A stretch of 64,000 bases of DNA from assembly GCA_965230585.1 (NCBI GenBank), contig CBDDLF010000007.1, forward strand, positions 68,188-132,187, in the 5' to 3' direction. Positions 1 through 64,000 of this stretch are shown here, in pieces. The stretch's first letter is position 1. The number at the start of each line of letters is the position of its first letter. The notes below the pieces were generated by a model. That model saw only the letters and a list, made by a program, of their open reading frames with translations. It was not told the origin of the DNA and did not search any database. The stretch is from Crocinitomicaceae bacterium (GTDB taxonomy: Bacteria > Bacteroidota > Bacteroidia > Flavobacteriales_D > Crocinitomicaceae). The translations under genes were made by a program, and so were the position numbers.

Positions 1-1
1 G

Positions 2-2722
2 CCGGCGGCTCCCGGTGAGGAGATCGACTTCTCCGTCTTCGCCACCGACCCCGAGAGCGACTCCCTCGAATACAAGCTCACCTTCGGCGACGGCTCACCG
101 GCACGGGATTGGGCCGCGGCGTCCGTGGCTGCCCACACCTACACCGAGTCGGGGCACTACTCCGTCAAGGTGCAGGTGCGTGACATCAAACCCGACGGCA
201 GCCACTCCGTGGTCTCGCAGATCTTGACCGTCAGCGTGGTGGAGCCGGTGACCGGACCGTTGCCGTCCCATTCGTCGCAGCTGGCTTTGGACGACGTCCG
301 CCGGGTGGTGTGGACGGTGAATCCGGACAACGATTCCGTGGTCCGGGTCGACGCCGACACCCAGGCCCTCTTGCAAACCATCGACCTGCGATCCCTGCTC
401 AATACCAGCGAAACCGTCGATCCCGTGTCCGTCGACGTCGACGGGAGCGGCAACGCCTGGGTCGCCGCCCGCGACAGCGACGCGCTGCTCGTGCTTTCTC
501 CTGTCGGCGCGCTGCTGGCCGATCTCGACCTGGGCTGGGGATCCCAACCCCAAGCGGTGGTAGTCCACGGATCCGACGCCTACGTCACCACCCGGGGCCG
601 CGGCACGGGCTCCCCGTCCGACGGCCAATTGCTGCGCTTCGACACCGGCACCTTCAACCCCGACGGCGCCGTCGACCTTGGACCGTTTGCCGGAGCCATG
701 GCGATAACCGGCGACGGCAGCCGCGCCTATGTCGCTCGCTTCCTCTCCAAAGAGCACCACGGTGAAATTTGGGAGGTCGACACCGCGTCCATGACGTTGA
801 CCCGGACCATCGACCTGCTGCGGGATCGTGGTGAGCGCGGCCTGGACGCCGGCGGATCCGACGGTCCGGGCGTGCCCAATTACGTGTCGAGCCTGGTGCT
901 CAGCCCGCAGCAGGATTGGCTGTGGTTCACGGCGATCAAGGCCGACACCAACCGCGGTCTCTTCTTCCGTCAAGACACCGACCTCAACCTGCCCATGTCC
1001 CCGGACTCGACGGTGCGCTCGGTGCTCGGACGCATTGACTTGAGCAACCCCGACAACCCCTTCGAGCCAAATATCGGCGGCACGGGATCGTCGCGGGCGC
1101 GGGTCGATATCGACAACTCCGACTCCCCGTCGGCGATGGTCTTCTCCCCCGCCGGGGACTACGTTTTCGTCGCCCTCCAAGGCAACGACACCGTGGCCGT
1201 TTTCGACGACCTGGCGATCCGCGACGGCGGTGGACGCAGCTCCACCTGGCGATTCGACAGCTCCGGCGGCGCCCCCCAAGGCCTGTTGTTGGATCCTTCG
1301 AACGATCGATTGTGGATCAAAAGCTTCCTCGGACGCTCCCTGACCAGCCTGTCGTTGACGGATTTCTTCGCCAGCGGTGATCGCACGGTCAACGATTCCA
1401 CCCTCGCCACGGTGGCGGGCGAGCTGCTGCCCAGCGCCGTGCTGGCGGGCAAGACCCATTTCTACTTCGCGGGCAATGCGGTCGATGGTCAGAACGAGAT
1501 GAGCTTCGAGGGATATATCTCCTGCGCGAGCTGTCATCTCGACGGCGGTCACGACGGCCGGGTGTGGGATTTCACCCAGCGGGGTGAAGGTCTGCGCAAT
1601 ACCACCGCCCTCAACGGACGCGCCGGTATGGGTCACGGCAACGTGCATTGGACGGCGAATTTCGACGAGATCCAGGATTTCGTCAATGACATTCAATTCC
1701 AATTCGGTGGCAAGGGTTTCCTGCCCGACGGCGAGACCGCCAATCCACCCCTCGGTGCCGCCAACGCCGGTCGCAGCCAGGAGCTGGACGAGCTGGCCAC
1801 CTATTTGACCTCCTTGAGCGCCGAGCGATTCGGTCGCAGCCCCCACCGCACGGGCGGCGGCGGGCTGAATGTCGACGCCCAGCTCGGTGCCACGGTCTTC
1901 GAGAACCTGGGCTGCGACAGCTGCCACCTCCCACAAACCGAATTCACCGACAGCACCCTCGGCACCGCCACCCTGCACAACGTCGGCACCCTGCGCACCA
2001 GCTCCGGCCAACGCCTGGGTGAGCCGCTCACGGGCATCGACACACCGACCCTGCTCGGCGTTTTCGACGGCGCGCCTTACCTGCACGACGGCTCTGCGGC
2101 CACTCTGGAAGAGGTCTTCTCAGCCGTCGGCGGCACGGTCTACCAGCTCGAGCTGGGCACCTTCGCCGGCGACGCGGATCTGCCGGGATTCCCGTCGATC
2201 AACCAAGACAGCTCGTTCCACGGCAACATGGTGCAGCTGGGCGGTCCGGGTGCGTCGGTCACCCTCGACAACGTCGACGGCGGATCCGGCGGTCTCGGTC
2301 GGCTCGAGCTGCGCTATTGGCCCACAAATTCGGGCACCCTGCGACTGCGGGTGAACGGCGCGGTGATCGAGGATCGGGATTTCGACCGCGAAACCGTGCA
2401 TTTCCATTGGGAACGCATGGCCTTCGACAACGTGCCCCTGAACGCCGGAGCCGTCAACTCGGTGCAAATCGAGCTGACCACCACCACCTTCTCCGACATC
2501 GGCTTGGACGACCTCACCGTCGGCACCGCGGACGACGTCGCCCAAGCGTCACCCCATCGGGTCGCCCTCGGCCTCAGCCAGGCTGAGCGAGATCAGCTGA
2601 TCGCCTTCCTCAACAGTCTGGACCGGATCAGCGCTGGGGCTCCGCCGGTGGATTGGGGTGTGTTCGAGGATGGTTTCGAAAGCGGTGACGTCAACGCCTG
2701 GTCGTCGGTGGTCGGGAACTGA
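2..2722 (+). CDS. Secreted multidomain protein, 5' partial: PKD-like domain, beta-propeller region, di-haem cytochrome c peroxidase (CCP/MauG family) with CBM-like insert, DGFESGD..W tail
   Basis: The frame of ORF 125..2722 stays open back to nt 2. The N-terminal part reads PKD-like (HTYTESGHYSVKVQVRD). Two CXXCH motifs sit in CCP context (CASCHLDGGHDGRVWDF, CDSCHLPQTEFTD, TPTLLGVFDGAPYLHDGSAATLEEV). The protein ends VFEDGFESGDVNAWSSVVGN. Confidence 0.85.
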   Translation, partial: PAAPGEEIDFSVFATDPESDSLEYKLTFGDGSPARDWAAASVAAHTYTESGHYSVKVQVRDIKPDGSHSVVSQILTVSVVEPVTGPLPSHSSQLALDDVRRVVWTVNPDNDSVVRVDADTQALLQTIDLRSLLNTSETVDPVSVDVDGSGNAWVAARDSDALLVLSPVGALLADLDLGWGSQPQAVVVHGSDAYVTTRGRGTGSPSDGQLLRFDTGTFNPDGAVDLGPFAGAMAITGDGSRAYVARFLSKEHHGEIWEVDTASMTLTRTIDLLRDRGERGLDAGGSDGPGVPNYVSSLVLSPQQDWLWFTAIKADTNRGLFFRQDTDLNLPMSPDSTVRSVLGRIDLSNPDNPFEPNIGGTGSSRARVDIDNSDSPSAMVFSPAGDYVFVALQGNDTVAVFDDLAIRDGGGRSSTWRFDSSGGAPQGLLLDPSNDRLWIKSFLGRSLTSLSLTDFFASGDRTVNDSTLATVAGELLPSAVLAGKTHFYFAGNAVDGQNEMSFEGYISCASCHLDGGHDGRVWDFTQRGEGLRNTTALNGRAGMGHGNVHWTANFDEIQDFVNDIQFQFGGKGFLPDGETANPPLGAANAGRSQELDELATYLTSLSAERFGRSPHRTGGGGLNVDAQLGATVFENLGCDSCHLPQTEFTDSTLGTATLHNVGTLRTSSGQRLGEPLTGIDTPTLLGVFDGAPYLHDGSAATLEEVFSAVGGTVYQLELGTFAGDADLPGFPSINQDSSFHGNMVQLGGPGASVTLDNVDGGSGGLGRLELRYWPTNSGTLRLRVNGAVIEDRDFDRETVHFHWERMAFDNVPLNAGAVNSVQIELTTTTFSDIGLDDLTVGTADDVAQASPHRVALGLSQAERDQLIAFLNSLDRISAGAPPVDWGVFEDGFESGDVNAWSSVVGN

Positions 2723-2809
2723 GTTAGCGGTCGGGTCTGGCTGGTGGCTGGGCTCGGCCTTCGCGTCAAATCTTTGGCCTTCGTTCTCCCCCGCCGTTGC
2801 CTATTTCGC

Positions 2810-3028
2810 TCAGAGGAGGTACGTCGGGCTTGAGCCCGTTCTGCCGCATAGGCGATTGCAGCCTGAACGCTCAGGCTTAACGGATCGATAGTTGGCAAGA
2901 ATCTCATCCTTTGATCTTCCTGCTGCCAGGTTGTCGAGAGCAACGGACACCATGATCCGCGCATCCTTGAAACACGCTTTACCGAGGCAGACTTCTAGGC
3001 TAGAAGTGATGTAGCCTTGCCATCTCAT
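2810..3028 (-). pseudogene. DUF433-family small gene, apparently frameshifted
   Basis: From the ATG at 3028 the protein reads ITSSLEVCLGKACFKDARIMVSVALDNLAAGRSKDEILANY, which fits the DUF433 core. The expected C-terminal helix (LSLSVQAAIAYAAERA) is in the neighbouring frame (ORF 2593..2964). This implies an indel near 2885-2893. Confidence 0.45.
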
Positions 3029-3192
3029 GCTCGAAGGCCTCCGTGCCCCGATTCGAATGAAGGAAAGTCTTCCCGACAAATGCGAGTATGGCGTCTCGGA
3101 CTTGGGGTGTACTACGTGCAACGAGAGAAACGTGAACGAAGCAGCCTGCCTACTCGACGGAAGTTGGGACTCTGGACCGGAGTATCAATGCA

Positions 3193-3579
3193 ATGAAAGT
3201 TACCCGAGACGAAGAGATCTACGAGCTGGCTATGATCGACTTCCAGCTCTCCGAGATCGCCCGACTGGATGAGGTTCTTAGCCGAAACGGAATTCAAGAT
3301 CGCAAAGTTCGGATGTCGATCTGTTCTGAGTTCGCGGATTCCAACGGTACCTTTCTAGACCAGGGCTGGCTTGAAGGCGAGGCACCTGGAAGATGGTGGC
3401 CCGAGCTTCTGTTCTCAAGACGAGAGCTGGAACCAGAGGAAGGGATGGGTGACATGGAGGAACTACTCGCTCCCGAATACGCATCGAACTTTCACGAGTA
3501 CGCTAGCGGAGCGATCGACGTCTATTTTGAAGAGAACAACGAAGGCTTAGGGCCTCTTCGCACGGGGACAGCCGGATAA
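3193..3579 (+). CDS. Hypothetical acidic protein (128 aa)
   Basis: ATG-initiated ORF in the lower-G+C islet. I recognise no family. Confidence 0.4.
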   Translation: MKVTRDEEIYELAMIDFQLSEIARLDEVLSRNGIQDRKVRMSICSEFADSNGTFLDQGWLEGEAPGRWWPELLFSRRELEPEEGMGDMEELLAPEYASNFHEYASGAIDVYFEENNEGLGPLRTGTAG

Positions 3580-3708
3580 GGGTCAACACTGTTGCCCCAC
3601 TCGCCCGACCAATCAAAGAATCATTCACGAATTCCTCTTTCAGACCGTTCTTGAGGTGGTCGATAAGCCACTTGAATCTGAGCTTCCGGTTCTTAGGAGG
3701 CTTTCCGA

Positions 3709-3736
3709 CCTCAAAAACTACCCGGCACCTTTTCAG
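3709..3736 (+). repeat. Single REP-like repeat copy (cctcaaaaactacccggcaccttttcag)
   Basis: Matches 24 of 28 positions of the 29-nt unit at 7460..7488. It overlaps the 3' end of the sigma-54 AAA+ remnant on the opposite strand. Confidence 0.7.
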
Positions 3737-3995
3737 ATCCGGGAAGATCCTCCCGCCGGCGGCGTAGGGGAGGGATTGGAATCTGAATCACATCGAGTCG
3801 GTAGAAAAGATCCTGGCGAAAGCTACCGTTCGCCACTTCGGCCCGCAGATCCCGATTGGTGGTGAAAGCTCCCTTTTCGTGACCGAAGAGCTCGCTTTCG
3901 AGTAAGGTCTCGGAAAGGGTTGCGCAGTTGACCGCGATAAAGGCTTCCCCGGACCGCGGGCCGGCGCTGTGCAACGCGCGCGCCACGAGCTCTTT
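3711..3995 (-). pseudogene. Remnant of a sigma-54-dependent activator AAA+ domain
   Basis: [45 protein letters not shown] is joined directly to [40 protein letters not shown]. The stretch between GAFT and ATNRDL is missing. There is no REC or HTH domain and no Walker A start. Confidence 0.75.
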
Positions 3996-4031
3996 GCTGG
4001 TAATTTGAGGTGCCAGGCAAGTAAACCAGCA

Positions 4032-4874
4032 CTACAGGAAGTCTGGGTTGCAATCGTCCAGAAGCTTGCTGATCTTGCTCGCTGAGGAACCCACCTCGGT
4101 GAGCTCCTGTTTCAGAACGTCCAACGTTTCCTTGCTCAAGCTGGTGACCAACAAGCTATCGGCTTCAGGAGAAAAGCTCAGCCGAGAATCCTGATAACGG
4201 GGCTTGTTTCTAACATGGGCTTCGACAATCGCATGCCACAAGTACCCGTTCTCTTCATTTTCTTGGGTTTCGAAAACCTTCGAAAAATCCTCATTCCAGC
4301 CGGCTTCAAAGATGACTCTATGCCGATCTCTGGAGCCCGAGAGGCCTTGGCTGGCTGAGTTGTCGGTACCTGGCCCTTGAGCCTGAGTGCTCTCAACCCC
4401 CTTCAGCCCACCATCACGGGACAGCTCGTTTAGGAGTCTCTCGGTAGCTCTAAGAATCTTCTGCGCGAGCTTGGGGGGATTACCGTTTTTCGTTTTCAGA
4501 GCCAAGCGACGCACTGCACCGCAACCAGAAACCATCAGTTGAGGTATGGAGCTCCGATCCTCGGGCGTCGCTAATCTTATGAATTTGTCTCCCAACCAAA
4601 CTTCATCACCATCGATTCTGGCAGAGATTCGCTCTAGGCCGGCGGCAGAGCACCTGCCGGTCACAGACCAGGTCTCCTTATCCACAAGATCCCGATCCGT
4701 GTAGATCAACATCTTTAGACAATCCTGTAGTGGCTCACTCAAAGGCCCTAACGGGAGCCCAAGAAGCATCAACCCCGGATCACTCTTCGAGAGGTATAGA
4801 ACCACGCCGGGCTCTATCGAGCCGTCATCGAGATCTATCCCCAAAATGTCACCGATCTTTAGATCAATCATCAC
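4032..4874 (-). CDS. Hypothetical two-domain protein, candidate polymorphic-toxin immunity protein
   Basis: 280-aa ORF starting 113 nt downstream of the HINT remnant on the same strand. It has no signal peptide. The immunity role is inferred from position only. Confidence 0.5.
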   Translation of the reverse strand: MMIDLKIGDILGIDLDDGSIEPGVVLYLSKSDPGLMLLGLPLGPLSEPLQDCLKMLIYTDRDLVDKETWSVTGRCSAAGLERISARIDGDEVWLGDKFIRLATPEDRSSIPQLMVSGCGAVRRLALKTKNGNPPKLAQKILRATERLLNELSRDGGLKGVESTQAQGPGTDNSASQGLSGSRDRHRVIFEAGWNEDFSKVFETQENEENGYLWHAIVEAHVRNKPRYQDSRLSFSPEADSLLVTSLSKETLDVLKQELTEVGSSASKISKLLDDCNPDFL

Positions 4875-4987
4875 CCAACTTCACCTGTATACGCTTCATT
4901 GTTTCTATCCAGAATCCCGTCAGGCCCAATCGCTTCAGTATTTTCCAGGTGAGATTTCCTTCGGTGAGGTGTGTCTCCTGTGCCGAC

Positions 4988-5362
4988 CTATCGAATGGTG
5001 TTGTTGCCATCCATCAGTACGTAGAGCCCCTGGCCGGTTAGGTAGTCATAGGGACCGAGCTTGTCGCAGTCTAGATTAACATTTTGAACCAGGACCTGAT
5101 CGTCGCCGACGAAGTAATTATGTAGCCCACAGACCTCAAAATTAAAGACCGTCGTGCCTAGCTCGACCTGTTCAGCAGAGTCGAGCCTCAGCGTATCGCC
5201 ATCCAGCGAAACCAGCAGATCGCCGGGTTTCAAGTCCTCGGCTTGAGTCCAGCCTTGACCCTTGACGAAGAACGGATGCTTGTCCGTGGTCTCAAGGGTG
5301 ACTTCACCAGCTTCGAGCAGCCAAGCCTCGTCGGCCTGGCGCTCGAAAAGGTTGACGACTTC
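4988..5362 (-). pseudogene. C-terminal remnant of a polymorphic-toxin-type HINT domain
   Basis: The translation reads VVNLFERQADEAWLLEAGEVTLETTDKHPFFVKGQGWTQAEDLKPGDLLVSLDG...VFNFEVCGLHNYFVGDDQVLVQN. It lacks the N-terminal Cys block and any upstream carrier protein. Only about 30 aa follow the HINT end. There is no ATG and the frame is open back to the stop at 5453..5455. Confidence 0.7.
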
Positions 5363-5479
5363 TGCTGCCAGTTGAGGTGCCAGGTAAGGGATAAGCGCAC
5401 GTTCTAGAGCTCCTCTTCGTCTTCTAGGGGTGCGAGATTCCGGATTCCGACACTAGCGGAGTCGGATCATTCTCTCGGA

Positions 5480-5968
5480 TTACCGAAGCCCAGGATTTGC
5501 CATGAGAGCTGCGCAGAAAAGCAAGATCGCTGAAATTGCGAAGATACTTTTCCGGCTGGAACAGAGGCAGATCGCCCAAAGCACCAACCGGGCTGAAGCC
5601 ACATAGATGCTGCCGGCTTGCAGTGTGTACAGACCTGCTGGAAGCAAATAGAGGGTGTACACCAAAAGGGCGAGGGGTTCGGGGCCGGGCGATGATGACC
5701 CAAGAATTTTCTCGGCTAGGTGGAATGCGTTGATGGGAACGAGAAGAAGCTCTAAGCCGATGCAGAAGTTAAGGCGTTGGATGAAGGAGAACCCGGGCTC
5801 CTGATCCTTAGCTGTTGCGCTTGTTCCCGCTTCGGGGCGGAGCTCTGATTCCGCGGTCTCGGGAGGTTTGGAGATGATCGATTGAGAGACTCGAACCAGT
5901 TTCTCGAGCCTCGATCTTGCGTTATCTTGGGGAATTGGCATTCTTCTCTCTCTTTCAAATATATCCAT
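5480..5968 (-). CDS. Hypothetical small membrane protein
   Basis: 162-aa ORF with about 3 hydrophobic helices in its C-terminal half. I recognise no family. Confidence 0.4.
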   Translation of the reverse strand: MDIFERERRMPIPQDNARSRLEKLVRVSQSIISKPPETAESELRPEAGTSATAKDQEPGFSFIQRLNFCIGLELLLVPINAFHLAEKILGSSSPGPEPLALLVYTLYLLPAGLYTLQAGSIYVASARLVLWAICLCSSRKSIFAISAILLFCAALMANPGLR

Positions 5969-6261
5969 TCATAGTCGGATGGAAATAACCGGTATTTGAT
6001 TAGGTGATTTAGAGAGCAAATGGGATGCCACCCATGAGATCTTTGCGGATCCTTGCTTGAGATCTTGGGCCGGGCTTATTGTGCTGGACTCCTATTCATG
6101 TTCTTTTTCAGCCTTTATGAGGGAGTCTGTGATCCCACAAGGAGGCCCTCCAAGGTCCACCTGGTTTTGCAGGCCCCCCTTCGAATCTTGCAAAGAATCT
6201 GGTGGAGAGCCGCTGAAGGCAACCAAGAAGAGGCACTGAATACTTCAACATGCGGCCCAAA

Positions 6262-6428
6262 CGTCGCTCACCCTCGACAACGTCGATGGCGGATCCGGCG
6301 CCCCTGGGTCGGCTCGGGCTGCGCTATCGGCCCACGAATTCGGGCACCCTGCGGCTGGGGGGACCGGCACGGTGATCGAAAATCGGGAATTCCGACATCG
6401 GCTTGGGCGGCCTCAGCATTGGTGGGCC
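6262..6428 (+). pseudogene. Degenerate, internally deleted copy of the CBM-like segment of the first gene
   Basis: 6262..6395 aligns with 2256..2392 at a visibly high nucleotide identity. It reads LGRLGLRYRPTNSGTLRLG against LGRLELRYWPTNSGTLRLR in the first gene. The alignment then jumps to the equivalent of 2488..2530. There is no start and the frame is broken. Confidence 0.75.
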
Positions 6429-6559
6429 AGTATTGGACGCGTTGAATCGAGTGGCGACAGTTGTTGCCTAGGCGTCCAGTCAGTGTTCACAGCGGAGCAT
6501 CACGGGAAGAAGTCGTAAGCCAGTGACACGTTCCGCAGCAGCGGGCTAAACTGATTTAT

Positions 6560-6988
6560 ATGAACCAAGAAACACGAGAGCCTCGAAAGAGCTTCCGGCA
6601 TGAATCGGAGCTCCGCGTCGGCAAGCTTCCTTTACTCTCCGTTGCAGTTGGGCAGGACGCACTCGAAGACGTCGAGCCCAGCGCTCACGGCGTGATTGCA
6701 GTCGGCGACAGCGCCCGTGGTGTCCTTGCTCTTGGGCGAAAAGCAACGGGGTTCATAGCCCTCGGTGGCGAGGCTCGGGGGGTGTTCGCGATGGGCGGTC
6801 GGGCAACGGGCGTCTTCTCCATGGGTGGAGTCAGCACAGGTGTCGTGGCTGTGGGTGGTGTCGCGATAGGCCTGGTGTCCATGGGCGGAGCTGCGCTTGG
6901 GATCATTGCTCTTGGTGGCGCAGCAGCAGGCTATTTGGCTGTTGGCGGAGCCACTGCCGGTAGACACACCGTGGAGCCGGGAGGATGA
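6560..6988 (+). CDS. Gly/Ala-rich protein with about 9 tandem decapeptide repeats (G-h-h-A-h-G-G-x-A-x)
   Basis: The repeats read GVIAVGDSAR GVLALGRKAT GFIALGGEAR GVFAMGGRAT GVFSMGGVST GVVAVGGVAI GLVSMGGAAL GIIALGGAAA GYLAVGGATA. The ORF starts with ATG and has no clear RBS. Confidence 0.5.
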   Translation: MNQETREPRKSFRHESELRVGKLPLLSVAVGQDALEDVEPSAHGVIAVGDSARGVLALGRKATGFIALGGEARGVFAMGGRATGVFSMGGVSTGVVAVGGVAIGLVSMGGAALGIIALGGAAAGYLAVGGATAGRHTVEPGG

Positions 6989-7035
6989 CCAGGCCGCTTG
7001 CTTCACGGGCGGCCCGGCCGGTGAGCTTCAACTGG

Positions 7036-7081
7036 CCTCAGAAACTAGCTGGCCTCAGAAACTAAGTGGCACTTTTTCGGG
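7036..7081 (+). repeat. REP-like array, 2 degenerate copies
   Basis: cctcagaaactagctgg and cctcagaaactaagtggcacttttt, located between convergent genes. Confidence 0.6.
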
Positions 7082-7095
7082 CCCGGACTTTGGGC

Positions 7096-7344
7096 TCACC
7101 TAGGAACGGACAAACCCAGCTCCTCCGTGACCTGGCGAATTCTCCTCGCGGTACCGGTGTCCACCCCGGCTTCAGTGGCCTTGGTCATGATGCTCACCAG
7201 CACGCGCTTTTCCTCATCGTCCAGGTGGCCGTCCGCCTTCGCTAAGCCCAGCAAATAATTCAACTCGCTGACGTCGAGCTTGCCATCGTCGGTGAAGCAA
7301 CGAATGGATTCCACAGCGATCCTGAGATGTGAGCTGAGTGACAT
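7096..7344 (-). CDS. Small TerB-like protein
   Basis: DGKLDVSELNYLLGLAKADGHLDDEEKRVLVSIM fits the paired DG..E motif of TerB/DjlA-N-like domains. Confidence 0.5.
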   Translation of the reverse strand: MSLSSHLRIAVESIRCFTDDGKLDVSELNYLLGLAKADGHLDDEEKRVLVSIMTKATEAGVDTGTARRIRQVTEELGLSVPR

Positions 7345-7430
7345 GACGCCTCCTTGATCGAAGTTCGGGGCCTGAATGGATCTCCCACCTTGTGACTCTC
7401 ATACGCATCAACCCGCCATTTCATGCGCAG

Positions 7431-7530
7431 GTCTCAGCAACTACGTGGCACCTTTTCAGGTCTCAGAAACTACGTGGCACCTTTTCAGGTCTCACCTGTT
7501 CAGGGCTCAGAAACTACGTGGCACCTGGTC
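7431..7530 (+). repeat. REP-like array, 3 copies (two abutting 29-nt units plus one more)
   Basis: gtctcagcaactacgtggcaccttttcag (7431..7459) and gtctcagaaactacgtggcaccttttcag (7460..7488) abut. A third core lies at 7510..7526. The array sits in a divergent intergenic region. Confidence 0.9.
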
Positions 7531-7661
7531 TGTCTCCAACATCCAGCTCACACCCGGGCTCCGCCGGTGGATTGGAGGAGGTCGCCCCGGTTAGGGTGAA
7601 GCCACACCAATGACCGCACCGGCTTCTGCGCTAAAATACGCCTCAGCCGACGGTTAAACAA

Positions 7662-8132
7662 ATGGACTATCACATCACCAGAAAAGTTCTTGCGGCCTTG
7701 GAGGCAAAAGGAGTGCGCTACTCGATCTTCGGCGGCGTGGCTCTCAACCTTCATGGCTTGGCCCGTGCTACTGAAGATCTCGATCTCTTCATTGCTCCGG
7801 ATCACGACAATATTGACAGACTCAAAGACGCCCTCAGAACAGTCTTCAACGATCCCAACCTAGACGAAATCGATGCTGAGGAGCTAGCCGGAGAGTATCC
7901 CGCGGTTCAGTATATTCCTCCCGGCAACGGCTTTCATATCGACATCCTGACCCGTCTAGGAGACGCCTACACGTTTCACGATTTAGAAAACCAGAAAGTC
8001 GATCTTGAGGGGCTGGAGGTGACGGTGGTCACACCCCAAACCCTTTACGAGATGAAAAAATCCACGGTTCGGCCTCAGGATTGGGGCGACGCCGAGCGCT
8101 TGAAGCTTCGATTCGAGCTGGAAGACCGCTGA
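7662..8132 (+). CDS. Nucleotidyltransferase-fold protein (DUF2204/DUF6036-like)
   Basis: FGGVALNLHGLARATEDLDLFI fits the GG.A...HG..R.T.D.D minimal NTase signature. Confidence 0.6.
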   Translation: MDYHITRKVLAALEAKGVRYSIFGGVALNLHGLARATEDLDLFIAPDHDNIDRLKDALRTVFNDPNLDEIDAEELAGEYPAVQYIPPGNGFHIDILTRLGDAYTFHDLENQKVDLEGLEVTVVTPQTLYEMKKSTVRPQDWGDAERLKLRFELEDR

Positions 8133-8389
8133 TGCCGATCAAAAAATATCGCAGTGTGGAGGAGATGGAAGGGAACACTTGGCGAGAGGCCGGCAGCCAG
8201 GAGCTCTTTCGCGCCATTGAACAGGTCTGGGACTTCGCAAGCCGAACGCTACAGCCTAGCTATCCTCCCGGCGTCTACAAACACAGGTCGATCGAGGAGC
8301 TCCAAAAGCAGCGGGAAGTCTGGGACCGGGCGAATTTCGAGGCCTACCAGGCCCGCCAGAGCTCGGCACGAAGGAAACCGAAATCATAG
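8132..8389 (+). CDS. Small hypothetical protein translationally coupled to the NTase gene
   Basis: The ATG at 8132 overlaps the upstream TGA (TGATG). The product is 85 aa and I recognise no family. Confidence 0.5.
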   Translation: MPIKKYRSVEEMEGNTWREAGSQELFRAIEQVWDFASRTLQPSYPPGVYKHRSIEELQKQREVWDRANFEAYQARQSSARRKPKS

Positions 8390-8536
8390 AGCCAAAATAA
8401 GGCGCCAGGCTTCTCTTGCACCACTTGCCGGCTCGCACCCTGCGGCGGTCCTGCCACGGGCGGGACTGAAGTCGCGAATTGACCCCCCATTCAACAGGCT
8501 TTCCCTTATAAGCCATCAGATTCCTACCGATTGCTC

Positions 8537-8565
8537 TTGACTCGACAGTTTTTCCCTATCACAAT
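8537..8565 (+). promoter_or_regulatory. Sigma-70-like promoter candidate (TTGACT-N17-CACAAT)
   Basis: Hexamers with 17-nt spacing about 120 nt upstream of the 8685 start. The -10 element is weak. Confidence 0.25.
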
Positions 8566-8684
8566 ACGCAGGGTTAATCGCCACATACCTTATATTCTCT
8601 TCCATCCCAGGCACATGGTCGTCCTAGTTAACCTGATAGTCAGCCCACCGCTGCACCCTGAAGACATTTACTGGGAGAACCACC

Positions 8685-11663
8685 ATGAAGACCCATGCGA
8701 CTCAATCCGAGGCCCCTCGGTTGAAGAAATTCCCCGAGCTCTGTGCTCGATGGCCCATCTTTCTTTTGGCTTTCGTCCTGATGCCCACCGCCGGGCCGGC
8801 GGAGATGCCGGCCGACGATCCGATGGATCGCTTCGGCCGTCCCGTAGTTTCAGACACCGGCGAGCCCTTGATTTACCAAGAACACGAATCGGAGCAGCTC
8901 GAAAAGAGCGTTGCTGCCGAAAAGAGGTCCTCACAAAGGCGAGCTGAAGCAGAATACATCTCAGCCATCCGCAAGAGCACCTTCCCCATCGAGCTGGAAT
9001 GGCATCGGACCATGTTCGGAGTCGGCATCGGCGCCACGGGTTTGCCGGTCGCCGACCTGGACGGCGACGGCAATCCCGAGGTCATCGCCGGAGCCGGTCC
9101 GCGAGCTTTTGCACAAAACGACTTCTGGTACGTGCTGAAATGGCAAGGCACTGCCTTTGAACAGGTTTGGTCGAGCGTCCAAATGCAAGACGATATCGAC
9201 GCCTTGAGGACCGCCGACCTGGACGGAGACGGCGACGACGAGGTGGTGATCGGCACGGAAGAGGGCGACCTGCTCGTTTTCGACGGCATCCAACCGGTTT
9301 TGCTACGCACCCTGTCGACCGCAGCCCAGGAAATCAACGATATGGACGTGCGGGATATCGACGGTGACGGCGTATTCGAAGCCACGTTGGTGGACGACGA
9401 CCATCTTTACGTCATCGATTTGGAAACCGGGGTCCAGGAGTATTTCGGCTCCGGATTGGGCGGATCCTCGGTCACCGTCGGAAATGTGGACGTTGATCCT
9501 TCCCCGGAGATCATCTCCACGGATCGCTACGACGGCGGCCGCGTCGTCGATCTCGCGAGCCAAACCGTCCAATGGGCACCGGCCGGCGGGTTCGGCTCCT
9601 ACGTAGAAACCTACGACATCGACCAGGACGGCATCGACGAGATCGTCGGCGGGGCTGCCTGGTACAGCATCTCCACCTATGACGCCGTCGGCCAGTCGAC
9701 GATCTACACGGTCTCGACCGCCCACAACATCGGCGGCCTGCGCCTGCTCGACTTCGACGACGACGGTCGGCTCGAGATCGTTTACGGCGATGCTCAGTGG
9801 GGCGGCATCCACAGCCTAGATGCGGCCACGGGAACACCAGAAGCCTACGTGGACAACGACCACCACGGCGTCACCCGGATCAACGTCGCCGACGTCGACG
9901 GGGACGGCACCCGCGAGCTGCTTTTCGGCACCGGATACAGCACCACGGGCTCCGACCATCTGGTGGTCCACGAGCTGCCGAGCCAGACCCTCCAGTGGAA
10001 GAGCCAAGACATCGCCGGTCCGTTCCGCGCCCTGGAATTCGGTGACGTGGACGCGGACGGCGACGTGGAGCTGATCTACGGCAGCACCGAGTCGGACAGC
10101 GGCTATAGCGACGGCCTTTACTTCATCCATGACGCCCAGAGCAAAGACCTCGAATACCTGAGCCCGGAGCCCACCGGCCTCGACTGGCTGGGCCTCCAGC
10201 GGATCCGCCACGCCGATATCGACGGCGATCCCCAGCACGAGCTCTTCGTCGTCACCAGCCGAACCTACACGCCGAAAATCCATTGCTACGACTCGGTGAC
10301 CCACGAGCTCCAGTGGGAGCTCTACGAAGACGATGCGGACCGAATCCACGGTCTCGACGTGGTCGACCTCGACGGCGACGGAGCCCTCGAGCTGGTGGCC
10401 TCGGGCGATCAGCTGTTGATCTACGACGCGGCCACCGGAGCCCGTGAGCACTTGGCGGCCGGCGGCGGCGGGCTCCAGCGCATCGGCGATGTGGATGGCG
10501 ACGGCGTGCTCGAAATCGTCACCGGCTCCCCGGGCGGGGCTCTGCGGATCTACGACGGTCTCACCTACGCCCTACAGCTGACCACCGTCGACTTGGATCT
10601 CTCGTCGGTGGATCTGGCGGACCGGGACGGCGACGGCGTCGACGACATCTTGATCGGTGACGAAGACGGCAACATCCGCTGGCTCAACGCCGCCACCGGC
10701 GCAACAGCGCAAAACGTCGGCAGCTTCGGGTCCGGCAACCACTTCGATCGTCCGATCGAGGGGCTGAACGCCTACGACCTGAATTTCGACGGCATCCTGG
10801 ACTATGTGTTCGCCCAAAACTTCGGCGTCAAAATCTACGACGGCCAAACTCTGGAAATGCTTTGGTTCAGCGGCGCTTTGTTCAAAGTCACGGGCCTAGC
10901 GATCCATCCCGGAGACCGAGACAGCCTGGTGGTCGACGACGTGGACGGCGATGGCAACATCGAGATCTGGATCAACCTCGGCCACGAAGCCATGCGCATG
11001 TGGGAAGTGCCCGGCCCGGGACCGAGCTGCTTTGCGGACGACTTTGAGGACGGCACGATCGACAGCGGTTGGACTTTCGGCTTCCTCGGCAATGCCGACC
11101 AAGGGGGTGCGGTGGAGGTCGGCGGCGCTCTGCAAGTGAGCGGCGACGGCACCACCCTCTACGCCGGCGACGACCATGGCTTCTTCCTCTATCGCGACGA
11201 TCGCTCGGGCGACTTCCGCATGGAGACAGACGTCACCGGATTCCCGGTGGATCAAGGTGGCCCATACCGAAAAGCCGGCCTCATGGCCCGCGCAGACATG
11301 TCGATCGACGCGCCGCGGGCGATGATCCAATACGCGCCCAACTTCGGCAACACCGGTCGGCCCGTGCTGCAATTCCGCTATCGGCTGAGCCAAGGAGGTC
11401 CCGGGGACGGTGCCTTGGGTAGCAATATCTACGACGTGCCCCTGCCCGTGCGCTTGGCCCTCGAGCGCGTGGGCGACACCTACAGCGTTTACTTCTCCAC
11501 CAACGGCGGAACCACTTGGAGTCAGCCGAGAGGCGGTAGCCAAGGCTCGATCGATATCCCGGCCATGGGCTCCGCACCCCTGGTGGGTTTAAACGTGGTG
11601 TCGTATTCGGCTCACACCGCCCTCACCGCGGAGATGGACAACTTCCTAGTTTGCAGCCCCTGA
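8685..11663 (+). CDS. Secreted FG-GAP/VCBS-repeat protein with C-terminal ConA/LamG-like domain
   Basis: It has a signal-like N-terminus and many D.DGDG..E repeat cores. The C-terminal domain starts CFADDFEDGTIDSGWTF. Confidence 0.85.
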   Translation: MKTHATQSEAPRLKKFPELCARWPIFLLAFVLMPTAGPAEMPADDPMDRFGRPVVSDTGEPLIYQEHESEQLEKSVAAEKRSSQRRAEAEYISAIRKSTFPIELEWHRTMFGVGIGATGLPVADLDGDGNPEVIAGAGPRAFAQNDFWYVLKWQGTAFEQVWSSVQMQDDIDALRTADLDGDGDDEVVIGTEEGDLLVFDGIQPVLLRTLSTAAQEINDMDVRDIDGDGVFEATLVDDDHLYVIDLETGVQEYFGSGLGGSSVTVGNVDVDPSPEIISTDRYDGGRVVDLASQTVQWAPAGGFGSYVETYDIDQDGIDEIVGGAAWYSISTYDAVGQSTIYTVSTAHNIGGLRLLDFDDDGRLEIVYGDAQWGGIHSLDAATGTPEAYVDNDHHGVTRINVADVDGDGTRELLFGTGYSTTGSDHLVVHELPSQTLQWKSQDIAGPFRALEFGDVDADGDVELIYGSTESDSGYSDGLYFIHDAQSKDLEYLSPEPTGLDWLGLQRIRHADIDGDPQHELFVVTSRTYTPKIHCYDSVTHELQWELYEDDADRIHGLDVVDLDGDGALELVASGDQLLIYDAATGAREHLAAGGGGLQRIGDVDGDGVLEIVTGSPGGALRIYDGLTYALQLTTVDLDLSSVDLADRDGDGVDDILIGDEDGNIRWLNAATGATAQNVGSFGSGNHFDRPIEGLNAYDLNFDGILDYVFAQNFGVKIYDGQTLEMLWFSGALFKVTGLAIHPGDRDSLVVDDVDGDGNIEIWINLGHEAMRMWEVPGPGPSCFADDFEDGTIDSGWTFGFLGNADQGGAVEVGGALQVSGDGTTLYAGDDHGFFLYRDDRSGDFRMETDVTGFPVDQGGPYRKAGLMARADMSIDAPRAMIQYAPNFGNTGRPVLQFRYRLSQGGPGDGALGSNIYDVPLPVRLALERVGDTYSVYFSTNGGTTWSQPRGGSQGSIDIPAMGSAPLVGLNVVSYSAHTALTAEMDNFLVCSP

Positions 11664-11690
11664 TCCGGGCAGGTCACCTCAGGTCAAACA

Positions 11691-11719
11691 AGCCCGCGGC
11701 CTCGGTCGCGGGCTTTTTC
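11691..11719 (+). terminator. Rho-independent terminator
   Basis: agcccgcg/cgcgggct stem with an 8-nt loop, followed by TTTTT. Confidence 0.8.
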
Positions 11720-11727
11720 TGCGACGG

Positions 11728-11790
11728 GGCACCCAGAAACGGGCACCCAGAAACTACTTGGCACCTTTTCGGGCCGGCACCTTTTCGGGC
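11728..11790 (+). repeat. REP-like array (1 good and 2 partial copies)
   Basis: The sequence is ggcacccagaaacgggcacccagaaactacttggcaccttttcgggccggcaccttttcgggc. Confidence 0.75.
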
Positions 11791-12013
11791 TCGGCTTTCG
11801 AGCTTTTGGAGGGCGTTTCGAGGGTCGTACCACGGCCAAGTCATCGAATGGCTGGAAGACGTGCTCCGGCATGTTAGGCGTGAGGCTATCGATCTATGGG
11901 AGCTGGCAAGCTTCCCCATGACCTGTCTGGACCGAGCCGATTTGCCGATGAGACTACCAAGATGCCCGATCCGTCTTCGACGGAGCCCTACGGCGAATCG
12001 AGCTGCTGGGCTC

Positions 12014-14134
12014 TCACCTCCGAAGCTCGAGGCCGAGGGTGAAGGTGCGGCCGGGGCCTGGGAAACCGATGGACTCTTCGTAGTTTTTGTCGAACGCGTT
12101 GCTCACCCGGCCGACCATTCGCAGGTTGTCGCGAAGCGCCCAGGCGGCGCGCAGGGCGAGCAAGGTGTAGTCGTCGAGCTCCCGTTCTTGGGTGGGGCGA
12201 GTGCGGGAGAGGGCGAAGCGGTCGGCGACGAATCGCCATTCGGCGCGCAGATCCAGGCCGAAGGGCGTGGAATAGTCGATGGCGACGTTGCCTGAATGCT
12301 TGGGCTGGTTTTGGATCGTCTCGGTGTCGGCCCCGGGGGAACGATTCTCCGCCTCGAGGTAGGTGTAGGCGCTTTGGAAGCGCAGGTCTCCCACCCGGGA
12401 GCGCAGGGTGATCTCGGCCCCTTGACGCCGAGCTTCCTCCGTATTGGCCAACCGCCCACCCGGAACGCCCTGGATGAAATCCTCTGCGTTGCTGCGGAAA
12501 AGGGCCAGCTCCAGCCGCGTGCGATTGCCGAGAGACGCTTCGGCCGCCAGCTCGACATGCAGGGTTCGTTCGGTTTTCAAATCGGGGTTGCCGCGGTCGA
12601 CGTCGAAAAGGTCGCGCAGGGTGGGAAAACGGATCTGACGGGCGACGGAGCCCCGCAGGGCGAACGCCGAGCCCATGGAGCGCCGGGCGCCGATCAGCCA
12701 GTGGGCTCCGGTCTCGTCGTCGGCACCCGGTCGCTGCTGGGCGGCGAAACCGACTCCGGCGACCGCGCTCCACGGACCATCGGTGACGAGCTCGTGCTCA
12801 AGCGCCAAAGAGGCGACCTCGGCGGAGTAGCTGTTGTCGAACGGCACGGCGATCGTCTCTCCGCCGTTTCCGCCGCCGCCGTTCCCACCGCCACCATTCC
12901 CGCCGCCGCCATTTCGACCACCGCCGTCTCCACCGCCACCGTTCCCGCCTCCTCCGGTGACGGTCGAGAGCTCGAAGCCTTCTGCTCGCCATCGCTCTCG
13001 GCGAACGTCCACCCCCAAGGTCCACAGACTGCCCGACGGGCGCTCGAGAGCGAGCTGAATGCCGGTGCCGACGACGTTGGCGGTGGCGTCTTCGCGGAAA
13101 GCTCCGGCGGCTGCTTGGGTTTCGTATGTGGCGTCGTCGAAGCCGTCGGTGAGGGAGCTTTCTCGATTGGCGAAGATCGAGGGGCGCAGCAACAAGCCGT
13201 TGGCAAAGCGTTTCGACAGGCCGGCGTGCATGGAAAAGGCATCGGATTCGACCCGCTCGAAGCGGGTCCGCGGGGCGAAAATCGACGTGCGAAAGTCTTC
13301 GGTGACCGGCGGCTTGCCCCGGTCGCTGCCGCGATAGCCGAGGGTCAGGCCCCAGCTCGTGTCGCGCCCCAGGGCGGAGGTCAGGTTGAAGAGGGCCGAT
13401 CGATCCTTGCGGTCGCTGTTGAGGCGACGGCCGCCGTCTTCGAGGGCTGAGGCTTCGAAGTCGTCGGACAGATCGAAGCCGTCTTGTCGGTGGTACGAGC
13501 CCGAAGCCAAAAGCCCCAGCTCGCCCCGACGCCAAGACGCCGCGCCCGTGACCCGTGACGACTCGGGATCGCCGGATTCGAGCAGCACCGCTCCGTCGGG
13601 CACGTCGCCCGCCACGCGGGTAATGACGTTGACCACACCGGCATTGCCGGAAGGTCCATAGAGGACAGAGCCGGCGCCCCGCGTCAGCTCGATCCTCGCG
13701 ACGGCGGTGAGCGGCAGGGCGGCCGGGTCGAAGAGCCCGTCGAAGGACGAATTCAGGGGTACGCCGTCGAGCAGGAGAACCACGTTGCGAGCCCGCAATC
13801 CTCGGATGTCGAGCAGAGAAATGCCTTCGGCTCCGCGGCGCAGCTGAAGCCCGGGCAAGAGGGCGATGGCTTCGTCGAGGGTGCGAGCCCCGGAGCGCTC
13901 GATCTCCTCGGCCGTGATCTTGTCGACGGTGGTGATCTCCTCCACCACCCGAGGGCGATCCGCGGTGACGACGACCTGACCGAAATGGTAAGTCGCCGGA
14001 GCTTGGCCATGGGCGGCGCCGGCCAATGCCGAGCCGATGAGAATAGCTGAGACGACAAGAGTCTTCGTGCCGACAAGAATCTTTGTACCGACTAGACGGC
14101 CGACGGACCGAGACGCGAAGTGTATTGAGGTCAT
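12014..14134 (-). CDS. TonB-dependent outer-membrane receptor
   Basis: Signal peptide, plug-domain sequence (VVVTADR...LLDGVPLNS...ELTRGAGSVLYGPSGNAGVVNVITR) and a long beta-barrel region. Confidence 0.9.
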   Translation of the reverse strand: MTSIHFASRSVGRLVGTKILVGTKTLVVSAILIGSALAGAAHGQAPATYHFGQVVVTADRPRVVEEITTVDKITAEEIERSGARTLDEAIALLPGLQLRRGAEGISLLDIRGLRARNVVLLLDGVPLNSSFDGLFDPAALPLTAVARIELTRGAGSVLYGPSGNAGVVNVITRVAGDVPDGAVLLESGDPESSRVTGAASWRRGELGLLASGSYHRQDGFDLSDDFEASALEDGGRRLNSDRKDRSALFNLTSALGRDTSWGLTLGYRGSDRGKPPVTEDFRTSIFAPRTRFERVESDAFSMHAGLSKRFANGLLLRPSIFANRESSLTDGFDDATYETQAAAGAFREDATANVVGTGIQLALERPSGSLWTLGVDVRRERWRAEGFELSTVTGGGGNGGGGDGGGRNGGGGNGGGGNGGGGNGGETIAVPFDNSYSAEVASLALEHELVTDGPWSAVAGVGFAAQQRPGADDETGAHWLIGARRSMGSAFALRGSVARQIRFPTLRDLFDVDRGNPDLKTERTLHVELAAEASLGNRTRLELALFRSNAEDFIQGVPGGRLANTEEARRQGAEITLRSRVGDLRFQSAYTYLEAENRSPGADTETIQNQPKHSGNVAIDYSTPFGLDLRAEWRFVADRFALSRTRPTQERELDDYTLLALRAAWALRDNLRMVGRVSNAFDKNYEESIGFPGPGRTFTLGLELRR
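12860..12954 (-). repeat. In-frame Gly/Asn low-complexity insert (GGGGN-type 15-nt tandem repeats) within the TonB-dependent receptor
   Basis: It encodes GGGGNGGGGDGGGRNGGGGNGGGGNGGGGNGG. Confidence 0.85.
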
Positions 14135-14338
14135 AGGAGCTGGTTTACATCCAATCGTCGACCTCGGCTCGCTTGCCTCGGATCGGGAATCTGAGTTTTT
14201 GGTTCGAATCTCATGGTCGAACGGCTTCCGACGGTCTGAAACCGCCGGAAACCGCTGGCCTATCTAGCCCCGGAATAAATTCCGGGGCTACCCCTGCCTT
14301 GTCCCCTCCGGGGACTGCCCGGAACAGAGAGCCGGAGC

Positions 14339-14348
14339 GGGGGGGGGG
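14339..14348. other. G10 (C10 on the gene strand) homopolymer between the lipoprotein gene and the TonB-dependent receptor gene
   Basis: Ten consecutive G counted directly at 14339..14348. Confidence 0.9.
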
Positions 14349-14392
14349 CTCCCACTCGAGTATTCAAGGTTCGTGAATAGGGAGGACTCTGG

Positions 14393-15853
14393 CTACTGGC
14401 CGACCTCCAGCATCAAATAGTAGACGAAGTCGGTGCTGGGGCCGTCTTCGGTTCCCGACTGCACGGCCTTGCTGTGGCAACCCATGCAGTTGGAACGCTC
14501 GTAGCTCTCCATCGAGGTGTTGGCCAAGTAGGGAGCCTGTTCATTGTTCTGGATGGTGACCTGCGGTCGAATCAATGTCTTCGAGACGTTGCTGCCGTCA
14601 TAGACTTTGCTGCTCTGATTGGCATCGCAATTCGAAGGGAAGGAGTTGTCGCCATCGCTGAACCATTGGGTCGAGATCAGATCGTAATTGGCCCAAACCG
14701 TGCCGGCTTCCTGGGCCTGGCAAGTGGTGTTGGTGCTGGTGTCGTAGGAATCGACCTGACGGCATAGGGTGGAATAACCACCGGCGGCTGCCGGCGGTGC
14801 GTCGACGCAATAGCCGGTGCTGGAGGAGCAGTTGCTCGCCGGACCCGAGTTGCAAGAGGCGCAGGCTCCGTCGCCGGCGGCAGTGCAGGTGTTCGTAGAC
14901 GGCGTAAAGTTGTAGGCGTTGGCGGTGAGCGCCGGGCAAGAGGTGTTCTGCTCGTGGGAATGGGCCGCCGGAACCAAATCCGTGCAATTCGGCGCGTTGT
15001 TGGCGTGCTCGAAGGTGGACCAAATCCAAGCTTGCTGGGCCTGGGTTTTGCGGGCGATGTGCATGCCGACCAGATAATGGGTCGTTAGCGTGCAAGTCGC
15101 CTGGTTATTGCTGGTCATGTCGGCCGGGGTATAAACCAAAAACTCTTCGGAATAATAAGTGCCGGCATCGTGACCCGCCGCTGGGTTTTCCATCCAGGCG
15201 AGCTTGAGGTTCATGGCGCCGGAGTGAGGGTCGGACGGGCCGGTATTGGTTTCCGTATCGGCACAGATCAAATTCACGCCTTCGGCTTGCCCGGATGCCG
15301 TGTAATAGCCCTTGCTCGCGATGTCGTTGTAGGTGGCTTCGCTGAGCAAGATCTCATAGCGGATGAAGTTGCCGTTCGAGTCGACCACGGGATCTCCCGA
15401 AAGCCCTTGGGTCTTCGCCTCGAAGAGGGAATCGTTGACTTTATCCACTTGGTCGATCACCCGATAATTTTGATACCCGTCGATGCTTTGGCACTCTTCC
15501 GGATAGTAGTGGGTGCCGTAGGGCGTGGGTTCCGAAGCGCCGTCTTCGATCGGTTTCAGCAGATCGACAGACGACGACCAGTTGGACCAAACCGGCGATC
15601 CACCGGATTGAGTGTTGAGATAGAGGAAGGTGGACCAGGAAAAGAAATCGAGGGACGGCTGAAGATCGAGCGCGCCGGTGGTGGCGAAATTGCCGGGCAG
15701 GCTACCGGTATTGCATTGTGCCGCATCGTCCGCCGGCGCGGGCTCCGAAGCGGTTTCGGTGTCTGTCGGGGTTTTTGAGCTCGGGTCGGCACAGCCGATC
15801 CAGAGGGAAAAGAATACGGCAAGGCCGAGACACGCACAGGCGTTTTTGAGCAT
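14393..15853 (-). CDS. Cys-rich lipoprotein with a single C-terminal CXXCH motif
   Basis: The preferred start is the ATG at 15853, 8 nt after GGAGAGAGG. The lipobox is LWIGC. The C-terminus reads NCMGCHSKAV. Confidence 0.75.
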   Translation of the reverse strand: MLKNACACLGLAVFFSLWIGCADPSSKTPTDTETASEPAPADDAAQCNTGSLPGNFATTGALDLQPSLDFFSWSTFLYLNTQSGGSPVWSNWSSSVDLLKPIEDGASEPTPYGTHYYPEECQSIDGYQNYRVIDQVDKVNDSLFEAKTQGLSGDPVVDSNGNFIRYEILLSEATYNDIASKGYYTASGQAEGVNLICADTETNTGPSDPHSGAMNLKLAWMENPAAGHDAGTYYSEEFLVYTPADMTSNNQATCTLTTHYLVGMHIARKTQAQQAWIWSTFEHANNAPNCTDLVPAAHSHEQNTSCPALTANAYNFTPSTNTCTAAGDGACASCNSGPASNCSSSTGYCVDAPPAAAGGYSTLCRQVDSYDTSTNTTCQAQEAGTVWANYDLISTQWFSDGDNSFPSNCDANQSSKVYDGSNVSKTLIRPQVTIQNNEQAPYLANTSMESYERSNCMGCHSKAVQSGTEDGPSTDFVYYLMLEVGQ

Positions 15854-15929
15854 GCGGACCACCTCTCTCCATTGATTTTTGAAGGCAACTTACCACTAAT
15901 ATTAGGAGGGAAGCGGATAAAAAGCAAAG

Positions 15930-16430
15930 TTACTTTTGCTCGCTTTTCCCCGTGGACTCGGCCGCCGCTTCGTCACCGCTTCCTTCTATGGTGCCGGCAA
16001 TGGTGTCGGAGAGCTTGCTCAACGAGTCGAGCACGAAGAAATTGATCAGTGCCAGGACCACCGCAATCTCGTACCGACCATAGGCCACCGCGGCGCCGAG
16101 GGCGGCGGTGGACCAAATGCTGGCGGCGGTGGCGGTGCCACGCACATTTGTGCCCTGTTTGAGGATTGCCCCTCCGCCCAGGAAGCCGATGCCGGTGATC
16201 AATCCCTGGATGATGCGCGCCTGGGCCCCGAGATCGCCGGCGAACGCCACCTTGCCGACCATGACATAGGCCGTCGACGCCACCGCCACCAGTGGGAAGG
16301 TTCGTAAACCCAAGGGCTTTCCCGCTCTCTCCCGCTCCAAGGCCACGGGCAGCGTCAGGACAAAGGCGATGGCGAGGCGCAGAAAATTGTCCAGGGCGAC
16401 AGAAAAGTCGAAGGACGGAATATCGATCAT
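15930..16430 (-). CDS. MgtC/SapB-family membrane protein
   Basis: ALERERAGKPLGLRTFPLV and GTATAASIWSTAALGAAVAYG are family-typical. The ATG at 16430 has an upstream GGAAGGA. The longer track ORF (to 16784) overlaps the upstream gene. Confidence 0.85.
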   Translation of the reverse strand: MIDIPSFDFSVALDNFLRLAIAFVLTLPVALERERAGKPLGLRTFPLVAVASTAYVMVGKVAFAGDLGAQARIIQGLITGIGFLGGGAILKQGTNVRGTATAASIWSTAALGAAVAYGRYEIAVVLALINFFVLDSLSKLSDTIAGTIEGSGDEAAAESTGKSEQK

Positions 16431-16459
16431 ATTTTCCTTCCAGAGTTTCGCGGGCTCCT

Positions 16460-17068
16460 CTATTTCAGGCTGAGCTTCTGGGCAACGATGTAGACGTGCA
16501 GCTCGGGATATTGATCGTATTCTAGATGCCGACACACACATCCCGAGTCGGATAGGAGCTGCAAGATATTCGGAATACCGATCAAGCTGTAGTACATCGG
16601 GGGTCCCATGGCCGAGTCGGTTTTTTCCGTCGGCTCGTCCAAGCCCCCGGTGGTGAAGATAAATACACCTCCGGGGTTGAGACCCTGGCAGAGCTTGCTC
16701 AGCACGGGCTCCTGCTCCGCCAACGGAATATGCCAAATGCTGTCCCAGGCGGTGATGAAATCGTAGGTGCCAGGTAGTTTCCAACGACAGATATCCGCGT
16801 GGTGAAAGGTCACCGTCGAATGGCGCTGCCTGGCGAGCTCGATCATTCGGTCGGAGAGCTCAACCCCCTCCACCTCAAAGCCGTGGCCTTGCAAAAGATC
16901 GATAAATCGTCCACTGCTACCGCAGCCGACGTCCAATGCCCGCCCTTTCGATTCCACAAACGCCACGGCACGCTCGTGTTGCTCGATACCGTTTGTCCTA
17001 GGGAACTCGTCGCTATTCCAATGATCCGCGAGCTGATCGTAGCTCTCGGCAATGTCGTTGGGTTTCAA
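16460..17068 (-). CDS. Class I SAM-dependent methyltransferase
   Basis: The motif I region reads ALDVGCGSGRFIDLL. The preferred start is the TTG at 17068, 6 nt after AGGAGA. The start is uncertain, since the track start at 17131 is also TTG. Confidence 0.8.
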   Translation of the reverse strand: MKPNDIAESYDQLADHWNSDEFPRTNGIEQHERAVAFVESKGRALDVGCGSSGRFIDLLQGHGFEVEGVELSDRMIELARQRHSTVTFHHADICRWKLPGTYDFITAWDSIWHIPLAEQEPVLSKLCQGLNPGGVFIFTTGGLDEPTEKTDSAMGPPMYYSLIGIPNILQLLSDSGCVCRHLEYDQYPELHVYIVAQKLSLK

Positions 17069-17167
17069 GAAGGATCTCCTGTTCCGCAAAGGCGATCTGC
17101 GTGCTGGATCGGCTCGCCCGAATTGTCTCAAAAGAGGTCCGCGGAGTGCGAATCAGCAGAAAATCAC

Positions 17168-17203
17168 ATATGTTGCGTAACAATATATGTCACCGCAACG
17201 TAT
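17168..17203. promoter_or_regulatory. Inverted repeat, candidate PadR operator
   Basis: atatgttgcg (17168..17177) and cgcaacgtat (17194..17203) are complementary at 9 of 10 positions with a 16-nt AT-rich spacer. The repeat lies in the divergent region between the methyltransferase and padR-like genes. Confidence 0.3.
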
Positions 17204-17293
17204 AGCCTCACAGTAGGTATGAAACTCACCATGGGCGAGCCCTTGACATCTGCCCTGAAAACGCCGCCCTGAAATGCCAGAGGAGACCGATCG

Positions 17294-17662
17294 ATGCCCG
17301 TAGCCGACCCTTCCAACGCCGACAGCCCCAGCGCCACCCCCGAGAAGAAAAAGGCCGCCGCCGAGATGTTGGTGCTCTCCTTGCTCGAGCACCGGGACCG
17401 CCACGGTTATGAAATCGCCAAGCTGATCGAGAGTCGATCCGAGGGTGTGTTGGACTTTCGGGTGGCGTCGCTTTATCCCCTGCTCAATCGGCTCGAGGAG
17501 CGGGGTTGGATCGCCGGACATTGGGTGGAGAAAGCCGGTGAGCGGCGTCGACGGTTCTATGGCCTGACCCCTGAGGGAAGCCGGGCCCTCGCCGCGGAGC
17601 AACGCCGATGGCAGGCCTTCGTGCGCGCGGTAGCCCTTGTCACCCAACCCTCTGAAGCGTGA
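17294..17662 (+). CDS. PadR-family transcriptional regulator
   Basis: LVLSLLEHRDRHGYEIAKLIE...LYPLLNRLEERGWIAGHW fits the PadR winged helix. Confidence 0.85.
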   Translation: MPVADPSNADSPSATPEKKKAAAEMLVLSLLEHRDRHGYEIAKLIESRSEGVLDFRVASLYPLLNRLEERGWIAGHWVEKAGERRRRFYGLTPEGSRALAAEQRRWQAFVRAVALVTQPSEA

Positions 17663-17672
17663 GGTGAGCACC

Positions 17673-20459
17673 ATGACCGACTCTCAGCACCAAGCCGGTC
17701 GGGCCGACCGCCGCCTACGCCTTCGGATCCGTGCCGCCATGGCAGCCATGGACCAAACCCCCGAGCGGTTGGCTGAGATGGAAGAGGAGCTGACCGTGTG
17801 GCTCTCCGACGCTGCCGAGGCCGAGGGTCTCGAGCCGGCCCACATGGACGACGAGCAGTTGGATACTTGGCTGAAGGAGCAAGTGCCGGATTGGCCGGCG
17901 CTGGTGGCCCGACTCGCGAAATCCGGCGCCCGCCACCAGCGGCCCACCTCCTCTCGCGCTCGCTCGCCCCGCCCCCTCGCCACGGGATCGTCCTTCTTCG
18001 CCGTCGCTCTCCACGAGCTGCGCTTCAGTCTTCGTCAGCTGCGGCGTCGACCCGCATTCGCCCTCATCGCCATCTTGACCCTGGGGCTTGGGGTCGGGGT
18101 GGTGGCGGCGGTTTTTTCCACGGTCGACGCGGTGATCTTCAAGCCGGTGGATTTGGCCGACGGCGACCAATTGATGAATGTCTACGTCCACTCTAAGACC
18201 GGCATGACCCAATACGAGCCCATGGCTTGGCCCGACATTCGGGATATCGGAACGACCTTGCAAGGCGTGGAGCAGATCGAAGCCTACGCCATGGCCATGG
18301 TCAGCATCGACGACGGCCAGATCCGCTTGGCGATCGCCGAGCAGGTCACCGGCGGCTTCTTCCAAATGCTCGGCTTGCAGCCGAAGATCGGCCGTTTGAT
18401 CGACGAATCGGATCGAGGCGCTTCCACCGCGGTGCTGGCCCATCACATCTGGCAGCGGGATTTCGGCAGCTCCACGGACGTGTTGGGCAAAACCATCCGG
18501 GCCAATGGACAGGTCTTCACCATCGTTGGGGTGGCCCCCGAAAACTTCCGCGGTCTCTTCCAAGGACTGGGCCCGGAGCTCTGGCTTCACCTCGAGACGG
18601 GCAAAAATCTGGGCTTGGACCCGCTTCAGGGCTCCGGCGGCAGGACCGCGGGCGTGGATCTCTACGAGGACCGCAATCGTCAATGGTTGTGGACCGTTGC
18701 CCGAATGGCCGACGGCGCAAGCCAAAAACAGCTTCAGGCGGAGCTCGAGGGTCTGTTGGCAAGCCTGAAAGCCGACCACCCGAGGCAATACGAGGAGCGA
18801 CGATTCACCGTTGTGCCGACCACCTCGGTGCGGTTGGTGCCCGACTTTGATCGTCCGCTCTTCGCGGTGGGATATATGGCCTTGGCGGTGGCGGGTCTCG
18901 TATTGCTGATCGCCTGCGCCAACCTGGCGAATATGTTGCTCGCCCGGGCGATCGGCCGAGCCCGAGAATTCGCCCTCCGTCAATCCATGGGGGCCGGTTT
19001 CTCCGACCTCGTCCGTCAGCTGTCGATCGAAAACCTCTGGATTGCTTTGGGCGGCGGGGTGCTCGGCTTGGGCATCGCTCGCTTGGCCGTGGCTGAGATC
19101 CAAAGGGCGGATCTACCCTCGCCGGTGCCTCTGGACTTCGGCATCGTGGTCGATAGCCGGGTCTTCCTCGTGGTCCTGGTATCGATCGTGGTAATCAGCG
19201 TCGGCCTCGGCTTGGTGCCGATCCTAGCGGTGGCCAAGGGTCGCCTCGCAGCTGCTCTGCGCGAGGGCGCCGCGGGGTCGGGGCATCGCCCCCAAAGACT
19301 GCGTTCGTTCCTGGTGGTCTCCCAAGTGGCCCTCTCCGCCATCCTGCTGATCGGCGCCGGCCTCATGACCCGCAGTCTGGCCGCCACCCTATCCGCGGAC
19401 CCAGGCTTCAATCCCGATGGCGTGGTGGCCGCGACGTTCGCCCCGAACCTTCAAGGCTTTGAGCGCGATCGCATCCAGGAGCTCTATCGCCAGCTCGACG
19501 AACGCCTGGAGGCGGTGCCAGGGGTTCAGGCGGTGTCGATGATCGATCATTTGCCGCTGCGCTTCGAAATCGATACCTACTCTATACCCTTGCCTTCAAG
19601 CACACTGGAATCGGAGCAGGAATCGATCGAGACGGACCACGCCATCGCCGATGTGGGTTATTTCGAGCTGATGGACATTCCCCTGCTGGATGGTCGAGGC
19701 TTCGAGGAACGGGACCGAGGAGAGCTGCCCAAGGTGGTGATCAACGAGGTGTTGGCTTCACGCCTCTGGCCCGGAGAGTCGCCCGTCGGTCGGACCGTCG
19801 ACCCGGGCATCTGGGACCAACCCGCAACGATCATCGGAGTTGCCAAAACCGGTGCCTACCGCTCCCTCGGGGAGGCCCCCAGGCCCTTTTTGTACTCCTT
19901 TGCCGATCAATACTTCGATCCCATGCAAGCGGTGTTGATCAAACATGCGGGCTCGCCGGAGCCGATCTTTAGGGCAGTGCGGCAGATCTCGCGCCGGCTC
20001 GATCCACGATTCGATGTTTTGCAGCTCGAGACCCTTGAGCAAGCCCATGCCACGTCGGCCTTTGTGGTGCGCTTCGGCTCCCTGCTGCTCACCATCCTCG
20101 GCACCGTGGGCCTCGCGCTTTCCGCCGTCGGTCTCTACGGCATCTTGGCTCTGCGGGTCCGCGAGCGACGTCGTTCTCTGGGCATTCGCCTCGCCCTCGG
20201 AGATACCCGTACCGGAGTGATCCGTCGAGTGATTCAGGACGGCCTACGCTTGGTGGCCGTGGGCCTGATCGTCGGTTATATCGCCGCCGCAGTCCTGGGC
20301 AACGCGTTGGAATCCTTGCTTTACGGAATCGGACCTCGGGACCCGATCACCTTCGCAGTGGTTTCGGTCGTGTTGCTCGTCGCGGCCGCCGTCGCCTGCG
20401 GGCTGCCGGCCCTGCGGGCCGCCCGCATCGAGCCGGCGGAGACCTTGCGTCACGATTGA
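17673..20459 (+). CDS. ADOP-type duplicated FtsX/MacB-like permease
   Basis: ATG at 17673. LRQLRRRPAFALIAILTLGLGVGVVAAVFS is followed by two FtsX-like 4-TM modules with large periplasmic segments. The gene is adjacent to the PadR gene, as is typical for this family. Confidence 0.85.
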   Translation: MTDSQHQAGRADRRLRLRIRAAMAAMDQTPERLAEMEEELTVWLSDAAEAEGLEPAHMDDEQLDTWLKEQVPDWPALVARLAKSGARHQRPTSSRARSPRPLATGSSFFAVALHELRFSLRQLRRRPAFALIAILTLGLGVGVVAAVFSTVDAVIFKPVDLADGDQLMNVYVHSKTGMTQYEPMAWPDIRDIGTTLQGVEQIEAYAMAMVSIDDGQIRLAIAEQVTGGFFQMLGLQPKIGRLIDESDRGASTAVLAHHIWQRDFGSSTDVLGKTIRANGQVFTIVGVAPENFRGLFQGLGPELWLHLETGKNLGLDPLQGSGGRTAGVDLYEDRNRQWLWTVARMADGASQKQLQAELEGLLASLKADHPRQYEERRFTVVPTTSVRLVPDFDRPLFAVGYMALAVAGLVLLIACANLANMLLARAIGRAREFALRQSMGAGFSDLVRQLSIENLWIALGGGVLGLGIARLAVAEIQRADLPSPVPLDFGIVVDSRVFLVVLVSIVVISVGLGLVPILAVAKGRLAAALREGAAGSGHRPQRLRSFLVVSQVALSAILLIGAGLMTRSLAATLSADPGFNPDGVVAATFAPNLQGFERDRIQELYRQLDERLEAVPGVQAVSMIDHLPLRFEIDTYSIPLPSSTLESEQESIETDHAIADVGYFELMDIPLLDGRGFEERDRGELPKVVINEVLASRLWPGESPVGRTVDPGIWDQPATIIGVAKTGAYRSLGEAPRPFLYSFADQYFDPMQAVLIKHAGSPEPIFRAVRQISRRLDPRFDVLQLETLEQAHATSAFVVRFGSLLLTILGTVGLALSAVGLYGILALRVRERRRSLGIRLALGDTRTGVIRRVIQDGLRLVAVGLIVGYIAAAVLGNALESLLYGIGPRDPITFAVVSVVLLVAAAVACGLPALRAARIEPAETLRHD

Positions 20460-20533
20460 GCCCCAGGGCGGAAGAGAGGATACAATCCGCCCGATGTCCA
20501 ATCCCCAAAAGCTCAACCACGGTGAGGATCGCC

Positions 20534-21871
20534 ATGCCCTCGACCCTGCTCCAAGTTTCCCTCGCTCTGCTCCTGCTCGTGCTGCCCGCCGACGCGGAGA
20601 ATTGGCCCCACTGGCGCGGCCCGAGCCACGACAGTAAGTCGTCCGAAAAAGGCCTACCTAGCCAATGGAGCTCTGAGGACGGTGAGAACATCCTGTGGCG
20701 TCACGACCTCCCGGGTTGGGCAGCCTCCTCGCCGATCGTTTGGGAAGACAAAATCTTCGTCACCTCCACCGAGAAGGGTAAAGAAACCCTCCTGGTGCTG
20801 GCCATCGACCGAGCGGGCAAGGAGGTCTGGCGCCGGCAAGTCGACTCCGGCTCCATCGAGGTCTTCGAGCAATTCGCCCACGAGACCAACGCCGCCTCGC
20901 CGTCGCCGGTGACCGACGGCAAGAATCTCTTCACCCTCTTCGCCACCGGCAAGCTGTCCAGCTTCGACCTGAGCGGCAAGAAAGCGTGGGAGGTCGATCT
21001 CGCCGAGCGATATGGCGCACCGAATATGTTCTTCGGCCTTTCGACCTCGCCCCTGCTGGTCGGCGATCGGCTTTTCCTTCAGCTCTTACACGCCGACGCC
21101 CAATGGGTGATCGCCCTCGACAAGGCCACCGGCAAAGAGCTGTGGAAACACGACCGATCGACCGACGCCACCGGCGAGTGCTTGCACGCCTACACCTCGG
21201 TCATGCCCTTTGTCGCCGGGGAGGGTCAGGAGGATGCCCTGCTGGTTCACGGCGCCGACTACCTCACCGCCCACAGCTACCGCGACGGTCGCGAGCTGTG
21301 GCGTTACGGCACCCTCAATCCCAAGGACAACTACAACTCCTTCTTCAGGCTTGTGGCCACTCCGGTGTCCGCCGACGGCTTGGTGGTAGCTCCGACCGCT
21401 AAACGGGGCCCGGTCTTTGGCCTTCGGCCCGGATCCGCTGCCCAGAAGGGCGGCACAGGGGAGGGCGGCAAGGCGCCGGTGAAGGAGGTCTGGAAGCTCG
21501 ACGCCGGCACCCCCGACGTGCCTTCCCCCATTCTCAACGACGGTCTGCTCTATTTGGCGGGTGAAAACGGCCGGTTGACCGTGCTCGACGCCACCAGCGG
21601 CGAAAAAATTTACGCCGAGCGGGTGCACCAAAGCCCCCATCGCGGCTCCCCCGTGCTCGCCGACGGCAAGCTCTACCTCTCCGCCACGGACGGCACCGTG
21701 TCGGTGGTCAAAGCGGGACGCGAGTTTGAAGTCCTAGCCAAGAATGAGGTCGACGGCGGACGTCTGGCCGCATCACCGGCGATCTCAAATCAAGTGATTT
21801 ACCTGCGAACCGCCGACGCGCTCTTCGCCATCGGGGCGAAACCGACGCCAACGAAAGATTCTAAACCATAG
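20534..21871 (+). CDS. Secreted PQQ-like (BamB-like) beta-propeller repeat protein
   Basis: The ATG at 20534 gives the signal peptide MPSTLLQVSLALLLLVLPADA. NWPHWRGPSHDS...SSPIVWEDKIFVTS is typical of this family. Confidence 0.8.
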   Translation: MPSTLLQVSLALLLLVLPADAENWPHWRGPSHDSKSSEKGLPSQWSSEDGENILWRHDLPGWAASSPIVWEDKIFVTSTEKGKETLLVLAIDRAGKEVWRRQVDSGSIEVFEQFAHETNAASPSPVTDGKNLFTLFATGKLSSFDLSGKKAWEVDLAERYGAPNMFFGLSTSPLLVGDRLFLQLLHADAQWVIALDKATGKELWKHDRSTDATGECLHAYTSVMPFVAGEGQEDALLVHGADYLTAHSYRDGRELWRYGTLNPKDNYNSFFRLVATPVSADGLVVAPTAKRGPVFGLRPGSAAQKGGTGEGGKAPVKEVWKLDAGTPDVPSPILNDGLLYLAGENGRLTVLDATSGEKIYAERVHQSPHRGSPVLADGKLYLSATDGTVSVVKAGREFEVLAKNEVDGGRLAASPAISNQVIYLRTADALFAIGAKPTPTKDSKP

Positions 21872-21888
21872 GTTCTAGGCAATAAGGG

Positions 21889-22452
21889 TCACGGGTACGA
21901 GACCGTATACTTGAGCTGAACGAAATCATTCGGAAATGCGACCGCCCGCGCATTCTCCAATTGGATGTGTTTTTCGGTTTTCCCGAATAGGGGAATTCCG
22001 TCGCCCAAGAGAATCGGCGCTCGGGTGATGATCATCTCTTCGATCAGCCCCAAGTTGAGGAACGAGGTGATGATCATGCCACCGTCGACGTAGGCGTGTT
22101 GAAAACCTTGGCTCTCCAGTCTTGAGATCAGGTCTGGAATCGACTCAGAGCACATCTCTACCTTATCTTTGAGGTTGCCCGGTGCATCCTTCAATGTTCT
22201 GCTGAGCACGAAAATCGGAGTGTCACCATAGGGCCATTGCTCCGGGGTCAGATTGAAGCTGGAAAGCTTTTCCATGCATTTTCGACCCATGATCAAGCAA
22301 TCCACGGACGCCATGTAGCTGAAAAAGCCCATGTCAGCATGCTCGCCCATGTCGACATCCTTCTTCCCCGCAACATCCAACCAACCGACGTCGCCGTCAT
22401 GGGTTGCGATATAACCGTCAGCGCTCGTGGCAATGAAAACCGAGCATTTCAT
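21889..22452 (-). CDS. Dihydrofolate reductase-family protein (RibD C-terminal domain type)
   Basis: MKCSVFIATSADGYIATHDGDVGWL and a length of 187 aa. Confidence 0.8.
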   Translation of the reverse strand: MKCSVFIATSADGYIATHDGDVGWLDVAGKKDVDMGEHADMGFFSYMASVDCLIMGRKCMEKLSSFNLTPEQWPYGDTPIFVLSRTLKDAPGNLKDKVEMCSESIPDLISRLESQGFQHAYVDGGMIITSFLNLGLIEEMIITRAPILLGDGIPLFGKTEKHIQLENARAVAFPNDFVQLKYTVSYP

Positions 22453-22484
22453 GTGGTTTTCTCCTTAGGAAGCTGAGCCCATCC

Positions 22485-22955
22485 TCAGCCGCCGGTCAGA
22501 TCAGTCGGTGGCTGGGCCCTATGTAGCACGTAAATATCCATCGCCCAATCCCAATCCCCGACCACCGGTTCCGACGGTGGGCCTTCATAGTCGCCCATCA
22601 CACCCAGGGTGAGCTCCCCGTCCTCGATTTTGAAGATAGCGACAACGACATTGCCGATGTGCTTCTGTTCTTTCGAGCTGTCTCTGAGGATGGTGGCGTG
22701 GAGCTGCTTCGGATCCTTGTCGGCCAACACCGTAAAGCTGGTGTCGTACCAAAAGTCTTCCCTTGCCCGGAAATACAGCGAGTCGCCCGAGATGGTGATG
22801 GAGCACTCCCCACCCGGCCCCCTGCCCTCCCAATATCCCTGAAGCGGCTCGAGATCCGCCGCCGTTCGTGGAGATTGGACGTGGCAGGCGGCGAGAATCG
22901 CAATCACCCAAACAAGGTGGGTCCGTTGAAGGAGCCAGCTGGGTTTGCATTTCAT
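22485..22955 (-). CDS. Lipoprotein, TIGR03067-like (lipocalin-like) domain
   Basis: The lipobox is ILAAC. The pattern is DLEPLQGYWEG...ITISGDSLYF...AIFKIEDGELTLGV. Confidence 0.5.
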   Translation of the reverse strand: MKCKPSWLLQRTHLVWVIAILAACHVQSPRTAADLEPLQGYWEGRGPGGECSITISGDSLYFRAREDFWYDTSFTVLADKDPKQLHATILRDSSKEQKHIGNVVVAIFKIEDGELTLGVMGDYEGPPSEPVVGDWDWAMDIYVLHRAQPPTDLTGG

Positions 22956-23149
22956 GGAATGAGCATATCTCGGATGAGCCGAAGGATTCGAGGCCGAGCC
23001 AGCGGGTCTCCGGAGGGCAAGACATTAAATAAGTTTCATGATGCCTCCATCTCGCAGAAATCCTCCGACCGCCATGCTTGCTCTTCAACAGCTCAAAGAC
23101 CCGGCTCAATCGGCTCAACGGACCGGCTCACTAGACTCAGGAGGACACC

Positions 23150-24901
23150 ATGTTGACGAGCTTCTCACGTTCCAAAAACAGCATGCGAGCGGCAGCGGCG
23201 GCAATCACGTTGCTCGCGTCGCTGCTCGGTACCAGCTCCATCCCGGCCGGCACCGCGCCGATCACCCATCCGATTGTTTTCGTGCAATACCCGAGCCCGG
23301 AGAATCTCCAGGCGCCGATCCGGGGCAATCTCTTGCGCTTGGATCCGGACGGCAGCGTCCACGCCTTGACCGATCGGACCGACGCTGCGGTGAGGGATCC
23401 AGAAGTCTCTTGGGACGGTACCCAGGTGGTCTTTTCCATGCGCATCGGTGCCGACACCGCGACTTGGCAAGTTTGGGAGGTGGGTGTCGATGGGACCGGG
23501 CTGCGGAAAGTCAGCCAAGACCCGGCCTACAACGATCTCGACCCCAGCTACCTGCCCGACGGCCGCTTGATCTTCACCACCGATCGCCTGCGCTGGTCCG
23601 ACGGTTATGAAAATGTGCCGGCCACTCAGCTCGCGGTCATGGGCTCCGACGGCCTCAACGTGGAGATGCTGAAGGTCAACCCGTCGGGACACTCGAACCC
23701 TCTCGTCGGCAGCGACGGCATGGTCTACCTCACCCAATGGGATTTCCACGACCGTCGGACCACCATGTCCGACGAGGAAGACGAGACTTTCGACGTCAAC
23801 CGATTCCTCTTGTGGAAGGTCTTCGCCGACGGCAGCGGTCTCGACCATCCAGCCTTCGGCGCCCACACTATCGGCGACTTCACCCCGGGTTATGTGGAAA
23901 TTCGAGAACGACCGTCCGCGCCGGGTACCTTCGTCGGCGTGCTGGGTTCGGAAGATACCCAGGAGGTCACCAGCTTCTCCCCGGATCGACTGATTTTCGT
24001 GCCAGGTACTTTCCTGACCTTCTTCGGTGCCGACATTGTGTTGATGCAACCGCAGGCGAACCAAGATCTCGACCAGCCCGTCTCCTTGACCTCCGGCGAT
24101 GAGATGGAGGGCACTTGGCGCTCACCCTTACCCCTTGAGGACGGTCGGATCGTCGCGACATTTTTTCCGGAAGAATTCGAAGGGGAGGAGCCACCGGCCC
24201 AGCTGTGGATGATGAACAGCGACGGATCCAACAAGACCCTTCTGCACCATCAGGACAGCCATTGGTTGATCCAACCGGTGGAGGTCGTGGCTCGGACGCC
24301 CCCGACGCTGCTGGACGGCCAGATGCGGCCGGAGTATCCCTATGCCTTGATCAACGCCCTCGACGTCACCCTGCGCAGCAATGACGGTCAGAGCCATCCG
24401 GCTCCCGGCGAGGTGGTCGCGGTGCGCGTGCTACGGGAGGATGTGCGCACGCCGAACGACCACGACGCCCAGCTGGACAGCGGTGGCTCCAACGTGTTCC
24501 AAGCTTGGGACGACCCCGATACCGTGGAGCTGGGCACCGCCCCCGTGGCACCGGACGGCTCGTTTGCGGTGGTCGTTCCCGCCGATACTCCCATCACTTG
24601 GGAGCTGTTGAGCTCCCAAGGAAACGTGGTGGTGCGAGAGCGCTTCGGCACCGAGCTGCGTGCCGGTGAGGTCCGCACCTGCGCAGGTTGCCATGCGCCC
24701 CACGACGGCACCCAAGGCTCCACCTCGAATATGGCGTTGGCGTCGCCCACCAACTTGAGCGGGCAGGAAGTGGATTTAGACAATAACGGCGTTGTCGATT
24801 TGCTGGAAAATCTATGCGAGGTCATCCCCTCCGCCTGCGGCACAGGGGTGATTTTCAATGACGGCTTCGAATCGGGAAATACCTCCGCCTGGAACGGTTA
24901 G
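23150..24901 (+). CDS. Secreted TolB/PD40-like beta-propeller protein with one CXXCH motif and a DGFESGN..W tail
   Basis: An AGGAGG RBS precedes the start and a signal peptide is present. The propeller part reads DPEVSWDGTQVVFSMR...YLPDGRLIFTTDR. The haem motif is CAGCHAPHDG. The protein ends VIFNDGFESGNTSAWNG. Confidence 0.8.
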   Translation: MLTSFSRSKNSMRAAAAAITLLASLLGTSSIPAGTAPITHPIVFVQYPSPENLQAPIRGNLLRLDPDGSVHALTDRTDAAVRDPEVSWDGTQVVFSMRIGADTATWQVWEVGVDGTGLRKVSQDPAYNDLDPSYLPDGRLIFTTDRLRWSDGYENVPATQLAVMGSDGLNVEMLKVNPSGHSNPLVGSDGMVYLTQWDFHDRRTTMSDEEDETFDVNRFLLWKVFADGSGLDHPAFGAHTIGDFTPGYVEIRERPSAPGTFVGVLGSEDTQEVTSFSPDRLIFVPGTFLTFFGADIVLMQPQANQDLDQPVSLTSGDEMEGTWRSPLPLEDGRIVATFFPEEFEGEEPPAQLWMMNSDGSNKTLLHHQDSHWLIQPVEVVARTPPTLLDGQMRPEYPYALINALDVTLRSNDGQSHPAPGEVVAVRVLREDVRTPNDHDAQLDSGGSNVFQAWDDPDTVELGTAPVAPDGSFAVVVPADTPITWELLSSQGNVVVRERFGTELRAGEVRTCAGCHAPHDGTQGSTSNMALASPTNLSGQEVDLDNNGVVDLLENLCEVIPSACGTGVIFNDGFESGNTSAWNG

Positions 24902-24922
24902 CCCGAATCACTCGGCGCGATG

Positions 24923-24953
24923 GCCTTTCAGCGGCTCAGAGCCGCTGAAAGGC
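24923..24953 (+). terminator. Perfect 13-bp hairpin after the stop codon (no U-tract)
   Basis: gcctttcagcggc, loop tcaga, gccgctgaaaggc. Confidence 0.55.
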
Positions 24954-24955
24954 TG

Positions 24956-25027
24956 CTCGGAAACTACGTGGCACCTTCCTCGGAAACTACATGGCACCTT
25001 CCTCGGAAACTACGTGGCACCTTCCTG
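24956..25027 (+). repeat. REP-like array, three abutting 23-nt units
   Basis: ctcggaaactacgtggcaccttc occurs three times (24956, 24979, 25002). The middle unit has one G to A change. Confidence 0.95.
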
Positions 25028-25040
25028 CGAGCGAGCCGAT

Positions 25041-25523
25041 CTAAGGGTTCGTGTCTTGGTCGGCGCCACCGTCGGAGAACAAACCGAAGGCCGACAGGCC
25101 GAGACCCAGCCCGAGAATGGCGCCGGAGATGACATTTACCATGGGTGCCGCGTAGTGAACCTCATAGTCGGCTCCGATCCCCGCCAACAGCGCCAAGAGA
25201 AAGCCGCCCAGCAACCCATGGAAGGCCCAAAAGCTGCCGCGATAGAGCCCTTTCCAAATCACGAAAAGCGCCAGGAGGCAAAAGGCGGAATTCATGCCGT
25301 TCGCGAAAATGGCGATGGAATCCACGGTCGACAGCACATCTGCCGGTAGGGCGTCGGCTTCTTTATCGTTGAGGAGGGAGTACAGCGCAGGGGTGTGGCC
25401 ATCGTAGAATAGGGTAAAAGCGATGATCCCGGCGGATGGAATCAAATTCAACACCGTCCAAACCGTAAGAACGGCGCAGCCCACCTTCAAAATCATCTTT
25501 CTTTTCACAGGCTCCTCCTCCAT
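25041..25523 (-). CDS. Hypothetical 4-TM membrane protein
   Basis: 160-aa ORF with four hydrophobic segments. I recognise no family. Confidence 0.55.
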   Translation of the reverse strand: MEEEPVKRKMILKVGCAVLTVWTVLNLIPSAGIIAFTLFYDGHTPALYSLLNDKEADALPADVLSTVDSIAIFANGMNSAFCLLALFVIWKGLYRGSFWAFHGLLGGFLLALLAGIGADYEVHYAAPMVNVISGAILGLGLGLSAFGLFSDGGADQDTNP

Positions 25524-25573
25524 GGATCGGCTTCTTGCCCGGAGAGATCCTTTACCCGGCCTCAGAGACGGCC

Positions 25574-25627
25574 TAGGAAACTACGTGGCACTTCTGGCCG
25601 CCTCAGAAACTACATGGCACCTTCTAC
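25574..25627 (+). repeat. REP-like array, 2 copies
   Basis: taggaaactacgtggcacttctgg and cctcagaaactacatggcaccttctac. Confidence 0.85.
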
Positions 25628-25632
25628 ACCGC

Positions 25633-26283
25633 TTATCCAGCCGAGGCTTCCAAATAAACGGCATCCATCTCCATTCCCTCCACCGGCTCGACCACGCACC
25701 GTGACACGATAAATCCTGCGGATTCTGCCCAGCCCGAGACTTCCGTGTCCGTGAACCGAAGCGCGACGATGTCGCTTTGCCCACCATAGTCAATGGCGCC
25801 GGACCCTTCCCAGGTCGCCAATACGAGTCGGCCGCCCGGGGCGATCACCCGTCGCCATTCCCGCAGAGCCGTCTCAGCACCGTCGGAATCCAGGTGATGT
25901 AGCGCAAAGAAGCTGATGACCGCCGCCGCGGAATCGGTCTCCACAAAATCCAAGCGTCGCATATCGCCCACTTCGATCTGAGCATCCTGCCCAAGCCGAG
26001 CGCTCGAGATCTCAACCATCTGCGGCGATAAGTCGATGCCGACCAGAGGGCGCCGCGGGTCGAATCGCTTTCGGTATAGGTCGAGCATGTGCCCCGAGCC
26101 GCAGGAGGTATCGATCAGGGCCCCTTCCACACCTTTGATTTGCTCATTCAGCCTACCCAGCTGCTCCCCATAGAGCGGCAGGGAGATCTCCGAGTCCATC
26201 ATCGTCGAATACGACTCTGCGGAGTCGTCGTACATGGCGCGGACTTCTTGGTCTGTCGACGGCTTCATGCTCATTTCGTCCAA
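25633..26283 (-). CDS. Class I SAM-dependent methyltransferase
   Basis: LIDTSCGSGHMLDLY...LVGIDLSPQMVE fits motifs I and II. Confidence 0.8.
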   Translation of the reverse strand: MDEMSMKPSTDQEVRAMYDDSAESYSTMMDSEISLPLYGEQLGRLNEQIKGVEGALIDTSCGSGHMLDLYRKRFDPRRPLVGIDLSPQMVEISSARLGQDAQIEVGDMRRLDFVETDSAAAVISFFALHHLDSDGAETALREWRRVIAPGGRLVLATWEGSGAIDYGGQSDIVALRFTDTEVSGWAESAGFIVSRCVVEPVEGMEMDAVYLEASAG

Positions 26284-26291
26284 TACTCAAT

Positions 26292-27266
26292 TCAAGCCTG
26301 GTTATTCGGTACCTGTTCCATCGCTGAGATGAGCCAAGCCCACCCGTTTTGCTCAGCGAGAGCAGATAGGTCGCCCCACAGCTTCGTTCGAAGAGGATCA
26401 CCTACGATGGATTGGGTGGAATAATCACCCAGATGCAATCGCCCGTGTTCCGACGCTGTCGCCCATCTCTTGAGAAAGAGTCCGAATTGATCAGCCGCGG
26501 CCTCGGCGTCCCCTGCCCGCAGGGAGCAATACGCCCGCTGCTCTAGAAGGGCCTCATAGCGCCACGCCAGCGACCCCTCGAAAAACGACGGATCTACCTC
26601 ACCGTAGGCATCGGCAGCGTCCCTCCAACGCTCAAGGTCCTGCAAGCAATGGGCACGATAGAGCAACGCCCATGGGTGCTTGGGATCCGCCTCGGTGGCC
26701 TGCTCGAAATATCGAAGCGCTTCAGGAATGCCTCGGCTCGAGTCTTCGTAGGCCAAGGATCCGAGCAGATACAAAACATCCGCGCTCCCGGGGGCAAGCC
26801 GGGCTGCCTCAAAGGCCGCGGACCAAGCCGTGGCCAAGATCCTCCGCCTGGGCTCCGCTTCGTCGTCTCGAAAGAAGCCCTCCGCAAAAAATTTCGCGCA
26901 CACCGCGCGCGAATGGTGGACCCATGGGTCCTCGTCGTCGAGACCCAATGCCGCCTCGTAGATCCGGTCGAGCGCCAGCCACTCTTCCAAGCTCAACGAA
27001 GTCACCTCGTGCTCCAAAAACATGGCCAAGAAGCGCAGACGCTCTTGAGCCGGCAGGTCGACTTCGCCGGTTTGGCGCAAATAGGCCGTTAGATCCAAGC
27101 GGGCAACTCCCGCCACTTCCTTGGCCCGGATATTTGATTCGAGCCAATCCTCCATCGCGACGCGCGGGTCGACGGCCGCTTTGGAATGCTTTTGGTCAAG
27201 ACGGTGCCGAAGCTGCGCTCGATCTCGCTGATTCTTCAAACCGGTAAGCACTTGTGATCGCGGCAT
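26292..27266 (-). CDS. Hypothetical TPR-like helical repeat protein
   Basis: ALRYFEQATEADPKHPWALLYRAHCLQDLERWRDAADAY is TPR-like. The rest is unassigned. Confidence 0.55.
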   Translation of the reverse strand: MPRSQVLTGLKNQRDRAQLRHRLDQKHSKAAVDPRVAMEDWLESNIRAKEVAGVARLDLTAYLRQTGEVDLPAQERLRFLAMFLEHEVTSLSLEEWLALDRIYEAALGLDDEDPWVHHSRAVCAKFFAEGFFRDDEAEPRRRILATAWSAAFEAARLAPGSADVLYLLGSLAYEDSSRGIPEALRYFEQATEADPKHPWALLYRAHCLQDLERWRDAADAYGEVDPSFFEGSLAWRYEALLEQRAYCSLRAGDAEAAADQFGLFLKRWATASEHGRLHLGDYSTQSIVGDPLRTKLWGDLSALAEQNGWAWLISAMEQVPNNQA

Positions 27267-27376
27267 CTAGATTCCTCATTTCAATTGGAGAACAATTTAT
27301 CAGCTTAGGTCTATAAATCTACTGGAGATGGGTCTTGTCCGCAAAGTCGTCTAGGGACCCGAGCACGGCTCCCCTA

Positions 27377-27531
27377 GACGCACCACTTCTGGAAACTACG
27401 TGGCACCTTTTCCATGGATGCGCTTCTGGAAACCGCTTCTGGAAACTACGTGGCACCTGTTCGGTGGACGCACTTCTGGAAACCACTTCTGGAAACTACG
27501 TGGCACCTTTTCCATGGATGCGCCGACGCAC
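27377..27531 (+). repeat. REP-like array, 3 perfect cores in nested repeats of about 50 nt, directly upstream of the transposase-like gene
   Basis: cttctggaaactacgtggcacct occurs at about 27386, 27436 and 27486. The flanks ttttccatggatgcg occur twice. Partial units (cttctggaaacc) lie in between. Confidence 0.95.
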
Positions 27532-27645
27532 CGATCACGCAACTAATTTCGAGCCAGTGCAGAATTCGAGAGAGTTTTTCCGTCCAAGCTCTAGTAGGAG
27601 CGCAGTAGGTGTCTCTGCGCCCGATTTACCAAAGGAGAGCTTGTT

Positions 27646-28611
27646 ATGCCACGAAACCCTCGCATCCACACCCAACTCGACGTTTTGGTCGAAGTCGTCA
27701 ATCGCACTATCCAGGGGCGATTTCTCATCAAACCCGGGCCCAGAATGAACGCCCTTATCGTCGGTGCGCTGGCCAAAGCCCAGCAACGCCACGCTGTGGA
27801 AATCCATGGGGGCGCCTTCATGAGTGGACACTTCCATCTCCTGCTGAGCTGCCGCACGGTCAAAGATCAAGCCGGCTTTATGCGGGACTTCACCCGCAAG
27901 CTGTCCATCGAAAGCGGCAAGCTCTACGATTGGGACGAGCCAACCTTCACCCGTCGCTACCGTCACACCGAGCTATCCGATGAGGCTGAGGCTCAGGTGT
28001 CCCGGCTCACCTATTGTCTACGCCACGGAACGAAGGAAAATCTCGTAGCCTCGCCACTTGATTGGCCCGGAGTAGCCTTCGCTGAAGCCTTGATCACCGG
28101 CGAGCCCCTAGCAGGAATCTGGATCGATCGCACTGCCTATGGGCGAGCACGAAATCGTGGAGAGAATGTCACCCTAGATGACTTCACAGAGCATCTGAGC
28201 CTCCATCTCAAACCCCTACCTTGCCATCGACATCTGAACCGCGACCAGCGGCGGTCGACGGCTTTGGAGCTGGTTCGAACGATCGAAGAAGAGACCACGG
28301 CGCGTCATCGATCGGAAGGCACTCGTCCTCTAGGGGCTGAGGCCGTCCTCTCCGCCGATCCTCACGATCGACCAACAGAACCCAAATCGTCACCCAAACC
28401 CCTATTCCACGCCTTCTCCAAAAGAGCATGGCACGAGATGCGCGAGGCATTGTCTTTCATCCTCGCCGCTTATCGTGAAGCGGCCGAGCGGTTTAAAAGT
28501 GGCGACCTTACAGTCGAATTCCCAGAAAACACCTTTCCACCCGCTCGATCCTTCATCGAGCCGCTTCTGTCGACAAACACTCCTTCTCCGGCGCTTCTCC
28601 AGCCTGGATGA
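27646..28611 (+). mobile_element. HUH Y1 (IS200-like) transposase gene, RAYT-like
   Basis: The HUH motif is SGHFHLLL. The catalytic Tyr region is YCLRHGTKENLVASPLDWPG. An AAGGAGAG RBS precedes the start. No second IS gene and no obvious terminal inverted repeats are present. Repeat family copies lie upstream (27377..27531), and a degenerate one lies downstream (ttacatggcacc at 28753..28764). Confidence 0.7.
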
Positions 28612-28859
28612 GGTTCCCTTTACCCTTCGCCGGTGGTCTCACAAATCGGAACGCTTATGGCCAGATTCTGGGTTGGGGGAGGTGTGTTTTTCCCAGCAAT
28701 TGAAAGCCATGAGCAAACTAAATACCTCCTCTTCAATATTTACAACTCATATTTACATGGCACCAACGGGCCCCCCCTTCAGAATATAGACCCGAGAATC
28801 ATCGAATCGTTCAGTCGGACTCTTCGTGGACAAAGCGAGTAGACAAGGAGACATGCATC

Positions 28860-31421
28860 CTATCTCCTATCCTGGGCTGAAGCCCGGAAAAGAAGATCCG
28901 CGGCCTGCAGGATCTTCATCCTCAGCTGGGCGTTGTAGTCCGGACGTTGCTCAAGGAACTCGCGGACCGTCTTCGACGCGGCGGGAGACCGGTGGTTTTG
29001 CAGAGTTTGGTCGAGCCATCGCTTGGGAAAGAAGATGTCGCCGGTGATCTGAATTTCTTGCAGCAGCTCCAGGCTCGATTGAATGTATTTCTCTGAGTGA
29101 CCGATCCGCGACGGATGGTGCAGATTGGCCAGAGCGTCGAGCACCCAGCTTTCCGTCTGACGATTCTTTTCATCGCCGAGGGACGCAAAAAAGCCGTCGC
29201 GCACGGACGGATCCGCGGATAAAGAAGACGCAATGAATTCGAGCCTCCGTTTGCTGTCGGGATTCTCGATGCGACCCAGCTGAGCCTCGACAATTGCCTG
29301 TGCTTGCTCCGGCAAGCGCACCGCCAAGGTTTCCGCCAAATCAATGGTGTCGTTTTCCGAAAGCTTCAATCCGTCCAGGGTCGCGTCACCGTTCCAAATC
29401 CCGTAAATCTTGTCCAACGCCTCAGGGCTCGACCCCAGGGAAGCATAAGCGGTGAAAAATAGCTTGATCCGACTCTCATCCTGATCCTGAGCACCCTGCC
29501 ACAAAGTCTCCTCCAGCATCGAACGACGCTGCTCGGCGGACGTCTGGCTCAAGAAGCTATGGTAGAGATGAGTGGTTTGGTCGATGGCCAGATTCAGCAG
29601 GAGCTGGTCCTGTTCTTTTGCAAGAATTTCCACCAGCGCATCGAAATAGGCGTCGGGTTCAACACCTTGGCCGTGCAAACACCTCTCGTAGAGATGAATG
29701 AGCAACGAGCCCTTTTCCACCGACGACAGGGACGACCAGTGCCCCAGCAAGCCGGACTGTACGGGAAACAACCCATAGCCGAAACCATCGGCATTGAAGA
29801 GCGAGGTATCCACAGAACCCTTAGGGATCGAAAGCTCCGTCTCCACCGACGCGGAAAGCACGGATTGCTCCGACCCTCCATCTTGGATCCCGCGAACCGA
29901 AAACCTTTGGGGCCACAATCGACCGTCACCGGACGGGTCTTTCTGGCCCAGAATCAGAGCACCCGCATCCCCCTGCCCCACCTCAAAGGTCGGACGACCG
30001 GAAGTCTGTACCCAAACCTCGCTCCAGGACGCCAAGTCTTGATCGGTTTTGCTGTCCAGGATCCGGATCAGCTCCGGCCAAGTTGCATTGGCGAAAGAAA
30101 ATGTTTTTAGATACTCCTGAACCCCTTCTCGAAACGCCTGCTCACCGAGCAAAAGCTCCAGCTGACGCATCATGATCGGCGCCTTGTTGTAAATGATCGC
30201 GCCATAGAGCTGACCCGCCTCCGAAAGATTCGCCAGATCTTGACGGATGGGGTTGGCACCTTCCGACCGATCGACCCCGTAGGCTGCGGGATAGTGTCGA
30301 ACCAGGAAATTCAGATCGTGGTCGATTTCCGGGAAGCTCGGATTAACGATTTTGGCCGCCATGAAGTTGGCAAAGACCTCTTTCGTCCACACATCGTTGA
30401 ACCAATCCATGGTCACCAAATTACCGAACCACATGTGCGCGGTTTCATGGGCAATCAAACCGGCCCGGCCGAGCAATGCGGACGCCGATGGAGCTTCTTC
30501 CAGGAAGAGAGTCGATGCTCGATATTGAATCGCGCCGACATGCTCCATGCCTCCGTATTGAAATGAAGGGATGAGCGCGAAGTCGAATTTTTGGAAAGGG
30601 TGTGGGATGCCCGTGTAGTCCTCCAACCAACCGAGGGCCGCGGCATGGAGCTCAAAAACAGCATCCACATTGCGAGCCACTTTATCCCCATCGGTTTCGC
30701 GGTGGAGCATGGTCATCTCCCGACCATCTAAAGTCCGGGTCACCACCTCGAAGCGCCCGGCGACAAAGGAAAACAAATAGGAGCTGATTAAATCCGATTC
30801 GGCGAATCGATGGACTTTTCGATCTCCCAAGGTTTCCACCGCCACTACGGGTCCGTTGGCGATGGCGACCCAGTCGGACGGCAACGTGAGGGTCAGCTCA
30901 TATTTGGCTTTTAGATTGGGTTGATCGAAAAGCGGGAATGCGGTTCGGGCGCGATCCGGCACAAACAGGGTATACAAATACTCAGGATTCCGATTCAGGG
31001 ATGAGCTCCCGGCAATATGCTCGATCTCCACCTCGTTGGCGCCGATCTTCAGATCCGAAATCGGAAGCACAATATGCTCGTTTTGAGCCCTAAATGAAGT
31101 CGACTGTCCGTTGAGCTTCAAGCTCTTGATCTTCTCAGGGCTCTCCCGGAAGTCCAGCTGCAGCGGCACGGAAGCTTCGCTCAAATGAAAGCGAATGATC
31201 GTATATGCGCGGATATCGGACTCAAGCTCAGACGGCACATCGAAATCGAGGTGGTAACGGATATCGCTGAGGACCGAAGCTCGATGCTCGGCCAGCTCAA
31301 GGGAAACCCCGGGCTCTACCGGAAGATCTTTCGGCGGGGGAGCGCTGTCGTCACAGCCCATGAGAACCGTGCAAAGGGAGATCAAAGTCATCAGGAAGAT
31401 TCGTCGCAGAGTGGGTCGCAC
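28860..31421 (-). CDS. M1-family zinc aminopeptidase (aminopeptidase N-like) lipoprotein
   Basis: The exopeptidase motif is GGMEH, a GAMEN variant. The zinc site is HETAHMWFGN...WTKE. The lipobox is LMGC. The GTG start at 31421 has an upstream AGGAA. Confidence 0.9.
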   Translation of the reverse strand: MRPTLRRIFLMTLISLCTVLMGCDDSAPPPKDLPVEPGVSLELAEHRASVLSDIRYHLDFDVPSELESDIRAYTIIRFHLSEASVPLQLDFRESPEKIKSLKLNGQSTSFRAQNEHIVLPISDLKIGANEVEIEHIAGSSSLNRNPEYLYTLFVPDRARTAFPLFDQPNLKAKYELTLTLPSDWVAIANGPVVAVETLGDRKVHRFAESDLISSYLFSFVAGRFEVVTRTLDGREMTMLHRETDGDKVARNVDAVFELHAAALGWLEDYTGIPHPFQKFDFALIPSFQYGGMEHVGAIQYRASTLFLEEAPSASALLGRAGLIAHETAHMWFGNLVTMDWFNDVWTKEVFANFMAAKIVNPSFPEIDHDLNFLVRHYPAAYGVDRSEGANPIRQDLANLSEAGQLYGAIIYNKAPIMMRQLELLLGEQAFREGVQEYLKTFSFANATWPELIRILDSKTDQDLASWSEVWVQTSGRPTFEVGQGDAGALILGQKDPSGDGRLWPQRFSVRGIQDGGSEQSVLSASVETELSIPKGSVDTSLFNADGFGYGLFPVQSGLLGHWSSLSSVEKGSLLIHLYERCLHGQGVEPDAYFDALVEILAKEQDQLLLNLAIDQTTHLYHSFLSQTSAEQRRSMLEETLWQGAQDQDESRIKLFFTAYASLGSSPEALDKIYGIWNGDATLDGLKLSENDTIDLAETLAVRLPEQAQAIVEAQLGRIENPDSKRRLEFIASSLSADPSVRDGFFASLGDEKNRQTESWVLDALANLHHPSRIGHSEKYIQSSLELLQEIQITGDIFFPKRWLDQTLQNHRSPAASKTVREFLEQRPDYNAQLRMKILQAADLLFRASAQDRR

Positions 31422-31578
31422 GTCGGGTTCCTACGGGAGGTCGTCAAGTCGCAGGCTCATGGGTTCCGTCAAACACAGCCTACGTCTACCACGAAGACTT
31501 CATACCGCAAAGATGGGCGCGCCCAAAGCGGCTCCGGATCAGCAAATCTACCTCCTTGTATAGGCGGCCCTTTGGAGG

Positions 31579-31965
31579 TCATTGCCCGTCGGGCGGCTGC
31601 CAGAGCTCGACCTTATTGCCCTCCGGATCGATGACCCAGGCGAATTTGCCGAAGTCAGAGTCTTCCATCTTGTCCAAGACGTTACAGCCTTCGGCCTTGA
31701 GCACCTCCACCAACCCATGAAGATCCTCAACACGGTAATTGATCATGAACGGGGCTTCGCTCGGAGCAAATTGCTCGCTCGCTTCAGGGCTCACAGACCA
31801 GACGGTCATCCCGCCCTTGGGCTCGCCATCCGAATCGGCCCAGCTGAAGGCGGCTCCTCCCCACTCTTGAACGTCTATGCCGAGATGGCGCTTGTACCAG
31901 GCTTGCAGGGCAGGCGCATCTTTGGCCTTGAAGAAGATACCGCCGATGCCAGTCACTCTCTTCAT
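31579..31965 (-). CDS. VOC/glyoxalase-family protein
   Basis: The ATG at 31965 follows GGAGA. GIGGIFFKAKD...FAWVIDPEGNKVELWQP is typical of the family. Confidence 0.85.
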   Translation of the reverse strand: MKRVTGIGGIFFKAKDAPALQAWYKRHLGIDVQEWGGAAFSWADSDGEPKGGMTVWSVSPEASEQFAPSEAPFMINYRVEDLHGLVEVLKAEGCNVLDKMEDSDFGKFAWVIDPEGNKVELWQPPDGQ

Positions 31966-32041
31966 GGTGAGTCTCCGATCAGGGGTTGTCATTCCACAGC
32001 ATTTTATAGTCGGCACCGGGCCTCTGCACCGTGTTCTCCGG

Positions 32042-32986
32042 CTAAGGTAGCATCCCGCGATCCCTCTTCAGCTCTTCCACCCAGATCCACACCGTCTCCA
32101 AGCCCGACGCCAGGTAGATGCACGGATCTCCGTCCCTCCCGTCGGCGGGTTGGACCAGGTCCGACGCACGCAGGCATCGCCCTCTTTTCTTCGACACCAG
32201 AGCGCCGGTGTTGATGCCGAGGACCGCACCGGAGGCGTCGATCAACGGCCCGCCGCTGGCTCCGGGTACCAGAGTGGCGGTGTGCAGCACGGCATGCCGC
32301 ATGACCAGTCGGCCGTCTGCGCCTCTGGACGAGAGAGCCCGGTATTCCCCTTGAAAAGACCCCGAGGCCCGCAGCAGGTGACCCGTGGAGACTCGCTCGA
32401 TGCGCTGCGCGTTCGATTCCGGCAGCAGCTCGGGATCGGGATAACCCAAGGCCCACACCCTAGAGTCTTTTGTGCCCCCGTCTTCCTGCCGCTCGACTAC
32501 AGAGAGCTCCACTTCCTCCGGCAGCCGGACTTCCAATAGAGCCAGATCCGTATCGCTGTCGAAACGCACCACTTTCGCGGATCGCCAACGCTTGCCCCCG
32601 CCGCTCGGCAGCTCCACACGAACGGAACAGCGGGCTCGGCAAGGCACCACGTGGGCGCTGGTGGCGATCCAGGCGAGTCGATCGTCCGGGTCACGGTGAA
32701 CCACGACCCCTGAGCCCAAGAAATCCACTACGGTGGCCGAGCCCGGACGGCGCTCCTGCACCTGAATCGAAACCGTGGCTCGACGCACCCGCTCGCGGGC
32801 ATCCCGATAGGAGCTGTCCTCCCCCGGGCTTTGGGAGCCTTGCTCCACCGGGCTAGGCGGCCAACGCCCCATTCCCGCTTCGATCCAATCCTGGGCATAG
32901 GCGGTTCCAAATGGGCTCCACACGGCGAGGCCAAGAACGATGCTCAACAACGGACGGCAGGAATTCTTCCAGAGACAGATCTTCAT
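32042..32986 (-). CDS. Secreted trypsin-like (S1) serine protease
   Basis: The ATG at 32986 follows GGAGGAG and a signal peptide is present. The catalytic triad contexts are SAHVV, DLALLEV and PGASGGPLID. Confidence 0.85.
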   Translation of the reverse strand: MKICLWKNSCRPLLSIVLGLAVWSPFGTAYAQDWIEAGMGRWPPSPVEQGSQSPGEDSSYRDARERVRRATVSIQVQERRPGSATVVDFLGSGVVVHRDPDDRLAWIATSAHVVPCRARCSVRVELPSGGGKRWRSAKVVRFDSDTDLALLEVRLPEEVELSVVERQEDGGTKDSRVWALGYPDPELLPESNAQRIERVSTGHLLRASGSFQGEYRALSSRGADGRLVMRHAVLHTATLVPGASGGPLIDASGAVLGINTGALVSKKRGRCLRASDLVQPADGRDGDPCIYLASGLETVWIWVEELKRDRGMLP

Positions 32987-33018
32987 GGTCGGCTCCTCCA
33001 AAGCTCGACCCCACCTGT

Positions 33019-33035
33019 CGCACCGTCTGTGCCAG
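33019..33035 (-). promoter_or_regulatory. Sigma-54 promoter candidate (TGGCAC-AGACG-GTGCG) for the protease gene
   Basis: On the minus strand GG (33033-33032) and GC (33021-33020) are separated by exactly 10 nt. The -24 hexamer is perfect. The -12 element is GTGC rather than TTGC. The site is about 35 nt upstream of the ATG at 32986. Confidence 0.5.
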
Positions 33036-33263
33036 ATCTCCGGCGATCAGGAAACTCCCCTTAAACACTGAAAACTAGAAACTTAGAGCGCGCGATCCAA
33101 CTTCGGCCGCCCTCAGCCCGTCAAGACCCATATGCACAAACCGCCAATCCACCTTTGCGCGAAAGCGCCTAATGCCATTGGCGGTGCTGCCAAAGAATTT
33201 ATGCAGTAGAGTGGCTCGTCGGCCCGAGAAGGGTTGGTTTTAGGGGCACCTGCCGCCAAGTGC

Positions 33264-33282
33264 CTCGGCACGGACCTTGCTG
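33264..33282 (+). promoter_or_regulatory. Sigma-54 promoter candidate (CGGCACG-GACC-TTGCT) for the kinase/regulator operon
   Basis: Matches TGGCACG-N4-TTGCW at every position except the first T. GG is at 33267-68 and GC at 33279-80. The site is about 60 nt upstream of the ATG at 33340. Confidence 0.6.
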
Positions 33283-33339
33283 AACCATCGGTATCCTGGG
33301 CGCTCAGTTTTCTCAGCCCGTCACCGCCGACGTTAAATC

Positions 33340-35463
33340 ATGGACCTCTTCAACCTCTCACCACCCCTCGTCGCCGCCCTGCTCCACGGGCTGGTCACCC
33401 TGGTTTGGGTGGCCCTGGCGAGCTCGTATTGTCAATGCCACGGCACCGCCCAGCCCCAGGGCACCTTGCTCAAGCTCTTTCGCCTGCTCGGCTGGTTGTT
33501 CGCGGCGCACTACTTCAGCAAGCTGCTGGTCGACCTGATTCCAAACCCCGACGCGAACCGCGGGCTCTTCGACTCCATCTGTTGGGTCGCGGAAGTCTCG
33601 ATGATCGGTATCCTGCCGGTGCTTCGGCATTTGATCCCCCTCGGCACCTTGGGCTCACCGGCCCCCAGCCGCCTTTGGTTGACGGTCAACTACGGCCTCG
33701 GCTTCCTCGCGCTCTCGGCCATGCGCCTCCGCGAGACTCTCCCTGTCGATCCCTGGTCGGTCTATTTCGGCGGTTTCGCCGCCCTGGTGCTATGGGATTT
33801 GGTGGTGTTGGCCAAGGCCAAGCGACGGCCGGTGATCATGGCGAACCTCGGTTTTCGCGGTTATTTGATCTTTGCCGTCGCCCTCTTCGCCGGTGTCCTA
33901 ATCCTGATCTTCACGGAACGGCTCGACACCACGGAGCAAAGCCTGGTCTGGACCCTGAGCCACGCCTTTGTCGGTCTCGCCGCCGCCGTGCCCTTTGCCT
34001 TGAGGGTGCTCGGCGAGGTGCTGCGGGGTCTGCTGCTGAACGGTCTTCGCTTCACTCTGGTAGCCGGAATCTATGGCGGCCTGAGGGCCCTCGGGCCGAT
34101 CTCCGAGCACACGGGCTGGGCCGTCGACATGCTGGGCATCGTCGTCGTGGTGTATGTGCTCGGCCCCGGCAACGAGCGCTTCACGGACTTGGTCGACTCC
34201 CTGGTCTTACGCCACGGTCGGAAATGGCGTCAGCAGCTGCGCACCGCGGCCTATGATCTTTCGCCGGAAAAAGGCCTGCGGGCAACCTGCCAGGACGCGG
34301 TGGCGGCCGTCGCCCGCATTCTGCACATGCGCGGTGCCGCCGTGCTCTTAGACGACGACCCCGAGCCGGTGATTCATGGTGATTTCCCGATCGGTCCGGT
34401 GGTCGAGGCTTGGCCCCGGGGTGAAGCTCTGGAGCACCTACCCCGATCCACTTTCGACCTCTTGTGGCTGCGGGATCCAAAGCTTCAACAGGCCATGCTC
34501 GACGCCCAAGTCGCTTGGGTGGTGCCGATCGTCAGCGCACGGCGCCGCTGGGGACAGCTCTTGGTGTCCGCCGGCGCCTTGGGCAACGCCATCGATCACG
34601 GCAAGCTCAAGGTGCTGGAAGATTTCACCCGAGAGCTCGCCCTGGTGCTCGATGCCGCCCATTTGACGGGTCGGGTGCGCACCGCCGAGCGAGAGCTGGC
34701 GCGCAGCGAAAAACTGGCGGCCCTGGGTGAGACCGCCGCCCGCATCGCCCATGAGATTCGCAATCCGGTCACCGCCGCCCGCAGCCTGTCTCAACAAATC
34801 GCCGAAGAGCCCGTGTCGCGGCTCAATGAGGAGCACGCAGCGCTGGTGGTGCGGGAGCTCGACCGCGTGGAGTGCCAGGTCCGTTCCTTGCTGCAATTCG
34901 CCCACCAAGAGACCTACACCTTCCGACCGCTTCGGCTGCACGATTTGGTGGCGAGCACCGTGGCCGATTTGCGCGCCACTCCGCTCACCCACGGCGTGGA
35001 TCTCCAGCTGACCGCGGCGCCGGAGCTGGAGACGACGTCGGAGATCGTGGCCGACGGCGAGGGTCTACGTCAGGTCCTCGTCAACCTGATCCACAATGCG
35101 GTAGACGCCGTGCGCAATAGCTCCGAGCCTCGGCGGGTGACCGTGGGCTTGGGCCGACACGAGAGCGGCGTAGAGATCCGGATCAGCGACTCCGGTCCTG
35201 GGGTGAGCGACGAGATGTTGCCCCGGATCTTCGACCCCTTCGTCTCCGCCAAAGCCCAGGGTACGGGTTTGGGTCTCGCCATCAGCAAACGCATTGTCGA
35301 AGCCCACGGAGGAAGCATCCACGCCAATGTGGATCCCGCGGGCGGTATGGTCTTTCGCATCCGCCTACCCATCGACGCCGCCTCCCCCGATATCCACCAC
35401 CCCCAAGAGCTGCAGGGGGCCCTGGGCTCCCCGTTGAAAGCCGTGGTCACGGCCTTCAATTAA
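33340..35463 (+). CDS. Membrane sensor histidine kinase
   Basis: The N-terminal region has multiple TM helices. The H-box is IAHEIRNPVTAA, the N-box LVNLIHNAVDAV and the G-boxes DSGPGV and GTGLGLAISKRIV. Confidence 0.9.
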   Translation: MDLFNLSPPLVAALLHGLVTLVWVALASSYCQCHGTAQPQGTLLKLFRLLGWLFAAHYFSKLLVDLIPNPDANRGLFDSICWVAEVSMIGILPVLRHLIPLGTLGSPAPSRLWLTVNYGLGFLALSAMRLRETLPVDPWSVYFGGFAALVLWDLVVLAKAKRRPVIMANLGFRGYLIFAVALFAGVLILIFTERLDTTEQSLVWTLSHAFVGLAAAVPFALRVLGEVLRGLLLNGLRFTLVAGIYGGLRALGPISEHTGWAVDMLGIVVVVYVLGPGNERFTDLVDSLVLRHGRKWRQQLRTAAYDLSPEKGLRATCQDAVAAVARILHMRGAAVLLDDDPEPVIHGDFPIGPVVEAWPRGEALEHLPRSTFDLLWLRDPKLQQAMLDAQVAWVVPIVSARRRWGQLLVSAGALGNAIDHGKLKVLEDFTRELALVLDAAHLTGRVRTAERELARSEKLAALGETAARIAHEIRNPVTAARSLSQQIAEEPVSRLNEEHAALVVRELDRVECQVRSLLQFAHQETYTFRPLRLHDLVASTVADLRATPLTHGVDLQLTAAPELETTSEIVADGEGLRQVLVNLIHNAVDAVRNSSEPRRVTVGLGRHESGVEIRISDSGPGVSDEMLPRIFDPFVSAKAQGTGLGLAISKRIVEAHGGSIHANVDPAGGMVFRIRLPIDAASPDIHHPQELQGALGSPLKAVVTAFN

Positions 35464-35467
35464 GTCG

Positions 35468-36916
35468 ATGTCGGAAAGAATTCTCATCGTCGACGACGAG
35501 CCCACCATCCGAGTGGCCCTCGAACGCTTGATGGCCGGTCGGGGTTACGACGTTGAGACGGTCGGCAGCGGCGAAGACGCCGTCGAGCTGCTCCAACAAC
35601 AACGCTTCCACTTGGTGATCACGGACCTCACCCTCGAGCCCATGAGCGGCATGGAGCTGTTGACCTGGATCCAGGAATCCCTCGGCAGTGCCGACGAGCA
35701 CCGACCCGCGGTGATCATGATCACCGCCTACGGCTCCGAGCGCACAGCGGTGGAAGCCCTGCAAAAAGGCGCCGTCGATTACCTTCCGAAGCCCTTCGAC
35801 AACCGGGAGCTGGTGCTCGTGGTCGAACGCGCCTTGGAAGAAGGGCGCCTTCGGCGAGAAGTGGGCCATCTCCGTCGGGCGGTGGACGACCGCTATCGCT
35901 TCCACCGCCTGATCGGCAAGAGCCCGGCCATGCTCGAGGTCTTCGAGCGCATCCGCAGGGTGGCCGATACGGATCTGACCGTGTTGATCCGGGGGCCGAG
36001 CGGCACGGGTAAGGAGCTGGTGGCCAACGCCCTGCACTACAACAGCCCCCGTCGCCGTCGTCCCTTGGTCAAGGTCAACTGCGCGGCCTTTTCCCGGGAG
36101 CTGGTGGAGAGCGAGCTCTTCGGTCACGAGCAGGGAGCCTTCACGGGCGCCACCCGAGCCCGCCAAGGCAAATTCGAGCAAGCGGACGGCGGCACCCTCT
36201 TTCTCGACGAAATCGGCGACATGCCCCTCGAAACCCAAGCCAAGGTGCTGCGGGTCTTGCAGGAGAAGACTTTCGAGCGGGTGGGCGGCAACAAAACCTT
36301 CACCGTCGATGTTCGGCTGGTGGCCGCCACCAATCAGGACCTGGAATCCCGCATCGCCGATGGCCAATTCCGCCGGGATTTGTTCTATCGCCTCAACGTG
36401 GTGCCCGTGGACCTACCTCCGCTAAAAGATCGACCGGAAGACGTGCCCCTGTTGATCGAGCACTTCTTAGCCGGCGCCTCCGAACGACTCGGACGCCCCC
36501 CTCGACCCCTGCACGTCGACGCCCTGCGGACCCTCATGGCCCATGAGTGGCACGGAAACGTACGCGAGCTGGAGCACGCCGTGGAGCACGCGGTGGCCCT
36601 GGCCGGTGGTCAGGAAATCATGGTCGGCGACCTGCCGACCTCCGTCACCGCCTGCGTCTCGGGATCAGCCGGTTTCGGACCGGGTAGCCTTGGACCGAGA
36701 AGCCTTGGCCTGGGCGGCTCCGGAGCGGTCACCAGCACCGATTTCAAAATCGCCAAACAAGAGGCCGTCGAGCACTTCGAGCGCACCTTCATCTGTGGCG
36801 CCCTCAGACGTCACGGCGGCAACGTTACCCGAGCCGCCGAAGAGATGGGCATGTACCGCCAACACCTACAAATGAAGCTGAGCAAGTTGGGCATCGACCC
36901 CAAAACCTATCGCTGA
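35468..36916 (+). CDS. Sigma-54-dependent response regulator (NtrC family)
   Basis: REC domain (ILIVDDEPTIR...DLTLEPMSG). AAA+ domain with GPSGTGKELVA, GAFTGA and RDLFYRLNV. C-terminal Fis-type HTH. Confidence 0.95.
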   Translation: MSERILIVDDEPTIRVALERLMAGRGYDVETVGSGEDAVELLQQQRFHLVITDLTLEPMSGMELLTWIQESLGSADEHRPAVIMITAYGSERTAVEALQKGAVDYLPKPFDNRELVLVVERALEEGRLRREVGHLRRAVDDRYRFHRLIGKSPAMLEVFERIRRVADTDLTVLIRGPSGTGKELVANALHYNSPRRRRPLVKVNCAAFSRELVESELFGHEQGAFTGATRARQGKFEQADGGTLFLDEIGDMPLETQAKVLRVLQEKTFERVGGNKTFTVDVRLVAATNQDLESRIADGQFRRDLFYRLNVVPVDLPPLKDRPEDVPLLIEHFLAGASERLGRPPRPLHVDALRTLMAHEWHGNVRELEHAVEHAVALAGGQEIMVGDLPTSVTACVSGSAGFGPGSLGPRSLGLGGSGAVTSTDFKIAKQEAVEHFERTFICGALRRHGGNVTRAAEEMGMYRQHLQMKLSKLGIDPKTYR

Positions 36917-37257
36917 GCCGGCCCCGATTCCTGGCGGCAGCTGCAACACTTCGCGCGCGACGAGTCACCTAACCCGGATTTCTCACCAGCCTTCTGCTGC
37001 GACACCGTATCCACCTGCATCTACGGCGTCAGAAGCCGATTCTGCTCCTCAACATACTGCAAGTATGCCTGCGTCGCAGAATTCGTCTTCTTCCTTGTAT
37101 CTGCAGGCGTCTCCGGCGTCTCGCGACGAAGTTGGTGAAAAATCCGGGCTAAAGCGAATCCGAGCGATCCCGAAGCTCGAAAGGGAAATTGCACAGCTTC
37201 ATTCCATATACTCAACGGGCGACACCATTACCATCACGTCAGCTCAAGGAAACCACG

Positions 37258-37896
37258 ATGTTGAAAACACTCTCCAGCCTCTCTCTAATTTTGATCCTAG
37301 CCGTCGGCTGCGGCGGTCAACCCGACGCCGACGCCCCCGCTGGGGATACGCCCGCCGCCAACGCGCCTGCACCTGCCGCCGACGCCCAAACCGGCCAGTC
37401 GTCGAGCGCGGGCAACGATCCCTGCTCCGCGCTGAGCAGCGAGGAAGTGGCCTCGATCCTCGGCGCAGACGCAGCCAACGTCCAACAAGAAGCCGGCGAC
37501 GCGGCCCGCTACAGCGACGGCAGAGCCAACGACTGCAATACCACCGTCGTTCATGAAAACGTCGAAACCACCGTGACCCTATTCGTTCAGACCAAAAACG
37601 AGAATGCCGCCCCCGACGCCTTGTCCCAGCAGATCCAAAGCCTGCTCCAGAACGGCGAGAAGATCGGCTCTCAAACCTACGTTTATGAACCATTTGGCCA
37701 CGGCAGCGTGGAAGGTGCGCTCTCCGACGTCCACGGCGGGACCTTCGTTCGCATTCGATCGCTGAATTGGCAAGCCGACGAAAAGCTCAGATATCGCCTC
37801 ACCGTCTCCACGACCATGGTCGGCGACGGCGAGGGTGAGCCACCTACACCGTCGACGGAGCTCTTCGGCCGGCTGGTCGACGCTGCGACCAACTGA
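37258..37896 (+). CDS. Hypothetical lipoprotein
   Basis: The ATG at 37258 follows AAGGAA. The lipobox is LAVGC. Confidence 0.6.
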   Translation: MLKTLSSLSLILILAVGCGGQPDADAPAGDTPAANAPAPAADAQTGQSSSAGNDPCSALSSEEVASILGADAANVQQEAGDAARYSDGRANDCNTTVVHENVETTVTLFVQTKNENAAPDALSQQIQSLLQNGEKIGSQTYVYEPFGHGSVEGALSDVHGGTFVRIRSLNWQADEKLRYRLTVSTTMVGDGEGEPPTPSTELFGRLVDAATN

Positions 37897-38006
37897 CGAG
37901 CGGCGCGCCAAGCGGCATGGCCGGGATGCCGCTGAGCAGGGAGCCAAAACGAAATGGCCGGGGATGCGTAGAAGAATAAAGCCCACTCATCTCCAAGGAG
38001 CCAGAC

Positions 38007-38615
38007 GTGCTCAACATCCCGGCCAGACTCTGGATAGCGTCTTTCCTATTTTCAATCGCCATCGCCACTGCTCTCGACACCGACGCCCGCGATTTTGGAA
38101 AGCTCAACCCTGAGGCGCCGCCGGAAACTGCTCAATTTGCTTTCATGGTCGGGGAATGGGACTGCAAGACTCGCTTCATGAAACCCGACGGCAGCGGCTA
38201 CGGCGAAGGTCGAGCCAAATGGACGGCCTATTTCATCCTCGACGGCTGGGCCCTCCAAGATGAATGGATTTCCTCCCTGCCCAACGGCGGCAAAGCCCAC
38301 GGCACCAATATTCGTTCGTTCAATCCCGAAACTCGTCAGTGGGATAATCGTTGGCTGTCGTCCGGCAACTTGCAATGGAAATATTTTTCCGCTGAAAAAG
38401 TAGGCGACACCATGGTCATGACCGGCGAAGGTAGAGATGGTCGAGGTCCTTTCGTCGATCGCAATGTTTTTTACGAAATCACCGCAGACCACTGGAAATG
38501 GCGCAAGGATCGCAGCTGGGACGGAGGCAAGACTTGGATAGAAGGCATCGGCTACATCGATGCCAAGCGAGCCGGAAAAAAGACGGGGTCCGAGCCCAAA
38601 GCCGAGTCTCCTTAG
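38007..38615 (+). CDS. Secreted hypothetical protein (DUF1579-like guess)
   Basis: The GTG start follows AAGGAG and a signal peptide is present. The segment reads FMVGEWDCKTRF...WTAYFILDGWALQDEW. The family call is tentative. Confidence 0.5.
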   Translation: MLNIPARLWIASFLFSIAIATALDTDARDFGKLNPEAPPETAQFAFMVGEWDCKTRFMKPDGSGYGEGRAKWTAYFILDGWALQDEWISSLPNGGKAHGTNIRSFNPETRQWDNRWLSSGNLQWKYFSAEKVGDTMVMTGEGRDGRGPFVDRNVFYEITADHWKWRKDRSWDGGKTWIEGIGYIDAKRAGKKTGSEPKAESP

Positions 38616-38849
38616 AAACCAGGAGGGCGAGGCCGACGTTGCAAGGAGGATCCGGCGCACCAGAAGCTTCGAAGCCGTGCGATCTCGCAGCCATCGAGAA
38701 GCTTGGCAGAAAAACCGACAGCATCGCGACCGATTGCCGGAAAAAGGATCGAAGAAGAAAAAAGTGAATAGAAGTCGTCATGTGCTCGTAACATGATGAG
38801 CTGCCCTTCTTGGGTTCCTATTCACAATTCAACTCTGGAGAATCTGTAT

Positions 38850-41800
38850 ATGATTCGAGCGCTTTGCCATGTTTTATTTTTTTGTCCCATGTTCCTTTCC
38901 TTCCTTCTCGCAGAATCAGCCGCGGCCCAGCCCCAAGAGCCTCTCCGCGCGATATTTCTGAACATCGAGGCCCCCAACTCTTCACCCCAGCTGGCCGTGC
39001 ATTGGACCGGCGACCCCAACGCTCGACTATCCGTTTGGCTCGATCTCGACGGCGATGGCCGTGGGCAGGACTCCGAGCTAGTGATTCGAGACGTGTTGTT
39101 GCGGGACGAAATGAAGGTTTTTGAGCTCGAAGCTTCATTCGGAACCCCCGCATTGGAGCCACATTCCCAGGCCCTATTTCGAGTGACTTTGCACGACGAG
39201 GTCGTGAACGAATTTCTACAGCTGATTCGCGAGCCGGCTCCCTCCGTCGGCCCCGGTACGGGACCAGAACACTGTGAATGGTCGCCAGACTTCTACCAGC
39301 GCGATTTGGACGGCGCAGTGGAAAGCAGTGCTATTTTCGACGACGGTACCGGCCCAGCCCTCTTTGTGGGCGGCTCGTTTGGATCCGTCAATGCCACCAA
39401 GATCTCAAATATTGCTAAATGGGACGGCACTAGCTGGCATCCACTGGGCTCCGGCACGAACGGTACGGTCTACGCTCTCACGGTCTACGACGACGGCAGC
39501 GGTCCCGCACTCTATGCCGCGGGATCTTTCACCGAGGCCGGAGGCGTCAGCGCGAATCGCATCGCACGCTGGGACGGCACCGCTTGGCATCCCCTCGGAC
39601 AAGGTGTGGGCACCTTCAGGATTCATAAACTGACCGTCTATGACGACGGTAGCGGTCCCGCACTCTACGCGGGTGGCTATTTCTCCGAAGCGGGAGGGGC
39701 CGAGGCCCACAACATTGCTAAGTGGGACGGCGCGGCTTGGTCGGCGGTCGGCTCGGGAGTGAACGACCAAGTCCATGATCTACACGTTTTTGACGACGGC
39801 AACGGATCCGCCCTCTATGTGGGTGGCCGATTCTTTGCAGCGGGAGCGACCGGCGCCCAACATCTCGCAAAATGGGACGGATCGGCTTGGTCGGCGGTCG
39901 GCTCGGGCAGCGACCAACCCATTCGAGCCCTCCACACTTTCGATGACGGCAGCGGGCCGGCTCTCTACATCGGAGGAGAATTCACCACCGTCGACGGCGT
40001 GGCCGCCAGTCGGATCGCCAAATGGGACGGCACACAGTGGTCGTCCCTAGACGTTGGGGCAAACGGCTGGGTCTACGATCTGGCCGTCTACGACGACGGC
40101 GGCGGCTCGGCTCTTTACGCCGTAGGCAGCTTCCCGAACGCGGGCGGAATTTCCGCCGGGCGGGTCGCCAAGTGGGACGGCACACAGTGGCATTCGCTGA
40201 ATTCGCAGATTGAAAACACGGTCTACCACCTAAATGTCTTCGATGACGGCAGCGGATCAAAGCTCTATGTCGGAGGCCTTTTCACGATTCCCGGCGAGGC
40301 CAACCACATCGCGACGTGGGACGGCTCTGCTTGGAGCGCGCTCAGCAGCAGCCCCCCCACGGGCTTGGGGCTAAGCTCTGTCGTTGAAGATTTCGCGTTT
40401 TTCGACGACGGCAACGGACCCGCGCTCTATGCCGCGGGACACTTCCGCACCGCCGGCGGTGTCGCTGCCCAGCGCTTGGCAAAGTGGGACGGAACGAGCT
40501 GGCATGCACTGGGATCCGGCATAGACAATGCTGTCCTCGCTTTGGCGGTTTTCGACGACGGCAGCGGCCCCGCACTCTATGCCGGCGGCTTTTTCTTCGA
40601 GGCAGGTGGGGTACCCGCCAAGAGCATCGCCAAATGGGACGGCAGCGCGTGGTCACCCCTCGGCTCGGCACTCCAGGGCTTGATTTCGGACCTAGTGGTG
40701 TTCGACGACGGTGGCGGACCCGCACTCTACGCCAGCGGCCACTCTCTCTTCCTCAATGGCTCGGTCGCCGGGCCCATCGTCAAATGGGACGGTAGCTCGT
40801 GGTCAACTCTGGACGCGAGCCTGGGCTTCGGTGTCGGCACGGGAGTGAGCTCCTTGGCAGTGTTTGACGACGGCAACGGCCCTGACCTCTATGCTGCCGG
40901 CAACTTCACAACGATAGATGGAGTCCAAGCCGCCAACGTCGCCAAGTGGAACGGAACGAGCTGGTCCAGCTTGGGCGGTGGAACGAACAATCGGATCCGT
41001 CGTCTGGCAACCCTCGACGACGGCAACGGTCCTGCACTCTACGTGGGCGGCGACTTCACCTCTGTCGATGGCATCGATGCCCATCGAATCGCAAAATGGA
41101 ACGGCACCGACTGGTCTGCGATGGGCGCAGGTTTCGATAATTACGTCTTCGCCTTGGGTAGCTTCGACGACGGATCCGGTCCTGCCATTTATGCCGGAGG
41201 CTTCTTTCGATCTTCAGGTGCCACGCCGGTGAATCGACTCGCCCGATGGGACGGGTCTCAATGGCAGCCTATGGGCGCGGGCGTCAACGGGCCCATCGAC
41301 GCCATGATGCCCTACGACGACGGCCGTAGATCCTCTTTCTATATCGGCGGCAGCTTCACTGCTGCGGACGGATTGCCTTCCATGAGAGTCGCCAAATACA
41401 CGTGCTTTTCACCACCGAGCCTCAGCCTGCCCGCGCTCACTCACACCGCAGTCTCATCGTGGGTGGAGATTCCCATCGAGCTCCAAACCGGCGGTCGATC
41501 CCTGGATTCCGCCACATTCTCCATCGACTACGATGAAACTTGCCTCAACCCTGATCTCAACGGCGACGGCGTTCCGGACCACATCGAGCTCCAGCTTCCT
41601 GAGCTTCTTGAGGTCGACATCGCCTTCGACCCCCTCGACACCGACGGAGAGCTGGATCTGACCGTGAGCCTTCTCGAAGGTGCGGGCGAAGGCTTTCCCA
41701 ACCGCGGCGCAGACGACGGCTTGCCCGACGGTGCTCTGCTGACCATCGGATTCCAGGCCACCTGCTCGGCGGCTCCCGGCTCGTCCACCGACGCCGCCGT

Positions 41801-42623
41801 GGATTTCTCCCTCGACCCCGAGGTGGGTTTTGGAACGAGCCTGGGACAGAACATCTCCGGCAACGTCACCAACGGCGTGGTCCGGATTTGGTCGGGAGAC
41901 CCGGGGGATTGCAATGCCGACGGCATGGTCGATTCCGGCGATCTCGAAGCCACGGCGCTCGAAATTTTCGACGCCGACGGCGAAGCTTGGCTCGACGCCC
42001 CGGGCGGTACCTTCTCCGGAAGCCCCGTGGGCTGCGATGCCAATGCCGACCTTCAGATCCGAGCGGCGGACCTCGTCTGTGCGAATCTGCTGAGCACCGA
42101 AACCGCGTGCGATTCCAGCGGCGATCTCCAGAGCCAAAACGAGCTTGAGATCTCGACCCGTTGGCGGGAGGGCGTGTCGTGGATTCGTCTTGAGGTGACG
42201 TCGGAGCAGCTCGAGCCGAATAATCCCATCGGCGGTTTTGCCCTTTCCCTCGACTTCGACCCGGCCCTTTTCGATCTCGGCTCGGTCGACGCGGACGCCG
42301 ACGGCGTGCCGGACCTCCTGCGTTTTCCCCAGGGTCAGCCTGGATCGGTCATCGTGCTCTGGAGTGATAGCGACACCGACGGCGAGCTCGACCTCGCCAT
42401 CGCCGATCTCGACCAGCTGCCCCTTCCCGAAGGGATCGTCGTAGAAGTCGGCGTGCCCGCCAATCATCTTTTCGAAGGTGGGATCACCGCCTCCCAAGAT
42501 CCAGCCCCATCGTTCGCCTCACCGCACGGCGCGGATTTGACCTCCAGCGTCCAGATCCGATCGGGCATCTTCGTCGACGGTTTCGAATCCGGCGACACCT
42601 CCCAGTGGATCGGCTCTGACTAA
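38850..42623 (+). CDS. Giant secreted protein: about 14 tandem propeller-blade repeats of about 57 aa, cohesin/dockerin-like region, DGFESGDTSQW tail
   Basis: The preferred ATG at 38850 follows GGAGAA and gives the signal peptide MIRALCHVLFFCPMFLSFLLAESAAA. The repeat reads IAKWDG.(A/S)W..LG.G....V.AL.VFDDGSGPALY.GG.F..AGG. The protein ends GIFVDGFESGDTSQWIGSD. Confidence 0.85.
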   Translation: MIRALCHVLFFCPMFLSFLLAESAAAQPQEPLRAIFLNIEAPNSSPQLAVHWTGDPNARLSVWLDLDGDGRGQDSELVIRDVLLRDEMKVFELEASFGTPALEPHSQALFRVTLHDEVVNEFLQLIREPAPSVGPGTGPEHCEWSPDFYQRDLDGAVESSAIFDDGTGPALFVGGSFGSVNATKISNIAKWDGTSWHPLGSGTNGTVYALTVYDDGSGPALYAAGSFTEAGGVSANRIARWDGTAWHPLGQGVGTFRIHKLTVYDDGSGPALYAGGYFSEAGGAEAHNIAKWDGAAWSAVGSGVNDQVHDLHVFDDGNGSALYVGGRFFAAGATGAQHLAKWDGSAWSAVGSGSDQPIRALHTFDDGSGPALYIGGEFTTVDGVAASRIAKWDGTQWSSLDVGANGWVYDLAVYDDGGGSALYAVGSFPNAGGISAGRVAKWDGTQWHSLNSQIENTVYHLNVFDDGSGSKLYVGGLFTIPGEANHIATWDGSAWSALSSSPPTGLGLSSVVEDFAFFDDGNGPALYAAGHFRTAGGVAAQRLAKWDGTSWHALGSGIDNAVLALAVFDDGSGPALYAGGFFFEAGGVPAKSIAKWDGSAWSPLGSALQGLISDLVVFDDGGGPALYASGHSLFLNGSVAGPIVKWDGSSWSTLDASLGFGVGTGVSSLAVFDDGNGPDLYAAGNFTTIDGVQAANVAKWNGTSWSSLGGGTNNRIRRLATLDDGNGPALYVGGDFTSVDGIDAHRIAKWNGTDWSAMGAGFDNYVFALGSFDDGSGPAIYAGGFFRSSGATPVNRLARWDGSQWQPMGAGVNGPIDAMMPYDDGRRSSFYIGGSFTAADGLPSMRVAKYTCFSPPSLSLPALTHTAVSSWVEIPIELQTGGRSLDSATFSIDYDETCLNPDLNGDGVPDHIELQLPELLEVDIAFDPLDTDGELDLTVSLLEGAGEGFPNRGADDGLPDGALLTIGFQATCSAAPGSSTDAAVDFSLDPEVGFGTSLGQNISGNVTNGVVRIWSGDPGDCNADGMVDSGDLEATALEIFDADGEAWLDAPGGTFSGSPVGCDANADLQIRAADLVCANLLSTETACDSSGDLQSQNELEISTRWREGVSWIRLEVTSEQLEPNNPIGGFALSLDFDPALFDLGSVDADADGVPDLLRFPQGQPGSVIVLWSDSDTDGELDLAIADLDQLPLPEGIVVEVGVPANHLFEGGITASQDPAPSFASPHGADLTSSVQIRSGIFVDGFESGDTSQWIGSD

Positions 42624-42675
42624 GCTGTCCTGTTGATCCGAAACTGGGCCTGGGCCCTAGCCCACTAGATCAACA

Positions 42676-42709
42676 GCAGACGCCGGTCGAATTTCCGACC
42701 GGCGTCTGC
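42676..42709 (+). terminator. Strong hairpin after the stop codon (14-bp stem, no clear U-tract)
   Basis: gcagacgccggtcg, loop aatttc, cgaccggcgtctgc. Confidence 0.55.
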
Positions 42710-42720
42710 CGTGTTCTGAG

Positions 42721-42950
42721 GTCTCAGAAACCCGTCCGGAAACAACCAGGCACCTGCCTGGGGGCTGAAACTTGCTGCCCGAGGAAACCGTGCCCACGGA
42801 AACTACGTGGCACCTGCCTGAAGGCCGTCCGGAAAGGCCGTCCGGAAAGGCCGTCCGGAAATCACGGGACACCTGTTTCGAAGCCGTCCGGAAACTACAT
42901 GGCACCTCCCTGGAGGCTTCCCGGAAACTTCGCCAGACCTTCGGCTGCCG
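42721..42950 (+). repeat. Long degenerate REP-like array
   Basis: Two good cores are present: ggaaactacgtggcacctgcc at about 42798 and ggaaactacatggcacctccc at about 42889. Several decayed ones are also present (ggaaacaaccaggcacctgcc, ggaaatcacgggacacctg), along with ccgtccggaaagg repeats. Confidence 0.8.
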
Positions 42951-43122
42951 AGGCGTTCACAAGATACAAGTCTTGCATCCTTCTCCTGGTGGGTCTCGGT
43001 CTGGCCATAAATCTGGTCAACATCGTGTTGCCTTCGTGGGCAGGACTACACCCTCCGTTGGCAGAGCTGCTCGTATTCCTCACTAAATCGCTCAAAAAAC
43101 ATCTACTTTCATCCACTTTCAC

Positions 43123-43139
43123 CTGGCATGCCCATTGCT
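43123..43139 (+). promoter_or_regulatory. Sigma-54 promoter candidate (CTGGCAT-GCCCA-TTGCT)
   Basis: TGGCAT is at 43124..43129 and TTGCT at 43135..43139. The GG-N10-GC spacing is exact. The site is 80 nt upstream of the ATG at 43219. Confidence 0.6.
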
Positions 43140-43218
43140 CTTTCCGAGGGTACGTCACAGCCCGCGTCAGGGTTTACGACCTTCGTTTTACTTTCCACTT
43201 TCTGAAAGGGACAAACGC

Positions 43219-46200
43219 ATGCAATTCCGTTGGAAATTCCTTAACTGTCTCGTTCTCTCGGCGATCACCGTCTCGTCGGTAGCCTTCGGGGCGGCACCCT
43301 CTGTTAACCGTCCGTCGCCTTTCCCGAATTACACGGTTGGTGACCTCGCGACTGTGATCATCTCCACCAATCCCGCGCAGGCCAACGCCCCAGTATATCG
43401 CTTCCGCTACAAAAACGGCCAGCCCGATGGTGATCAGCCCACACACATCGGCAATACCGGTGCCGATGGACGTCTCGCAATCGAAAACTTGCCGCTCGGC
43501 TTGGGCAATATTGGCGACTATACAAACGAGCAATTCGCCGTCGGTAGCCCGACGGGACAACGATCGAGCTCCATCAGCTACAGCATCCATGCAGCCAGCG
43601 CGCCGGATTCTTCCAGACCTTGGCCGTATCCGGATTATGAGATCGGCGAGCCGGCGACCAACATCATCACCACCAGCCCGGCCCAGGCGAATCAACCAGT
43701 CTACCGCTATCGTTACAAAAACGGCCTGCCCGACGGTCAACAGGGCATCTTGATCGGCCACACCAATGCTCAGGGATCGCTGACCATCCAAGCCACGCCC
43801 ACCGCGGCCGAAATCGGCCACTACACCATCGAGCGCTTCGCCGTCGGCACCGTGAGTGGCCCGAAGTCCAGCTCCAACAACTACTACGTGCATGCAGCGA
43901 ATGGGCCGTCGGCTGTCCGCTTTGCTCCGTTCCCGAGCTACGAGGTCGGAGATACCGCTGTGCTCGATATTTTCACGTCTCCCGCCCAGGCCAATCAAAA
44001 GGTTTATCGCTATCGTTATAAAGACGGCTCGGCCGACGGCAACCAGCCCACCTTGATCGGCATCACCAACTCCCTCGGTAGGCTGCGCAACACCTATGTG
44101 CTTGAGCAGAGCGATATCGGCACCTATTCCAGCGAACGCTTCGCCGTCGGCACTCCTACAGGTCCGACGTCAACATCCTTGAATTTTGTGGTCAGTAGCG
44201 CTGAACAGTCTCCGGTGGCTCCCACTGCAGAACGTCCCGCTCCCTTCCCGGATTACCAAGTAGGAGACACGGCCAGGCTGATCGTCACCACCGATCCGCC
44301 GCAGGCCGGGCAAGCGGTATATCGATACCGATTACGGGACGGACAACCCGACGGCGCCCAGCCGACCCACATCGGCAATACGGACGCATCCGGTGTTTAC
44401 GACATCAGCCTGCCGTTGTCGGAATCCGAAATCGGCACCTATTCCGATGAACGCTTCGCTGTCGGCGACCCTAGCGGACCAACCTCCGCTCCCAACACCT
44501 ACACGGTCTCCGAGCGGACGGGCCCAACCATTGATTCCATTTCCATCGATCGCTTGGCCCAAGGTGTGGTGACCCACGTGTTGGTGCAGGGCGAGAACCT
44601 CAACGGCGCATCGGTGTGGGTCGATGGTGCCGGCACACTGCCCACCGCATCTGTGTCCAGCGAGGCCGCGGACGGTACGTGGCTCAACGTGGCCATCGAC
44701 ACCACCGCCGCTGGGATCCGAGGCTATTTCACCCTACTGGTCAGCCAGGACGTCGATAACTACGACCGCGCCGCCTTTGAGGTCGCGCCACCGGGACCGG
44801 CGATCAACGGCTTCACCCCGCCGTATCCCAATCGGGGCCAGTCCTATTTGTTGGTGATTTTCGGCCAGAATCTAGGCGAGGCCACCGTGACCAGCAGCAA
44901 TCCAGACTACGTGCAGGTGTTGGCACCGGGAAGCGGTGAGGCGTCCGTGCACGCCCAGCCCAACAATCCGCCTCCAGTCGACACAGACGTCGACGGAGCG
45001 ATCCAGGGCATCTTGCAGGTCGCGGCGAATGCCCCGTTGGGTCCGGTTCAGCTGTTGGTCGAGAATTCCCAGGGCGCCACAGCCGTCACCCTCAACATCA
45101 CCGACGGCGGACTGGCAATGTTCGCAAACGTCAACCAGATCAACCTCACAGAGAGGGCCACCGGCAAAGCTGGACGTTCTCCTGAGCTGGTCCCAGACCT
45201 GATGGTGCAGGACTTCCACCTAGACCATCAGCTCACTTTCTCCAAAACCGGCCGAATGGAGCCGCACGCGGATTGCGCCGGCAGCGCATCATTTCGAGCC
45301 TTCAAACAAGAAGCCAAGGTTTACGCGCTCAAAGACACTGGCGAAGCTTTGACCTGGGCCAGCCTATTACTGGGAGTCCCCCAGGATTTCAGCGTGCTGA
45401 CGGTGGCCGCCTACATCGACGCCGAAGCTCGCCTATTCTGGAATTGCGATCCACCGTGGGACGAATCCCAGCTCGATTGGCGTATTTCCCTCGGTTTCGA
45501 GGTCGTGGGCCTCTTCAGCCTGGAGCTGACCGTTCGTCCCGACAACGGTCGCATCATCATCATGAGGGAAGCCCAGAGCATTTTCGATCGATTCGATTTC
45601 GGTCGAATCGGGCAGTCGGACGACTGCGTGGATATCTCGTCCGAGCCCTATGACCCCTTGAATTTCTCCGGCACTCGCCAGTTCCAGCTCACCCAATCCC
45701 GCTGTTGCCCGGGCGAGGTGCCGATCAGCTTCGCAGCGTCCATCTTCCAAGCATCACCGGTGGCCTCCGCAGACCTGATCGCCAACGAAGCCGTGGTCAT
45801 GAGGACCGAGCCCGAGGAAGAGGACTGCCCGTGCTTCGCCAACGACGACAGCCCCAGTCAATGCCCGTTCAATACCCTAAAAGTCCAAGAAGTGTCCTTC
45901 GAGCAGGACATATCCATTGTGAAAGATCAGAGAAACAGTCTTACACCCATCACGGATCCCGTTTGGATCAATCACAACGGCGAAACAGCACCGGAAAAGA
46001 ACGAGCCGGTCGCTTATATGCGGAATCAACAACTCGCCGTCAAAGCCAAATTCAGCATCAGCCCAGCCCTGGAAGACCCGTTCCCCGTCACTTTCCGAGC
46101 CAAGGGTCCGGACAATATGGTTTTTTGGAGCCAAGAGATCCAGATGGTCGGAAAACAAGTGACCGTTCCCCTGGTGTCGGACATATTGGCCCCCAACCAC

Positions 46201-47100
46201 ACCAAGCACTACAAGCCGATGACACTGACTTGGGAGTATTGCGAGCAGGATCCGGTCAACTGTGTGGACGACTCGGATTTCTTCATGGCAGGCCAAACTC
46301 GGCATGAGGTCTACTTGACCCTTGACCACACACCGACGAACGTCTTTTTGAGCGTGCTGGCCCTATCGATCAACGCGGGCGGCGCCACAACCCGGGACCA
46401 AGCCGCTTGGGACGCTTGGACGAATTTCATGAACCTGGATGTGACCACCTGGGACGACCGAAAGCTCTTCTACTATCGGCAGGGTGTAGGTTTCCAACAG
46501 GCCTGCACTACGGTTGAGCAACTTCTGATCGGCACCGGAGACGGGGGTTGCGATGCCTTTGCCAAGCTCTTGAAGAGAGTGCTTGCAGTGCACGGTGTCG
46601 CTTCTACCATCAATAAGGTGGCCGTGAGAGACAGCTGCCGAGTCGTAGGCGACCAATTGCTAGGTGATTGCTGGTTCCTCGTAGGAAACTTCAACTTCTG
46701 GCGCGAGTCCGAGCCAAGCGCGCCAGAGTACAAATGGAGGATGAACCTCTTCAACGAGGGCGTTGGCCTGGGAATGGTTCCAGCCCCTCCCCACCACAAA
46801 TTCGGCGACCTGGAAAGCCAGACCGGGATTCCGGGGCAGAACAGCCCCATGCCTTCGGAGAAGGTTTTTGGTGAGCACTATGTGCTCTACGTGCCGGACC
46901 TCACCAGCTACGGGTTCCCCGTCTACCTGGATCCCAGCTACGGAACGCACTACTTCAACGAGCTCGATTTCGAGCTTGGAGCCGTAGTCGGATACGGTAC
47001 GACTATCGACAGTCCCCGGATCCAGGTCAGGAAGCCGAGACCCGGCGAGGGTAATATTCGTTTCATACCGCAGTTTTTCAACCAGATCGATAAGGAATAG
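43219..47100 (+). CDS. Large secreted protein: four repeats of about 100 aa, IPT/TIG-like domains, transglutaminase-like (papain-fold) C-terminal domain
   Basis: The ATG at 43219 gives the signal peptide MQFRWKFLNCLVLSAITVSSVAFG. The repeats read PFP.Y.VGD......T.PAQAN..VYRYRYK.G.PDG.QP..IG.T...G......IG.Y..ERFAVG. A Cys/His/Asp set lies in transglutaminase-like context (GDGGCDAFAKLLKRVLAVHGV, GEHYVLYV, VYLDPSYG). Confidence 0.8.
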   Translation: MQFRWKFLNCLVLSAITVSSVAFGAAPSVNRPSPFPNYTVGDLATVIISTNPAQANAPVYRFRYKNGQPDGDQPTHIGNTGADGRLAIENLPLGLGNIGDYTNEQFAVGSPTGQRSSSISYSIHAASAPDSSRPWPYPDYEIGEPATNIITTSPAQANQPVYRYRYKNGLPDGQQGILIGHTNAQGSLTIQATPTAAEIGHYTIERFAVGTVSGPKSSSNNYYVHAANGPSAVRFAPFPSYEVGDTAVLDIFTSPAQANQKVYRYRYKDGSADGNQPTLIGITNSLGRLRNTYVLEQSDIGTYSSERFAVGTPTGPTSTSLNFVVSSAEQSPVAPTAERPAPFPDYQVGDTARLIVTTDPPQAGQAVYRYRLRDGQPDGAQPTHIGNTDASGVYDISLPLSESEIGTYSDERFAVGDPSGPTSAPNTYTVSERTGPTIDSISIDRLAQGVVTHVLVQGENLNGASVWVDGAGTLPTASVSSEAADGTWLNVAIDTTAAGIRGYFTLLVSQDVDNYDRAAFEVAPPGPAINGFTPPYPNRGQSYLLVIFGQNLGEATVTSSNPDYVQVLAPGSGEASVHAQPNNPPPVDTDVDGAIQGILQVAANAPLGPVQLLVENSQGATAVTLNITDGGLAMFANVNQINLTERATGKAGRSPELVPDLMVQDFHLDHQLTFSKTGRMEPHADCAGSASFRAFKQEAKVYALKDTGEALTWASLLLGVPQDFSVLTVAAYIDAEARLFWNCDPPWDESQLDWRISLGFEVVGLFSLELTVRPDNGRIIIMREAQSIFDRFDFGRIGQSDDCVDISSEPYDPLNFSGTRQFQLTQSRCCPGEVPISFAASIFQASPVASADLIANEAVVMRTEPEEEDCPCFANDDSPSQCPFNTLKVQEVSFEQDISIVKDQRNSLTPITDPVWINHNGETAPEKNEPVAYMRNQQLAVKAKFSISPALEDPFPVTFRAKGPDNMVFWSQEIQMVGKQVTVPLVSDILAPNHTKHYKPMTLTWEYCEQDPVNCVDDSDFFMAGQTRHEVYLTLDHTPTNVFLSVLALSINAGGATTRDQAAWDAWTNFMNLDVTTWDDRKLFYYRQGVGFQQACTTVEQLLIGTGDGGCDAFAKLLKRVLAVHGVASTINKVAVRDSCRVVGDQLLGDCWFLVGNFNFWRESEPSAPEYKWRMNLFNEGVGLGMVPAPPHHKFGDLESQTGIPGQNSPMPSEKVFGEHYVLYVPDLTSYGFPVYLDPSYGTHYFNELDFELGAVVGYGTTIDSPRIQVRKPRPGEGNIRFIPQFFNQIDKE

Positions 47101-47117
47101 CGCTTACCTTCAGCTAG

Positions 47118-47160
47118 CCCCTCACCACGGTCGATTCCGACCGTGGTGAGGGGTTTTATT
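47118..47160 (+). terminator. Rho-independent terminator
   Basis: 16-bp perfect stem cccctcaccacggtcg/cgaccgtggtgagggg with a 4-nt loop, followed by TTTTATT. Confidence 0.9.
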
Positions 47161-47242
47161 AGATGGACCAAGCAAACATCGTCGACGATTTCGAACATGG
47201 AATCTCAGAGAACGTGAGTAGAAAGCTCTATGAGCTCATATT

Positions 47243-47791
47243 TTCTCCGAAGCCGGAGGCGCAACGGCCAACAACATCGCCAAATGGGACGGCTCCCAAT
47301 GGTCTCCTCTCGGCACGGGGCTGGGCGACCAAGCTTATGCTTTGTACGCCTACGACGATGGCTCCGGCTCCGCCCTCTATGTCGGCGGCAATTTCACCAC
47401 CGCTGGGCCGACCAAGGCAGAACATCTCGCCAAGTGGGACGGGTCGGCTTGGGCGATGGTTGGCTCAGGCACCAACCGACCCGTTCGAGCCTTCAATAGT
47501 TTCGATGACGGCACAGGATCAGCTCTTTACATTGGAGGAGAATTCACCGCCGTTGACGGGGTCGCCGCCAATCGCATCGCCAAATGGAATGGGGGGGAGG
47601 GGATCGCCATAGAAATCGGCGGGCCCGCCAATCATCTTTTCGAAGGTGGGCTCACTGTCTCCCAAGATCCGGCCCCGTCGTTCGCCTCGCTGGACGGCGC
47701 GGATCTGGCATCCAGCGTCCAGATCCGCTCCGGCATCTTCGTCGACGGTTTCGAATCCGGCGACACCTCCCAGTGGACCGGCTCTGAATAA
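47243..47791 (+). pseudogene. Truncated paralog of the propeller-repeat gene (about 3 blades fused to the last 60 aa and tail)
   Basis: It reads FSEAGGATANNIAKWDGSQW...IAKWNGGEGIAIEIGGPANHLFEGGLTVSQDP...GIFVDGFESGDTSQWTGSE. It has no ATG and no signal peptide. The fusion point lies at a G-run near 47590. The tail segment is highly similar to 42435..42623. Confidence 0.7.
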
Positions 47792-48245
47792 ATCGTCGAA
47801 TTGACCCGGAACGGAGCCCGCCAAAGCGGCGTCTTCGTTCTCCGAAGGGATCTCATCCAATAGCCCAGGGTAGCCGGAGCGCCACCCTGGGCTCAAAGGT
47901 ATACGCATCTCGAATAGGCGCGACTGCTCTCGCGGGTTGAGGCCGAAAGGCAAAGGTAGTCGGGGGCGCCTAGCCTCGGAATTTATTCCGTGGCGGGGCC
48001 GCCCAGGCGCGGTGCGGCGAACGATATCGGTTCCTGTCTTCCTCGCGGGTGAGGCAGAAAGCTTCGCTAGGATTCGGTCAAAGACCCGAAAAAGCTCAAC
48101 ACCGTGTTCCAGTCTGGGAAGCTTTTGCGCGTCCTCAATAGTCAGCTATCTCTTTGGGAGGAGGCCGACGCCCCAAGGGTGATCCGGCAGGCATATGGTA
48201 CAGTTCTAGGGTAAATCCACCGCATATGAGAGGTTCGTCGAAGAG

Positions 48246-51200
48246 ATGACTCTGCCTTCCGGTTTGCCCCGTATCGGCACCTACCGCTTGAAGGAGTTGC
48301 TGGGCAGGGGCGGCATGGGCGAGGTGTTTCTCGCGTGGGACGAGCGCCTGGAACGCCATGTGGCGTTGAAGCGCGTCTTGCCGGATCCGCCACCCGACGA
48401 GCACGCAAGGCTTCGATTTCGTCGTGAAGCCAAGGCCGTAGCCCGGCTGAGCCACCCAGCGATCGTCCAGGTCTTCGAGTTGTTGGAAACCGAAGATACC
48501 GACTGCTTGGTGATGGAGCTGGTAGAAGGCCGCGGCTTGAAGGAGCTGATCGCGACCGGCGAGCTCGACGTGGTCTCGACCCTCCGTTTGGCCTGCGAGA
48601 TCGCTGACGGCTTGTCGGAGGCTCACGGCAAAGGGCTGATCCACCGCGATCTCAAACCCGAGAACGTTCGGGTCACCCCTTCCTTCCACGCCAAAATCCT
48701 AGACTTCGGTCTGGCGCGCCTGCTTTGGGGCGACGGCCTCGATCATGACAGCCTGGGAGCAGAACACGGAAAAGCTCTCACCAAATCCGGGGCTTTGGTC
48801 GGCACGGTTCACGCCATGTCTCCGGAGCAGGCCAGCGGCCGAGCGGTGGATCACCGTTCGGATCTTTTTGCGCTCGGTGGCTTGCTCTACGAGATGCTCT
48901 CGGGCGAGCCCCCATTCCGTGGCCACAACGTGCTCGACACCCTGCGGCGAGTGACCAGTGAATCGCCGACTCCTCTGAAGGAGCTGTGCCCGCACCTGGA
49001 TCTGGAGCTGGTGGACTTGGTGAATGCCCTACTGGCCAAAGAGCCGAACGAGCGTCCACAAAACGCACGCATGGTGGCCGACACCCTCGAACGGCTGCGC
49101 ATATCGGCCCAAACCGGCTCCGCTGCCCCTCTGCCGGTATCCCCCGGGCGAGCACCCGGCGCAAGAAAGCCCAGCTCCAGTGAGGAGGGTGTCGCGACCT
49201 CGGACCTAGCCGACCTGCCCACCGGTGAGTGGCCCAGCCCGGAAGATCTCCAGACGGCCGAAGGCGAGATCGAAACGGTGGTACGCGCCTTGTTGTTTAC
49301 CGACCTGGTGGACAGCACTCGCATGGTGGAGTCCCTAGGGGATGCACGGGCCGCCGAGATCTCCGCTCGCCACGACCGGGTGGCGAGGGATTTGATGGCC
49401 AACTATTCAGGGTTGGAAATCGACAAAACCGACGGCTTCTTGATGCTCTTTGAGCGTCCGTTCGATGCCGTGGCTTGTGCGCTGGCCTATCACCATGCGT
49501 TAGTGGACCTGTCCAACGAGCTCGGCGTGGAGCTGGCGGCCCGCGCCGCGGTGCACCTCGGGGAGCTGCGGCTTCGCCACAACTCACCGGACGACGTTTC
49601 CCGCGGTGCCAAACCCCTGGAAGTGGAAGGTCTCGCCAAACCCACGGCAGCACGTCTGATGGGCCTGGCCGGGGCTCGTCAAACCTTGCTCAGCCACAGC
49701 GCATTCGAGATGGCCAGACGCTCGGCCGTGGACGACGAGCGTTGGGACGACGACCTGCGCTGGCTGGCCCACGGTGAATATCAATTGCAAGGTGTCGACG
49801 ATCCCGTGCAGGTCTTCGAGGTGGGGGTGGCCGATTTCGCCCCCCTCGCTGCCCCGGCCGACTCCCCTAAGGCCCAACGCCGGGTCTCGGTCTCAGAAGA
49901 GATGATGCTCGGTTGGCGTCCCGCGCCGGGTCAAACGGTGCCTAGGCGACCCACTTGGCGGCTTGAGCAACGCCTGGGCGAGGGCGGCTTCGGCGAGGTC
50001 TGGCTCGCCGTGCACGAGTCGGGGGAGAAGAGGGTTTTCAAATTCTGCTTCGAAGCGTCCCGTTTGCGCGCCTTGAAGCGAGAGGTGACACTCTTTCGTT
50101 TGCTCAAAGAGGCCCTGGGCCACCGGGACGACATCGCCCGTGTGCTCGATTGGAGCTTCGACGCAGCTCCCTATTTTCTAGAAGCCGAGCACACCGAAGG
50201 CGGCGATTTGACGGCCTGGGCTGAAGAGCAGGGTGGCCTGGACGAGATTCCGCTCGCTACCCGAGTGGAGCTGGTGGCTCAAGTGGCCGACGCCCTGGCC
50301 GCCGCACACTCCGTGGGTGTCTTGCACAAAGATGTGAAACCGGAAAACGTGCTGATCACCCAAGATGTGAACGGCCATCCGCGGATCCGCCTCACGGATT
50401 TCGGAGTCGGCGCGCTGGTCGATCGATCCTTGCTCGAATCCCAAGGGTTGGCAGCCATCGGCTTCACCGCCACCTTGACCGAGGATGCGTCCAACGCCGG
50501 CAGTCGACGGTATATGGCTCCGGAGCTGCAAGAAGGCAAAACGGCCACCATACAAGCCGATTTATATTCCTTGGGGGTGATGCTGTACCAAGTCGTGGTC
50601 GGCGATTTTTCCCGCGCCCTCGCCCCGGGTTGGCAGCGAGACGTCGAAGATCCTCTACTGGCGCAAGACATCTCGTCCTTGGTGGACGGCTCGCCAAATG
50701 AGCGTCCAACCGCCGCCGGCCCCGTGGCTGAGCAGCTGCGGGCTTTGGACCGACGGCGAGCGGAGCTACAGGCGGCAGAACGAACGGATCGACGGCGACA
50801 CAGCCTGCGCATCGCGGGCATGGTGGCGGCCGTGCTCGTCTTGTTGCTCTCGGCCCTGCTGGTGCAATCCCAGCTCGCCCGCCGCCAAGCCGAGCATCTC
50901 CAAGGACGCGCCGAAGAGGCTCGGGAGCAAGCCGAAGACTTGATCGGCTTCATGCTCGGGGATTTGCAAGAGAAGCTACAAGCCATCGGTCGTCTGGATG
51001 CCCTCGAAGGCGCCGGCGAAAAAGCACTGACCTATTTCGACGCCTTGGGTGAAGAAGATCTAAACCCTCAAACCAGAACCCGCCACGCCAAAGCCCTGCA
51101 CCAAATGGGCGACGTGAAAATGGCCCAGGGAGATCTCGACGGTGCCTTGCAGCTCTTTCAGCAATCCCTGGCTCAAACCCAGGAGCTCGTGGACCAGGAG

Positions 51201-52367
51201 CCCGAGGATTTAAACGCTCTCTTCGAGCTCGGCCAGAGCCATTTTTGGGTGGGAAACGTCTATTGGCGTCAAGGTGATTTGGAGAAGGCTTTGCTCTATT
51301 CGGAGCAATATTTGGCGCTCTCTCAACGCTTGCTCGAATTGGAACCGGATCGAGGTGATTGGCAATTGGAGGTTTTCTATGGCTTCAACAACGTCGGAGA
51401 AGCTCATTTAGAAAAAGGGAATCTGGAGCTGGCGCTGGAGCAATTCAGGAAAGCGTCCGAGCTTGGGGCGCAAGCAGTCGAGCAAAACCCGAGCAGCACT
51501 TCCTGGCGTGAAGCGCTCGTCGGTTCGTCTTTGAAGGTTGCGTCGCTCCATCTCCACGCCGGCCGATTCGAGCCGGCGCTTCACCATACGGATGAGAGCA
51601 TTCGCAACCTGAATGAGCTCATGGATGAGGATTCTGGGGTAGCTCGCCGGCAGAGAAGGCTCTCAGTTGCCCATGATATTGCTGCGACGATTAAGCTTTA
51701 TCAAGGAGATCTCGCGGGTGCGCTGGACCATAGCCACAAAAACTTAGACCTGATCGAACGGTTGATTGCCGGTGATCCCGAAAACCAGGAATGGCAAAAC
51801 TTACAAATACAGGCCTGGACCCTTCAAGGAACACTGCAAGCCTATGCGGGGCATTCAGCGGCTGCGTGGCACCATTTGGAGAAGGCCCTCGCCCGTTCAG
51901 ACGAGATCTCCAACGACTCGTCCGACGCAGCTCGTCAAAGGACTCAGGTCAAAATTCTCGTCGCGTTTGGCCGTCAGCTGGCTGCCGAAGGAAGAATTGA
52001 CGAATCGAAACCCCTCGCCTTGCGCGCTTTGGACCTAATTCGACCCATTGCAGACCGTTCTGCGGAAGCAGGAGACCTCTCTTTGCTGGCTGACGCTCGA
52101 ATGCTTTGGGGACTCGTCTTGGCCGAGAACGGTGACCCCCAGCAAGCTTCACGAACGCTGCTACGAGCCAAGGAATCCCTTGCGGACTTGCCGAATCTTC
52201 GACCCAACGATTATTGGCGTCTAGTGGAGATCCATTTCAGGCTCGGACAGCCCGATAAGGCGCGGCTTCATGCATTTACTCTTCTGGGCATGGGCTTTCA
52301 GCACCCACGTTTCCTGGAACGATGCTCTGCTTTCGGTTGGGATCTTCCCGTAACAAATAATTCTTGA
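48246..52367 (+). CDS. Multidomain signalling protein: Ser/Thr kinase, class III nucleotidyl cyclase, second Ser/Thr kinase, TM helix, TPR array
   Basis: Kinase 1 has GRGGMGEVF, VALK, HRDLKPENV and DFG. The cyclase region has LLFTDLVDSTRM and KTDGFLMLF. Kinase 2 has GEGGFGEVW, FKF, HKDVKPENV and DFG. The TM helix is IAGMVAAVLVLLLSALLV. About 450 aa of TPR-like repeats follow. Confidence 0.9.
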   Translation: MTLPSGLPRIGTYRLKELLGRGGMGEVFLAWDERLERHVALKRVLPDPPPDEHARLRFRREAKAVARLSHPAIVQVFELLETEDTDCLVMELVEGRGLKELIATGELDVVSTLRLACEIADGLSEAHGKGLIHRDLKPENVRVTPSFHAKILDFGLARLLWGDGLDHDSLGAEHGKALTKSGALVGTVHAMSPEQASGRAVDHRSDLFALGGLLYEMLSGEPPFRGHNVLDTLRRVTSESPTPLKELCPHLDLELVDLVNALLAKEPNERPQNARMVADTLERLRISAQTGSAAPLPVSPGRAPGARKPSSSEEGVATSDLADLPTGEWPSPEDLQTAEGEIETVVRALLFTDLVDSTRMVESLGDARAAEISARHDRVARDLMANYSGLEIDKTDGFLMLFERPFDAVACALAYHHALVDLSNELGVELAARAAVHLGELRLRHNSPDDVSRGAKPLEVEGLAKPTAARLMGLAGARQTLLSHSAFEMARRSAVDDERWDDDLRWLAHGEYQLQGVDDPVQVFEVGVADFAPLAAPADSPKAQRRVSVSEEMMLGWRPAPGQTVPRRPTWRLEQRLGEGGFGEVWLAVHESGEKRVFKFCFEASRLRALKREVTLFRLLKEALGHRDDIARVLDWSFDAAPYFLEAEHTEGGDLTAWAEEQGGLDEIPLATRVELVAQVADALAAAHSVGVLHKDVKPENVLITQDVNGHPRIRLTDFGVGALVDRSLLESQGLAAIGFTATLTEDASNAGSRRYMAPELQEGKTATIQADLYSLGVMLYQVVVGDFSRALAPGWQRDVEDPLLAQDISSLVDGSPNERPTAAGPVAEQLRALDRRRAELQAAERTDRRRHSLRIAGMVAAVLVLLLSALLVQSQLARRQAEHLQGRAEEAREQAEDLIGFMLGDLQEKLQAIGRLDALEGAGEKALTYFDALGEEDLNPQTRTRHAKALHQMGDVKMAQGDLDGALQLFQQSLAQTQELVDQEPEDLNALFELGQSHFWVGNVYWRQGDLEKALLYSEQYLALSQRLLELEPDRGDWQLEVFYGFNNVGEAHLEKGNLELALEQFRKASELGAQAVEQNPSSTSWREALVGSSLKVASLHLHAGRFEPALHHTDESIRNLNELMDEDSGVARRQRRLSVAHDIAATIKLYQGDLAGALDHSHKNLDLIERLIAGDPENQEWQNLQIQAWTLQGTLQAYAGHSAAAWHHLEKALARSDEISNDSSDAARQRTQVKILVAFGRQLAAEGRIDESKPLALRALDLIRPIADRSAEAGDLSLLADARMLWGLVLAENGDPQQASRTLLRAKESLADLPNLRPNDYWRLVEIHFRLGQPDKARLHAFTLLGMGFQHPRFLERCSAFGWDLPVTNNS

Positions 52368-52376
52368 GGAGGCGCT

Positions 52377-53069
52377 ATGACAGCTGCCACAATTACCGCG
52401 ACGAATCTTAAACTCACTCTGACTCTTCAGGACAAAAGACCGGATAAACCGTCTCTCGGAGCCGACGGACGACATTTTGTTCACGTGACCAATGCAACCA
52501 CCACCACTACTGACACTAACGGCACGAAAAATACCCAACCGCAGAAAAATAGTGGTGACGACACCCCAGACCTATTTATCCATCCGCCGACGGCTACCAA
52601 TACCATCGAATGGGCTCTTGCGAAGGCAACGTTGGCGACAGGAGTAACAACACCCCCCCCTTGGTGGAACGACACTTACATCATGGGCATTGTCGTTCAA
52701 GCCGCACGCGCGTCGCAGTCCAACAACCAGGGTGGGGCGTCTTTCACCGCTGTCGCTCCAGCAGTGTACAGGTCGTCCCCTTGGGCTGGGCCTCACGGTG
52801 TCACTCCCGGCAACAGTTTGACCCCTTACCTGCTTCTAGCCCCAACCAATACGACTTTTAAGCTCACGGTGGCCACGTCGTCCCGAACCATAGAAGGCGT
52901 GGACGTAGTAAGCTCGTTCTATGATGCCTCAAAGGCCGTCAAGTTGCCTGGAGAACCGGACAAGACCATTCTTGATTTTAGTTTTGACTACAGAGTTTAT
53001 TTCTACACCAAGGATCTCGGCGTATGGTACGTCGATCCTATGTTCGATGTGCGACCCGTGTCCCCCTAG
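52377..53069 (+). CDS. Hypothetical Thr/Asn-rich protein, no signal peptide
   Basis: The ATG lies 10 nt after the kinase stop with a GGAGG RBS. G+C is visibly lower. I recognise no family. The CDS contains a C8 run at 52653..52660. Confidence 0.6.
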   Translation: MTAATITATNLKLTLTLQDKRPDKPSLGADGRHFVHVTNATTTTTDTNGTKNTQPQKNSGDDTPDLFIHPPTATNTIEWALAKATLATGVTTPPPWWNDTYIMGIVVQAARASQSNNQGGASFTAVAPAVYRSSPWAGPHGVTPGNSLTPYLLLAPTNTTFKLTVATSSRTIEGVDVVSSFYDASKAVKLPGEPDKTILDFSFDYRVYFYTKDLGVWYVDPMFDVRPVSP

Positions 53070-53095
53070 ACTTGATAGTCAAAAGGAGAAAGAGC

Positions 53096-53653
53096 TTGAA
53101 CACTCAAAGACTGCTACTTTTTTTGGTGATGGTCCTCGTTTTTAGCGCATCCTCGCCATCCTTCGCTGAAACCCAGCAAAAACCGTTCTGCAACATTGTG
53201 CGGGGCTCGACCGTGACCACGGTCAGCCACGGCCAAACCGTTTCGCAGCGATTCAAGATCAGTTGCGGCAGCACGGTCTACCGATCCCAGATTAAGATTT
53301 CTACCACTGCCTACACGGGTACCTCCCAAGGTCACAAGCTTTGTAAATACGAAAACAACTCTGAGACAAACAAAGCCGGATCTGCTCGGCTTGTCATCGC
53401 CTACGGACCTCCCAGCAAGGCACCTTCCAAGGCCCGATGCACCTGGAAGGTGTACACCACCAAGAATCCAGACGTGACCTCTCGATTTCGTTTCGTCAGA
53501 GGCAGCCTGCCGGTGGAGCTGACGGCGGATTCGGTGGAGGAAGAGCATGGGCTCCCCAACGAAAAGGACGCGAAGCCCGCTGGCGAGAAAAACAAGGAAA
53601 ATGAGGAGAAAAAACCCGCTGCCGAGAAAGGCAAGGCCTCTCAAGGGGTCTGA
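53096..53653 (+). CDS. Hypothetical secreted 4-Cys protein with Lys/Glu-rich tail
   Basis: The TTG start lies 7 nt after AAAGGAG. The signal peptide is NTQRLLLFLVMVLVFSASSPSFA. The C-terminus reads EKDAKPAGEKNKENEEKKPAAEKGK. Confidence 0.55.
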   Translation: MNTQRLLLFLVMVLVFSASSPSFAETQQKPFCNIVRGSTVTTVSHGQTVSQRFKISCGSTVYRSQIKISTTAYTGTSQGHKLCKYENNSETNKAGSARLVIAYGPPSKAPSKARCTWKVYTTKNPDVTSRFRFVRGSLPVELTADSVEEEHGLPNEKDAKPAGEKNKENEEKKPAAEKGKASQGV

Positions 53654-53695
53654 GAGGCGAAGCTTCGCTAAAGCTCTGGTCGAGTTTGACCCGGG

Positions 53696-55429
53696 TCAGC
53701 CGGCCAACAAATGCCGGCAAGTCGTTTCGTGGAATTCAAATGCCTGCGCGCGGAGACGCTCCTGGACGATTTGGCGATAGATCTCCTGCCCGTGCCGGCC
53801 GAGGTACTCCCGACGAACGGCATCCGCCGCCTCGTCGAAGCTCAAAAGGCGCGGCTCCTCGCGCTCCTCCACAGCGGCCAGGAAGAAGGCATCGTCCTGC
53901 CGGAACGGAGATGTGAATTCCCCGGAATGCACCCGAGCCAGCAGCTCGGGCAGCTTCCAGGGAACATTGGACGGTAGCTCGTCGAGGCTTCGCCAGCCGA
54001 GATCTTCCAGCTCGCCACCAAGCTGCTCGACGGCCTGCTCAAGCTCTATTTCGTTGGAGCTGAGTGCTCGGTAGAGCCCCTCTAAACGTGCCATTTGCTG
54101 TGGAGGATTGGGGCCGTAGGGGCAACGCCACAAGCGAAGACGAAAGCGTAGCTTGCTTTGAAATATCGCCCTGTGATCGTAGAAATACGATTTCAGATCT
54201 TCCTGCGAAATCGAGGAGCTTTCTTCCATCTCTCGGTTGAGATGCCGATCCACGAGCAGGGTCGGGGCCGCCGCCTCCAACGCTTCTGAGGCTTCGACAC
54301 GTATTTTCTGATCTTCTGGGTTGTCCGATTCGAGGATCAAATGATGCAGCCTCGCTCGCCGAACGCGCCGCTGATAGAGCTCAAATAGAGCATCTTGGAA
54401 TTCTTGCTCCTGATCCGAAACCCTGTCGAGGGGATGAAGCCCGGCCATGCTCTTGAATTCTTCGGCATCGAGATCGACGCTACCCAGCTTTAAGACCGGT
54501 CCGGATCCATCGACGGCAGCCATCAGCTCGTCTCGGCCCAAGATCATGGCTCCCTCAGGCTGAGGCAGCTCAGCGAGCTTCTGGGTAACGATCTCCTCCA
54601 TCCGCTCAGCTCGCAATCGGCCCTCAATCGATGCCTTTGCCTCGTTGTATGGAATATCAAAGCCGGGATCCGAGTCGCGCACTTGAAGCAGCACCGCCCC
54701 TCCCTTGACTCGAATAGGATCGCTCAGCTCTCCGTCGTCCAAAGCGAAGGCGGCTTTCTCCAGGTTCGGGGGCAGGTCGCCCTCCTCGATGAGGCCGATC
54801 CACCCGCCCTTGAGTCGAGTTTCCGAGTGCGAGTATTGCTCGGCAATGTCGCTAAAGCTCTCTCCCGTCTCGATTCGATCCCGAAGCTCCTTCAAGAGCT
54901 TGATGGTGTTCTCGGGAAAAGCCGGATCCTCGTGGCGGCGGAATAGGCTCAACAATGTGATTCGGCTGGGTTGCCGAAACTCCCCTGGATGAGAGCCAAA
55001 ATAGGCTTCCAACTGCTGCTCCTCGATGGTTATGGTCCTCCCGAGGGCTTCAAAATAAAGACCGAGAAGCGTATTTCTTTCCAACTCCGGCTCTTCGACC
55101 AGTAGTTGATCGATGGCGGTCTCGAGATCGTCTATCTCCGCGAGCACCAAGCGCTCTATTGCAATGGTTTCTGCCACTTCGCGATAGCACTCCACGACCT
55201 CGTCCAAGGTACCTTGGGATTGCCGCATGACCTGGCAAGCCGGGGTATTCTGCCCAGCTAGTCGCGATTCGATGTCCGCTAAGCCGAGCTGTCCTCCCCG
55301 CCAAGTGGCGATGGCGTCGGGAGGCGGTGCCGGTGCCGGCGGGGGCGCTTCTGGTGTTTTCCCTTCGCAGCCCATGAGCCACAGCATGCAAACCCAGATC
55401 ACGGCGGCATGAGCCCTACAACGATTCAT
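53696..55429 (-). CDS. Parvulin-type peptidyl-prolyl isomerase lipoprotein (SurA/PpiD-like)
   Basis: The lipobox is LMGC. The parvulin region reads FSDIAEQYSHSETRLKGGWIGLIEEGDLPPNLEKAAFAL..GELSDPIRVKGGAVLLQV. Confidence 0.85.
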   Translation of the reverse strand: MNRCRAHAAVIWVCMLWLMGCEGKTPEAPPPAPAPPPDAIATWRGGQLGLADIESRLAGQNTPACQVMRQSQGTLDEVVECYREVAETIAIERLVLAEIDDLETAIDQLLVEEPELERNTLLGLYFEALGRTITIEEQQLEAYFGSHPGEFRQPSRITLLSLFRRHEDPAFPENTIKLLKELRDRIETGESFSDIAEQYSHSETRLKGGWIGLIEEGDLPPNLEKAAFALDDGELSDPIRVKGGAVLLQVRDSDPGFDIPYNEAKASIEGRLRAERMEEIVTQKLAELPQPEGAMILGRDELMAAVDGSGPVLKLGSVDLDAEEFKSMAGLHPLDRVSDQEQEFQDALFELYQRRVRRARLHHLILESDNPEDQKIRVEASEALEAAAPTLLVDRHLNREMEESSSISQEDLKSYFYDHRAIFQSKLRFRLRLWRCPYGPNPPQQMARLEGLYRALSSNEIELEQAVEQLGGELEDLGWRSLDELPSNVPWKLPELLARVHSGEFTSPFRQDDAFFLAAVEEREEPRLLSFDEAADAVRREYLGRHGQEIYRQIVQERLRAQAFEFHETTCRHLLAG

Positions 55430-57585
55430 TCTCCATCCTCAGGAAGGGCCAACTCTTCGAGCACCTCGGAGACCTGCGCTTGAATGTTTGGCGCGGATAG
55501 ACAAGCTTCCTTGAGCTCGAGACCCATTCGCGATGCTTCGTCACGTCGATCCAGGCTCAACAAGATCTTTACGTGCTCAAGACGAGCTTTACAAAACCAT
55601 GGAGCGAGCCGCAAGACTCGCTCTACAAGCGATAGTGCCTGATCACCTCGGTGGGTTTGATGCAAAAGTTCTGCGTAGCTCAACAGCCCCTCGACCCCGA
55701 CTGGAAAATCGCTGATCCACTTCAAATAGATGGCTTCGGCTTTTTCTACATCTCCGGAAGAAGCAAGATGCTCAGCCCACATTAGCCGGACACCACGATG
55801 TTTCTCGTCCATCTCCAGGGCCCGTTTCAGCTCCGCTTCAAGGCCCCCATGATCCCCTCGCTCGCGACGCATCTCAGCAAGGGCCCATCGCCCGTTGAGG
55901 GTTTCGAAGGCTGAAACCAACCGCTCCGCCATGGCCAAGCCTCTGTTCTGATCGCCGGCGTCGAAGAGGGCGCTTCCGACCCCTAAGAAATCGTCGAGAT
56001 TGGCGCTGGAGACCTGTTCGGCACCTTCTACAATCTCCGCTGCCTTCTCCAGCTCACCAAGGCCCACGTAGGCAGCCGCTAGGCGACCCTGGTAGTAGGG
56101 ATTACTAGGGTCGCCTTCGAGCAACTTGAGGGCGGTTCGAACCGCCGGACGGTAGCGGCCGGTGCTCAGCTGGTTGCGCAGACGGGTCATCAGATTGATG
56201 TCGCCGACCCGATCTTGGGGCACGGCACCCTCGGTGCTCAGGGTCTCGGCCACGGCGGGGGGTGCGTCGCCCGTGGACGAGAGGTAACCCAGAGCTTCGA
56301 GGCCCGCGCGGGTTTCGTCGTCGACCTCGTGGACGGCGGCTGCGGCTCCGGCGTCGGCGTGCTCGTTGAGGAAGCTTTGCAGGGCTCGTTCAAAGCGTCC
56401 ACGTTCTTCCGGCAGCTCGGCTGAAAGATCGCGCAGCTCCCCGGGATCTTCTTCCAAGTTGAAGAGCTCCGGCCGTGGACCATGGATGTATTTGTAGGGT
56501 CCGCGGTAGAGGGCCCGCAGCTCACCCACGCCGTGGGAGAGACGGGGAGAAAGGCTTTCTGAATAGTAGCTCCGGGCCTCGCTGCTGCGCTCCGCACCCA
56601 GCATCAGCGAGGCCAAGGACCGTCCTTGGAACCGTTCCTCTGAGATATCGAATCCCAGAAGATCGAGAATGGTCGGCACGATGTCGACGGTGCCCACCCG
56701 TTCGGCGACGCGGCGCCCCGCGGAGGTCGGCTCGCCCGGAATGTTGAAAATCAGCGGCACATGCAAAGTGGATCCGTAGGCCAGGTAAGCATGCGTGGCT
56801 TCGTGATGGTCGAAACGACTCTCGCCGTGATCCGCCACCATCACCACCAGGGTACGATCGAGCTCTCCGCCTTCGTCGATCGCCTTGAGCAAGGCGCCGA
56901 GGCTCTGATCGGCATAGGCAATCTCCCCCTGATACAAATCGTGCGCGAAGAGCTGATCATAAGGTGAAGGAGGGATGTGGGGCTCGTGGGGATCCCAATA
57001 ATGCAGCCAGGCAAAAAACGGCCGGCCAGTCTCCATGTGCTGACGCAACCAGGGCAGGATGGCGTCGTTGACGTGACCGGCCGGACGTTCGTTGTACCAG
57101 CTACGGCGCCGATGGGCAGCGGGACGCCCACGATGGTCCAGACTGCTCGACTTCAAATCGTCGTCGTAAAAATCGAAACCTTGGCTGCTACCGAAACTGG
57201 CCACCAACGGAAATCCACCCACGGCCGCGCCCGTGGCGTAACCCCGATCCTTGAGCAGCTCGGCGAGCGTGCGACTCTGGTCAGGCAATCGAAAGAGCAG
57301 ATTGTCGCGGACTCCGTGGGCCATCGGGTAGACGCCGGTCAGGATGGTCGCGTGAGCGGCCTGGGTCACCGGATTGGAGGCCATGGCCTGTTCAAATAAA
57401 AACCCCTCGCTCGCCAGGCGATCGAGGTGAGGGGTTTTGGCATCGGGCTTGCCGTAGCAGCCGAGAAAGTCGGCTCGCGTGGTGTCGAAGGTAAAGAGCA
57501 CCACATTCCAAGGCCTCTGCTCGCCACAGCCACCGGCAGCCAGGACGACCCACACCCAAAGTAGGACCCTAAATCGACGCATCAT
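55426..57585 (-). CDS. Sulfatase-like (alkaline-phosphatase superfamily) enzyme with C-terminal TPR region
   Basis: NVVLFTFDTTRADFLGCYG...HLDRLASEGFLF...TQAAHATILTG is followed by TPR-like repeats. Its stop overlaps the next gene's start by 4 nt. Confidence 0.85.
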   Translation of the reverse strand: MMRRFRVLLWVWVVLAAGGCGEQRPWNVVLFTFDTTRADFLGCYGKPDAKTPHLDRLASEGFLFEQAMASNPVTQAAHATILTGVYPMAHGVRDNLLFRLPDQSRTLAELLKDRGYATGAAVGGFPLVASFGSSQGFDFYDDDLKSSSLDHRGRPAAHRRRSWYNERPAGHVNDAILPWLRQHMETGRPFFAWLHYWDPHEPHIPPSPYDQLFAHDLYQGEIAYADQSLGALLKAIDEGGELDRTLVVMVADHGESRFDHHEATHAYLAYGSTLHVPLIFNIPGEPTSAGRRVAERVGTVDIVPTILDLLGFDISEERFQGRSLASLMLGAERSSEARSYYSESLSPRLSHGVGELRALYRGPYKYIHGPRPELFNLEEDPGELRDLSAELPEERGRFERALQSFLNEHADAGAAAAVHEVDDETRAGLEALGYLSSTGDAPPAVAETLSTEGAVPQDRVGDINLMTRLRNQLSTGRYRPAVRTALKLLEGDPSNPYYQGRLAAAYVGLGELEKAAEIVEGAEQVSSANLDDFLGVGSALFDAGDQNRGLAMAERLVSAFETLNGRWALAEMRRERGDHGGLEAELKRALEMDEKHRGVRLMWAEHLASSGDVEKAEAIYLKWISDFPVGVEGLLSYAELLHQTHRGDQALSLVERVLRLAPWFCKARLEHVKILLSLDRRDEASRMGLELKEACLSAPNIQAQVSEVLEELALPEDGE

Positions 57586-57757
57586 TTACCTGAATTGTAG
57601 CTTAAGCCCAGTTCTACCCGCCTCACCTAAACGGAAAGATTTCCACAAGAATGAGAGCTTCCTGGGATAGATCCACTCTTCACGACAGCTCCTAAGCAGA
57701 GCCTCTAGCGGTACCTCTGGCTAATCGCGAAGCCCCTCACTATCTCGGAGAAGACAC

Positions 57758-60700
57758 GTGAATCGCCCTCTTCTGTCCCTCATTGCAATCGCCCTGTTGA
57801 CGCCACCAGTCTTTGGTGACGTGCTTCCTTGCACCGGCGGCGCCTGGTCGGCATTGCCCGGCAGCGACATGCTCACGGCCTCGCCGACTGAATTCGTCAG
57901 CTTCGACGACGGCAGCGGTCCGGCCATCTTTGCGGCCGGTGCTTTCGGTGATCCCAAACCCGTCGCGAAATGGGACGGGACTGCTTGGTCGCTCATGGGG
58001 CCGACCTCACACGGCCAATCGGTGGCCGTCTTCAACGACGGCAGCGGAGCGGCCCTCTACGCCGGAACTTGGGAAGCGGGAATCCAAAAGTGGGACGGCG
58101 CGGTGTGGTCGGCCGTGCCCGGCACCTTCAGCGGAAGCGGTCCCACGGCGATGGCCGTCTTCGACGACGGCAACGGCTCAGCCCTCTACGTCGGCGGTAG
58201 GTTCGCCACCATCGACGGCCTGACGGTGAACGGCATCGCCAAATGGGACGGCTCGGCTTGGTCGGCCCTTTCCGGACCCATGGGCACCGGTCTCACGGAC
58301 CCTTCGTTCGTGATTGTCGAAGGGATGACGGTCTTCGATGACGGCAGCGGTCCGGCGCTCTACGTGGGTGGACGATTCACCACCGCCGGTGGCGTGGTGG
58401 CCGGCAACCTCGCCAAGTGGGACGGCTCGGCTTGGTCGGCGCCCGCGGGTCTCAATGATCTGGTGTTCGCGCTCGAAGTCTTCGACGACGGCAGCGGCCC
58501 CGCTCTCCACGCCGCCGGCAGATTCCTCGTCGACGGCAGCCGCGTGGCCAAATGGGACGGAGCGACTTGGTCGGGCCTAGGCTCGACATCCGGTGACGAT
58601 ATCAACGACCTGATCGTCTTCAACGACGGTCGAGGCGCAGCGCTCTATGCGGCCGGCTCGATCGGCACGGTGAGCGGGGCTCTGGTCAACAACGTCGCTC
58701 GGTGGGACGGTGAGGATTGGTCAGCCCTCTATGGGCCGTCCGAAATCGGCACGGACGATCGGGTCTTTGCGTTGGGCGTCTTTGACGACGGCGGAGGCCC
58801 GGCCCTCGTCGCCGGCGGCTCTTTCACCACCGCGGGTGGCACGGCAGCGCCGTTCGCGGCGAGATATTCCTGCGCCTTCGGCACCGCGGCAGACCATTGC
58901 AACACGGAGAACGGCACTTGGGGACCGGTTTTTGCCGGGCCGGGACCGAGCTACGACCTCAAGGCGTTGGCCACCTTCGACAGCGGCTCCGGTCCGCAGA
59001 TCTACGGCGGCGGCGAGTTTTCCTCGATCGACGGCGTGGCGCGAAACGGGCTCGGCCGGTGGACCGGAGCGGAGTGGGAATCCGTCAACGGCGGGGTTCA
59101 GGACAGCTACGGGGATCCCGGCGAGGTCCGGGAGCTCATCGTCTTTGACGACGGCGGGGGTCAGACACTCTTTGCCGGTGGCTACTTTGAAATCGCCGGT
59201 GGTGTTCCGGCGATCAACATCGCGAAATACGACGGCATGACGTGGTCCGCCTTGGGGAGTCCCGATCTGGACGACGGCGTGGAGGTCATGGCGATCTTCG
59301 ACGACGGCGGAGGCCCAGCCCTCTACGTCGGCGGCTATTTCACCACCGCCGGCGGGGTGACCGTGAACGGCATTGCCAAATGGGACGGCGCGGCTTGGTC
59401 GGCCCTGACCGATGCGGGCGGATCGGGGGTCACCACCAGCCTCGGGACCGGCAACGTCTACGCCATGACGGTCTTTGACGATGGGAGCGGACCGGCCCTC
59501 TATGTCGGAGGATCCTTCACCACCGCCGGTGGCGTCACTGCTCACGACGTCGCGAAGTGGGACGGCACGGCTTGGTCGGCTTTGGCCGGCGGGACCGGCA
59601 GCATTCCGGACAGCGTTCTCGCGTTGACCGTCTTTGACGACGGCGGCGGTCCTGCGCTCTATGCCGGTGGTGATCTCTCGACTCTCGGCGGGGTGAGCGT
59701 GAGCAACATCGCGAAATGGGACGGCACCGCTTGGTCGAAGCTGGACGGCCCGGCGGGAGACGGCACCGATGATCAAGTGTATAGCCTGTCGGTTTTCGAC
59801 GACGGCGGAGGGCCGGCGCTCTACGCCTCCGGTAGCTTTTCCACGGCGGGCGGTGTGACGACGGGTCGGGTGGCCAAGTGGAACGGCACCGCTTGGTCAG
59901 GGGTGTCGGGTCCCAACGAAGCTTGGGTCACGGTGCTGGCGACCCTGGACGACGGCGGCGGTCTCGCCCTCTATGCCGGTGGAACCTTCGACACGGCCGG
60001 CAGCGTCGTCACCGGCGGCTTGGCCAAATACGACGGCTCGGCGTGGTCGGCTTTGGCAGCACCGGCGTCCGGCGTCAACCAAGCCGTCTCGGCATTGACC
60101 GCATTCGACGACGGCAGTGGCTCGGCCCTTTACGCCGGTGGCTCCTTCACTACCGCCGGCAACATCCTCGCTAATCGCGTGGCGCGCTGGGATGGTGCCG
60201 CGTGGAGCGCCCTCTCGGGTCCTTCGGACAACGGCATGGACGATGCCGTGCTCGCTTTGGTGAGCTTCGACGACGGTGGCGGCCCGGCCCTCTATGCCGG
60301 CGGCTCCTTCACGAGCGCGGGGGGAATCGCCGCAAATCACATCGCGAAATGGGACGGCACAGTGTGGTCTGCCCTGGCGGGGCCCTCTGGCACCGGCACC
60401 GACGGCACGGTATCCGCCCTCGCAGTTTTCGATGACGGCGGCGGCCCAGCGCTCTACGTCGGTGGATCCTTCACCGCGGCTGGAGGCATCGCCGCAAACC
60501 ACATCGCGAAATGGGACGGCACGACGTGGTCAGCTCTCTCCGGCCCCGGTGGCAACGGACTGGACGGCACCGTTCACGCCCTCGCCGCCTTCGACGGAGA
60601 GCTCTACGTCGGCGGCTCTTTCACGACCGCAGGGGGTGAAACCGTGAATCACGTCGCCAAGTGGGACGGCACGGCGTGGTCCGCCTTATTTTGCCCCACG

Positions 60701-61228
60701 GGGATCGGCACCAACGGCTCGGTGCTCGCCCTGACCGTCCACGATGGCACCCTTCATGTGGGAGGCAGTTTCGACACAGTGGCCGCTGCGCCTGCGAATC
60801 GCATCGCGAGATGGAACGGAAGCGAGTGGTTGACCATGGGCGGTCCTTCGGGAACCGGCATGGACTCCGATGTCGAAGCGCTGGCCGGCTTTGAGTCCGG
60901 AACCTCGGCGATGCTCGTCGCCGGCGGCAGCTTCGACACCGCGGGCGGAATGACGACCCGCTCTATCGCCAATTGGCGGGGAGCCTGGCAACCCGTCTTC
61001 GGCCCCACCGCGGTCGGCGTCTACGGCTCCGTAGCAGCGCTCGCGTATTTCGACGACGGCCTCGGTCCGGTCGGCAGCGACCCCGCGCTCTACGTAGGCG
61101 GGTGGTTCGAAACGGCCGGTGGAATGGCGTCGCAATTCCTTGCGCGATATTCCTGTTACGGCGGTGACCTCTTCCGGGACGGTTTCGAAACCGGTGATAC
61201 GTCACGCTGGGCTTGGACGGCCCCTTAA
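57758..61228 (+). CDS. Giant secreted propeller-repeat protein (about 21 blades), paralog of 38850..42623, DGFETGDTSRW tail
   Basis: GTG start with the signal peptide MNRPLLSLIAIALLTPPVFG. The same (I/V)AKWDG.AWSAL...VFDDGSGPALY.GG.F..AGG repeat is present. Repeat blocks close with ARYSC. The protein ends LFRDGFETGDTSRWAWTAP. Confidence 0.85.
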   Translation: MNRPLLSLIAIALLTPPVFGDVLPCTGGAWSALPGSDMLTASPTEFVSFDDGSGPAIFAAGAFGDPKPVAKWDGTAWSLMGPTSHGQSVAVFNDGSGAALYAGTWEAGIQKWDGAVWSAVPGTFSGSGPTAMAVFDDGNGSALYVGGRFATIDGLTVNGIAKWDGSAWSALSGPMGTGLTDPSFVIVEGMTVFDDGSGPALYVGGRFTTAGGVVAGNLAKWDGSAWSAPAGLNDLVFALEVFDDGSGPALHAAGRFLVDGSRVAKWDGATWSGLGSTSGDDINDLIVFNDGRGAALYAAGSIGTVSGALVNNVARWDGEDWSALYGPSEIGTDDRVFALGVFDDGGGPALVAGGSFTTAGGTAAPFAARYSCAFGTAADHCNTENGTWGPVFAGPGPSYDLKALATFDSGSGPQIYGGGEFSSIDGVARNGLGRWTGAEWESVNGGVQDSYGDPGEVRELIVFDDGGGQTLFAGGYFEIAGGVPAINIAKYDGMTWSALGSPDLDDGVEVMAIFDDGGGPALYVGGYFTTAGGVTVNGIAKWDGAAWSALTDAGGSGVTTSLGTGNVYAMTVFDDGSGPALYVGGSFTTAGGVTAHDVAKWDGTAWSALAGGTGSIPDSVLALTVFDDGGGPALYAGGDLSTLGGVSVSNIAKWDGTAWSKLDGPAGDGTDDQVYSLSVFDDGGGPALYASGSFSTAGGVTTGRVAKWNGTAWSGVSGPNEAWVTVLATLDDGGGLALYAGGTFDTAGSVVTGGLAKYDGSAWSALAAPASGVNQAVSALTAFDDGSGSALYAGGSFTTAGNILANRVARWDGAAWSALSGPSDNGMDDAVLALVSFDDGGGPALYAGGSFTSAGGIAANHIAKWDGTVWSALAGPSGTGTDGTVSALAVFDDGGGPALYVGGSFTAAGGIAANHIAKWDGTTWSALSGPGGNGLDGTVHALAAFDGELYVGGSFTTAGGETVNHVAKWDGTAWSALFCPTGIGTNGSVLALTVHDGTLHVGGSFDTVAAAPANRIARWNGSEWLTMGGPSGTGMDSDVEALAGFESGTSAMLVAGGSFDTAGGMTTRSIANWRGAWQPVFGPTAVGVYGSVAALAYFDDGLGPVGSDPALYVGGWFETAGGMASQFLARYSCYGGDLFRDGFETGDTSRWAWTAP

Positions 61229-61258
61229 CAGTCAAAAGAAGGTGTCATCAACGTCGGC

Positions 61259-61300
61259 AATCAGCGCCGGTCGGGTATCCGGCCGGCGCTGATGGTTTTG
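61259..61300 (+). terminator. Rho-independent terminator
   Basis: The arms atcagcgccggtcgg/ccggccggcgctgat pair at 14 of 15 positions with loop gtat, followed by GGTTTTGT. Confidence 0.75.
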
Positions 61301-61503
61301 TATGGATTCAAAGAGTTTTTGGGCGCCCCACCCATCCGCTCCGAGCGGACCTCTTATCTTAAACCCGCTATGCCAATAAAGATTTATATCGAGCTATTTT
61401 TGTCTCATGTCTGCAAACTCCGGCCCATCATTGCAATGATGACACGTTGCGGTCTCCAAGCCATGATCATTTCCACACTAAAACCCAACTCTTGGAGACA
61501 TCC

Positions 61504-61761
61504 ATGAACAAAAAGAGAATCCTATCCATCACCTTCCTCTTCTTCGCCCTCACTTTCCTGGCCTCCGGCGCCTCCGCCAGCCCCTTGTGCTGGGAGTGTG
61601 CGTATAACGATCTCTGTATTCCGGTAGCGGCAGGCTTCGGCTTCGATAGCTGCGAGGAAGTGAACAAATGGGTCTGCATCTACAATCCACAGCTGGGAGC
61701 CACCCAATGCTTCAACTTTTCCTACTGCAGAACCGGCGGAACCTGTGATTTCGAGTACTGA
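61504..61761 (+). CDS. Small secreted Cys-rich protein (85 aa precursor, 8 Cys in the mature part)
   Basis: The ATG follows GGAGA. The signal peptide is MNKKRILSITFLFFALTFLASGASA. The mature part is SPLCWECAYNDLCIPVAAGFGFDSCEEVNKWVCIYNPQLGATQCFNFSYCRTGGTCDFEY. The upstream region is AT-rich. Confidence 0.6.
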   Translation: MNKKRILSITFLFFALTFLASGASASPLCWECAYNDLCIPVAAGFGFDSCEEVNKWVCIYNPQLGATQCFNFSYCRTGGTCDFEY

Positions 61762-61785
61762 TTAAGCGGTTTTTCCGCGTAGGAA

Positions 61786-61814
61786 GCGCGGGCTGTTCTT
61801 CGAGCAGCCCGCGC
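61786..61814 (+). terminator. Hairpin after the small Cys-rich ORF
   Basis: gcgcgggctg, loop ttcttcgag, cagcccgcgc. The U-tract is weak. Confidence 0.5.
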
Positions 61815-61956
61815 ATTCACAAACCCTTCAGATCTACCGCTCCAACGCCTCGCTCCTCAAGTCAGAGAAGGGTGAGCAGTCCCCCATGCCTCCCCAGAAC
61901 CTTCATCGAAGGGTGGACGCCCTAAAACACACCCATAGACAGGAAAGCCACACGTT

Positions 61957-64000
61957 TTGAGAAAATTAACCTTTTTACTCATCGCGATCTTGTTCCCCTG
62001 TGTTTCTGATGCATCATCCGCTCAGGACAACACCGAGCGCGAGATCCAGCTGAGCTTGGCCTTCGAGGGTGAGCTTCCCGAGGAAGAATCTCTGTCCGTT
62101 GAGCTCATCTGGGCAGCCGATTGTTCGAAAGAAGAGCTCTCCTCCCACGCGCAAGCCGTGACCACCACCGTGTCGGCCGTGAGCAAGGAGCACTCGGTCG
62201 TCCTCGACCTACCCATCGGCGATCTTTGCCTCCAAGCTCGAGCCGAAGGTTTCATGAGCCCCGCCGCTCTCCTCTCAGGGCAAAACCGCGCACTTCGGCT
62301 CACGATGGTTCCCTCGACCCGACTCACTTTTCGACCGGTTTTTACCAAACCTACAGCGCAGAAAGCTGGTGCCGACTTATCGCAGGCCGATGGGCTGCTC
62401 CAACGAGGGGTCCTGAGCCTGACCTCCCTGGAGCCTGCCACTCGGCCGGGTGAAAGCAACGGCAACGGCGGGGCGGGAAAAGAAACCTCTGATCGGGCCC
62501 CGTCTACCTGGGTCAGTCTTTGCGCCTGGCAACCGCCGCGACTCTTCTGTCCGATTCCCAGCGGACGATGGGACGCCAAATTGGAGATTCCGTCCATGGC
62601 TCCCATCTACCTATGGGCGTTGAATATCGACCCCGCGGATGCCCTCGATGGAGGCGAGATCCAGCTGGTTCCCGGCGCTTCGATTTCGGGCTGGATCAGC
62701 GGATCGCCGGCGGATCTGGCCGGTGTAGAGCTCAAGCTGAGGCGACCGACCTTCGGCTGGCTATCCGACGCCGCGGAAAGACGCCGGCACGACGGCTTGG
62801 CGAATAGCGCGCGACCGGACGACCGTGGCTTCTTTCAAATGACGGGTTTGGCAGAAGGCATCTATCGGTTGAATGCCCTGCTGCCGGACGTCGGCGAGCT
62901 GATGTTGATTGAGACCCGATTGTCGACAGGCCAGGAGCTGGAAGTCGAGGATCTGGTGATCGAAGCACCTGCGACGGTAGATCTCGTGCTCTCCCCGGCC
63001 ATGGATCCCGAAGATCGCCCTTGGAAAATCGAGCTGAAAAAACAACGGGAGAGATCCTTCTCATTCATCACTGAGACCTCGGGTTTTGCGGATCCGACCG
63101 GTTATTGGCAGAGCCGTCCCCTGCTTCCGGGCAAATACGAGCTGACGGTGTCATCGGAGACCGGCGAGAAGTGGCATACCCAGGAGCTGGTCCACGAAAC
63201 GCATGGCACTTCGGAAACGATCACCATGGATTGGGTGACGGTCGAGGGCAGGTTGGTCCTCGGTGACGAGCCCATGGCCGGCACGATTGTCTTCGGAGGA
63301 ATCCACGGCGCGGAGCAAGTGTCCCTCGAAGCCGATGAGGAGGGCAGCTTCCGCGGTGCCTTGCCTCGGCGTGGAGATTGGCCCGTTGAGGTCAAAACAG
63401 CGTCCGTCTACCAGATTCGAGCAGACCCTATTTTCATCGACGACTCGGAGCCGGCACCGGTGGAGCTCGAGATCGAGCTGCCCGATACCCGAATCTACGG
63501 CAAAGTTTTTCGCGGCGAGCAGCAGGTAGAAGGCGCCTTCGTCAGCATCTATCGCTTTGAGGACAGTCGCAAGGAACGACTCGCGCTGCTGCAAACCGAT
63601 GCCCAGGGAGCGTTCGAGATCGTCGGTCTCGAGCCCGGTGAGGTCTCGATCTCGGCAAAACACCAAAAGGCGACGAGCCGGCAAGAGAGCTTATCCCTGG
63701 ACGAGGACGTCGAAGCGCCCGAGCTGAGGCTCGAGCTTCAGAAGACAAGAACACTCAAAGGCATGGTGACGTGCGGCGGCCTACCGGCACCGGGCTCATT
63801 CCTGGTGATGCTCACCGGCGACACCGCCGCCACCAGAGAGGCCTTCGAAGCCACCTCCGGGGTCGACGGATCGTTCGAGGTCACCCTTCCCGATCCGACG
63901 GAAGCCATCGACCTGATGGCAACTTCTCCGGAATGCGGCACCTTCATCGGTCGCCGCGATTTGAAACCGTCCGGCGTCGAGCAAATTGCTCTCAACCGCC
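61957..64000 (+). CDS. Secreted protein with carboxypeptidase-regulatory-like (prealbumin-fold) repeats, 3' partial; not in the supplied ORF track
   Basis: I translated 61957..64000 by hand and found 681 codons without a stop. The TTG start follows AGGAAAG and is followed by a signal-like LRKLTFLLIAILFPCVSDASSAQ. Motifs such as GKVFRGEQQVEGAFVSIYRF....LLQTDAQGAFEIVGLEPGEVSISAK are present. Confidence 0.75.
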   Translation, partial: MRKLTFLLIAILFPCVSDASSAQDNTEREIQLSLAFEGELPEEESLSVELIWAADCSKEELSSHAQAVTTTVSAVSKEHSVVLDLPIGDLCLQARAEGFMSPAALLSGQNRALRLTMVPSTRLTFRPVFTKPTAQKAGADLSQADGLLQRGVLSLTSLEPATRPGESNGNGGAGKETSDRAPSTWVSLCAWQPPRLFCPIPSGRWDAKLEIPSMAPIYLWALNIDPADALDGGEIQLVPGASISGWISGSPADLAGVELKLRRPTFGWLSDAAERRRHDGLANSARPDDRGFFQMTGLAEGIYRLNALLPDVGELMLIETRLSTGQELEVEDLVIEAPATVDLVLSPAMDPEDRPWKIELKKQRERSFSFITETSGFADPTGYWQSRPLLPGKYELTVSSETGEKWHTQELVHETHGTSETITMDWVTVEGRLVLGDEPMAGTIVFGGIHGAEQVSLEADEEGSFRGALPRRGDWPVEVKTASVYQIRADPIFIDDSEPAPVELEIELPDTRIYGKVFRGEQQVEGAFVSIYRFEDSRKERLALLQTDAQGAFEIVGLEPGEVSISAKHQKATSRQESLSLDEDVEAPELRLELQKTRTLKGMVTCGGLPAPGSFLVMLTGDTAATREAFEATSGVDGSFEVTLPDPTEAIDLMATSPECGTFIGRRDLKPSGVEQIALNR

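Follow-up and report, generated by a model that had tools for sequence, protein, structure and literature searches.

The gene examined here lies directly behind an array of short tandem repeats, and its position raises the question of whether it encodes the enzyme that spread these repeats through the genome. A sequence-only reading of the 64-kb stretch of DNA analysed (the window) had assigned to it the organisation of a REP-associated tyrosine transposase (RAYT) and had named it the candidate mobiliser of the repeat family. To our knowledge, the mechanism by which REP-type repeats spread is still unsettled, even in E. coli, and all mechanistic models of this spread known to us rest on the recognition of a hairpin by a single-copy enzyme. 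According to the analysis below, the gene is a distant, longer relative of REP-associated tyrosine transposases. It and its many paralogs each lie between copies of their own repeat, and it is therefore likely that it encodes the enzyme behind the scattered repeat arrays of this genome. The features discussed are displayed in Table 1.

Table 1. Repeat sites, gene, and flanking elements in the window
Feature	Position	Strand	Remarks
Lone degenerate core	3709..3732	+	
Two neighbouring arrays (7030-7076, 7428-7528)	7030..7528	+	Four cores and partial units
Single core	11727..11795	+	Left half and right half each duplicated
Solo array	24955..25024	+	Three cores, 23-nt period; convergent intergenic region
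Solo core pair	25572..25624	+	
Upstream tandem array	27382..27518	+	50-nt period; perfect cores GGAAACTACGTGGCACC at 27391-27407, 27441-27457, 27491-27507; extra half-units CTTCTGGAAAC
5' element CAGAAT-N15-CGTCC	27560..27585	+	Family-specific, constant spacing; nhmmer match 27556-27620
GC hairpin GCGCAG...CTGCGC	27600..27620	+	Presumed 5' UTR
Shine-Dalgarno AAGGAG	27632-27637	+	Follows the 5'-UTR hairpin
Gene	27646..28611	+	N-terminal ~150 aa, Y1 HUH domain (H62, H64, Y123); residues ~150-305, family-specific C-terminal domain
3' block (GGTGGTCTCACAAATCGGAA...CCAGATTCTGGGTTGGGGGAGGTGTG)	28617..28693	+	~75 nt, conserved; in relatives, right-hand limit of recently duplicated gene cassettes
Downstream core-like motif TATTTACATGGCACC	28750..28764	+ (gene strand)	Contains decayed copy TTTACATGGCACC at 28752-28764; conserved in syntenic ortholog L027
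Irregular array	42738..42929	+	3-4 cores, many isolated GGAAAC half-units

The protein and its nearest relatives

The ORF encodes 321 aa and carries both motifs that had been read from it, the HUH motif GHFHLLL and the Tyr motif YCLRHGTKENLVASPLDWPG. The residues H62 and H64 (of HFH) and Y123 are invariant across 28 homologs, down to 41% identity. In the hhalign alignment with E. coli TnpA-REP, HFH pairs with HMH and Y123 is aligned to the catalytic Tyr, and the aligned features comprise HUH, W, Y, N(+4), K, LV, and DWP; HFH also pairs with HVH of ISDra2 TnpA. The AlphaFold2 model of the protein (pLDDT 89, pTM 0.86) has E. coli TnpA-REP, 4er8_A, as its top Foldseek match (E=1.8e-5, TM 0.72, 153 columns), with IS608 and ISDra2 TnpA ranking behind it (2xm3, 2vjv, and 2a6m, TM ~0.65). 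When the family profile was compared with the PDB, ISDra2 TnpA (E=1.3e-4) and E. coli TnpA-REP (E=2e-3) were recovered; searches of PHROGs and of the PDB with the single 321-aa sequence gave no matches. The fold and the alpha-D helix motif thus support a Y1 HUH enzyme nearest to RAYT/TnpA-REP.

The two profile searches that the sequence-only reading had proposed as checks came out below threshold. Pfam Y1_Tnp (PF01797), the only Pfam match at E<=1, scored 16 bits (E=0.014) against a gathering cut-off of 23, and NCBIfam REP_Tyr_transpos (NF047646, the RAYT equivalog) scored 29.9 bits against a cut-off of 80. At the level of sequence comparison, the E value of 4.3e-7 on NF047646 shows homology to RAYTs despite the sub-cut-off score, and precomputed PF01797 matches are present on some more distant homologs. 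Both low scores count against the best explanation proposed below.

The motif around the Tyr reads YCLRHG in the window, with the family consensus Y-x-L-x-[NHQ]-[GSC]-x-K-E, and the Pro of Y---NP was never found among the 28 aligned homologs. It is this Y---NP that defines class 2 TnpA-Y1 (Quentin et al. 2018, PMC6006769). The C-terminal domain of ~170 aa is conserved, present in every family member, and restricted to the family; a search with this domain alone returned 1450 clusters at 50% identity, which makes the subfamily a large one.

The repeat family in the window

The dispersed repeat family described earlier was confirmed. The 17-nt core has 18 matches in the window when up to 3 mismatches are allowed, compared with 0.15 expected, and 18 was reached by none of 100 shuffles. 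Arrays or single copies of the core are located at 3709, 7053-7528, 11745, 24955-25024, 25572-25624, 27387-27510, and 42738-42909. All seven intergenic sites are on the plus strand, and they compare with a single gene of the family in the window. The 3 minus-strand matches all fall within coding ORFs, one of them (16766-16782) in frame in a methyltransferase gene. Identical cores are found at many unlinked intergenic sites without common flanks; dispersal is therefore required, and slippage alone is insufficient. Additionally, the repertoire of sites has changed between related genomes. At one orthologous intergenic site (window 36917, L027 8622-8760), four cores are present in the related genome Co_bin.310 and unrelated sequence in the window, so that an array was gained or lost there.

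The three differences from textbook REPs to which attention had been drawn are real. The repeats are tandem, they are unidirectional, and they are not palindromic, as two arrays folded as single-stranded DNA gave z ~0 on either strand and thus no sign of hairpins. The absence of a hairpin from the repeats also counts against the best explanation, as every structurally studied Y1 transposase known to us uses hairpin recognition. A fourth remark held in part: GTAG does occur in the reverse complement of the core, inside the core, but related repeat classes read GTTG or GTAG, and the tetranucleotide is therefore not conserved.

Several other properties of the core were examined. The interpretation of the core as a sigma-54 promoter (TGGCAC-N5-TTGC) was rejected by inspection, the -12 GC being absent at the right spacing. 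The plus strand of the window has a negative GC skew; across the loci, seen as 20-kb pieces, repeat orientation does not track local skew. The exact 17-mer has 19 single matches in JGI metagenome contigs, none with an array or a Y1 gene. Judged from their flanks, these matches appear to be unrelated and mostly coding, with 7 sharing one flank where the 17-mer would encode GNYVAP. A single cleavage position was sought from the partial units within arrays; the junctions differ among repeat classes. This lack of one consistent position is a further point against the best explanation.

Conserved units around related genes

The three perfect cores upstream have the same orientation as the gene, as had been reported, and end 139-239 nt 5' of the ATG, so that the earlier distance of 115-270 nt was roughly right. 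The decayed copy placed about 140 nt downstream is also present, with ttacatggcacc beginning 142 nt past the stop codon. The neighbouring genes encode a TPR protein, an M1 aminopeptidase, and a methyltransferase, and there is thus no TnpB partner; no inverted repeats bracketing the gene were found, the flanking cores being direct. On both points the sequence-only reading was correct.

Between array and gene, the exact CAGAAT-N15-CGTCC was seen only upstream of family genes, both in the window and at 19 of 52 fetched loci. This element is promoter-like and may function as a promoter; a consensus sigma-70 and terminator scan gave neither a promoter nor a terminator on the gene strand. In clade B relatives, the counterpart of the 5'-UTR stem extends to the Shine-Dalgarno sequence and has some compensatory changes. 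This stem was the one place of local covariation, and neither the 5' element as a whole nor the 3' block yielded a consensus RNA structure, the conserved stem of the latter having only 3 bp. Pairing of the 3' block with the coding region, hinted at by a repeat search, was rejected because the duplex positions vary among paralogs. Rfam gave nothing over 24500-29500 except one sub-threshold M23 match.

The same order of upstream array, CAGAAT-N15-CGTCC, gene, 75-nt 3' block, and TGGCACC-type motif recurs in 27 relatives (L001-L028), and the association of gene and repeat is therefore not due to chance. The downstream motif lies forward at +135 to +170 in 19 of the 28 units and is reversed there in none, with a chance expectation, by our own estimate, of ~0.06 per unit. 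Within the 64-kb window alone, we estimate a chance of ~6% that one of seven array sites falls less than 300 nt from a given gene, and a coincidental adjacency of unrelated repeats and protein could have been entertained on that basis. This explanation is effectively refuted by the recurrence of the arrangement among more than 20 paralogs as well as distant members, by the clade-specific repeats, and by the fixed distance of the downstream motif.

Both the sequence and the orientation of the repeats vary with the protein clade. In clade A (the window, L001-L004, and L007) the upstream motif has TGGCACC on the gene strand, and clade B (L008-L024) has arrays of GGTGCCAGGT(A/T)GATGTTC in the orientation opposite to clade A. 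L033, which is 49% identical, is preceded by a tandem repeat of unrelated sequence, and this repeat recurs inverted downstream of the gene. At several loci the arrays are located far from the gene. In L006, L011, L012, and L016 the 3' module is tandemly duplicated, and the duplications stop at a constant point just beyond the TGGCACC motif. The direct upstream array of clade A and the inverted one of clade B are awkward for the array as a fixed cis-acting end, which is one more point against the best explanation.

The gene has one copy in the window, with a syntenic ortholog, and has therefore stayed put since the two genomes diverged. Related genomes contain many diverged paralogs, with ~18 matching loci in Co_bin.310 and ~12 in a second MAG. 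Only four pairs among ~30 loci are at least 95% identical, and the remaining loci are at 48-87%. Within a genome, the identity of such pairs is 95.3-98.8% and extends over 1.17-1.43 kb, falling off sharply near -113/-140 and +75/+93. These recently duplicated cassettes (95-99% identity) stop at the 3' block, not at the repeats, which is another observation counting against the best explanation. The closest Co_bin.310 paralogs, L001-L004, have genomic contexts different from that of the window, and the L001 copy adjoins a truncated sigma-54-activator-like ORF.

The number of paralogs, the nearly identical pairs with sharp limits, the other contexts of L001-L004, and the truncated ORF beside L001 all favor a unit that is essentially an insertion sequence, in which a 1.2-kb cassette of 5' element, gene, and 3' block copies itself and the repeats are preferred landing sites or a by-product. 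We regard this as unlikely, however. Many identical copies with terminal structures had been named as the mark of an ordinary insertion sequence; the ~12-18 diverged paralogs, with their 95-99% pairs, go some way toward this, but subterminal hairpins, terminal inverted repeats, and tnpB are all absent. Moreover, the cassettes do not adjoin a core at any fixed position, the window copy is kept in synteny, and most paralogs, at 48-80% identity, differ from one another in a way that active IS copies do not. The repeats, far more numerous than the genes, fall into classes that follow the protein clade, and gene conversion could also yield the high-identity blocks.

Syntenic inheritance of the window copy is suggestive of a Y1 enzyme domesticated by the host, possibly for regulation, chromosome structuring, or replication- or repair-linked processing of single-stranded DNA, for which the repeats would be binding or operator sites and the arrays would grow by slippage. 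The distance of 50-170 nt from the arrays to the promoter-like element downstream of them is that expected of autoregulatory sites, replication slippage gives head-to-tail arrays with partial units, and binding to DNA or protein could be the task of the extra conserved C-terminal domain. Such domestication is nevertheless improbable, more so than an insertion sequence, given that the catalytic His and Tyr are invariant family-wide, that identical cores stand at unlinked intergenic sites with different flanks, and that one orthologous site has an array in one genome and none in the other. In addition, the many diverged paralogs and the separate repeat that belongs to each have the look of selfish diversification.

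Comparison with known systems and proposed mechanism

The REPtron of E. coli (TnpA-REP, 4ER8; class 2, PMC6006769) resembles the present unit in its Y1 HUH domain, with 4er8 as the best structural match, and in the alpha-D helix motif Y-x3-N-x-x-K-x-x-L-V...DWP. In both, the gene lacks tnpB and lies between copies of a cognate short repeat, further copies of which are dispersed intergenically, each paralog has its own repeat class, and inheritance is syntenic for the window copy. In contrast to REPtrons, the window repeats are not palindromic, lack the 5' GT[AG]G foot, and follow one another head-to-tail in a single direction, not as inverted pairs (REPINs/BIMEs). The family signature is Y---N(G/S) and not Y---NP, the conserved C-terminal domain is extra, the NCBIfam equivalog cut-off is not reached, and there are up to ~18 paralogs per genome, some nearly identical. 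The RAYT organisation proposed at first therefore stands as to the Y1 fold and the flanking cognate repeats; without a hairpin and without Y---NP, the gene falls outside the definition of the RAYT/REP family.

TIRYT genes (Di Nocera et al. 2013, PMC3733652) are RAYT-like and have repeats other than REPs at their flanks. Some of these repeats belong to moderately abundant families found in dimers or clusters, and several TIRYT genes with different flanking repeats may share one genome, also in Acidobacteria. TIRYT genes fall mostly in subclass 2.1 of Quentin et al. (PMC6006769). The window unit is similar in its RAYT-like gene and its moderately abundant, clustered non-REP repeats, and clade B relatives are flanked by inverted GGTGCCAGG...CCTGGCACC; L033 has inverted flanking motifs, too. 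Unlike TIRtrons, the window unit, as a member of clade A, has direct flanking copies with no bracketing inverted repeat, the GGGGWSAS motif is absent, and the 321-aa protein has no C-terminal HTH/DnaA_C-type domain (Bac_DnaA_C, HTH_23, or HTH_28). The family also lacks the Y---NP and WSS motifs, which occur in all sequences of the published TIRYT alignment (PMC3733652).

With IS200/IS605 TnpA (IS608, ISDra2; subclass 1.1) the protein would share the HUH/Y1 chemistry predicted from its sequence. Terminal inverted repeats are lacking in both and target duplication is not expected, relatives have near-identical copy pairs, and the single strand orientation of the window copies fits a strand-specific mechanism. 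The 5'-UTR hairpin beside the Shine-Dalgarno sequence is reminiscent of IS200 translational control (PMC4513863). However, 321 aa is twice the length of the ~150-aa core-only TnpA, the family motif resembles the RAYT-like Y---N...KE...LV...DWP and not Y---Q, the arrays have no subterminal hairpins, and there is no tnpB neighbour. Most copies are strongly diverged, and there are vastly more short repeats than copies of the gene.

Quentin et al. (2018, PMC6006769) describe class 3 TnpA-Y1, known from Acidobacteria and Planctomycetes, as an IS-REPtron intermediate; a genome carries a number of related genes and hundreds of repeats that are atypical and weakly structured. The present family shares the phylum, the presence of a number of related genes in a genome, the atypical repeats, and the intermediate character. 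The ~178-aa size, the NHVH and Y----Q motifs, and the CnGA foot and some secondary structure of the repeats reported for class 3 (PMC6006769) do not fit it.

We consider it rather probable that the ORF product is an enzyme nicking and joining single-stranded DNA, a Y1 HUH protein in a REPtron/TIRtron-like unit that recognises the core and mobilises the repeats. Association with the repeat is conserved and co-varies with the protein across paralogs, which makes the gene a legitimate candidate mobiliser, as had been suggested; the mobilisation itself we infer. The unit would be a new variant of the REPtron/TIRtron kind. It consists, in order, of an upstream array of the cognate 17-24-nt repeat, a promoter-like element, a 5'-UTR hairpin, the gene, the 3' block, and a motif copy ~140 nt past the stop, with the same repeat dispersed intergenically in head-to-tail arrays of variable spacing. 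The protein would recognise a linear, non-hairpin core with TGGCACC, where one DNA strand would be cut and rejoined. In this scheme it is putative that the enzyme acts on the core and spreads the repeats, and so are the strand and the site at which it would cleave. Cutting and rejoining would seed new copies, to be expanded locally into unidirectional tandem arrays, and every diverged paralog would service its own repeat variant.

A more far-reaching proposal, which we put forward tentatively and consider doubtful, is that the family represents a large unclassified Y1 HUH subfamily whose private C-terminal domain enables recognition of a linear, non-hairpin DNA motif and whose members build unidirectional arrays by copying short units head-to-tail, with a dozen or more orthogonal enzyme/repeat pairs per genome. 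Most subfamily members are missed by Pfam, and they are therefore probably under-annotated in Acidobacteriota-like metagenome genomes. The system differs usefully in its linear tandem cognate repeat, its extra conserved domain, and its many diverged enzyme/repeat pairs per genome, and these three differences provide natural specificity swaps for studying the choice of DNA by Y1 enzymes. The coexisting pairs also serve as built-in comparisons by which mobilisation of such repeats could be told from mere binding. If the tentative proposal is true, the family would represent a REP-like mode of proliferation not described for RAYTs or IS200, as well as a natural toolkit of sequence-specific nickase-ligases for single-stranded DNA. 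HUH enzymes that work orthogonally on short linear sites would, in addition, be attractive in practice as covalent DNA-protein tags.

The Y1 enzyme and its added domain

The 321-aa product of ORF 27646..28611 (+) includes both the HUH motif (GHFHLLL) and the Tyr motif (YCLRHGTKENLVASPLDWPG) named in the sequence-only reading. The profile check of that reading fell short, since Pfam Y1_Tnp scored 16 bits, under its cut-off of 23, and NCBIfam REP_Tyr_transpos missed its cut-off of 80 with 29.9 bits, though at E=4e-7. Y1 homology is nevertheless clear at the family level, though these curated-library matches are weak. The family has 178 homologs of full length (about 300-330 aa); across 28 of these, at identities as low as 41%, H62, H64 and Y123 do not vary. 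In the PDB, the profile of these 28 matched ISDra2 TnpA at E=1.3e-4 and E. coli TnpA-REP at E=2e-3, and hhalign against TnpA-REP aligned the HUH, a conserved W and Y-x3-N-x-x-K-x-x-L-V...DWP. The AlphaFold2 model is confident (pLDDT 89, pTM 0.86); its closest PDB structure is 4er8_A, a REP-associated tyrosine transposase in complex with a REP hairpin (TM 0.72, 153 columns), and IS608 and ISDra2 TnpA rank below it (TM ~0.65, 115 columns). The gene product is a Y1 HUH enzyme of RAYT-like type.

Another strongly conserved domain spans residues ~150-305, with invariant W159, R162, P192, G230, H255 and FP..FPP, and none of the PDB matches listed corresponds to it. As a query against 1.84 billion representative proteins, it retrieved 1450 clusters. 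The full-length matches listed are all proteins of roughly 300-400 aa (521 aa in one case) with the domain at about 150-305, so the N-terminal region to which it is fused is at least as long as a Y1 domain.

The adjacent genes encode a TPR protein, an M1 aminopeptidase and a methyltransferase; therefore tnpB is absent among them. No inverted repeat was found bracketing the gene. Both absences had been read from the sequence.

Core repeats in the window

With up to 3 mismatches, the 17-nt core is matched 18 times in the window versus 0.15 expected, a count reached in 0/100 shuffles. An independent repeat search of the window also yields it, as a 24-nt family cCTC(A/G)GAAACTACGTGGCACCTT. All 7 intergenic core sites (array periods 23, 29, 33 and 50 nt) are on the + strand, independent of neighbour-gene orientation, and the 3 minus-strand matches each lie within a coding ORF. 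The three perfect upstream copies proposed earlier were recovered in the gene's orientation, as was the decayed copy placed about 140 nt downstream, whose string ttacatggcacc begins 142 nt past the stop codon. The repeats had also been described as weakly palindromic, tandem and unidirectional; the last two properties stood, and palindromy did not, as no such structure was seen in 2 arrays folded as ssDNA (z ~0 on both strands).

In JGI metagenome contigs (L034-L052), the exact 17-mer occurs as single copies with no surrounding array; 7 of these share one flank, where it would encode GNYVAP. In the JGI metagenome collection, the core outside this lineage is thus present in unrepeated form only.

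Several other features of the window can be mentioned. A 16/17 core match at 16766-16782 (-) lies in frame in a SAM-methyltransferase gene, 16460..17131 (-), encoding WKLPGTY; chance is improbable under a uniform model, yet the coding segment around it looks normal. At 24913-24952 (+), just 5' of the array at 24955 and directly past the stop of ORF 23150..24901, the hairpin CAGCGGCTCAGAGCCGCTG gives a sub-threshold Rfam M23 RNA match (24.9 bits vs 41.2, E=0.14) and is probably only a terminator-like stem. That ORF (+, 583 aa) matches Pfam HZS_alpha, the hydrazine synthase alpha middle domain (E=5e-14), a domain unexpected outside anammox bacteria; the match probably reflects a generic beta-propeller-type domain. 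Three very large ORFs, 38793..42623, 43135..47100 and 57758..61228, are filled with coding repeats of ~150-162 nt, dozens in number (seen at 39300-41400, 47240-47620 and 57880-61070) encoding ...FDDGSGPALYAGG.F...G....IAKWDG..W..., and look like a repeat (propeller-like) protein family. In two of the three, the C-terminal ~220 nt are 86% identical (42429-42650 vs 47597-47818).

Features around the window gene and parts of the unit shared by its relatives
Feature	Position	Strand	Remark
Upstream tandem array	27382-27518	+	50-nt period, holds 3 perfect GGAAACTACGTGGCACC copies
Perfect GGAAACTACGTGGCACC copies	start 27391, 27441, 27491	+	upstream of ORF 27646..28611
Core-like TTTACATGGCACC	28752-28764		3' of Y1 gene
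Unit part 1	upstream of gene		tandem array of short repeat
Unit part 2	30-60 nt beyond array		CAGAAT-N15-CGTCC element
Unit part 3			short hairpin + Shine-Dalgarno sequence
Unit part 4			Y1 gene
Unit part 5			conserved 3' block, ~75 nt
Unit part 6			variable stretch, 60-110 nt
Unit part 7		gene strand	TGGCACC-type motif

Unit anatomy and repeat-protein co-variation

Scanning one genome of each species gave 30 loci in 2 MAGs, Thermoanaerobaculia bacterium Co_bin.310 (~18 matching loci, 48-80% identity to the query) and a second, uncultured MAG (~12). Comparison of the flanks shows that the loci share one conserved gene-repeat layout, listed in the table. In the fetched DNA, the conserved 5' and 3' blocks are found only beside family genes, and the short repeats are present at distances of kilobases as well; solo arrays are therefore not what a deletion within the complete unit left behind.

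A neighbour-joining tree of the proteins was compared with the flanking motifs in 28 units. In protein clade A (the window, L001-L004 and L007), TGGCACC of the upstream motif is on the same strand as the gene; in L005 and L006, also of clade A, the search pattern picked up the motif downstream alone. Clade B (L008-L024) carries arrays of GGTGCCAGGT(A/T)GATGTTC or GGTGCCACGTTGATATC, a related motif in opposite orientation, and L028 a further, different repeat. The forward downstream motif is present at +135 to +170 in 19/28 units, never reversed, and anywhere in the searched +80 to +320 in 20/28, against a chance expectation of ~0.06 per unit by our own estimate. Among distant relatives, L033 (49% identity) has an unrelated upstream tandem repeat, AACGAGAGGGTGACAGTCGGATTCGGGCGG, with an inverted copy downstream, and L031 (42% identity) retains TTTAGGTGGCACC downstream. 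The surroundings of L031, a 72-aa ORF (2205-2423) before the family gene and a SIR2_2-domain protein (3963-5927) after it, may be defence-island-like.

The spacing of CAGAAT-N15-CGTCC is invariant, and every copy in the ~0.6 Mb of DNA fetched lies upstream of a family gene. The element resembles the -35/-10 arrangement of ECF-sigma promoters; a scan of the gene strand found no sigma-70 consensus promoter. This element and the hairpin 3' of it are putative expression signals. In clade B, the stem reaches the Shine-Dalgarno sequence with some compensatory changes, one pair being GC in 5, AU in 5 and UA in 1 sequences, which is reminiscent of IS200 tnpA translational control (PMC4513863). At the clade-B loci L010, L011, L012, L014-L021 and L024, a conserved Shine-Dalgarno and ATG downstream of the 5' element begin a ~100-nt leader before the main ORF, which has its own GGAGG. 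The leader may be a ~30-codon upstream ORF whose amino acids are not conserved; in clade A, the equivalent ATG is the start of the main ORF.

Resident and mobile behaviour and relation to known families

L027, the terminal stretch of a Co_bin.310 contig, has the same gene order as window 28124-40000 and aligns along it; therefore the window copy has a positional ortholog, which is a vertical, RAYT-like pattern. At the nucleotide level the two are 77.6% identical over the Y1 gene's 3' part, 81% over the aminopeptidase and 82-89% over the genes beyond, and the downstream motif is conserved. Past the gene ending at window 36916, Co_bin.310 has 4 class-A (TGGCACC) cores and the window an unrelated 1.8 kb, so the repeats do turn over between the two.

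Near-identical pairs also exist within a MAG: L005/L006 (98.8%), L023/L025 (98.7%), L001/L002 (97.3%) and L010/L011 (95.3%). The similar stretches measure 1.17-1.43 kb and are bounded near -113/-140 and +75/+93. At the left border of the L001 unit, a sigma-54-dependent activator-like ORF (9615-9884; GESGTGKE...ELFGSVKGAFTTR) stops abruptly in core-like sequence, and the remainder was not found downstream, which suggests a truncation or rearrangement linked to the unit. Such pairs and the truncated ORF are IS-like features. Additionally, the 3' module is tandemly duplicated in L006, L011, L012 and L016, with a variable 5' limit and a constant 3' limit just past the TGGCACC motif; this would be the trace expected of a site-specific event at that motif. 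L007 contains a second, 5'-truncated paralog copy (1300-1650 and 1937-2023, from ...GIWIDRTGYY... on) with its own 3' block, directly 3' of the full-length gene.

TnpA-Y1 enzymes fall into 12 subclasses in 3 classes (Quentin et al. 2018, PMC6006769). Y---NP is the defining motif of class 2 (RAYT), and in 5 of its subclasses the gene is flanked by REPs that form hairpins and have a GT[AG]G foot; subclass 2.3 (about 325 aa, NHYH and YVDLNP motifs, core insertions) is without repeats. Class 3, of Acidobacteria and Planctomycetes (about 178 aa, Y----Q motif, weakly structured repeats), is placed there between IS and REPtron, a RAYT gene with its REP repeats (PMC6006769). TIRtrons are RAYT-like genes between inverted repeats, some genome-repeated, and all sequences of that study have NP and WSS motifs (Di Nocera et al. 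2013, PMC3733652). The present family, with [SGN]HFH, Y-x-L-x-[NHQ]-[GS]-x-K-E-x-L-V...DWPG and a private C-terminal domain, matches the signatures of none of class 2, subclass 2.3, class 3 or TIRtrons. It lacks the hairpin REP, Y---NP and equivalog score of RAYT/REP, as well as the hairpin ends, core-only protein and tnpB of IS200/IS605, and is therefore filed in neither.

Recurrence, co-variation and fixed geometry strongly indicate that the repeats are the enzyme's cognate DNA. What the sequence-only reading observed is confirmed, and its interpretation, a RAYT organisation with a candidate mobiliser, holds in part: the cognate link stood and RAYT/REP membership did not. That the enzyme mobilises the repeats is the best explanation and a fairly probable one. 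As in REPtrons and TIRtrons, a Y1 enzyme is paired with a dispersed repeat that is cognate to it, and each enzyme type has one repeat class. What is new relative to both is the linear, unidirectional tandem repeats, the added conserved domain, and the many coexisting diverged enzyme/repeat pairs, which show resident as well as IS-like behaviour.

Follow-up and report, generated by a model that had tools for sequence, protein, structure and literature searches.

Small modules and peptides that join exported proteins to a partner are known in several forms. Dockerins consist of two calcium-binding repeats of ~22 residues (DxNxDGxxxxxD) and have cohesin as their partner. In donor-strand complementation and exchange, as seen in chaperone-usher pili and in the type V pili of Bacteroidota, a terminal peptide fills the groove of another subunit. 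The Acidobacteriota, which are poorly tractable, abound in soil, in sediment and in sponges. To our knowledge, little has been established on how they export and position their many peptidases and glycosidases, and we know of no type IX secretion system (T9SS) in this phylum. Among surface proteins, the choice-of-anchor A domain is named for proteins that are anchored by LPXTG, PEP-CTERM or T9SS signals (bioRxiv 10.1101/2023.03.06.531300). We describe here a portable, modular unit of ~20 residues that terminates many unrelated exported proteins, and we compare it with these systems.

Our analysis concerns a window of 64,000 nucleotides, the whole stretch of DNA under study, in which an earlier note had reported a common tail at the end of five open reading frames (ORFs). 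A six-frame search by regular expression and a search with a back-translated DNA pattern each returned exactly five matches to F.DGFE(S/T)G(D/N)...W, all on the + strand, with the motif F at positions 2663, 24854, 42570, 47738 and 61172. All five ORF ends were recovered, the stop following the W after 6, 2, 4, 4 and 5 residues, respectively (Table 1). The recurrence of the motif in the window is real and not a product of chance, with five matches in the real sequence and 0.00 in 100 dinucleotide-preserving shuffles. The codons used for the motif differ among the CCP protein, the HzsA-like propeller and the 57758 blade-repeat protein, in agreement with the proposal that unrelated carriers conserve the tail at the protein level; identical tail codons were found only in the 38793 gene and its fragment. 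The note had also considered that a longer domain might have been truncated by assembly errors. No such continuation was seen beyond any of the five stops when all reading frames were examined. The V-P end that is typical of the tail family is missing in four of the five window tails, and only the tail of carrier 4 presents the family-typical five residues after the W with a terminal Pro.

Table 1. Tails, their carriers and the related internal motif in the window.
Feature	Position	Strand	Basis or remark
Tail VFEDGFESGDVNAWSSVVGN + stop	2660..2722	+	End of di-haem CCP/MauG-like + propeller protein
Carrier 1: CCP_MauG + beta-propeller protein	2..2722	+	Domain matches; open at window 5' edge
Related internal motif FADDFEDGTIDSGW	11031..11663	+	Opens last 210 residues of FG-GAP protein (ORF 8685..11663)
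Tail VIFNDGFESGNTSAWNG + stop	24848..24901	+	Regular expression and DNA pattern
Carrier 2: signal peptide, TolB-like propeller, HZS_alpha middle domain (HzsA-related)	23150..24901	+	Domain matches
Tail GIFVDGFESGDTSQWIGSD + stop	42564..42623	+	Regular expression and DNA pattern; site of the original finding
Carrier 3: signal peptide, ~15 Rax2/DUF5122-type blade repeats, C-terminal region, tail	38793..42623	+	Domain matches
Carrier 3 paralog fragment, tail GIFVDGFESGDTSQWTGSE	47242..47791	+	Two blade repeats joined directly to last 70 codons
Tail DLFRDGFETGDTSRWAWTAP + stop	61166..61228	+	Regular expression and DNA pattern
Carrier 4: signal peptide + blade-repeat (Rax2/DUF5122) protein	57758..61228	+	Domain matches

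Domain searches confirmed the identities proposed for the carriers: CCP_MauG with a propeller, HZS_alpha with a TolB-like propeller, and Rax2/DUF5122 blade repeats. All four had been described as Sec-signal proteins. Inspection of the translations revealed signal-peptide-like N-termini for three of them; the N-terminus of carrier 1 is not visible, as its ORF is open at the 5' edge of the window and the 888 codons between this edge and the motif contain no stop. An ortholog of carrier 1 in Thermoanaerobaculia (locus L151) ends in the same tail. At the C-terminus of carrier 2, a dockerin-like stretch (DLDNNGVVDLLE) is followed by a Cys pair and then by the tail. An exact look-up of this protein returned no database record, and an ortholog with 68% identity is encoded on the 12.18 Mb chromosome OZ375331.1. 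The tail is present in close orthologs of carrier 2; distant ones stop right after a DxDxNGxxDLLE motif and have no tail, and two orthologs possess a different C-terminal segment in its place. Exchange of the tail for another sorting tag within the HzsA-like family was rejected, the alternatives to the tail being its absence or this different segment. In carrier 3, ~400 non-propeller residues lie between the blade repeats and the tail, and this region contains a sub-threshold cohesin match and a stretch (GDCNADGMVDSGD) that appears dockerin-like by eye in the translation. The fragment located downstream had been called a truncated paralog of carrier 3. Its kinship holds, but it is not a simple truncation: two pieces, with 75% nucleotide identity to positions 39680-40025 and 86% to positions 42429-42650, have been joined. 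This fragment is probably a pseudogene because its open 5' end presents neither a start codon nor a signal peptide.

The FG-GAP protein contains the motif in an internal, "long form" context. The earlier note had placed DDFEDGTIDSGW (position 11037) at the start of a full ConA/LamG-like domain. The motif is indeed present, and the domain that it opens is possibly ConA-like, as suggested by a weak match to DUF1349 (E = 0.007); the alignment of this C-terminal domain with hhalign matched only the 18-residue motif, and a search of PDB sequences with the domain gave no support beyond the motif.

The distribution of the motif was examined in a scan of species genomes, for which the figures refer to the matches listed and the breadth of taxa is that of a sample. 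The position of the motif is not random, with 98 of the 132 in-frame matches listed lying at most 10 residues from a stop. Across dozens of genomes, more than 100 independent genes stop within 10 residues past the W, and the commonest spacing is exactly five residues. The consensus of the tail is [ILV]-F-[AS]-DGFE[ST]G[DN]-T-S-A-W-S-x-[TV]-V-P-COOH: exactly five residues follow the W in 70 of 116 tails, the last residue is Pro in 76, and the W itself is last in one. The tail has a net charge of -2.8 and three conserved aromatic residues. Among the matches listed, phylum-labelled loci comprised 87 tails and 11 longer forms in Acidobacteriota, compared with 0 tails and 21 longer forms in other phyla (Fisher p = 1e-15); tails are confined to Acidobacteriota among these loci.

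Homologs of the tail are numerous. A profile search retrieved 6,803 cluster representatives at E <= 0.001, a count in which tails and domain-opening forms are taken together, and some of these matches are genes cut by contig ends or frameshifts in long-read assemblies. The clusters are named "hypothetical protein", except for one with the generic name "uncharacterized repeat protein (TIGR01451 family)". With the tail profile, a word-indexed search of proteins yielded only 39 short fragments (29-74 residues) without taxonomy, and tblastn of the tail consensus against plasmids gave no match. One small tail protein was located on a contig labelled "viral". PHROGs returned no phage match for six neighbouring ORFs and, for the tail protein itself, only two families of unknown function, and a phage origin is unconfirmed. 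Searches against Pfam and NCBIfam at E <= 10, with full carriers and with isolated tails, detected no model covering the tail, and a full-text search of the literature on the motif and on sorting signals in Acidobacteriota retrieved no relevant paper. The tail represents a large class for which we found neither a Pfam or NCBIfam model nor a paper.

As had been proposed, the tail is modular and occurs on unrelated exported proteins. The last 400 residues of 87 carriers match 53 Pfam families, including S8, M14, MAM (a jelly roll of this type was found in 10 of the 87), FG-GAP, beta-helix, BNR, GH8 and GH114, and the tail is joined to the body of the carrier through a short linker. The enrichment among signal-peptide proteins that the note suggested checking was found: by a crude rule, 58 of 73 complete carriers are signal-peptide-like vs 197 of 1214 other ORFs. 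Orthologs at 52-68% identity retain the tail, and it is optional, being missing in more distant orthologs that end just upstream. The unit can also be present as a tandem double tail, internally, or directly after the signal peptide. One carrier (P0307) possesses a ConA-like domain that is complete and has its own first strand, followed by a Pro-rich linker and then by an extra tail. The residues immediately before the tail are enriched in Cys. Domains of the choice-of-anchor J, Q or B type were identified in 15 of the 87 carriers (last 400 residues), and in three carriers that were checked individually this domain ends just ahead of the tail. If the meaning of choice-of-anchor A extends to J, Q and B, as their shared name suggests, the tail would sit in the slot of the anchor signal. 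The swapping of tags within one ortholog group defined by models of sortase-dependent M36 peptidases (NF038111-3) was considered and rejected: the matches reflect only a shared MAM or choice-of-anchor J domain, and these carriers are actually S8 or M28 peptidases.

The tail is homologous to the segment that opens ConA/LamG-like jelly rolls. In the long forms, Pfam matches to Polysacc_lyase (PF14099), CBM_4_9 (PF02018) and Laminin_G_3 (PF13385) begin at the motif; position 1 of the PF14099 profile and the start of CBM_4_9 align there, and homologs of the long forms carry precomputed PF13385 and PF14099 matches. These long forms were found on phage-like contigs and in Chloroflexota, Actinomycetota and archaea. 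The pattern I-F-S-DGFESGD-x-S-A-W is common to the tail and to these jelly rolls, whereas ~180 residues of a complete fold (~170-250 residues) are missing from the tail. The tail is not itself a complete ConA/LamG-like domain: it ends 0-8 residues after the W with nothing downstream, and only the opening segment is shared. The two forms also differ in sequence, with T in the tail vs F in the domain-opening form at position 7 (after GD) and S vs T at position 11, and the V-P-COOH end is a signature of the tail that distinguishes it from the domain-opening form. In an AlphaFold2 model of a long form (pLDDT 88), residues 2-5 form a strand and residues 6-17 a loop; only the four residues before DGFE (A-I-F-S) belong to the strand and DGFESGD..W forms the loop. 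The top matches of this model in Foldseek were lectin and CBM66-type folds, with a probability of 1.0. These matches and the model show that the motif constitutes the N-terminal strand and loop of a ConA/LamG-like fold in long-form proteins. The suggestion that the tails are orphan first strands agrees with the motif opening jelly rolls elsewhere, but its simple form is weakened because DGFESGD..W is a loop in the long-form model. A search of PDB sequences with the tail profile returned only a chance WD40 match.

We tentatively favor the hypothesis that exported proteins carry the tail as a portable tag for recognition in trans, either for docking by strand addition or as a sorting signal. Acidobacteriota of the Thermoanaerobaculia/Holophagae type append the tail, through a short linker, to many unrelated Sec-exported proteins, and it would stay flexible and exposed after export. 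We infer that a common partner would then recognize it in trans, most likely by capturing it as an added beta-strand or hairpin; this partner may be a lectin-fold acceptor or a component of the envelope, and the enzyme would be retained or routed at the cell surface. We give this course of events a little less than an even chance of being correct. A more specific scenario, which we judge unlikely, is one of fold complementation: Thermoanaerobaculia and Holophagae would display secreted hydrolases, propellers and adhesins by donating the strand and loop to acceptors that lack this segment, and small ORFs composed of a signal peptide and a tail only would act as caps or competitors.

The AlphaFold2 model of carrier 2 has a body with pLDDT >90 over most of its length, and its residues 565-583, the tail, are predicted with pLDDT <50, without secondary structure and not packed on the body. 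The tail is present in 13 of the other 43 aligned sequences behind this model, which may partly explain its low pLDDT. Because the model leaves the tail undocked beside a confident body, the tail probably acts in trans rather than in cis. It is very improbable that it packs instead on its own protein as an edge strand (as a propeller "velcro" or to complete a jelly roll) and stabilizes the fold. The beta-propellers of three of the four window carriers and the recurrence of MAM-type jelly rolls would fit such a role, but the tail follows 53 unrelated Pfam families, it is remote from the blade repeats in carrier 3, orthologs fold without it, and P0307 bears one in addition to its complete ConA-like domain. 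A further explanation would treat the tails as functionless remains of C-terminal ConA-like domains that have been lost, or as errors of assembly and gene calling; we regard it as almost certainly wrong. Some profile matches are indeed interrupted by contig ends or frameshifts and one window copy is a pseudogene fragment, but this explanation is already contradicted because of the statistics of position and conservation: the stops of more than 100 independent genes cluster just past the W, most often at the same spacing, the residue preferences of the tail are absent from the domain form, orthologs conserve it with different codons, and no remnant of a domain lies downstream.

Alternatively, the tail could be a sorting or secretion signal whose free C-terminus (...W-S-x-x-V-P-COOH) is read by an envelope machine that takes the protein through the outer membrane or places it there, and possibly removes the tag, with a logic similar to that of the T9SS C-terminal domain or of PEP-CTERM but without a membrane anchor. 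We take this as a real possibility, although it is more doubtful than probable. The fixed distance to the carboxylate and the frequent Pro end argue for it, as do the position of the tail, which is that of the sorting signal in choice-of-anchor proteins, the signal peptides of its carriers and its restriction to one lineage, which is usual for sorting systems. Tandem, internal and post-signal-peptide units would however be unusual for a signal read from the terminus; the window tails end 2-6 residues after the W and four of the five lack V-P; no candidate machine was found near the carriers; and there is no transmembrane helix or basic cluster for holding the protein at the inner membrane during processing. 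It is also conceivable, and in our view quite unlikely, that the tail is an autonomous mini-module, an acidic aromatic hairpin that binds Ca2+ or the sugars of exopolysaccharide or lipopolysaccharide and tethers enzymes without a protein receptor. Its charge, its conserved aromatics and its derivation from carbohydrate-binding or lectin folds are consistent with this, the tandem duplication suggests avidity, and many carriers are hydrolases. Twenty residues are nevertheless very small for a stable binding site, the long-form model places the segment at the start of the sandwich as a strand and loop with nothing that marks a ligand site, and AlphaFold2 predicts no structure for the tail on its own.

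The search for a partner covered ~1 Mb of DNA flanking the carriers. Among these flanking genes we identified no partner, acceptor or processing gene, including no candidate for an acceptor domain without its first strand. Clustering of the flanking ORFs revealed a single recurrent family, found in 14 of ~100 loci: Ser/Thr kinases with ECF sigma factors. In a rough check based on two longer loci only (the window and L186), their density was about the same, and these genes were rejected as background. Two annotated neighborhoods of carriers presented nothing recurrent.

The tail, which has no membrane anchor, offers an easy sequence criterion by which the surface or secreted proteome of these lineages can be predicted, and its presence in thousands of protein clusters points to a partner or pathway. 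A new Pfam and NCBIfam model is justified because the proteins with this tail are now labelled "hypothetical". If strand complementation proves true, the tail would be a small docking tag of natural origin and of interest for biotechnology.

Several known signals were excluded by comparison. Six tail segments had no match at E <= 10 to the models of PEP-CTERM/exosortase substrates (PF07589, TIGR02595), and in a positive control PF07589 did match a long-form protein of Fimbriimonas. The tail presents no motif, helix or model match of LPXTG, GlyGly-CTERM or MYXO-CTERM, and within the last 30 residues the most hydrophobic 12-residue stretch has a mean Kyte-Doolittle value of 1.0 (median); these results bear out the view that the tail, with no transmembrane helix and no basic cluster, is unlike such tags. 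Neither the tail segments nor the C-terminal ends of the carriers in the window gave a match to a model of the T9SS C-terminal domain, the sole TIGR04183 match being internal (residues 517-552 of 1230) in one carrier from outside the window. The beta-signal of outer-membrane proteins was rejected, as the last residue is mostly Pro and the carriers are soluble-type enzymes and propellers. A type I secretion (RTX) signal was rejected, as most complete carriers are signal-peptide-like; of the 53 Pfam families of the carriers, the 25 commonest include no RTX family. Dockerins were rejected as well, with no dockerin match on the tails and a ~20-residue unit of a different pattern.

The tail nonetheless resembles each of the closest systems in part. 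Like PEP-CTERM, LPXTG, GlyGly-CTERM and MYXO-CTERM, it is a short signature, restricted to one lineage, at the very end of many signal-peptide proteins that are otherwise unrelated, and the domains ahead of it (choice-of-anchor J, Q and B) are of the kinds that precede the tags of exosortases, sortases and rhombosortases. It differs from the latter by lacking their helix and basic cluster and by units that can be tandem, internal or N-terminal, and we know of no sortase-like partner for it. With the T9SS C-terminal domain (Por_Secre_tail, TIGR04183) it shares a C-terminal position, a beta-type character without a membrane segment, and carriers that are hydrolases and adhesins exported through Sec in a diderm lineage, but that domain is a folded sandwich of ~70-100 residues and the tail, far shorter as the note had stated, is modelled as unstructured. 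Similarly to dockerins, it is a small acidic module, usually C-terminal and sometimes duplicated, on diverse secreted enzymes, and carrier 3 combines its tail with the cohesin and dockerin resemblances noted above. Dockerins, however, are calcium-binding, duplicated, EF-hand-like modules of ~60-70 residues; a repeat of this kind is absent from the tail, and we know of no cohesin-like receptor for it. In donor-strand exchange the donors are pilins, whereas the carriers of the tail are enzymes; as in donor-strand complementation, the tail resembles part of a beta-sandwich, here the strand and loop that open a ConA-like fold, and might fill a groove. Under fold complementation, the tail would mediate a split-domain docking, functionally similar to cohesin-dockerin pairing and mechanistically similar to the donor-strand exchange of pili.

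A six-frame regular-expression search for the pattern F.DGFE[ST]G[DN]...W identified five sites in the window, all on the forward strand and each followed by a stop codon after two to six residues. The back-translated DNA pattern recovered the same five sites, and 100 dinucleotide-preserving shuffles averaged 0.00 matches. No continuing domain was found past any of the five stops in any frame. The peptides reported in the earlier note agree with our translations, and Pfam and NCBIfam domain matches bear out its description of the carriers, i.e., the proteins ending in this tail of about 20 residues. As it had also proposed, synonymous codons for the motif differ among the three unrelated carriers; they are identical only between the blade-repeat gene at 38793 and the downstream fragment. 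Its statement that all four full-length carriers have Sec signals holds in part: the first carrier runs off the 5' edge of the window, with any signal peptide beyond view.

Main features of the window, with the motif sites found by the six-frame regular-expression search
Feature	Position	Strand	Motif site	Description
Carrier	..2722	+	2663	Di-haem CCP/MauG-like protein with propeller
Carrier	23150..24901	+	24854	HzsA-related TolB-like propeller
Carrier	38793..42623	+	42570	Rax2/DUF5122 blade-repeat giant
Carrier fragment	47242..47791	+	47738	Probable pseudogene
Carrier	57758..61228	+	61172	Rax2/DUF5122 blade-repeat giant
Fragment with 3' flank	47242-47818
Blade repeats resembling the fragment	39680-40025
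ORF with Imm51 match	4032-4874	-		Polymorphic-toxin immunity protein domain, E = 4e-8
FG-GAP protein	8685..11663
DxDxNGxxDLLE motif	24785-24850			End of HzsA-like propeller
Repeat set	24923-25026			Three head-to-tail copies
Hairpin	24923-24953
Repeat set	42673-42927			Three to four spaced copies
Hairpin	42673-42712
ORF	43135-47100			1321 residues
Kinase protein	48246-52367			1373 residues, two Ser/Thr kinase domains and TPR repeats

The fragment, previously described as a truncated paralog, is indeed related to the 38793 gene but consists of two joined pieces of a 38793-type gene: blade repeats (75% nucleotide identity) and the final 70 codons plus 27 nt of 3' flanking sequence (86% identity). 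Its open 5' end has neither a start codon nor a signal peptide and it is therefore probably a pseudogene formed by deletion, in which the tail codons are still intact. Between the 38793 gene and this fragment lies a long ORF with no significant Pfam or NCBIfam match, which begins with four ~95-residue repeats (…PFP.Y.VGD.A…SPAQAN.PVYR.RYK.G.PDG…); its other ~800 residues match no family. Just downstream of the 23150 and 38793 tail genes we observed a 23-nt repeat (CGGAAACTACGTGGCACCTnCCT), with a perfect or near-perfect hairpin ahead of each set. This repeat was found neither in shuffled sequence nor in the 187 other loci compared.

In public sequence collections we searched for DGFE[ST]G[DN]xxxW; from the information content of this pattern, we estimate that about 17 matches in 596 Gb would arise by chance. 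In IMG/VR, 66 loci presented the pattern and motif positions were bimodal. The motif either opens a protein or domain of 200-400 residues (the long form), often at the extreme N-terminus as M-A-I-F-S-DGFESGDFSAWTG, or is separated from a stop by only one to six residues (17 cases). At least 119 loci came from the species-genome collection. The matches listed number 134; two are chance hits with a stop codon interrupting the motif, and 98 of the other 132 are no more than 10 residues from a stop. Pooling viral and genome loci gave 116 tails among the matches listed, with the consensus [ILV]-F-[AS]-D-G-F-E-[ST]-G-[DN]-T-S-A-W-S-x-[TV]-V-P-COOH; exactly five residues follow W in 70 of them and proline is final in 76. 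Among the tails listed, positions left free by the search pattern are strongly conserved (F at -2 in 108 of 116, I/L/V at -3, T-S-A before W). Relative to the domain-opening form, tails prefer T over F after GD and S over T after W, and they favour a V-P end. The same loci have looser variants (DDFETGD, NGFESGD, DNFENGS) at C-termini as well, and the strict pattern therefore undercounts.

Among the genome matches listed, a sample rather than a census, loci labelled Acidobacteriota presented 87 tails and 11 longer forms, whereas other phyla presented no tails and 21 long forms (Fisher's exact p = 1e-15). The acidobacterial loci listed are mostly Thermoanaerobaculia (including Ca. Multivoradales) and Holophagae; the other long forms listed come from Chloroflexota, Actinomycetota, archaea, Paenibacillus, Fimbriimonas, Verrucomicrobiota and Patescibacteria. 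Eleven further tails listed come from MAGs whose label is just "bacterium" or "Deltaproteobacteria". In a search of 1.84 billion cluster representatives, a tail profile matched 6,803 proteins at E <= 0.001; among the best 150 of these, the motif lies within 10 residues of the C-terminus in 54 of 56 single-motif proteins, an outcome favoured by building the profile from tails. The window itself is acidobacterial, judged by its proteins: their aligned segments share 59-72% identity with proteins from MAGs of Thermoanaerobaculia and Acidobacteriota, and one of the orthologs of the 23150 protein is labelled Holophagales. The rest of the window is ordinary acidobacterial in content: TonB-dependent receptor, MacB/FtsX permease, PQQ propeller, M1 peptidase, PPIase, sulfatase, and a histidine kinase together with its sigma-54 regulator. 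An ORF on the reverse strand has an Imm51 domain match.

Carriers vary widely: within the C-terminal 400 residues of 87 of them, matches fall to 53 Pfam families, among them S8 and M14 peptidases, MAM, FG-GAP, beta-helix, BNR, GH8, GH114, GSDH and PAD. By a crude rule, 58 of 73 complete carriers score as having a signal peptide versus 197 of 1214 other ORFs of the same loci, and the carriers are predicted to be exported. Cysteine is enriched immediately upstream of the tail, which is acidic (net charge -2.8) and, as the earlier note had it, contains no hydrophobic helix or basic cluster. Choice-of-anchor J, Q or B domains occur in the last 400 residues of 15 of the 87 carriers, ending just before the tail in all three checked individually. 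Choice-of-anchor A was named for surface proteins anchored via LPXTG, PEP-CTERM or T9SS signals (bioRxiv 10.1101/2023.03.06.531300); by extension of the shared name, the J, Q and B domains may likewise be anchor-associated.

Among HzsA-like orthologs of the 23150 protein, the tail is optional. It is present at 52-68% identity, while those at 41-50% stop directly after a dockerin- or EF-hand-like DxDxNGxxDLLE motif conserved at the end of this family (P0002-P0027), and two have a different C-terminal segment in place of the tail. Of the orthologs with a tail, the closest (P0001-P0007, P0010) have a Cys-x6-8-Cys pair after the DxDxNGxxDLLE motif. Doubled tails in tandem, spaced by about 21 residues, are found at the C-termini of several families (P0290, P0296, P0308, P0341, P0343), and tail-type units also occur internally or right after the signal peptide. 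In L118 and L174 (Acidobacteriota) and in P0138, the unit directly follows a signal-peptide-like N-terminus and precedes a different domain (Cys-rich in L118), so it is not strictly C-terminal. Some tiny ORFs (P0136, P0312) may encode nothing beyond a signal peptide with one or two units, with the caution that many short matches are fragments of frameshifted long-read assemblies. One protein that already has a complete ConA-like domain bears an extra tail after a Pro-rich linker. On this distribution, the tail is an autonomous unit. One IMG/VR family (L010, L011, L018, L030, L040, L043, L062, with P0327) consists of small signal-peptide proteins with a C-terminal tail, a roughly 70-residue domain (…GHP…EWW…C) and, in several, a Pro/Thr-rich linker (TPTPTRTPT…). 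Their contigs are classed as viral, an origin that is unconfirmed; in L040, none of six neighbouring ORFs matched PHROGs and the tail protein matched two families of unknown function only.

Ten long-form segments match Polysacc_lyase (PF14099, the motif aligning with profile position 1), the beginning of CBM_4_9, Laminin_G_3 and related families, and homologs of one 225-residue long-form protein have precomputed PF13385 and PF14099 matches. The AlphaFold2 model of this protein is a beta-sandwich (91 sequences, pLDDT 88) for which Foldseek returned ConA-like lectin folds from the PDB with probability 1.0 (TtX122, botulinum Hcn, CBM66, legume lectins). Pfam matches, model and Foldseek thus agree that the tail reproduces the first segment of a ConA/LamG-like jelly roll. 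The earlier note was right in this central idea, with one refinement: in the model the strand is confined to residues before DGFE (A-I-F-S, strand 2-5), and DGFESGDFSAW is a loop (6-17). A ConA-like domain proposed for the FG-GAP protein is weakly supported (DUF1349, E = 0.007); hhalign aligns only the 18-residue motif in its C-terminal region, which had no PDB sequence match.

No partner gene for the tail was identified among flanking genes, where only Ser/Thr kinases with ECF sigma factors recur. In 14 of about 100 loci (L091, L100, L150, L165, L172 and others), a kinase homolog is encoded no more than 8 kb from a tail gene, often beside an ECF-type sigma factor; in L091 the frames of the two ORFs share 4 nt (stop-to-stop coordinates). 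This rate is near the kinase density in the window and in locus L186, and the association is therefore probably background. The window has one such kinase protein, with TPR repeats.

We tentatively favour, with somewhat less than even confidence, the view that the tail is a portable tag, carried by Sec-exported proteins and recognised in trans. A partner would capture it as an added strand or hairpin, a mechanism that we rank first because the tail mimics a fold-opening segment, because tandem, internal and N-terminal placements are tolerated, and because it usually ends in proline, suiting a tag that persists outside the cell. C-terminal proline is resistant to most carboxypeptidases. The fixed distance from W to the carboxylate favours a sorting or secretion signal read at the terminus, which is possible if doubtful. 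That the tail is a ligand-binding mini-module seems unlikely, and a remnant or artefact is scarcely credible.

The AlphaFold2 model of the 23150 protein has a confident body (44 sequences, pTM 0.84), and the tail (residues 565-583) shows pLDDT below 50 and no secondary structure. The tail is accordingly modelled as undocked in cis, and we consider a role in cis stabilisation very improbable. 

The tail matched no Pfam or NCBIfam model and no PDB entry, a full-text literature search found no mention of it, and databases name its carriers "hypothetical". It lacks the defining features of PEP-CTERM, LPXTG and GlyGly-CTERM tags, of T9SS C-terminal domains, of the beta-signal of outer-membrane proteins, of T1SS signals and of dockerins, and it is not a complete ConA-like domain. 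Docking by fold complementation, which we judge rather unlikely, would be categorically new if true; the tail is a lineage-specific C-terminal tag on exported proteins, of a known general kind.
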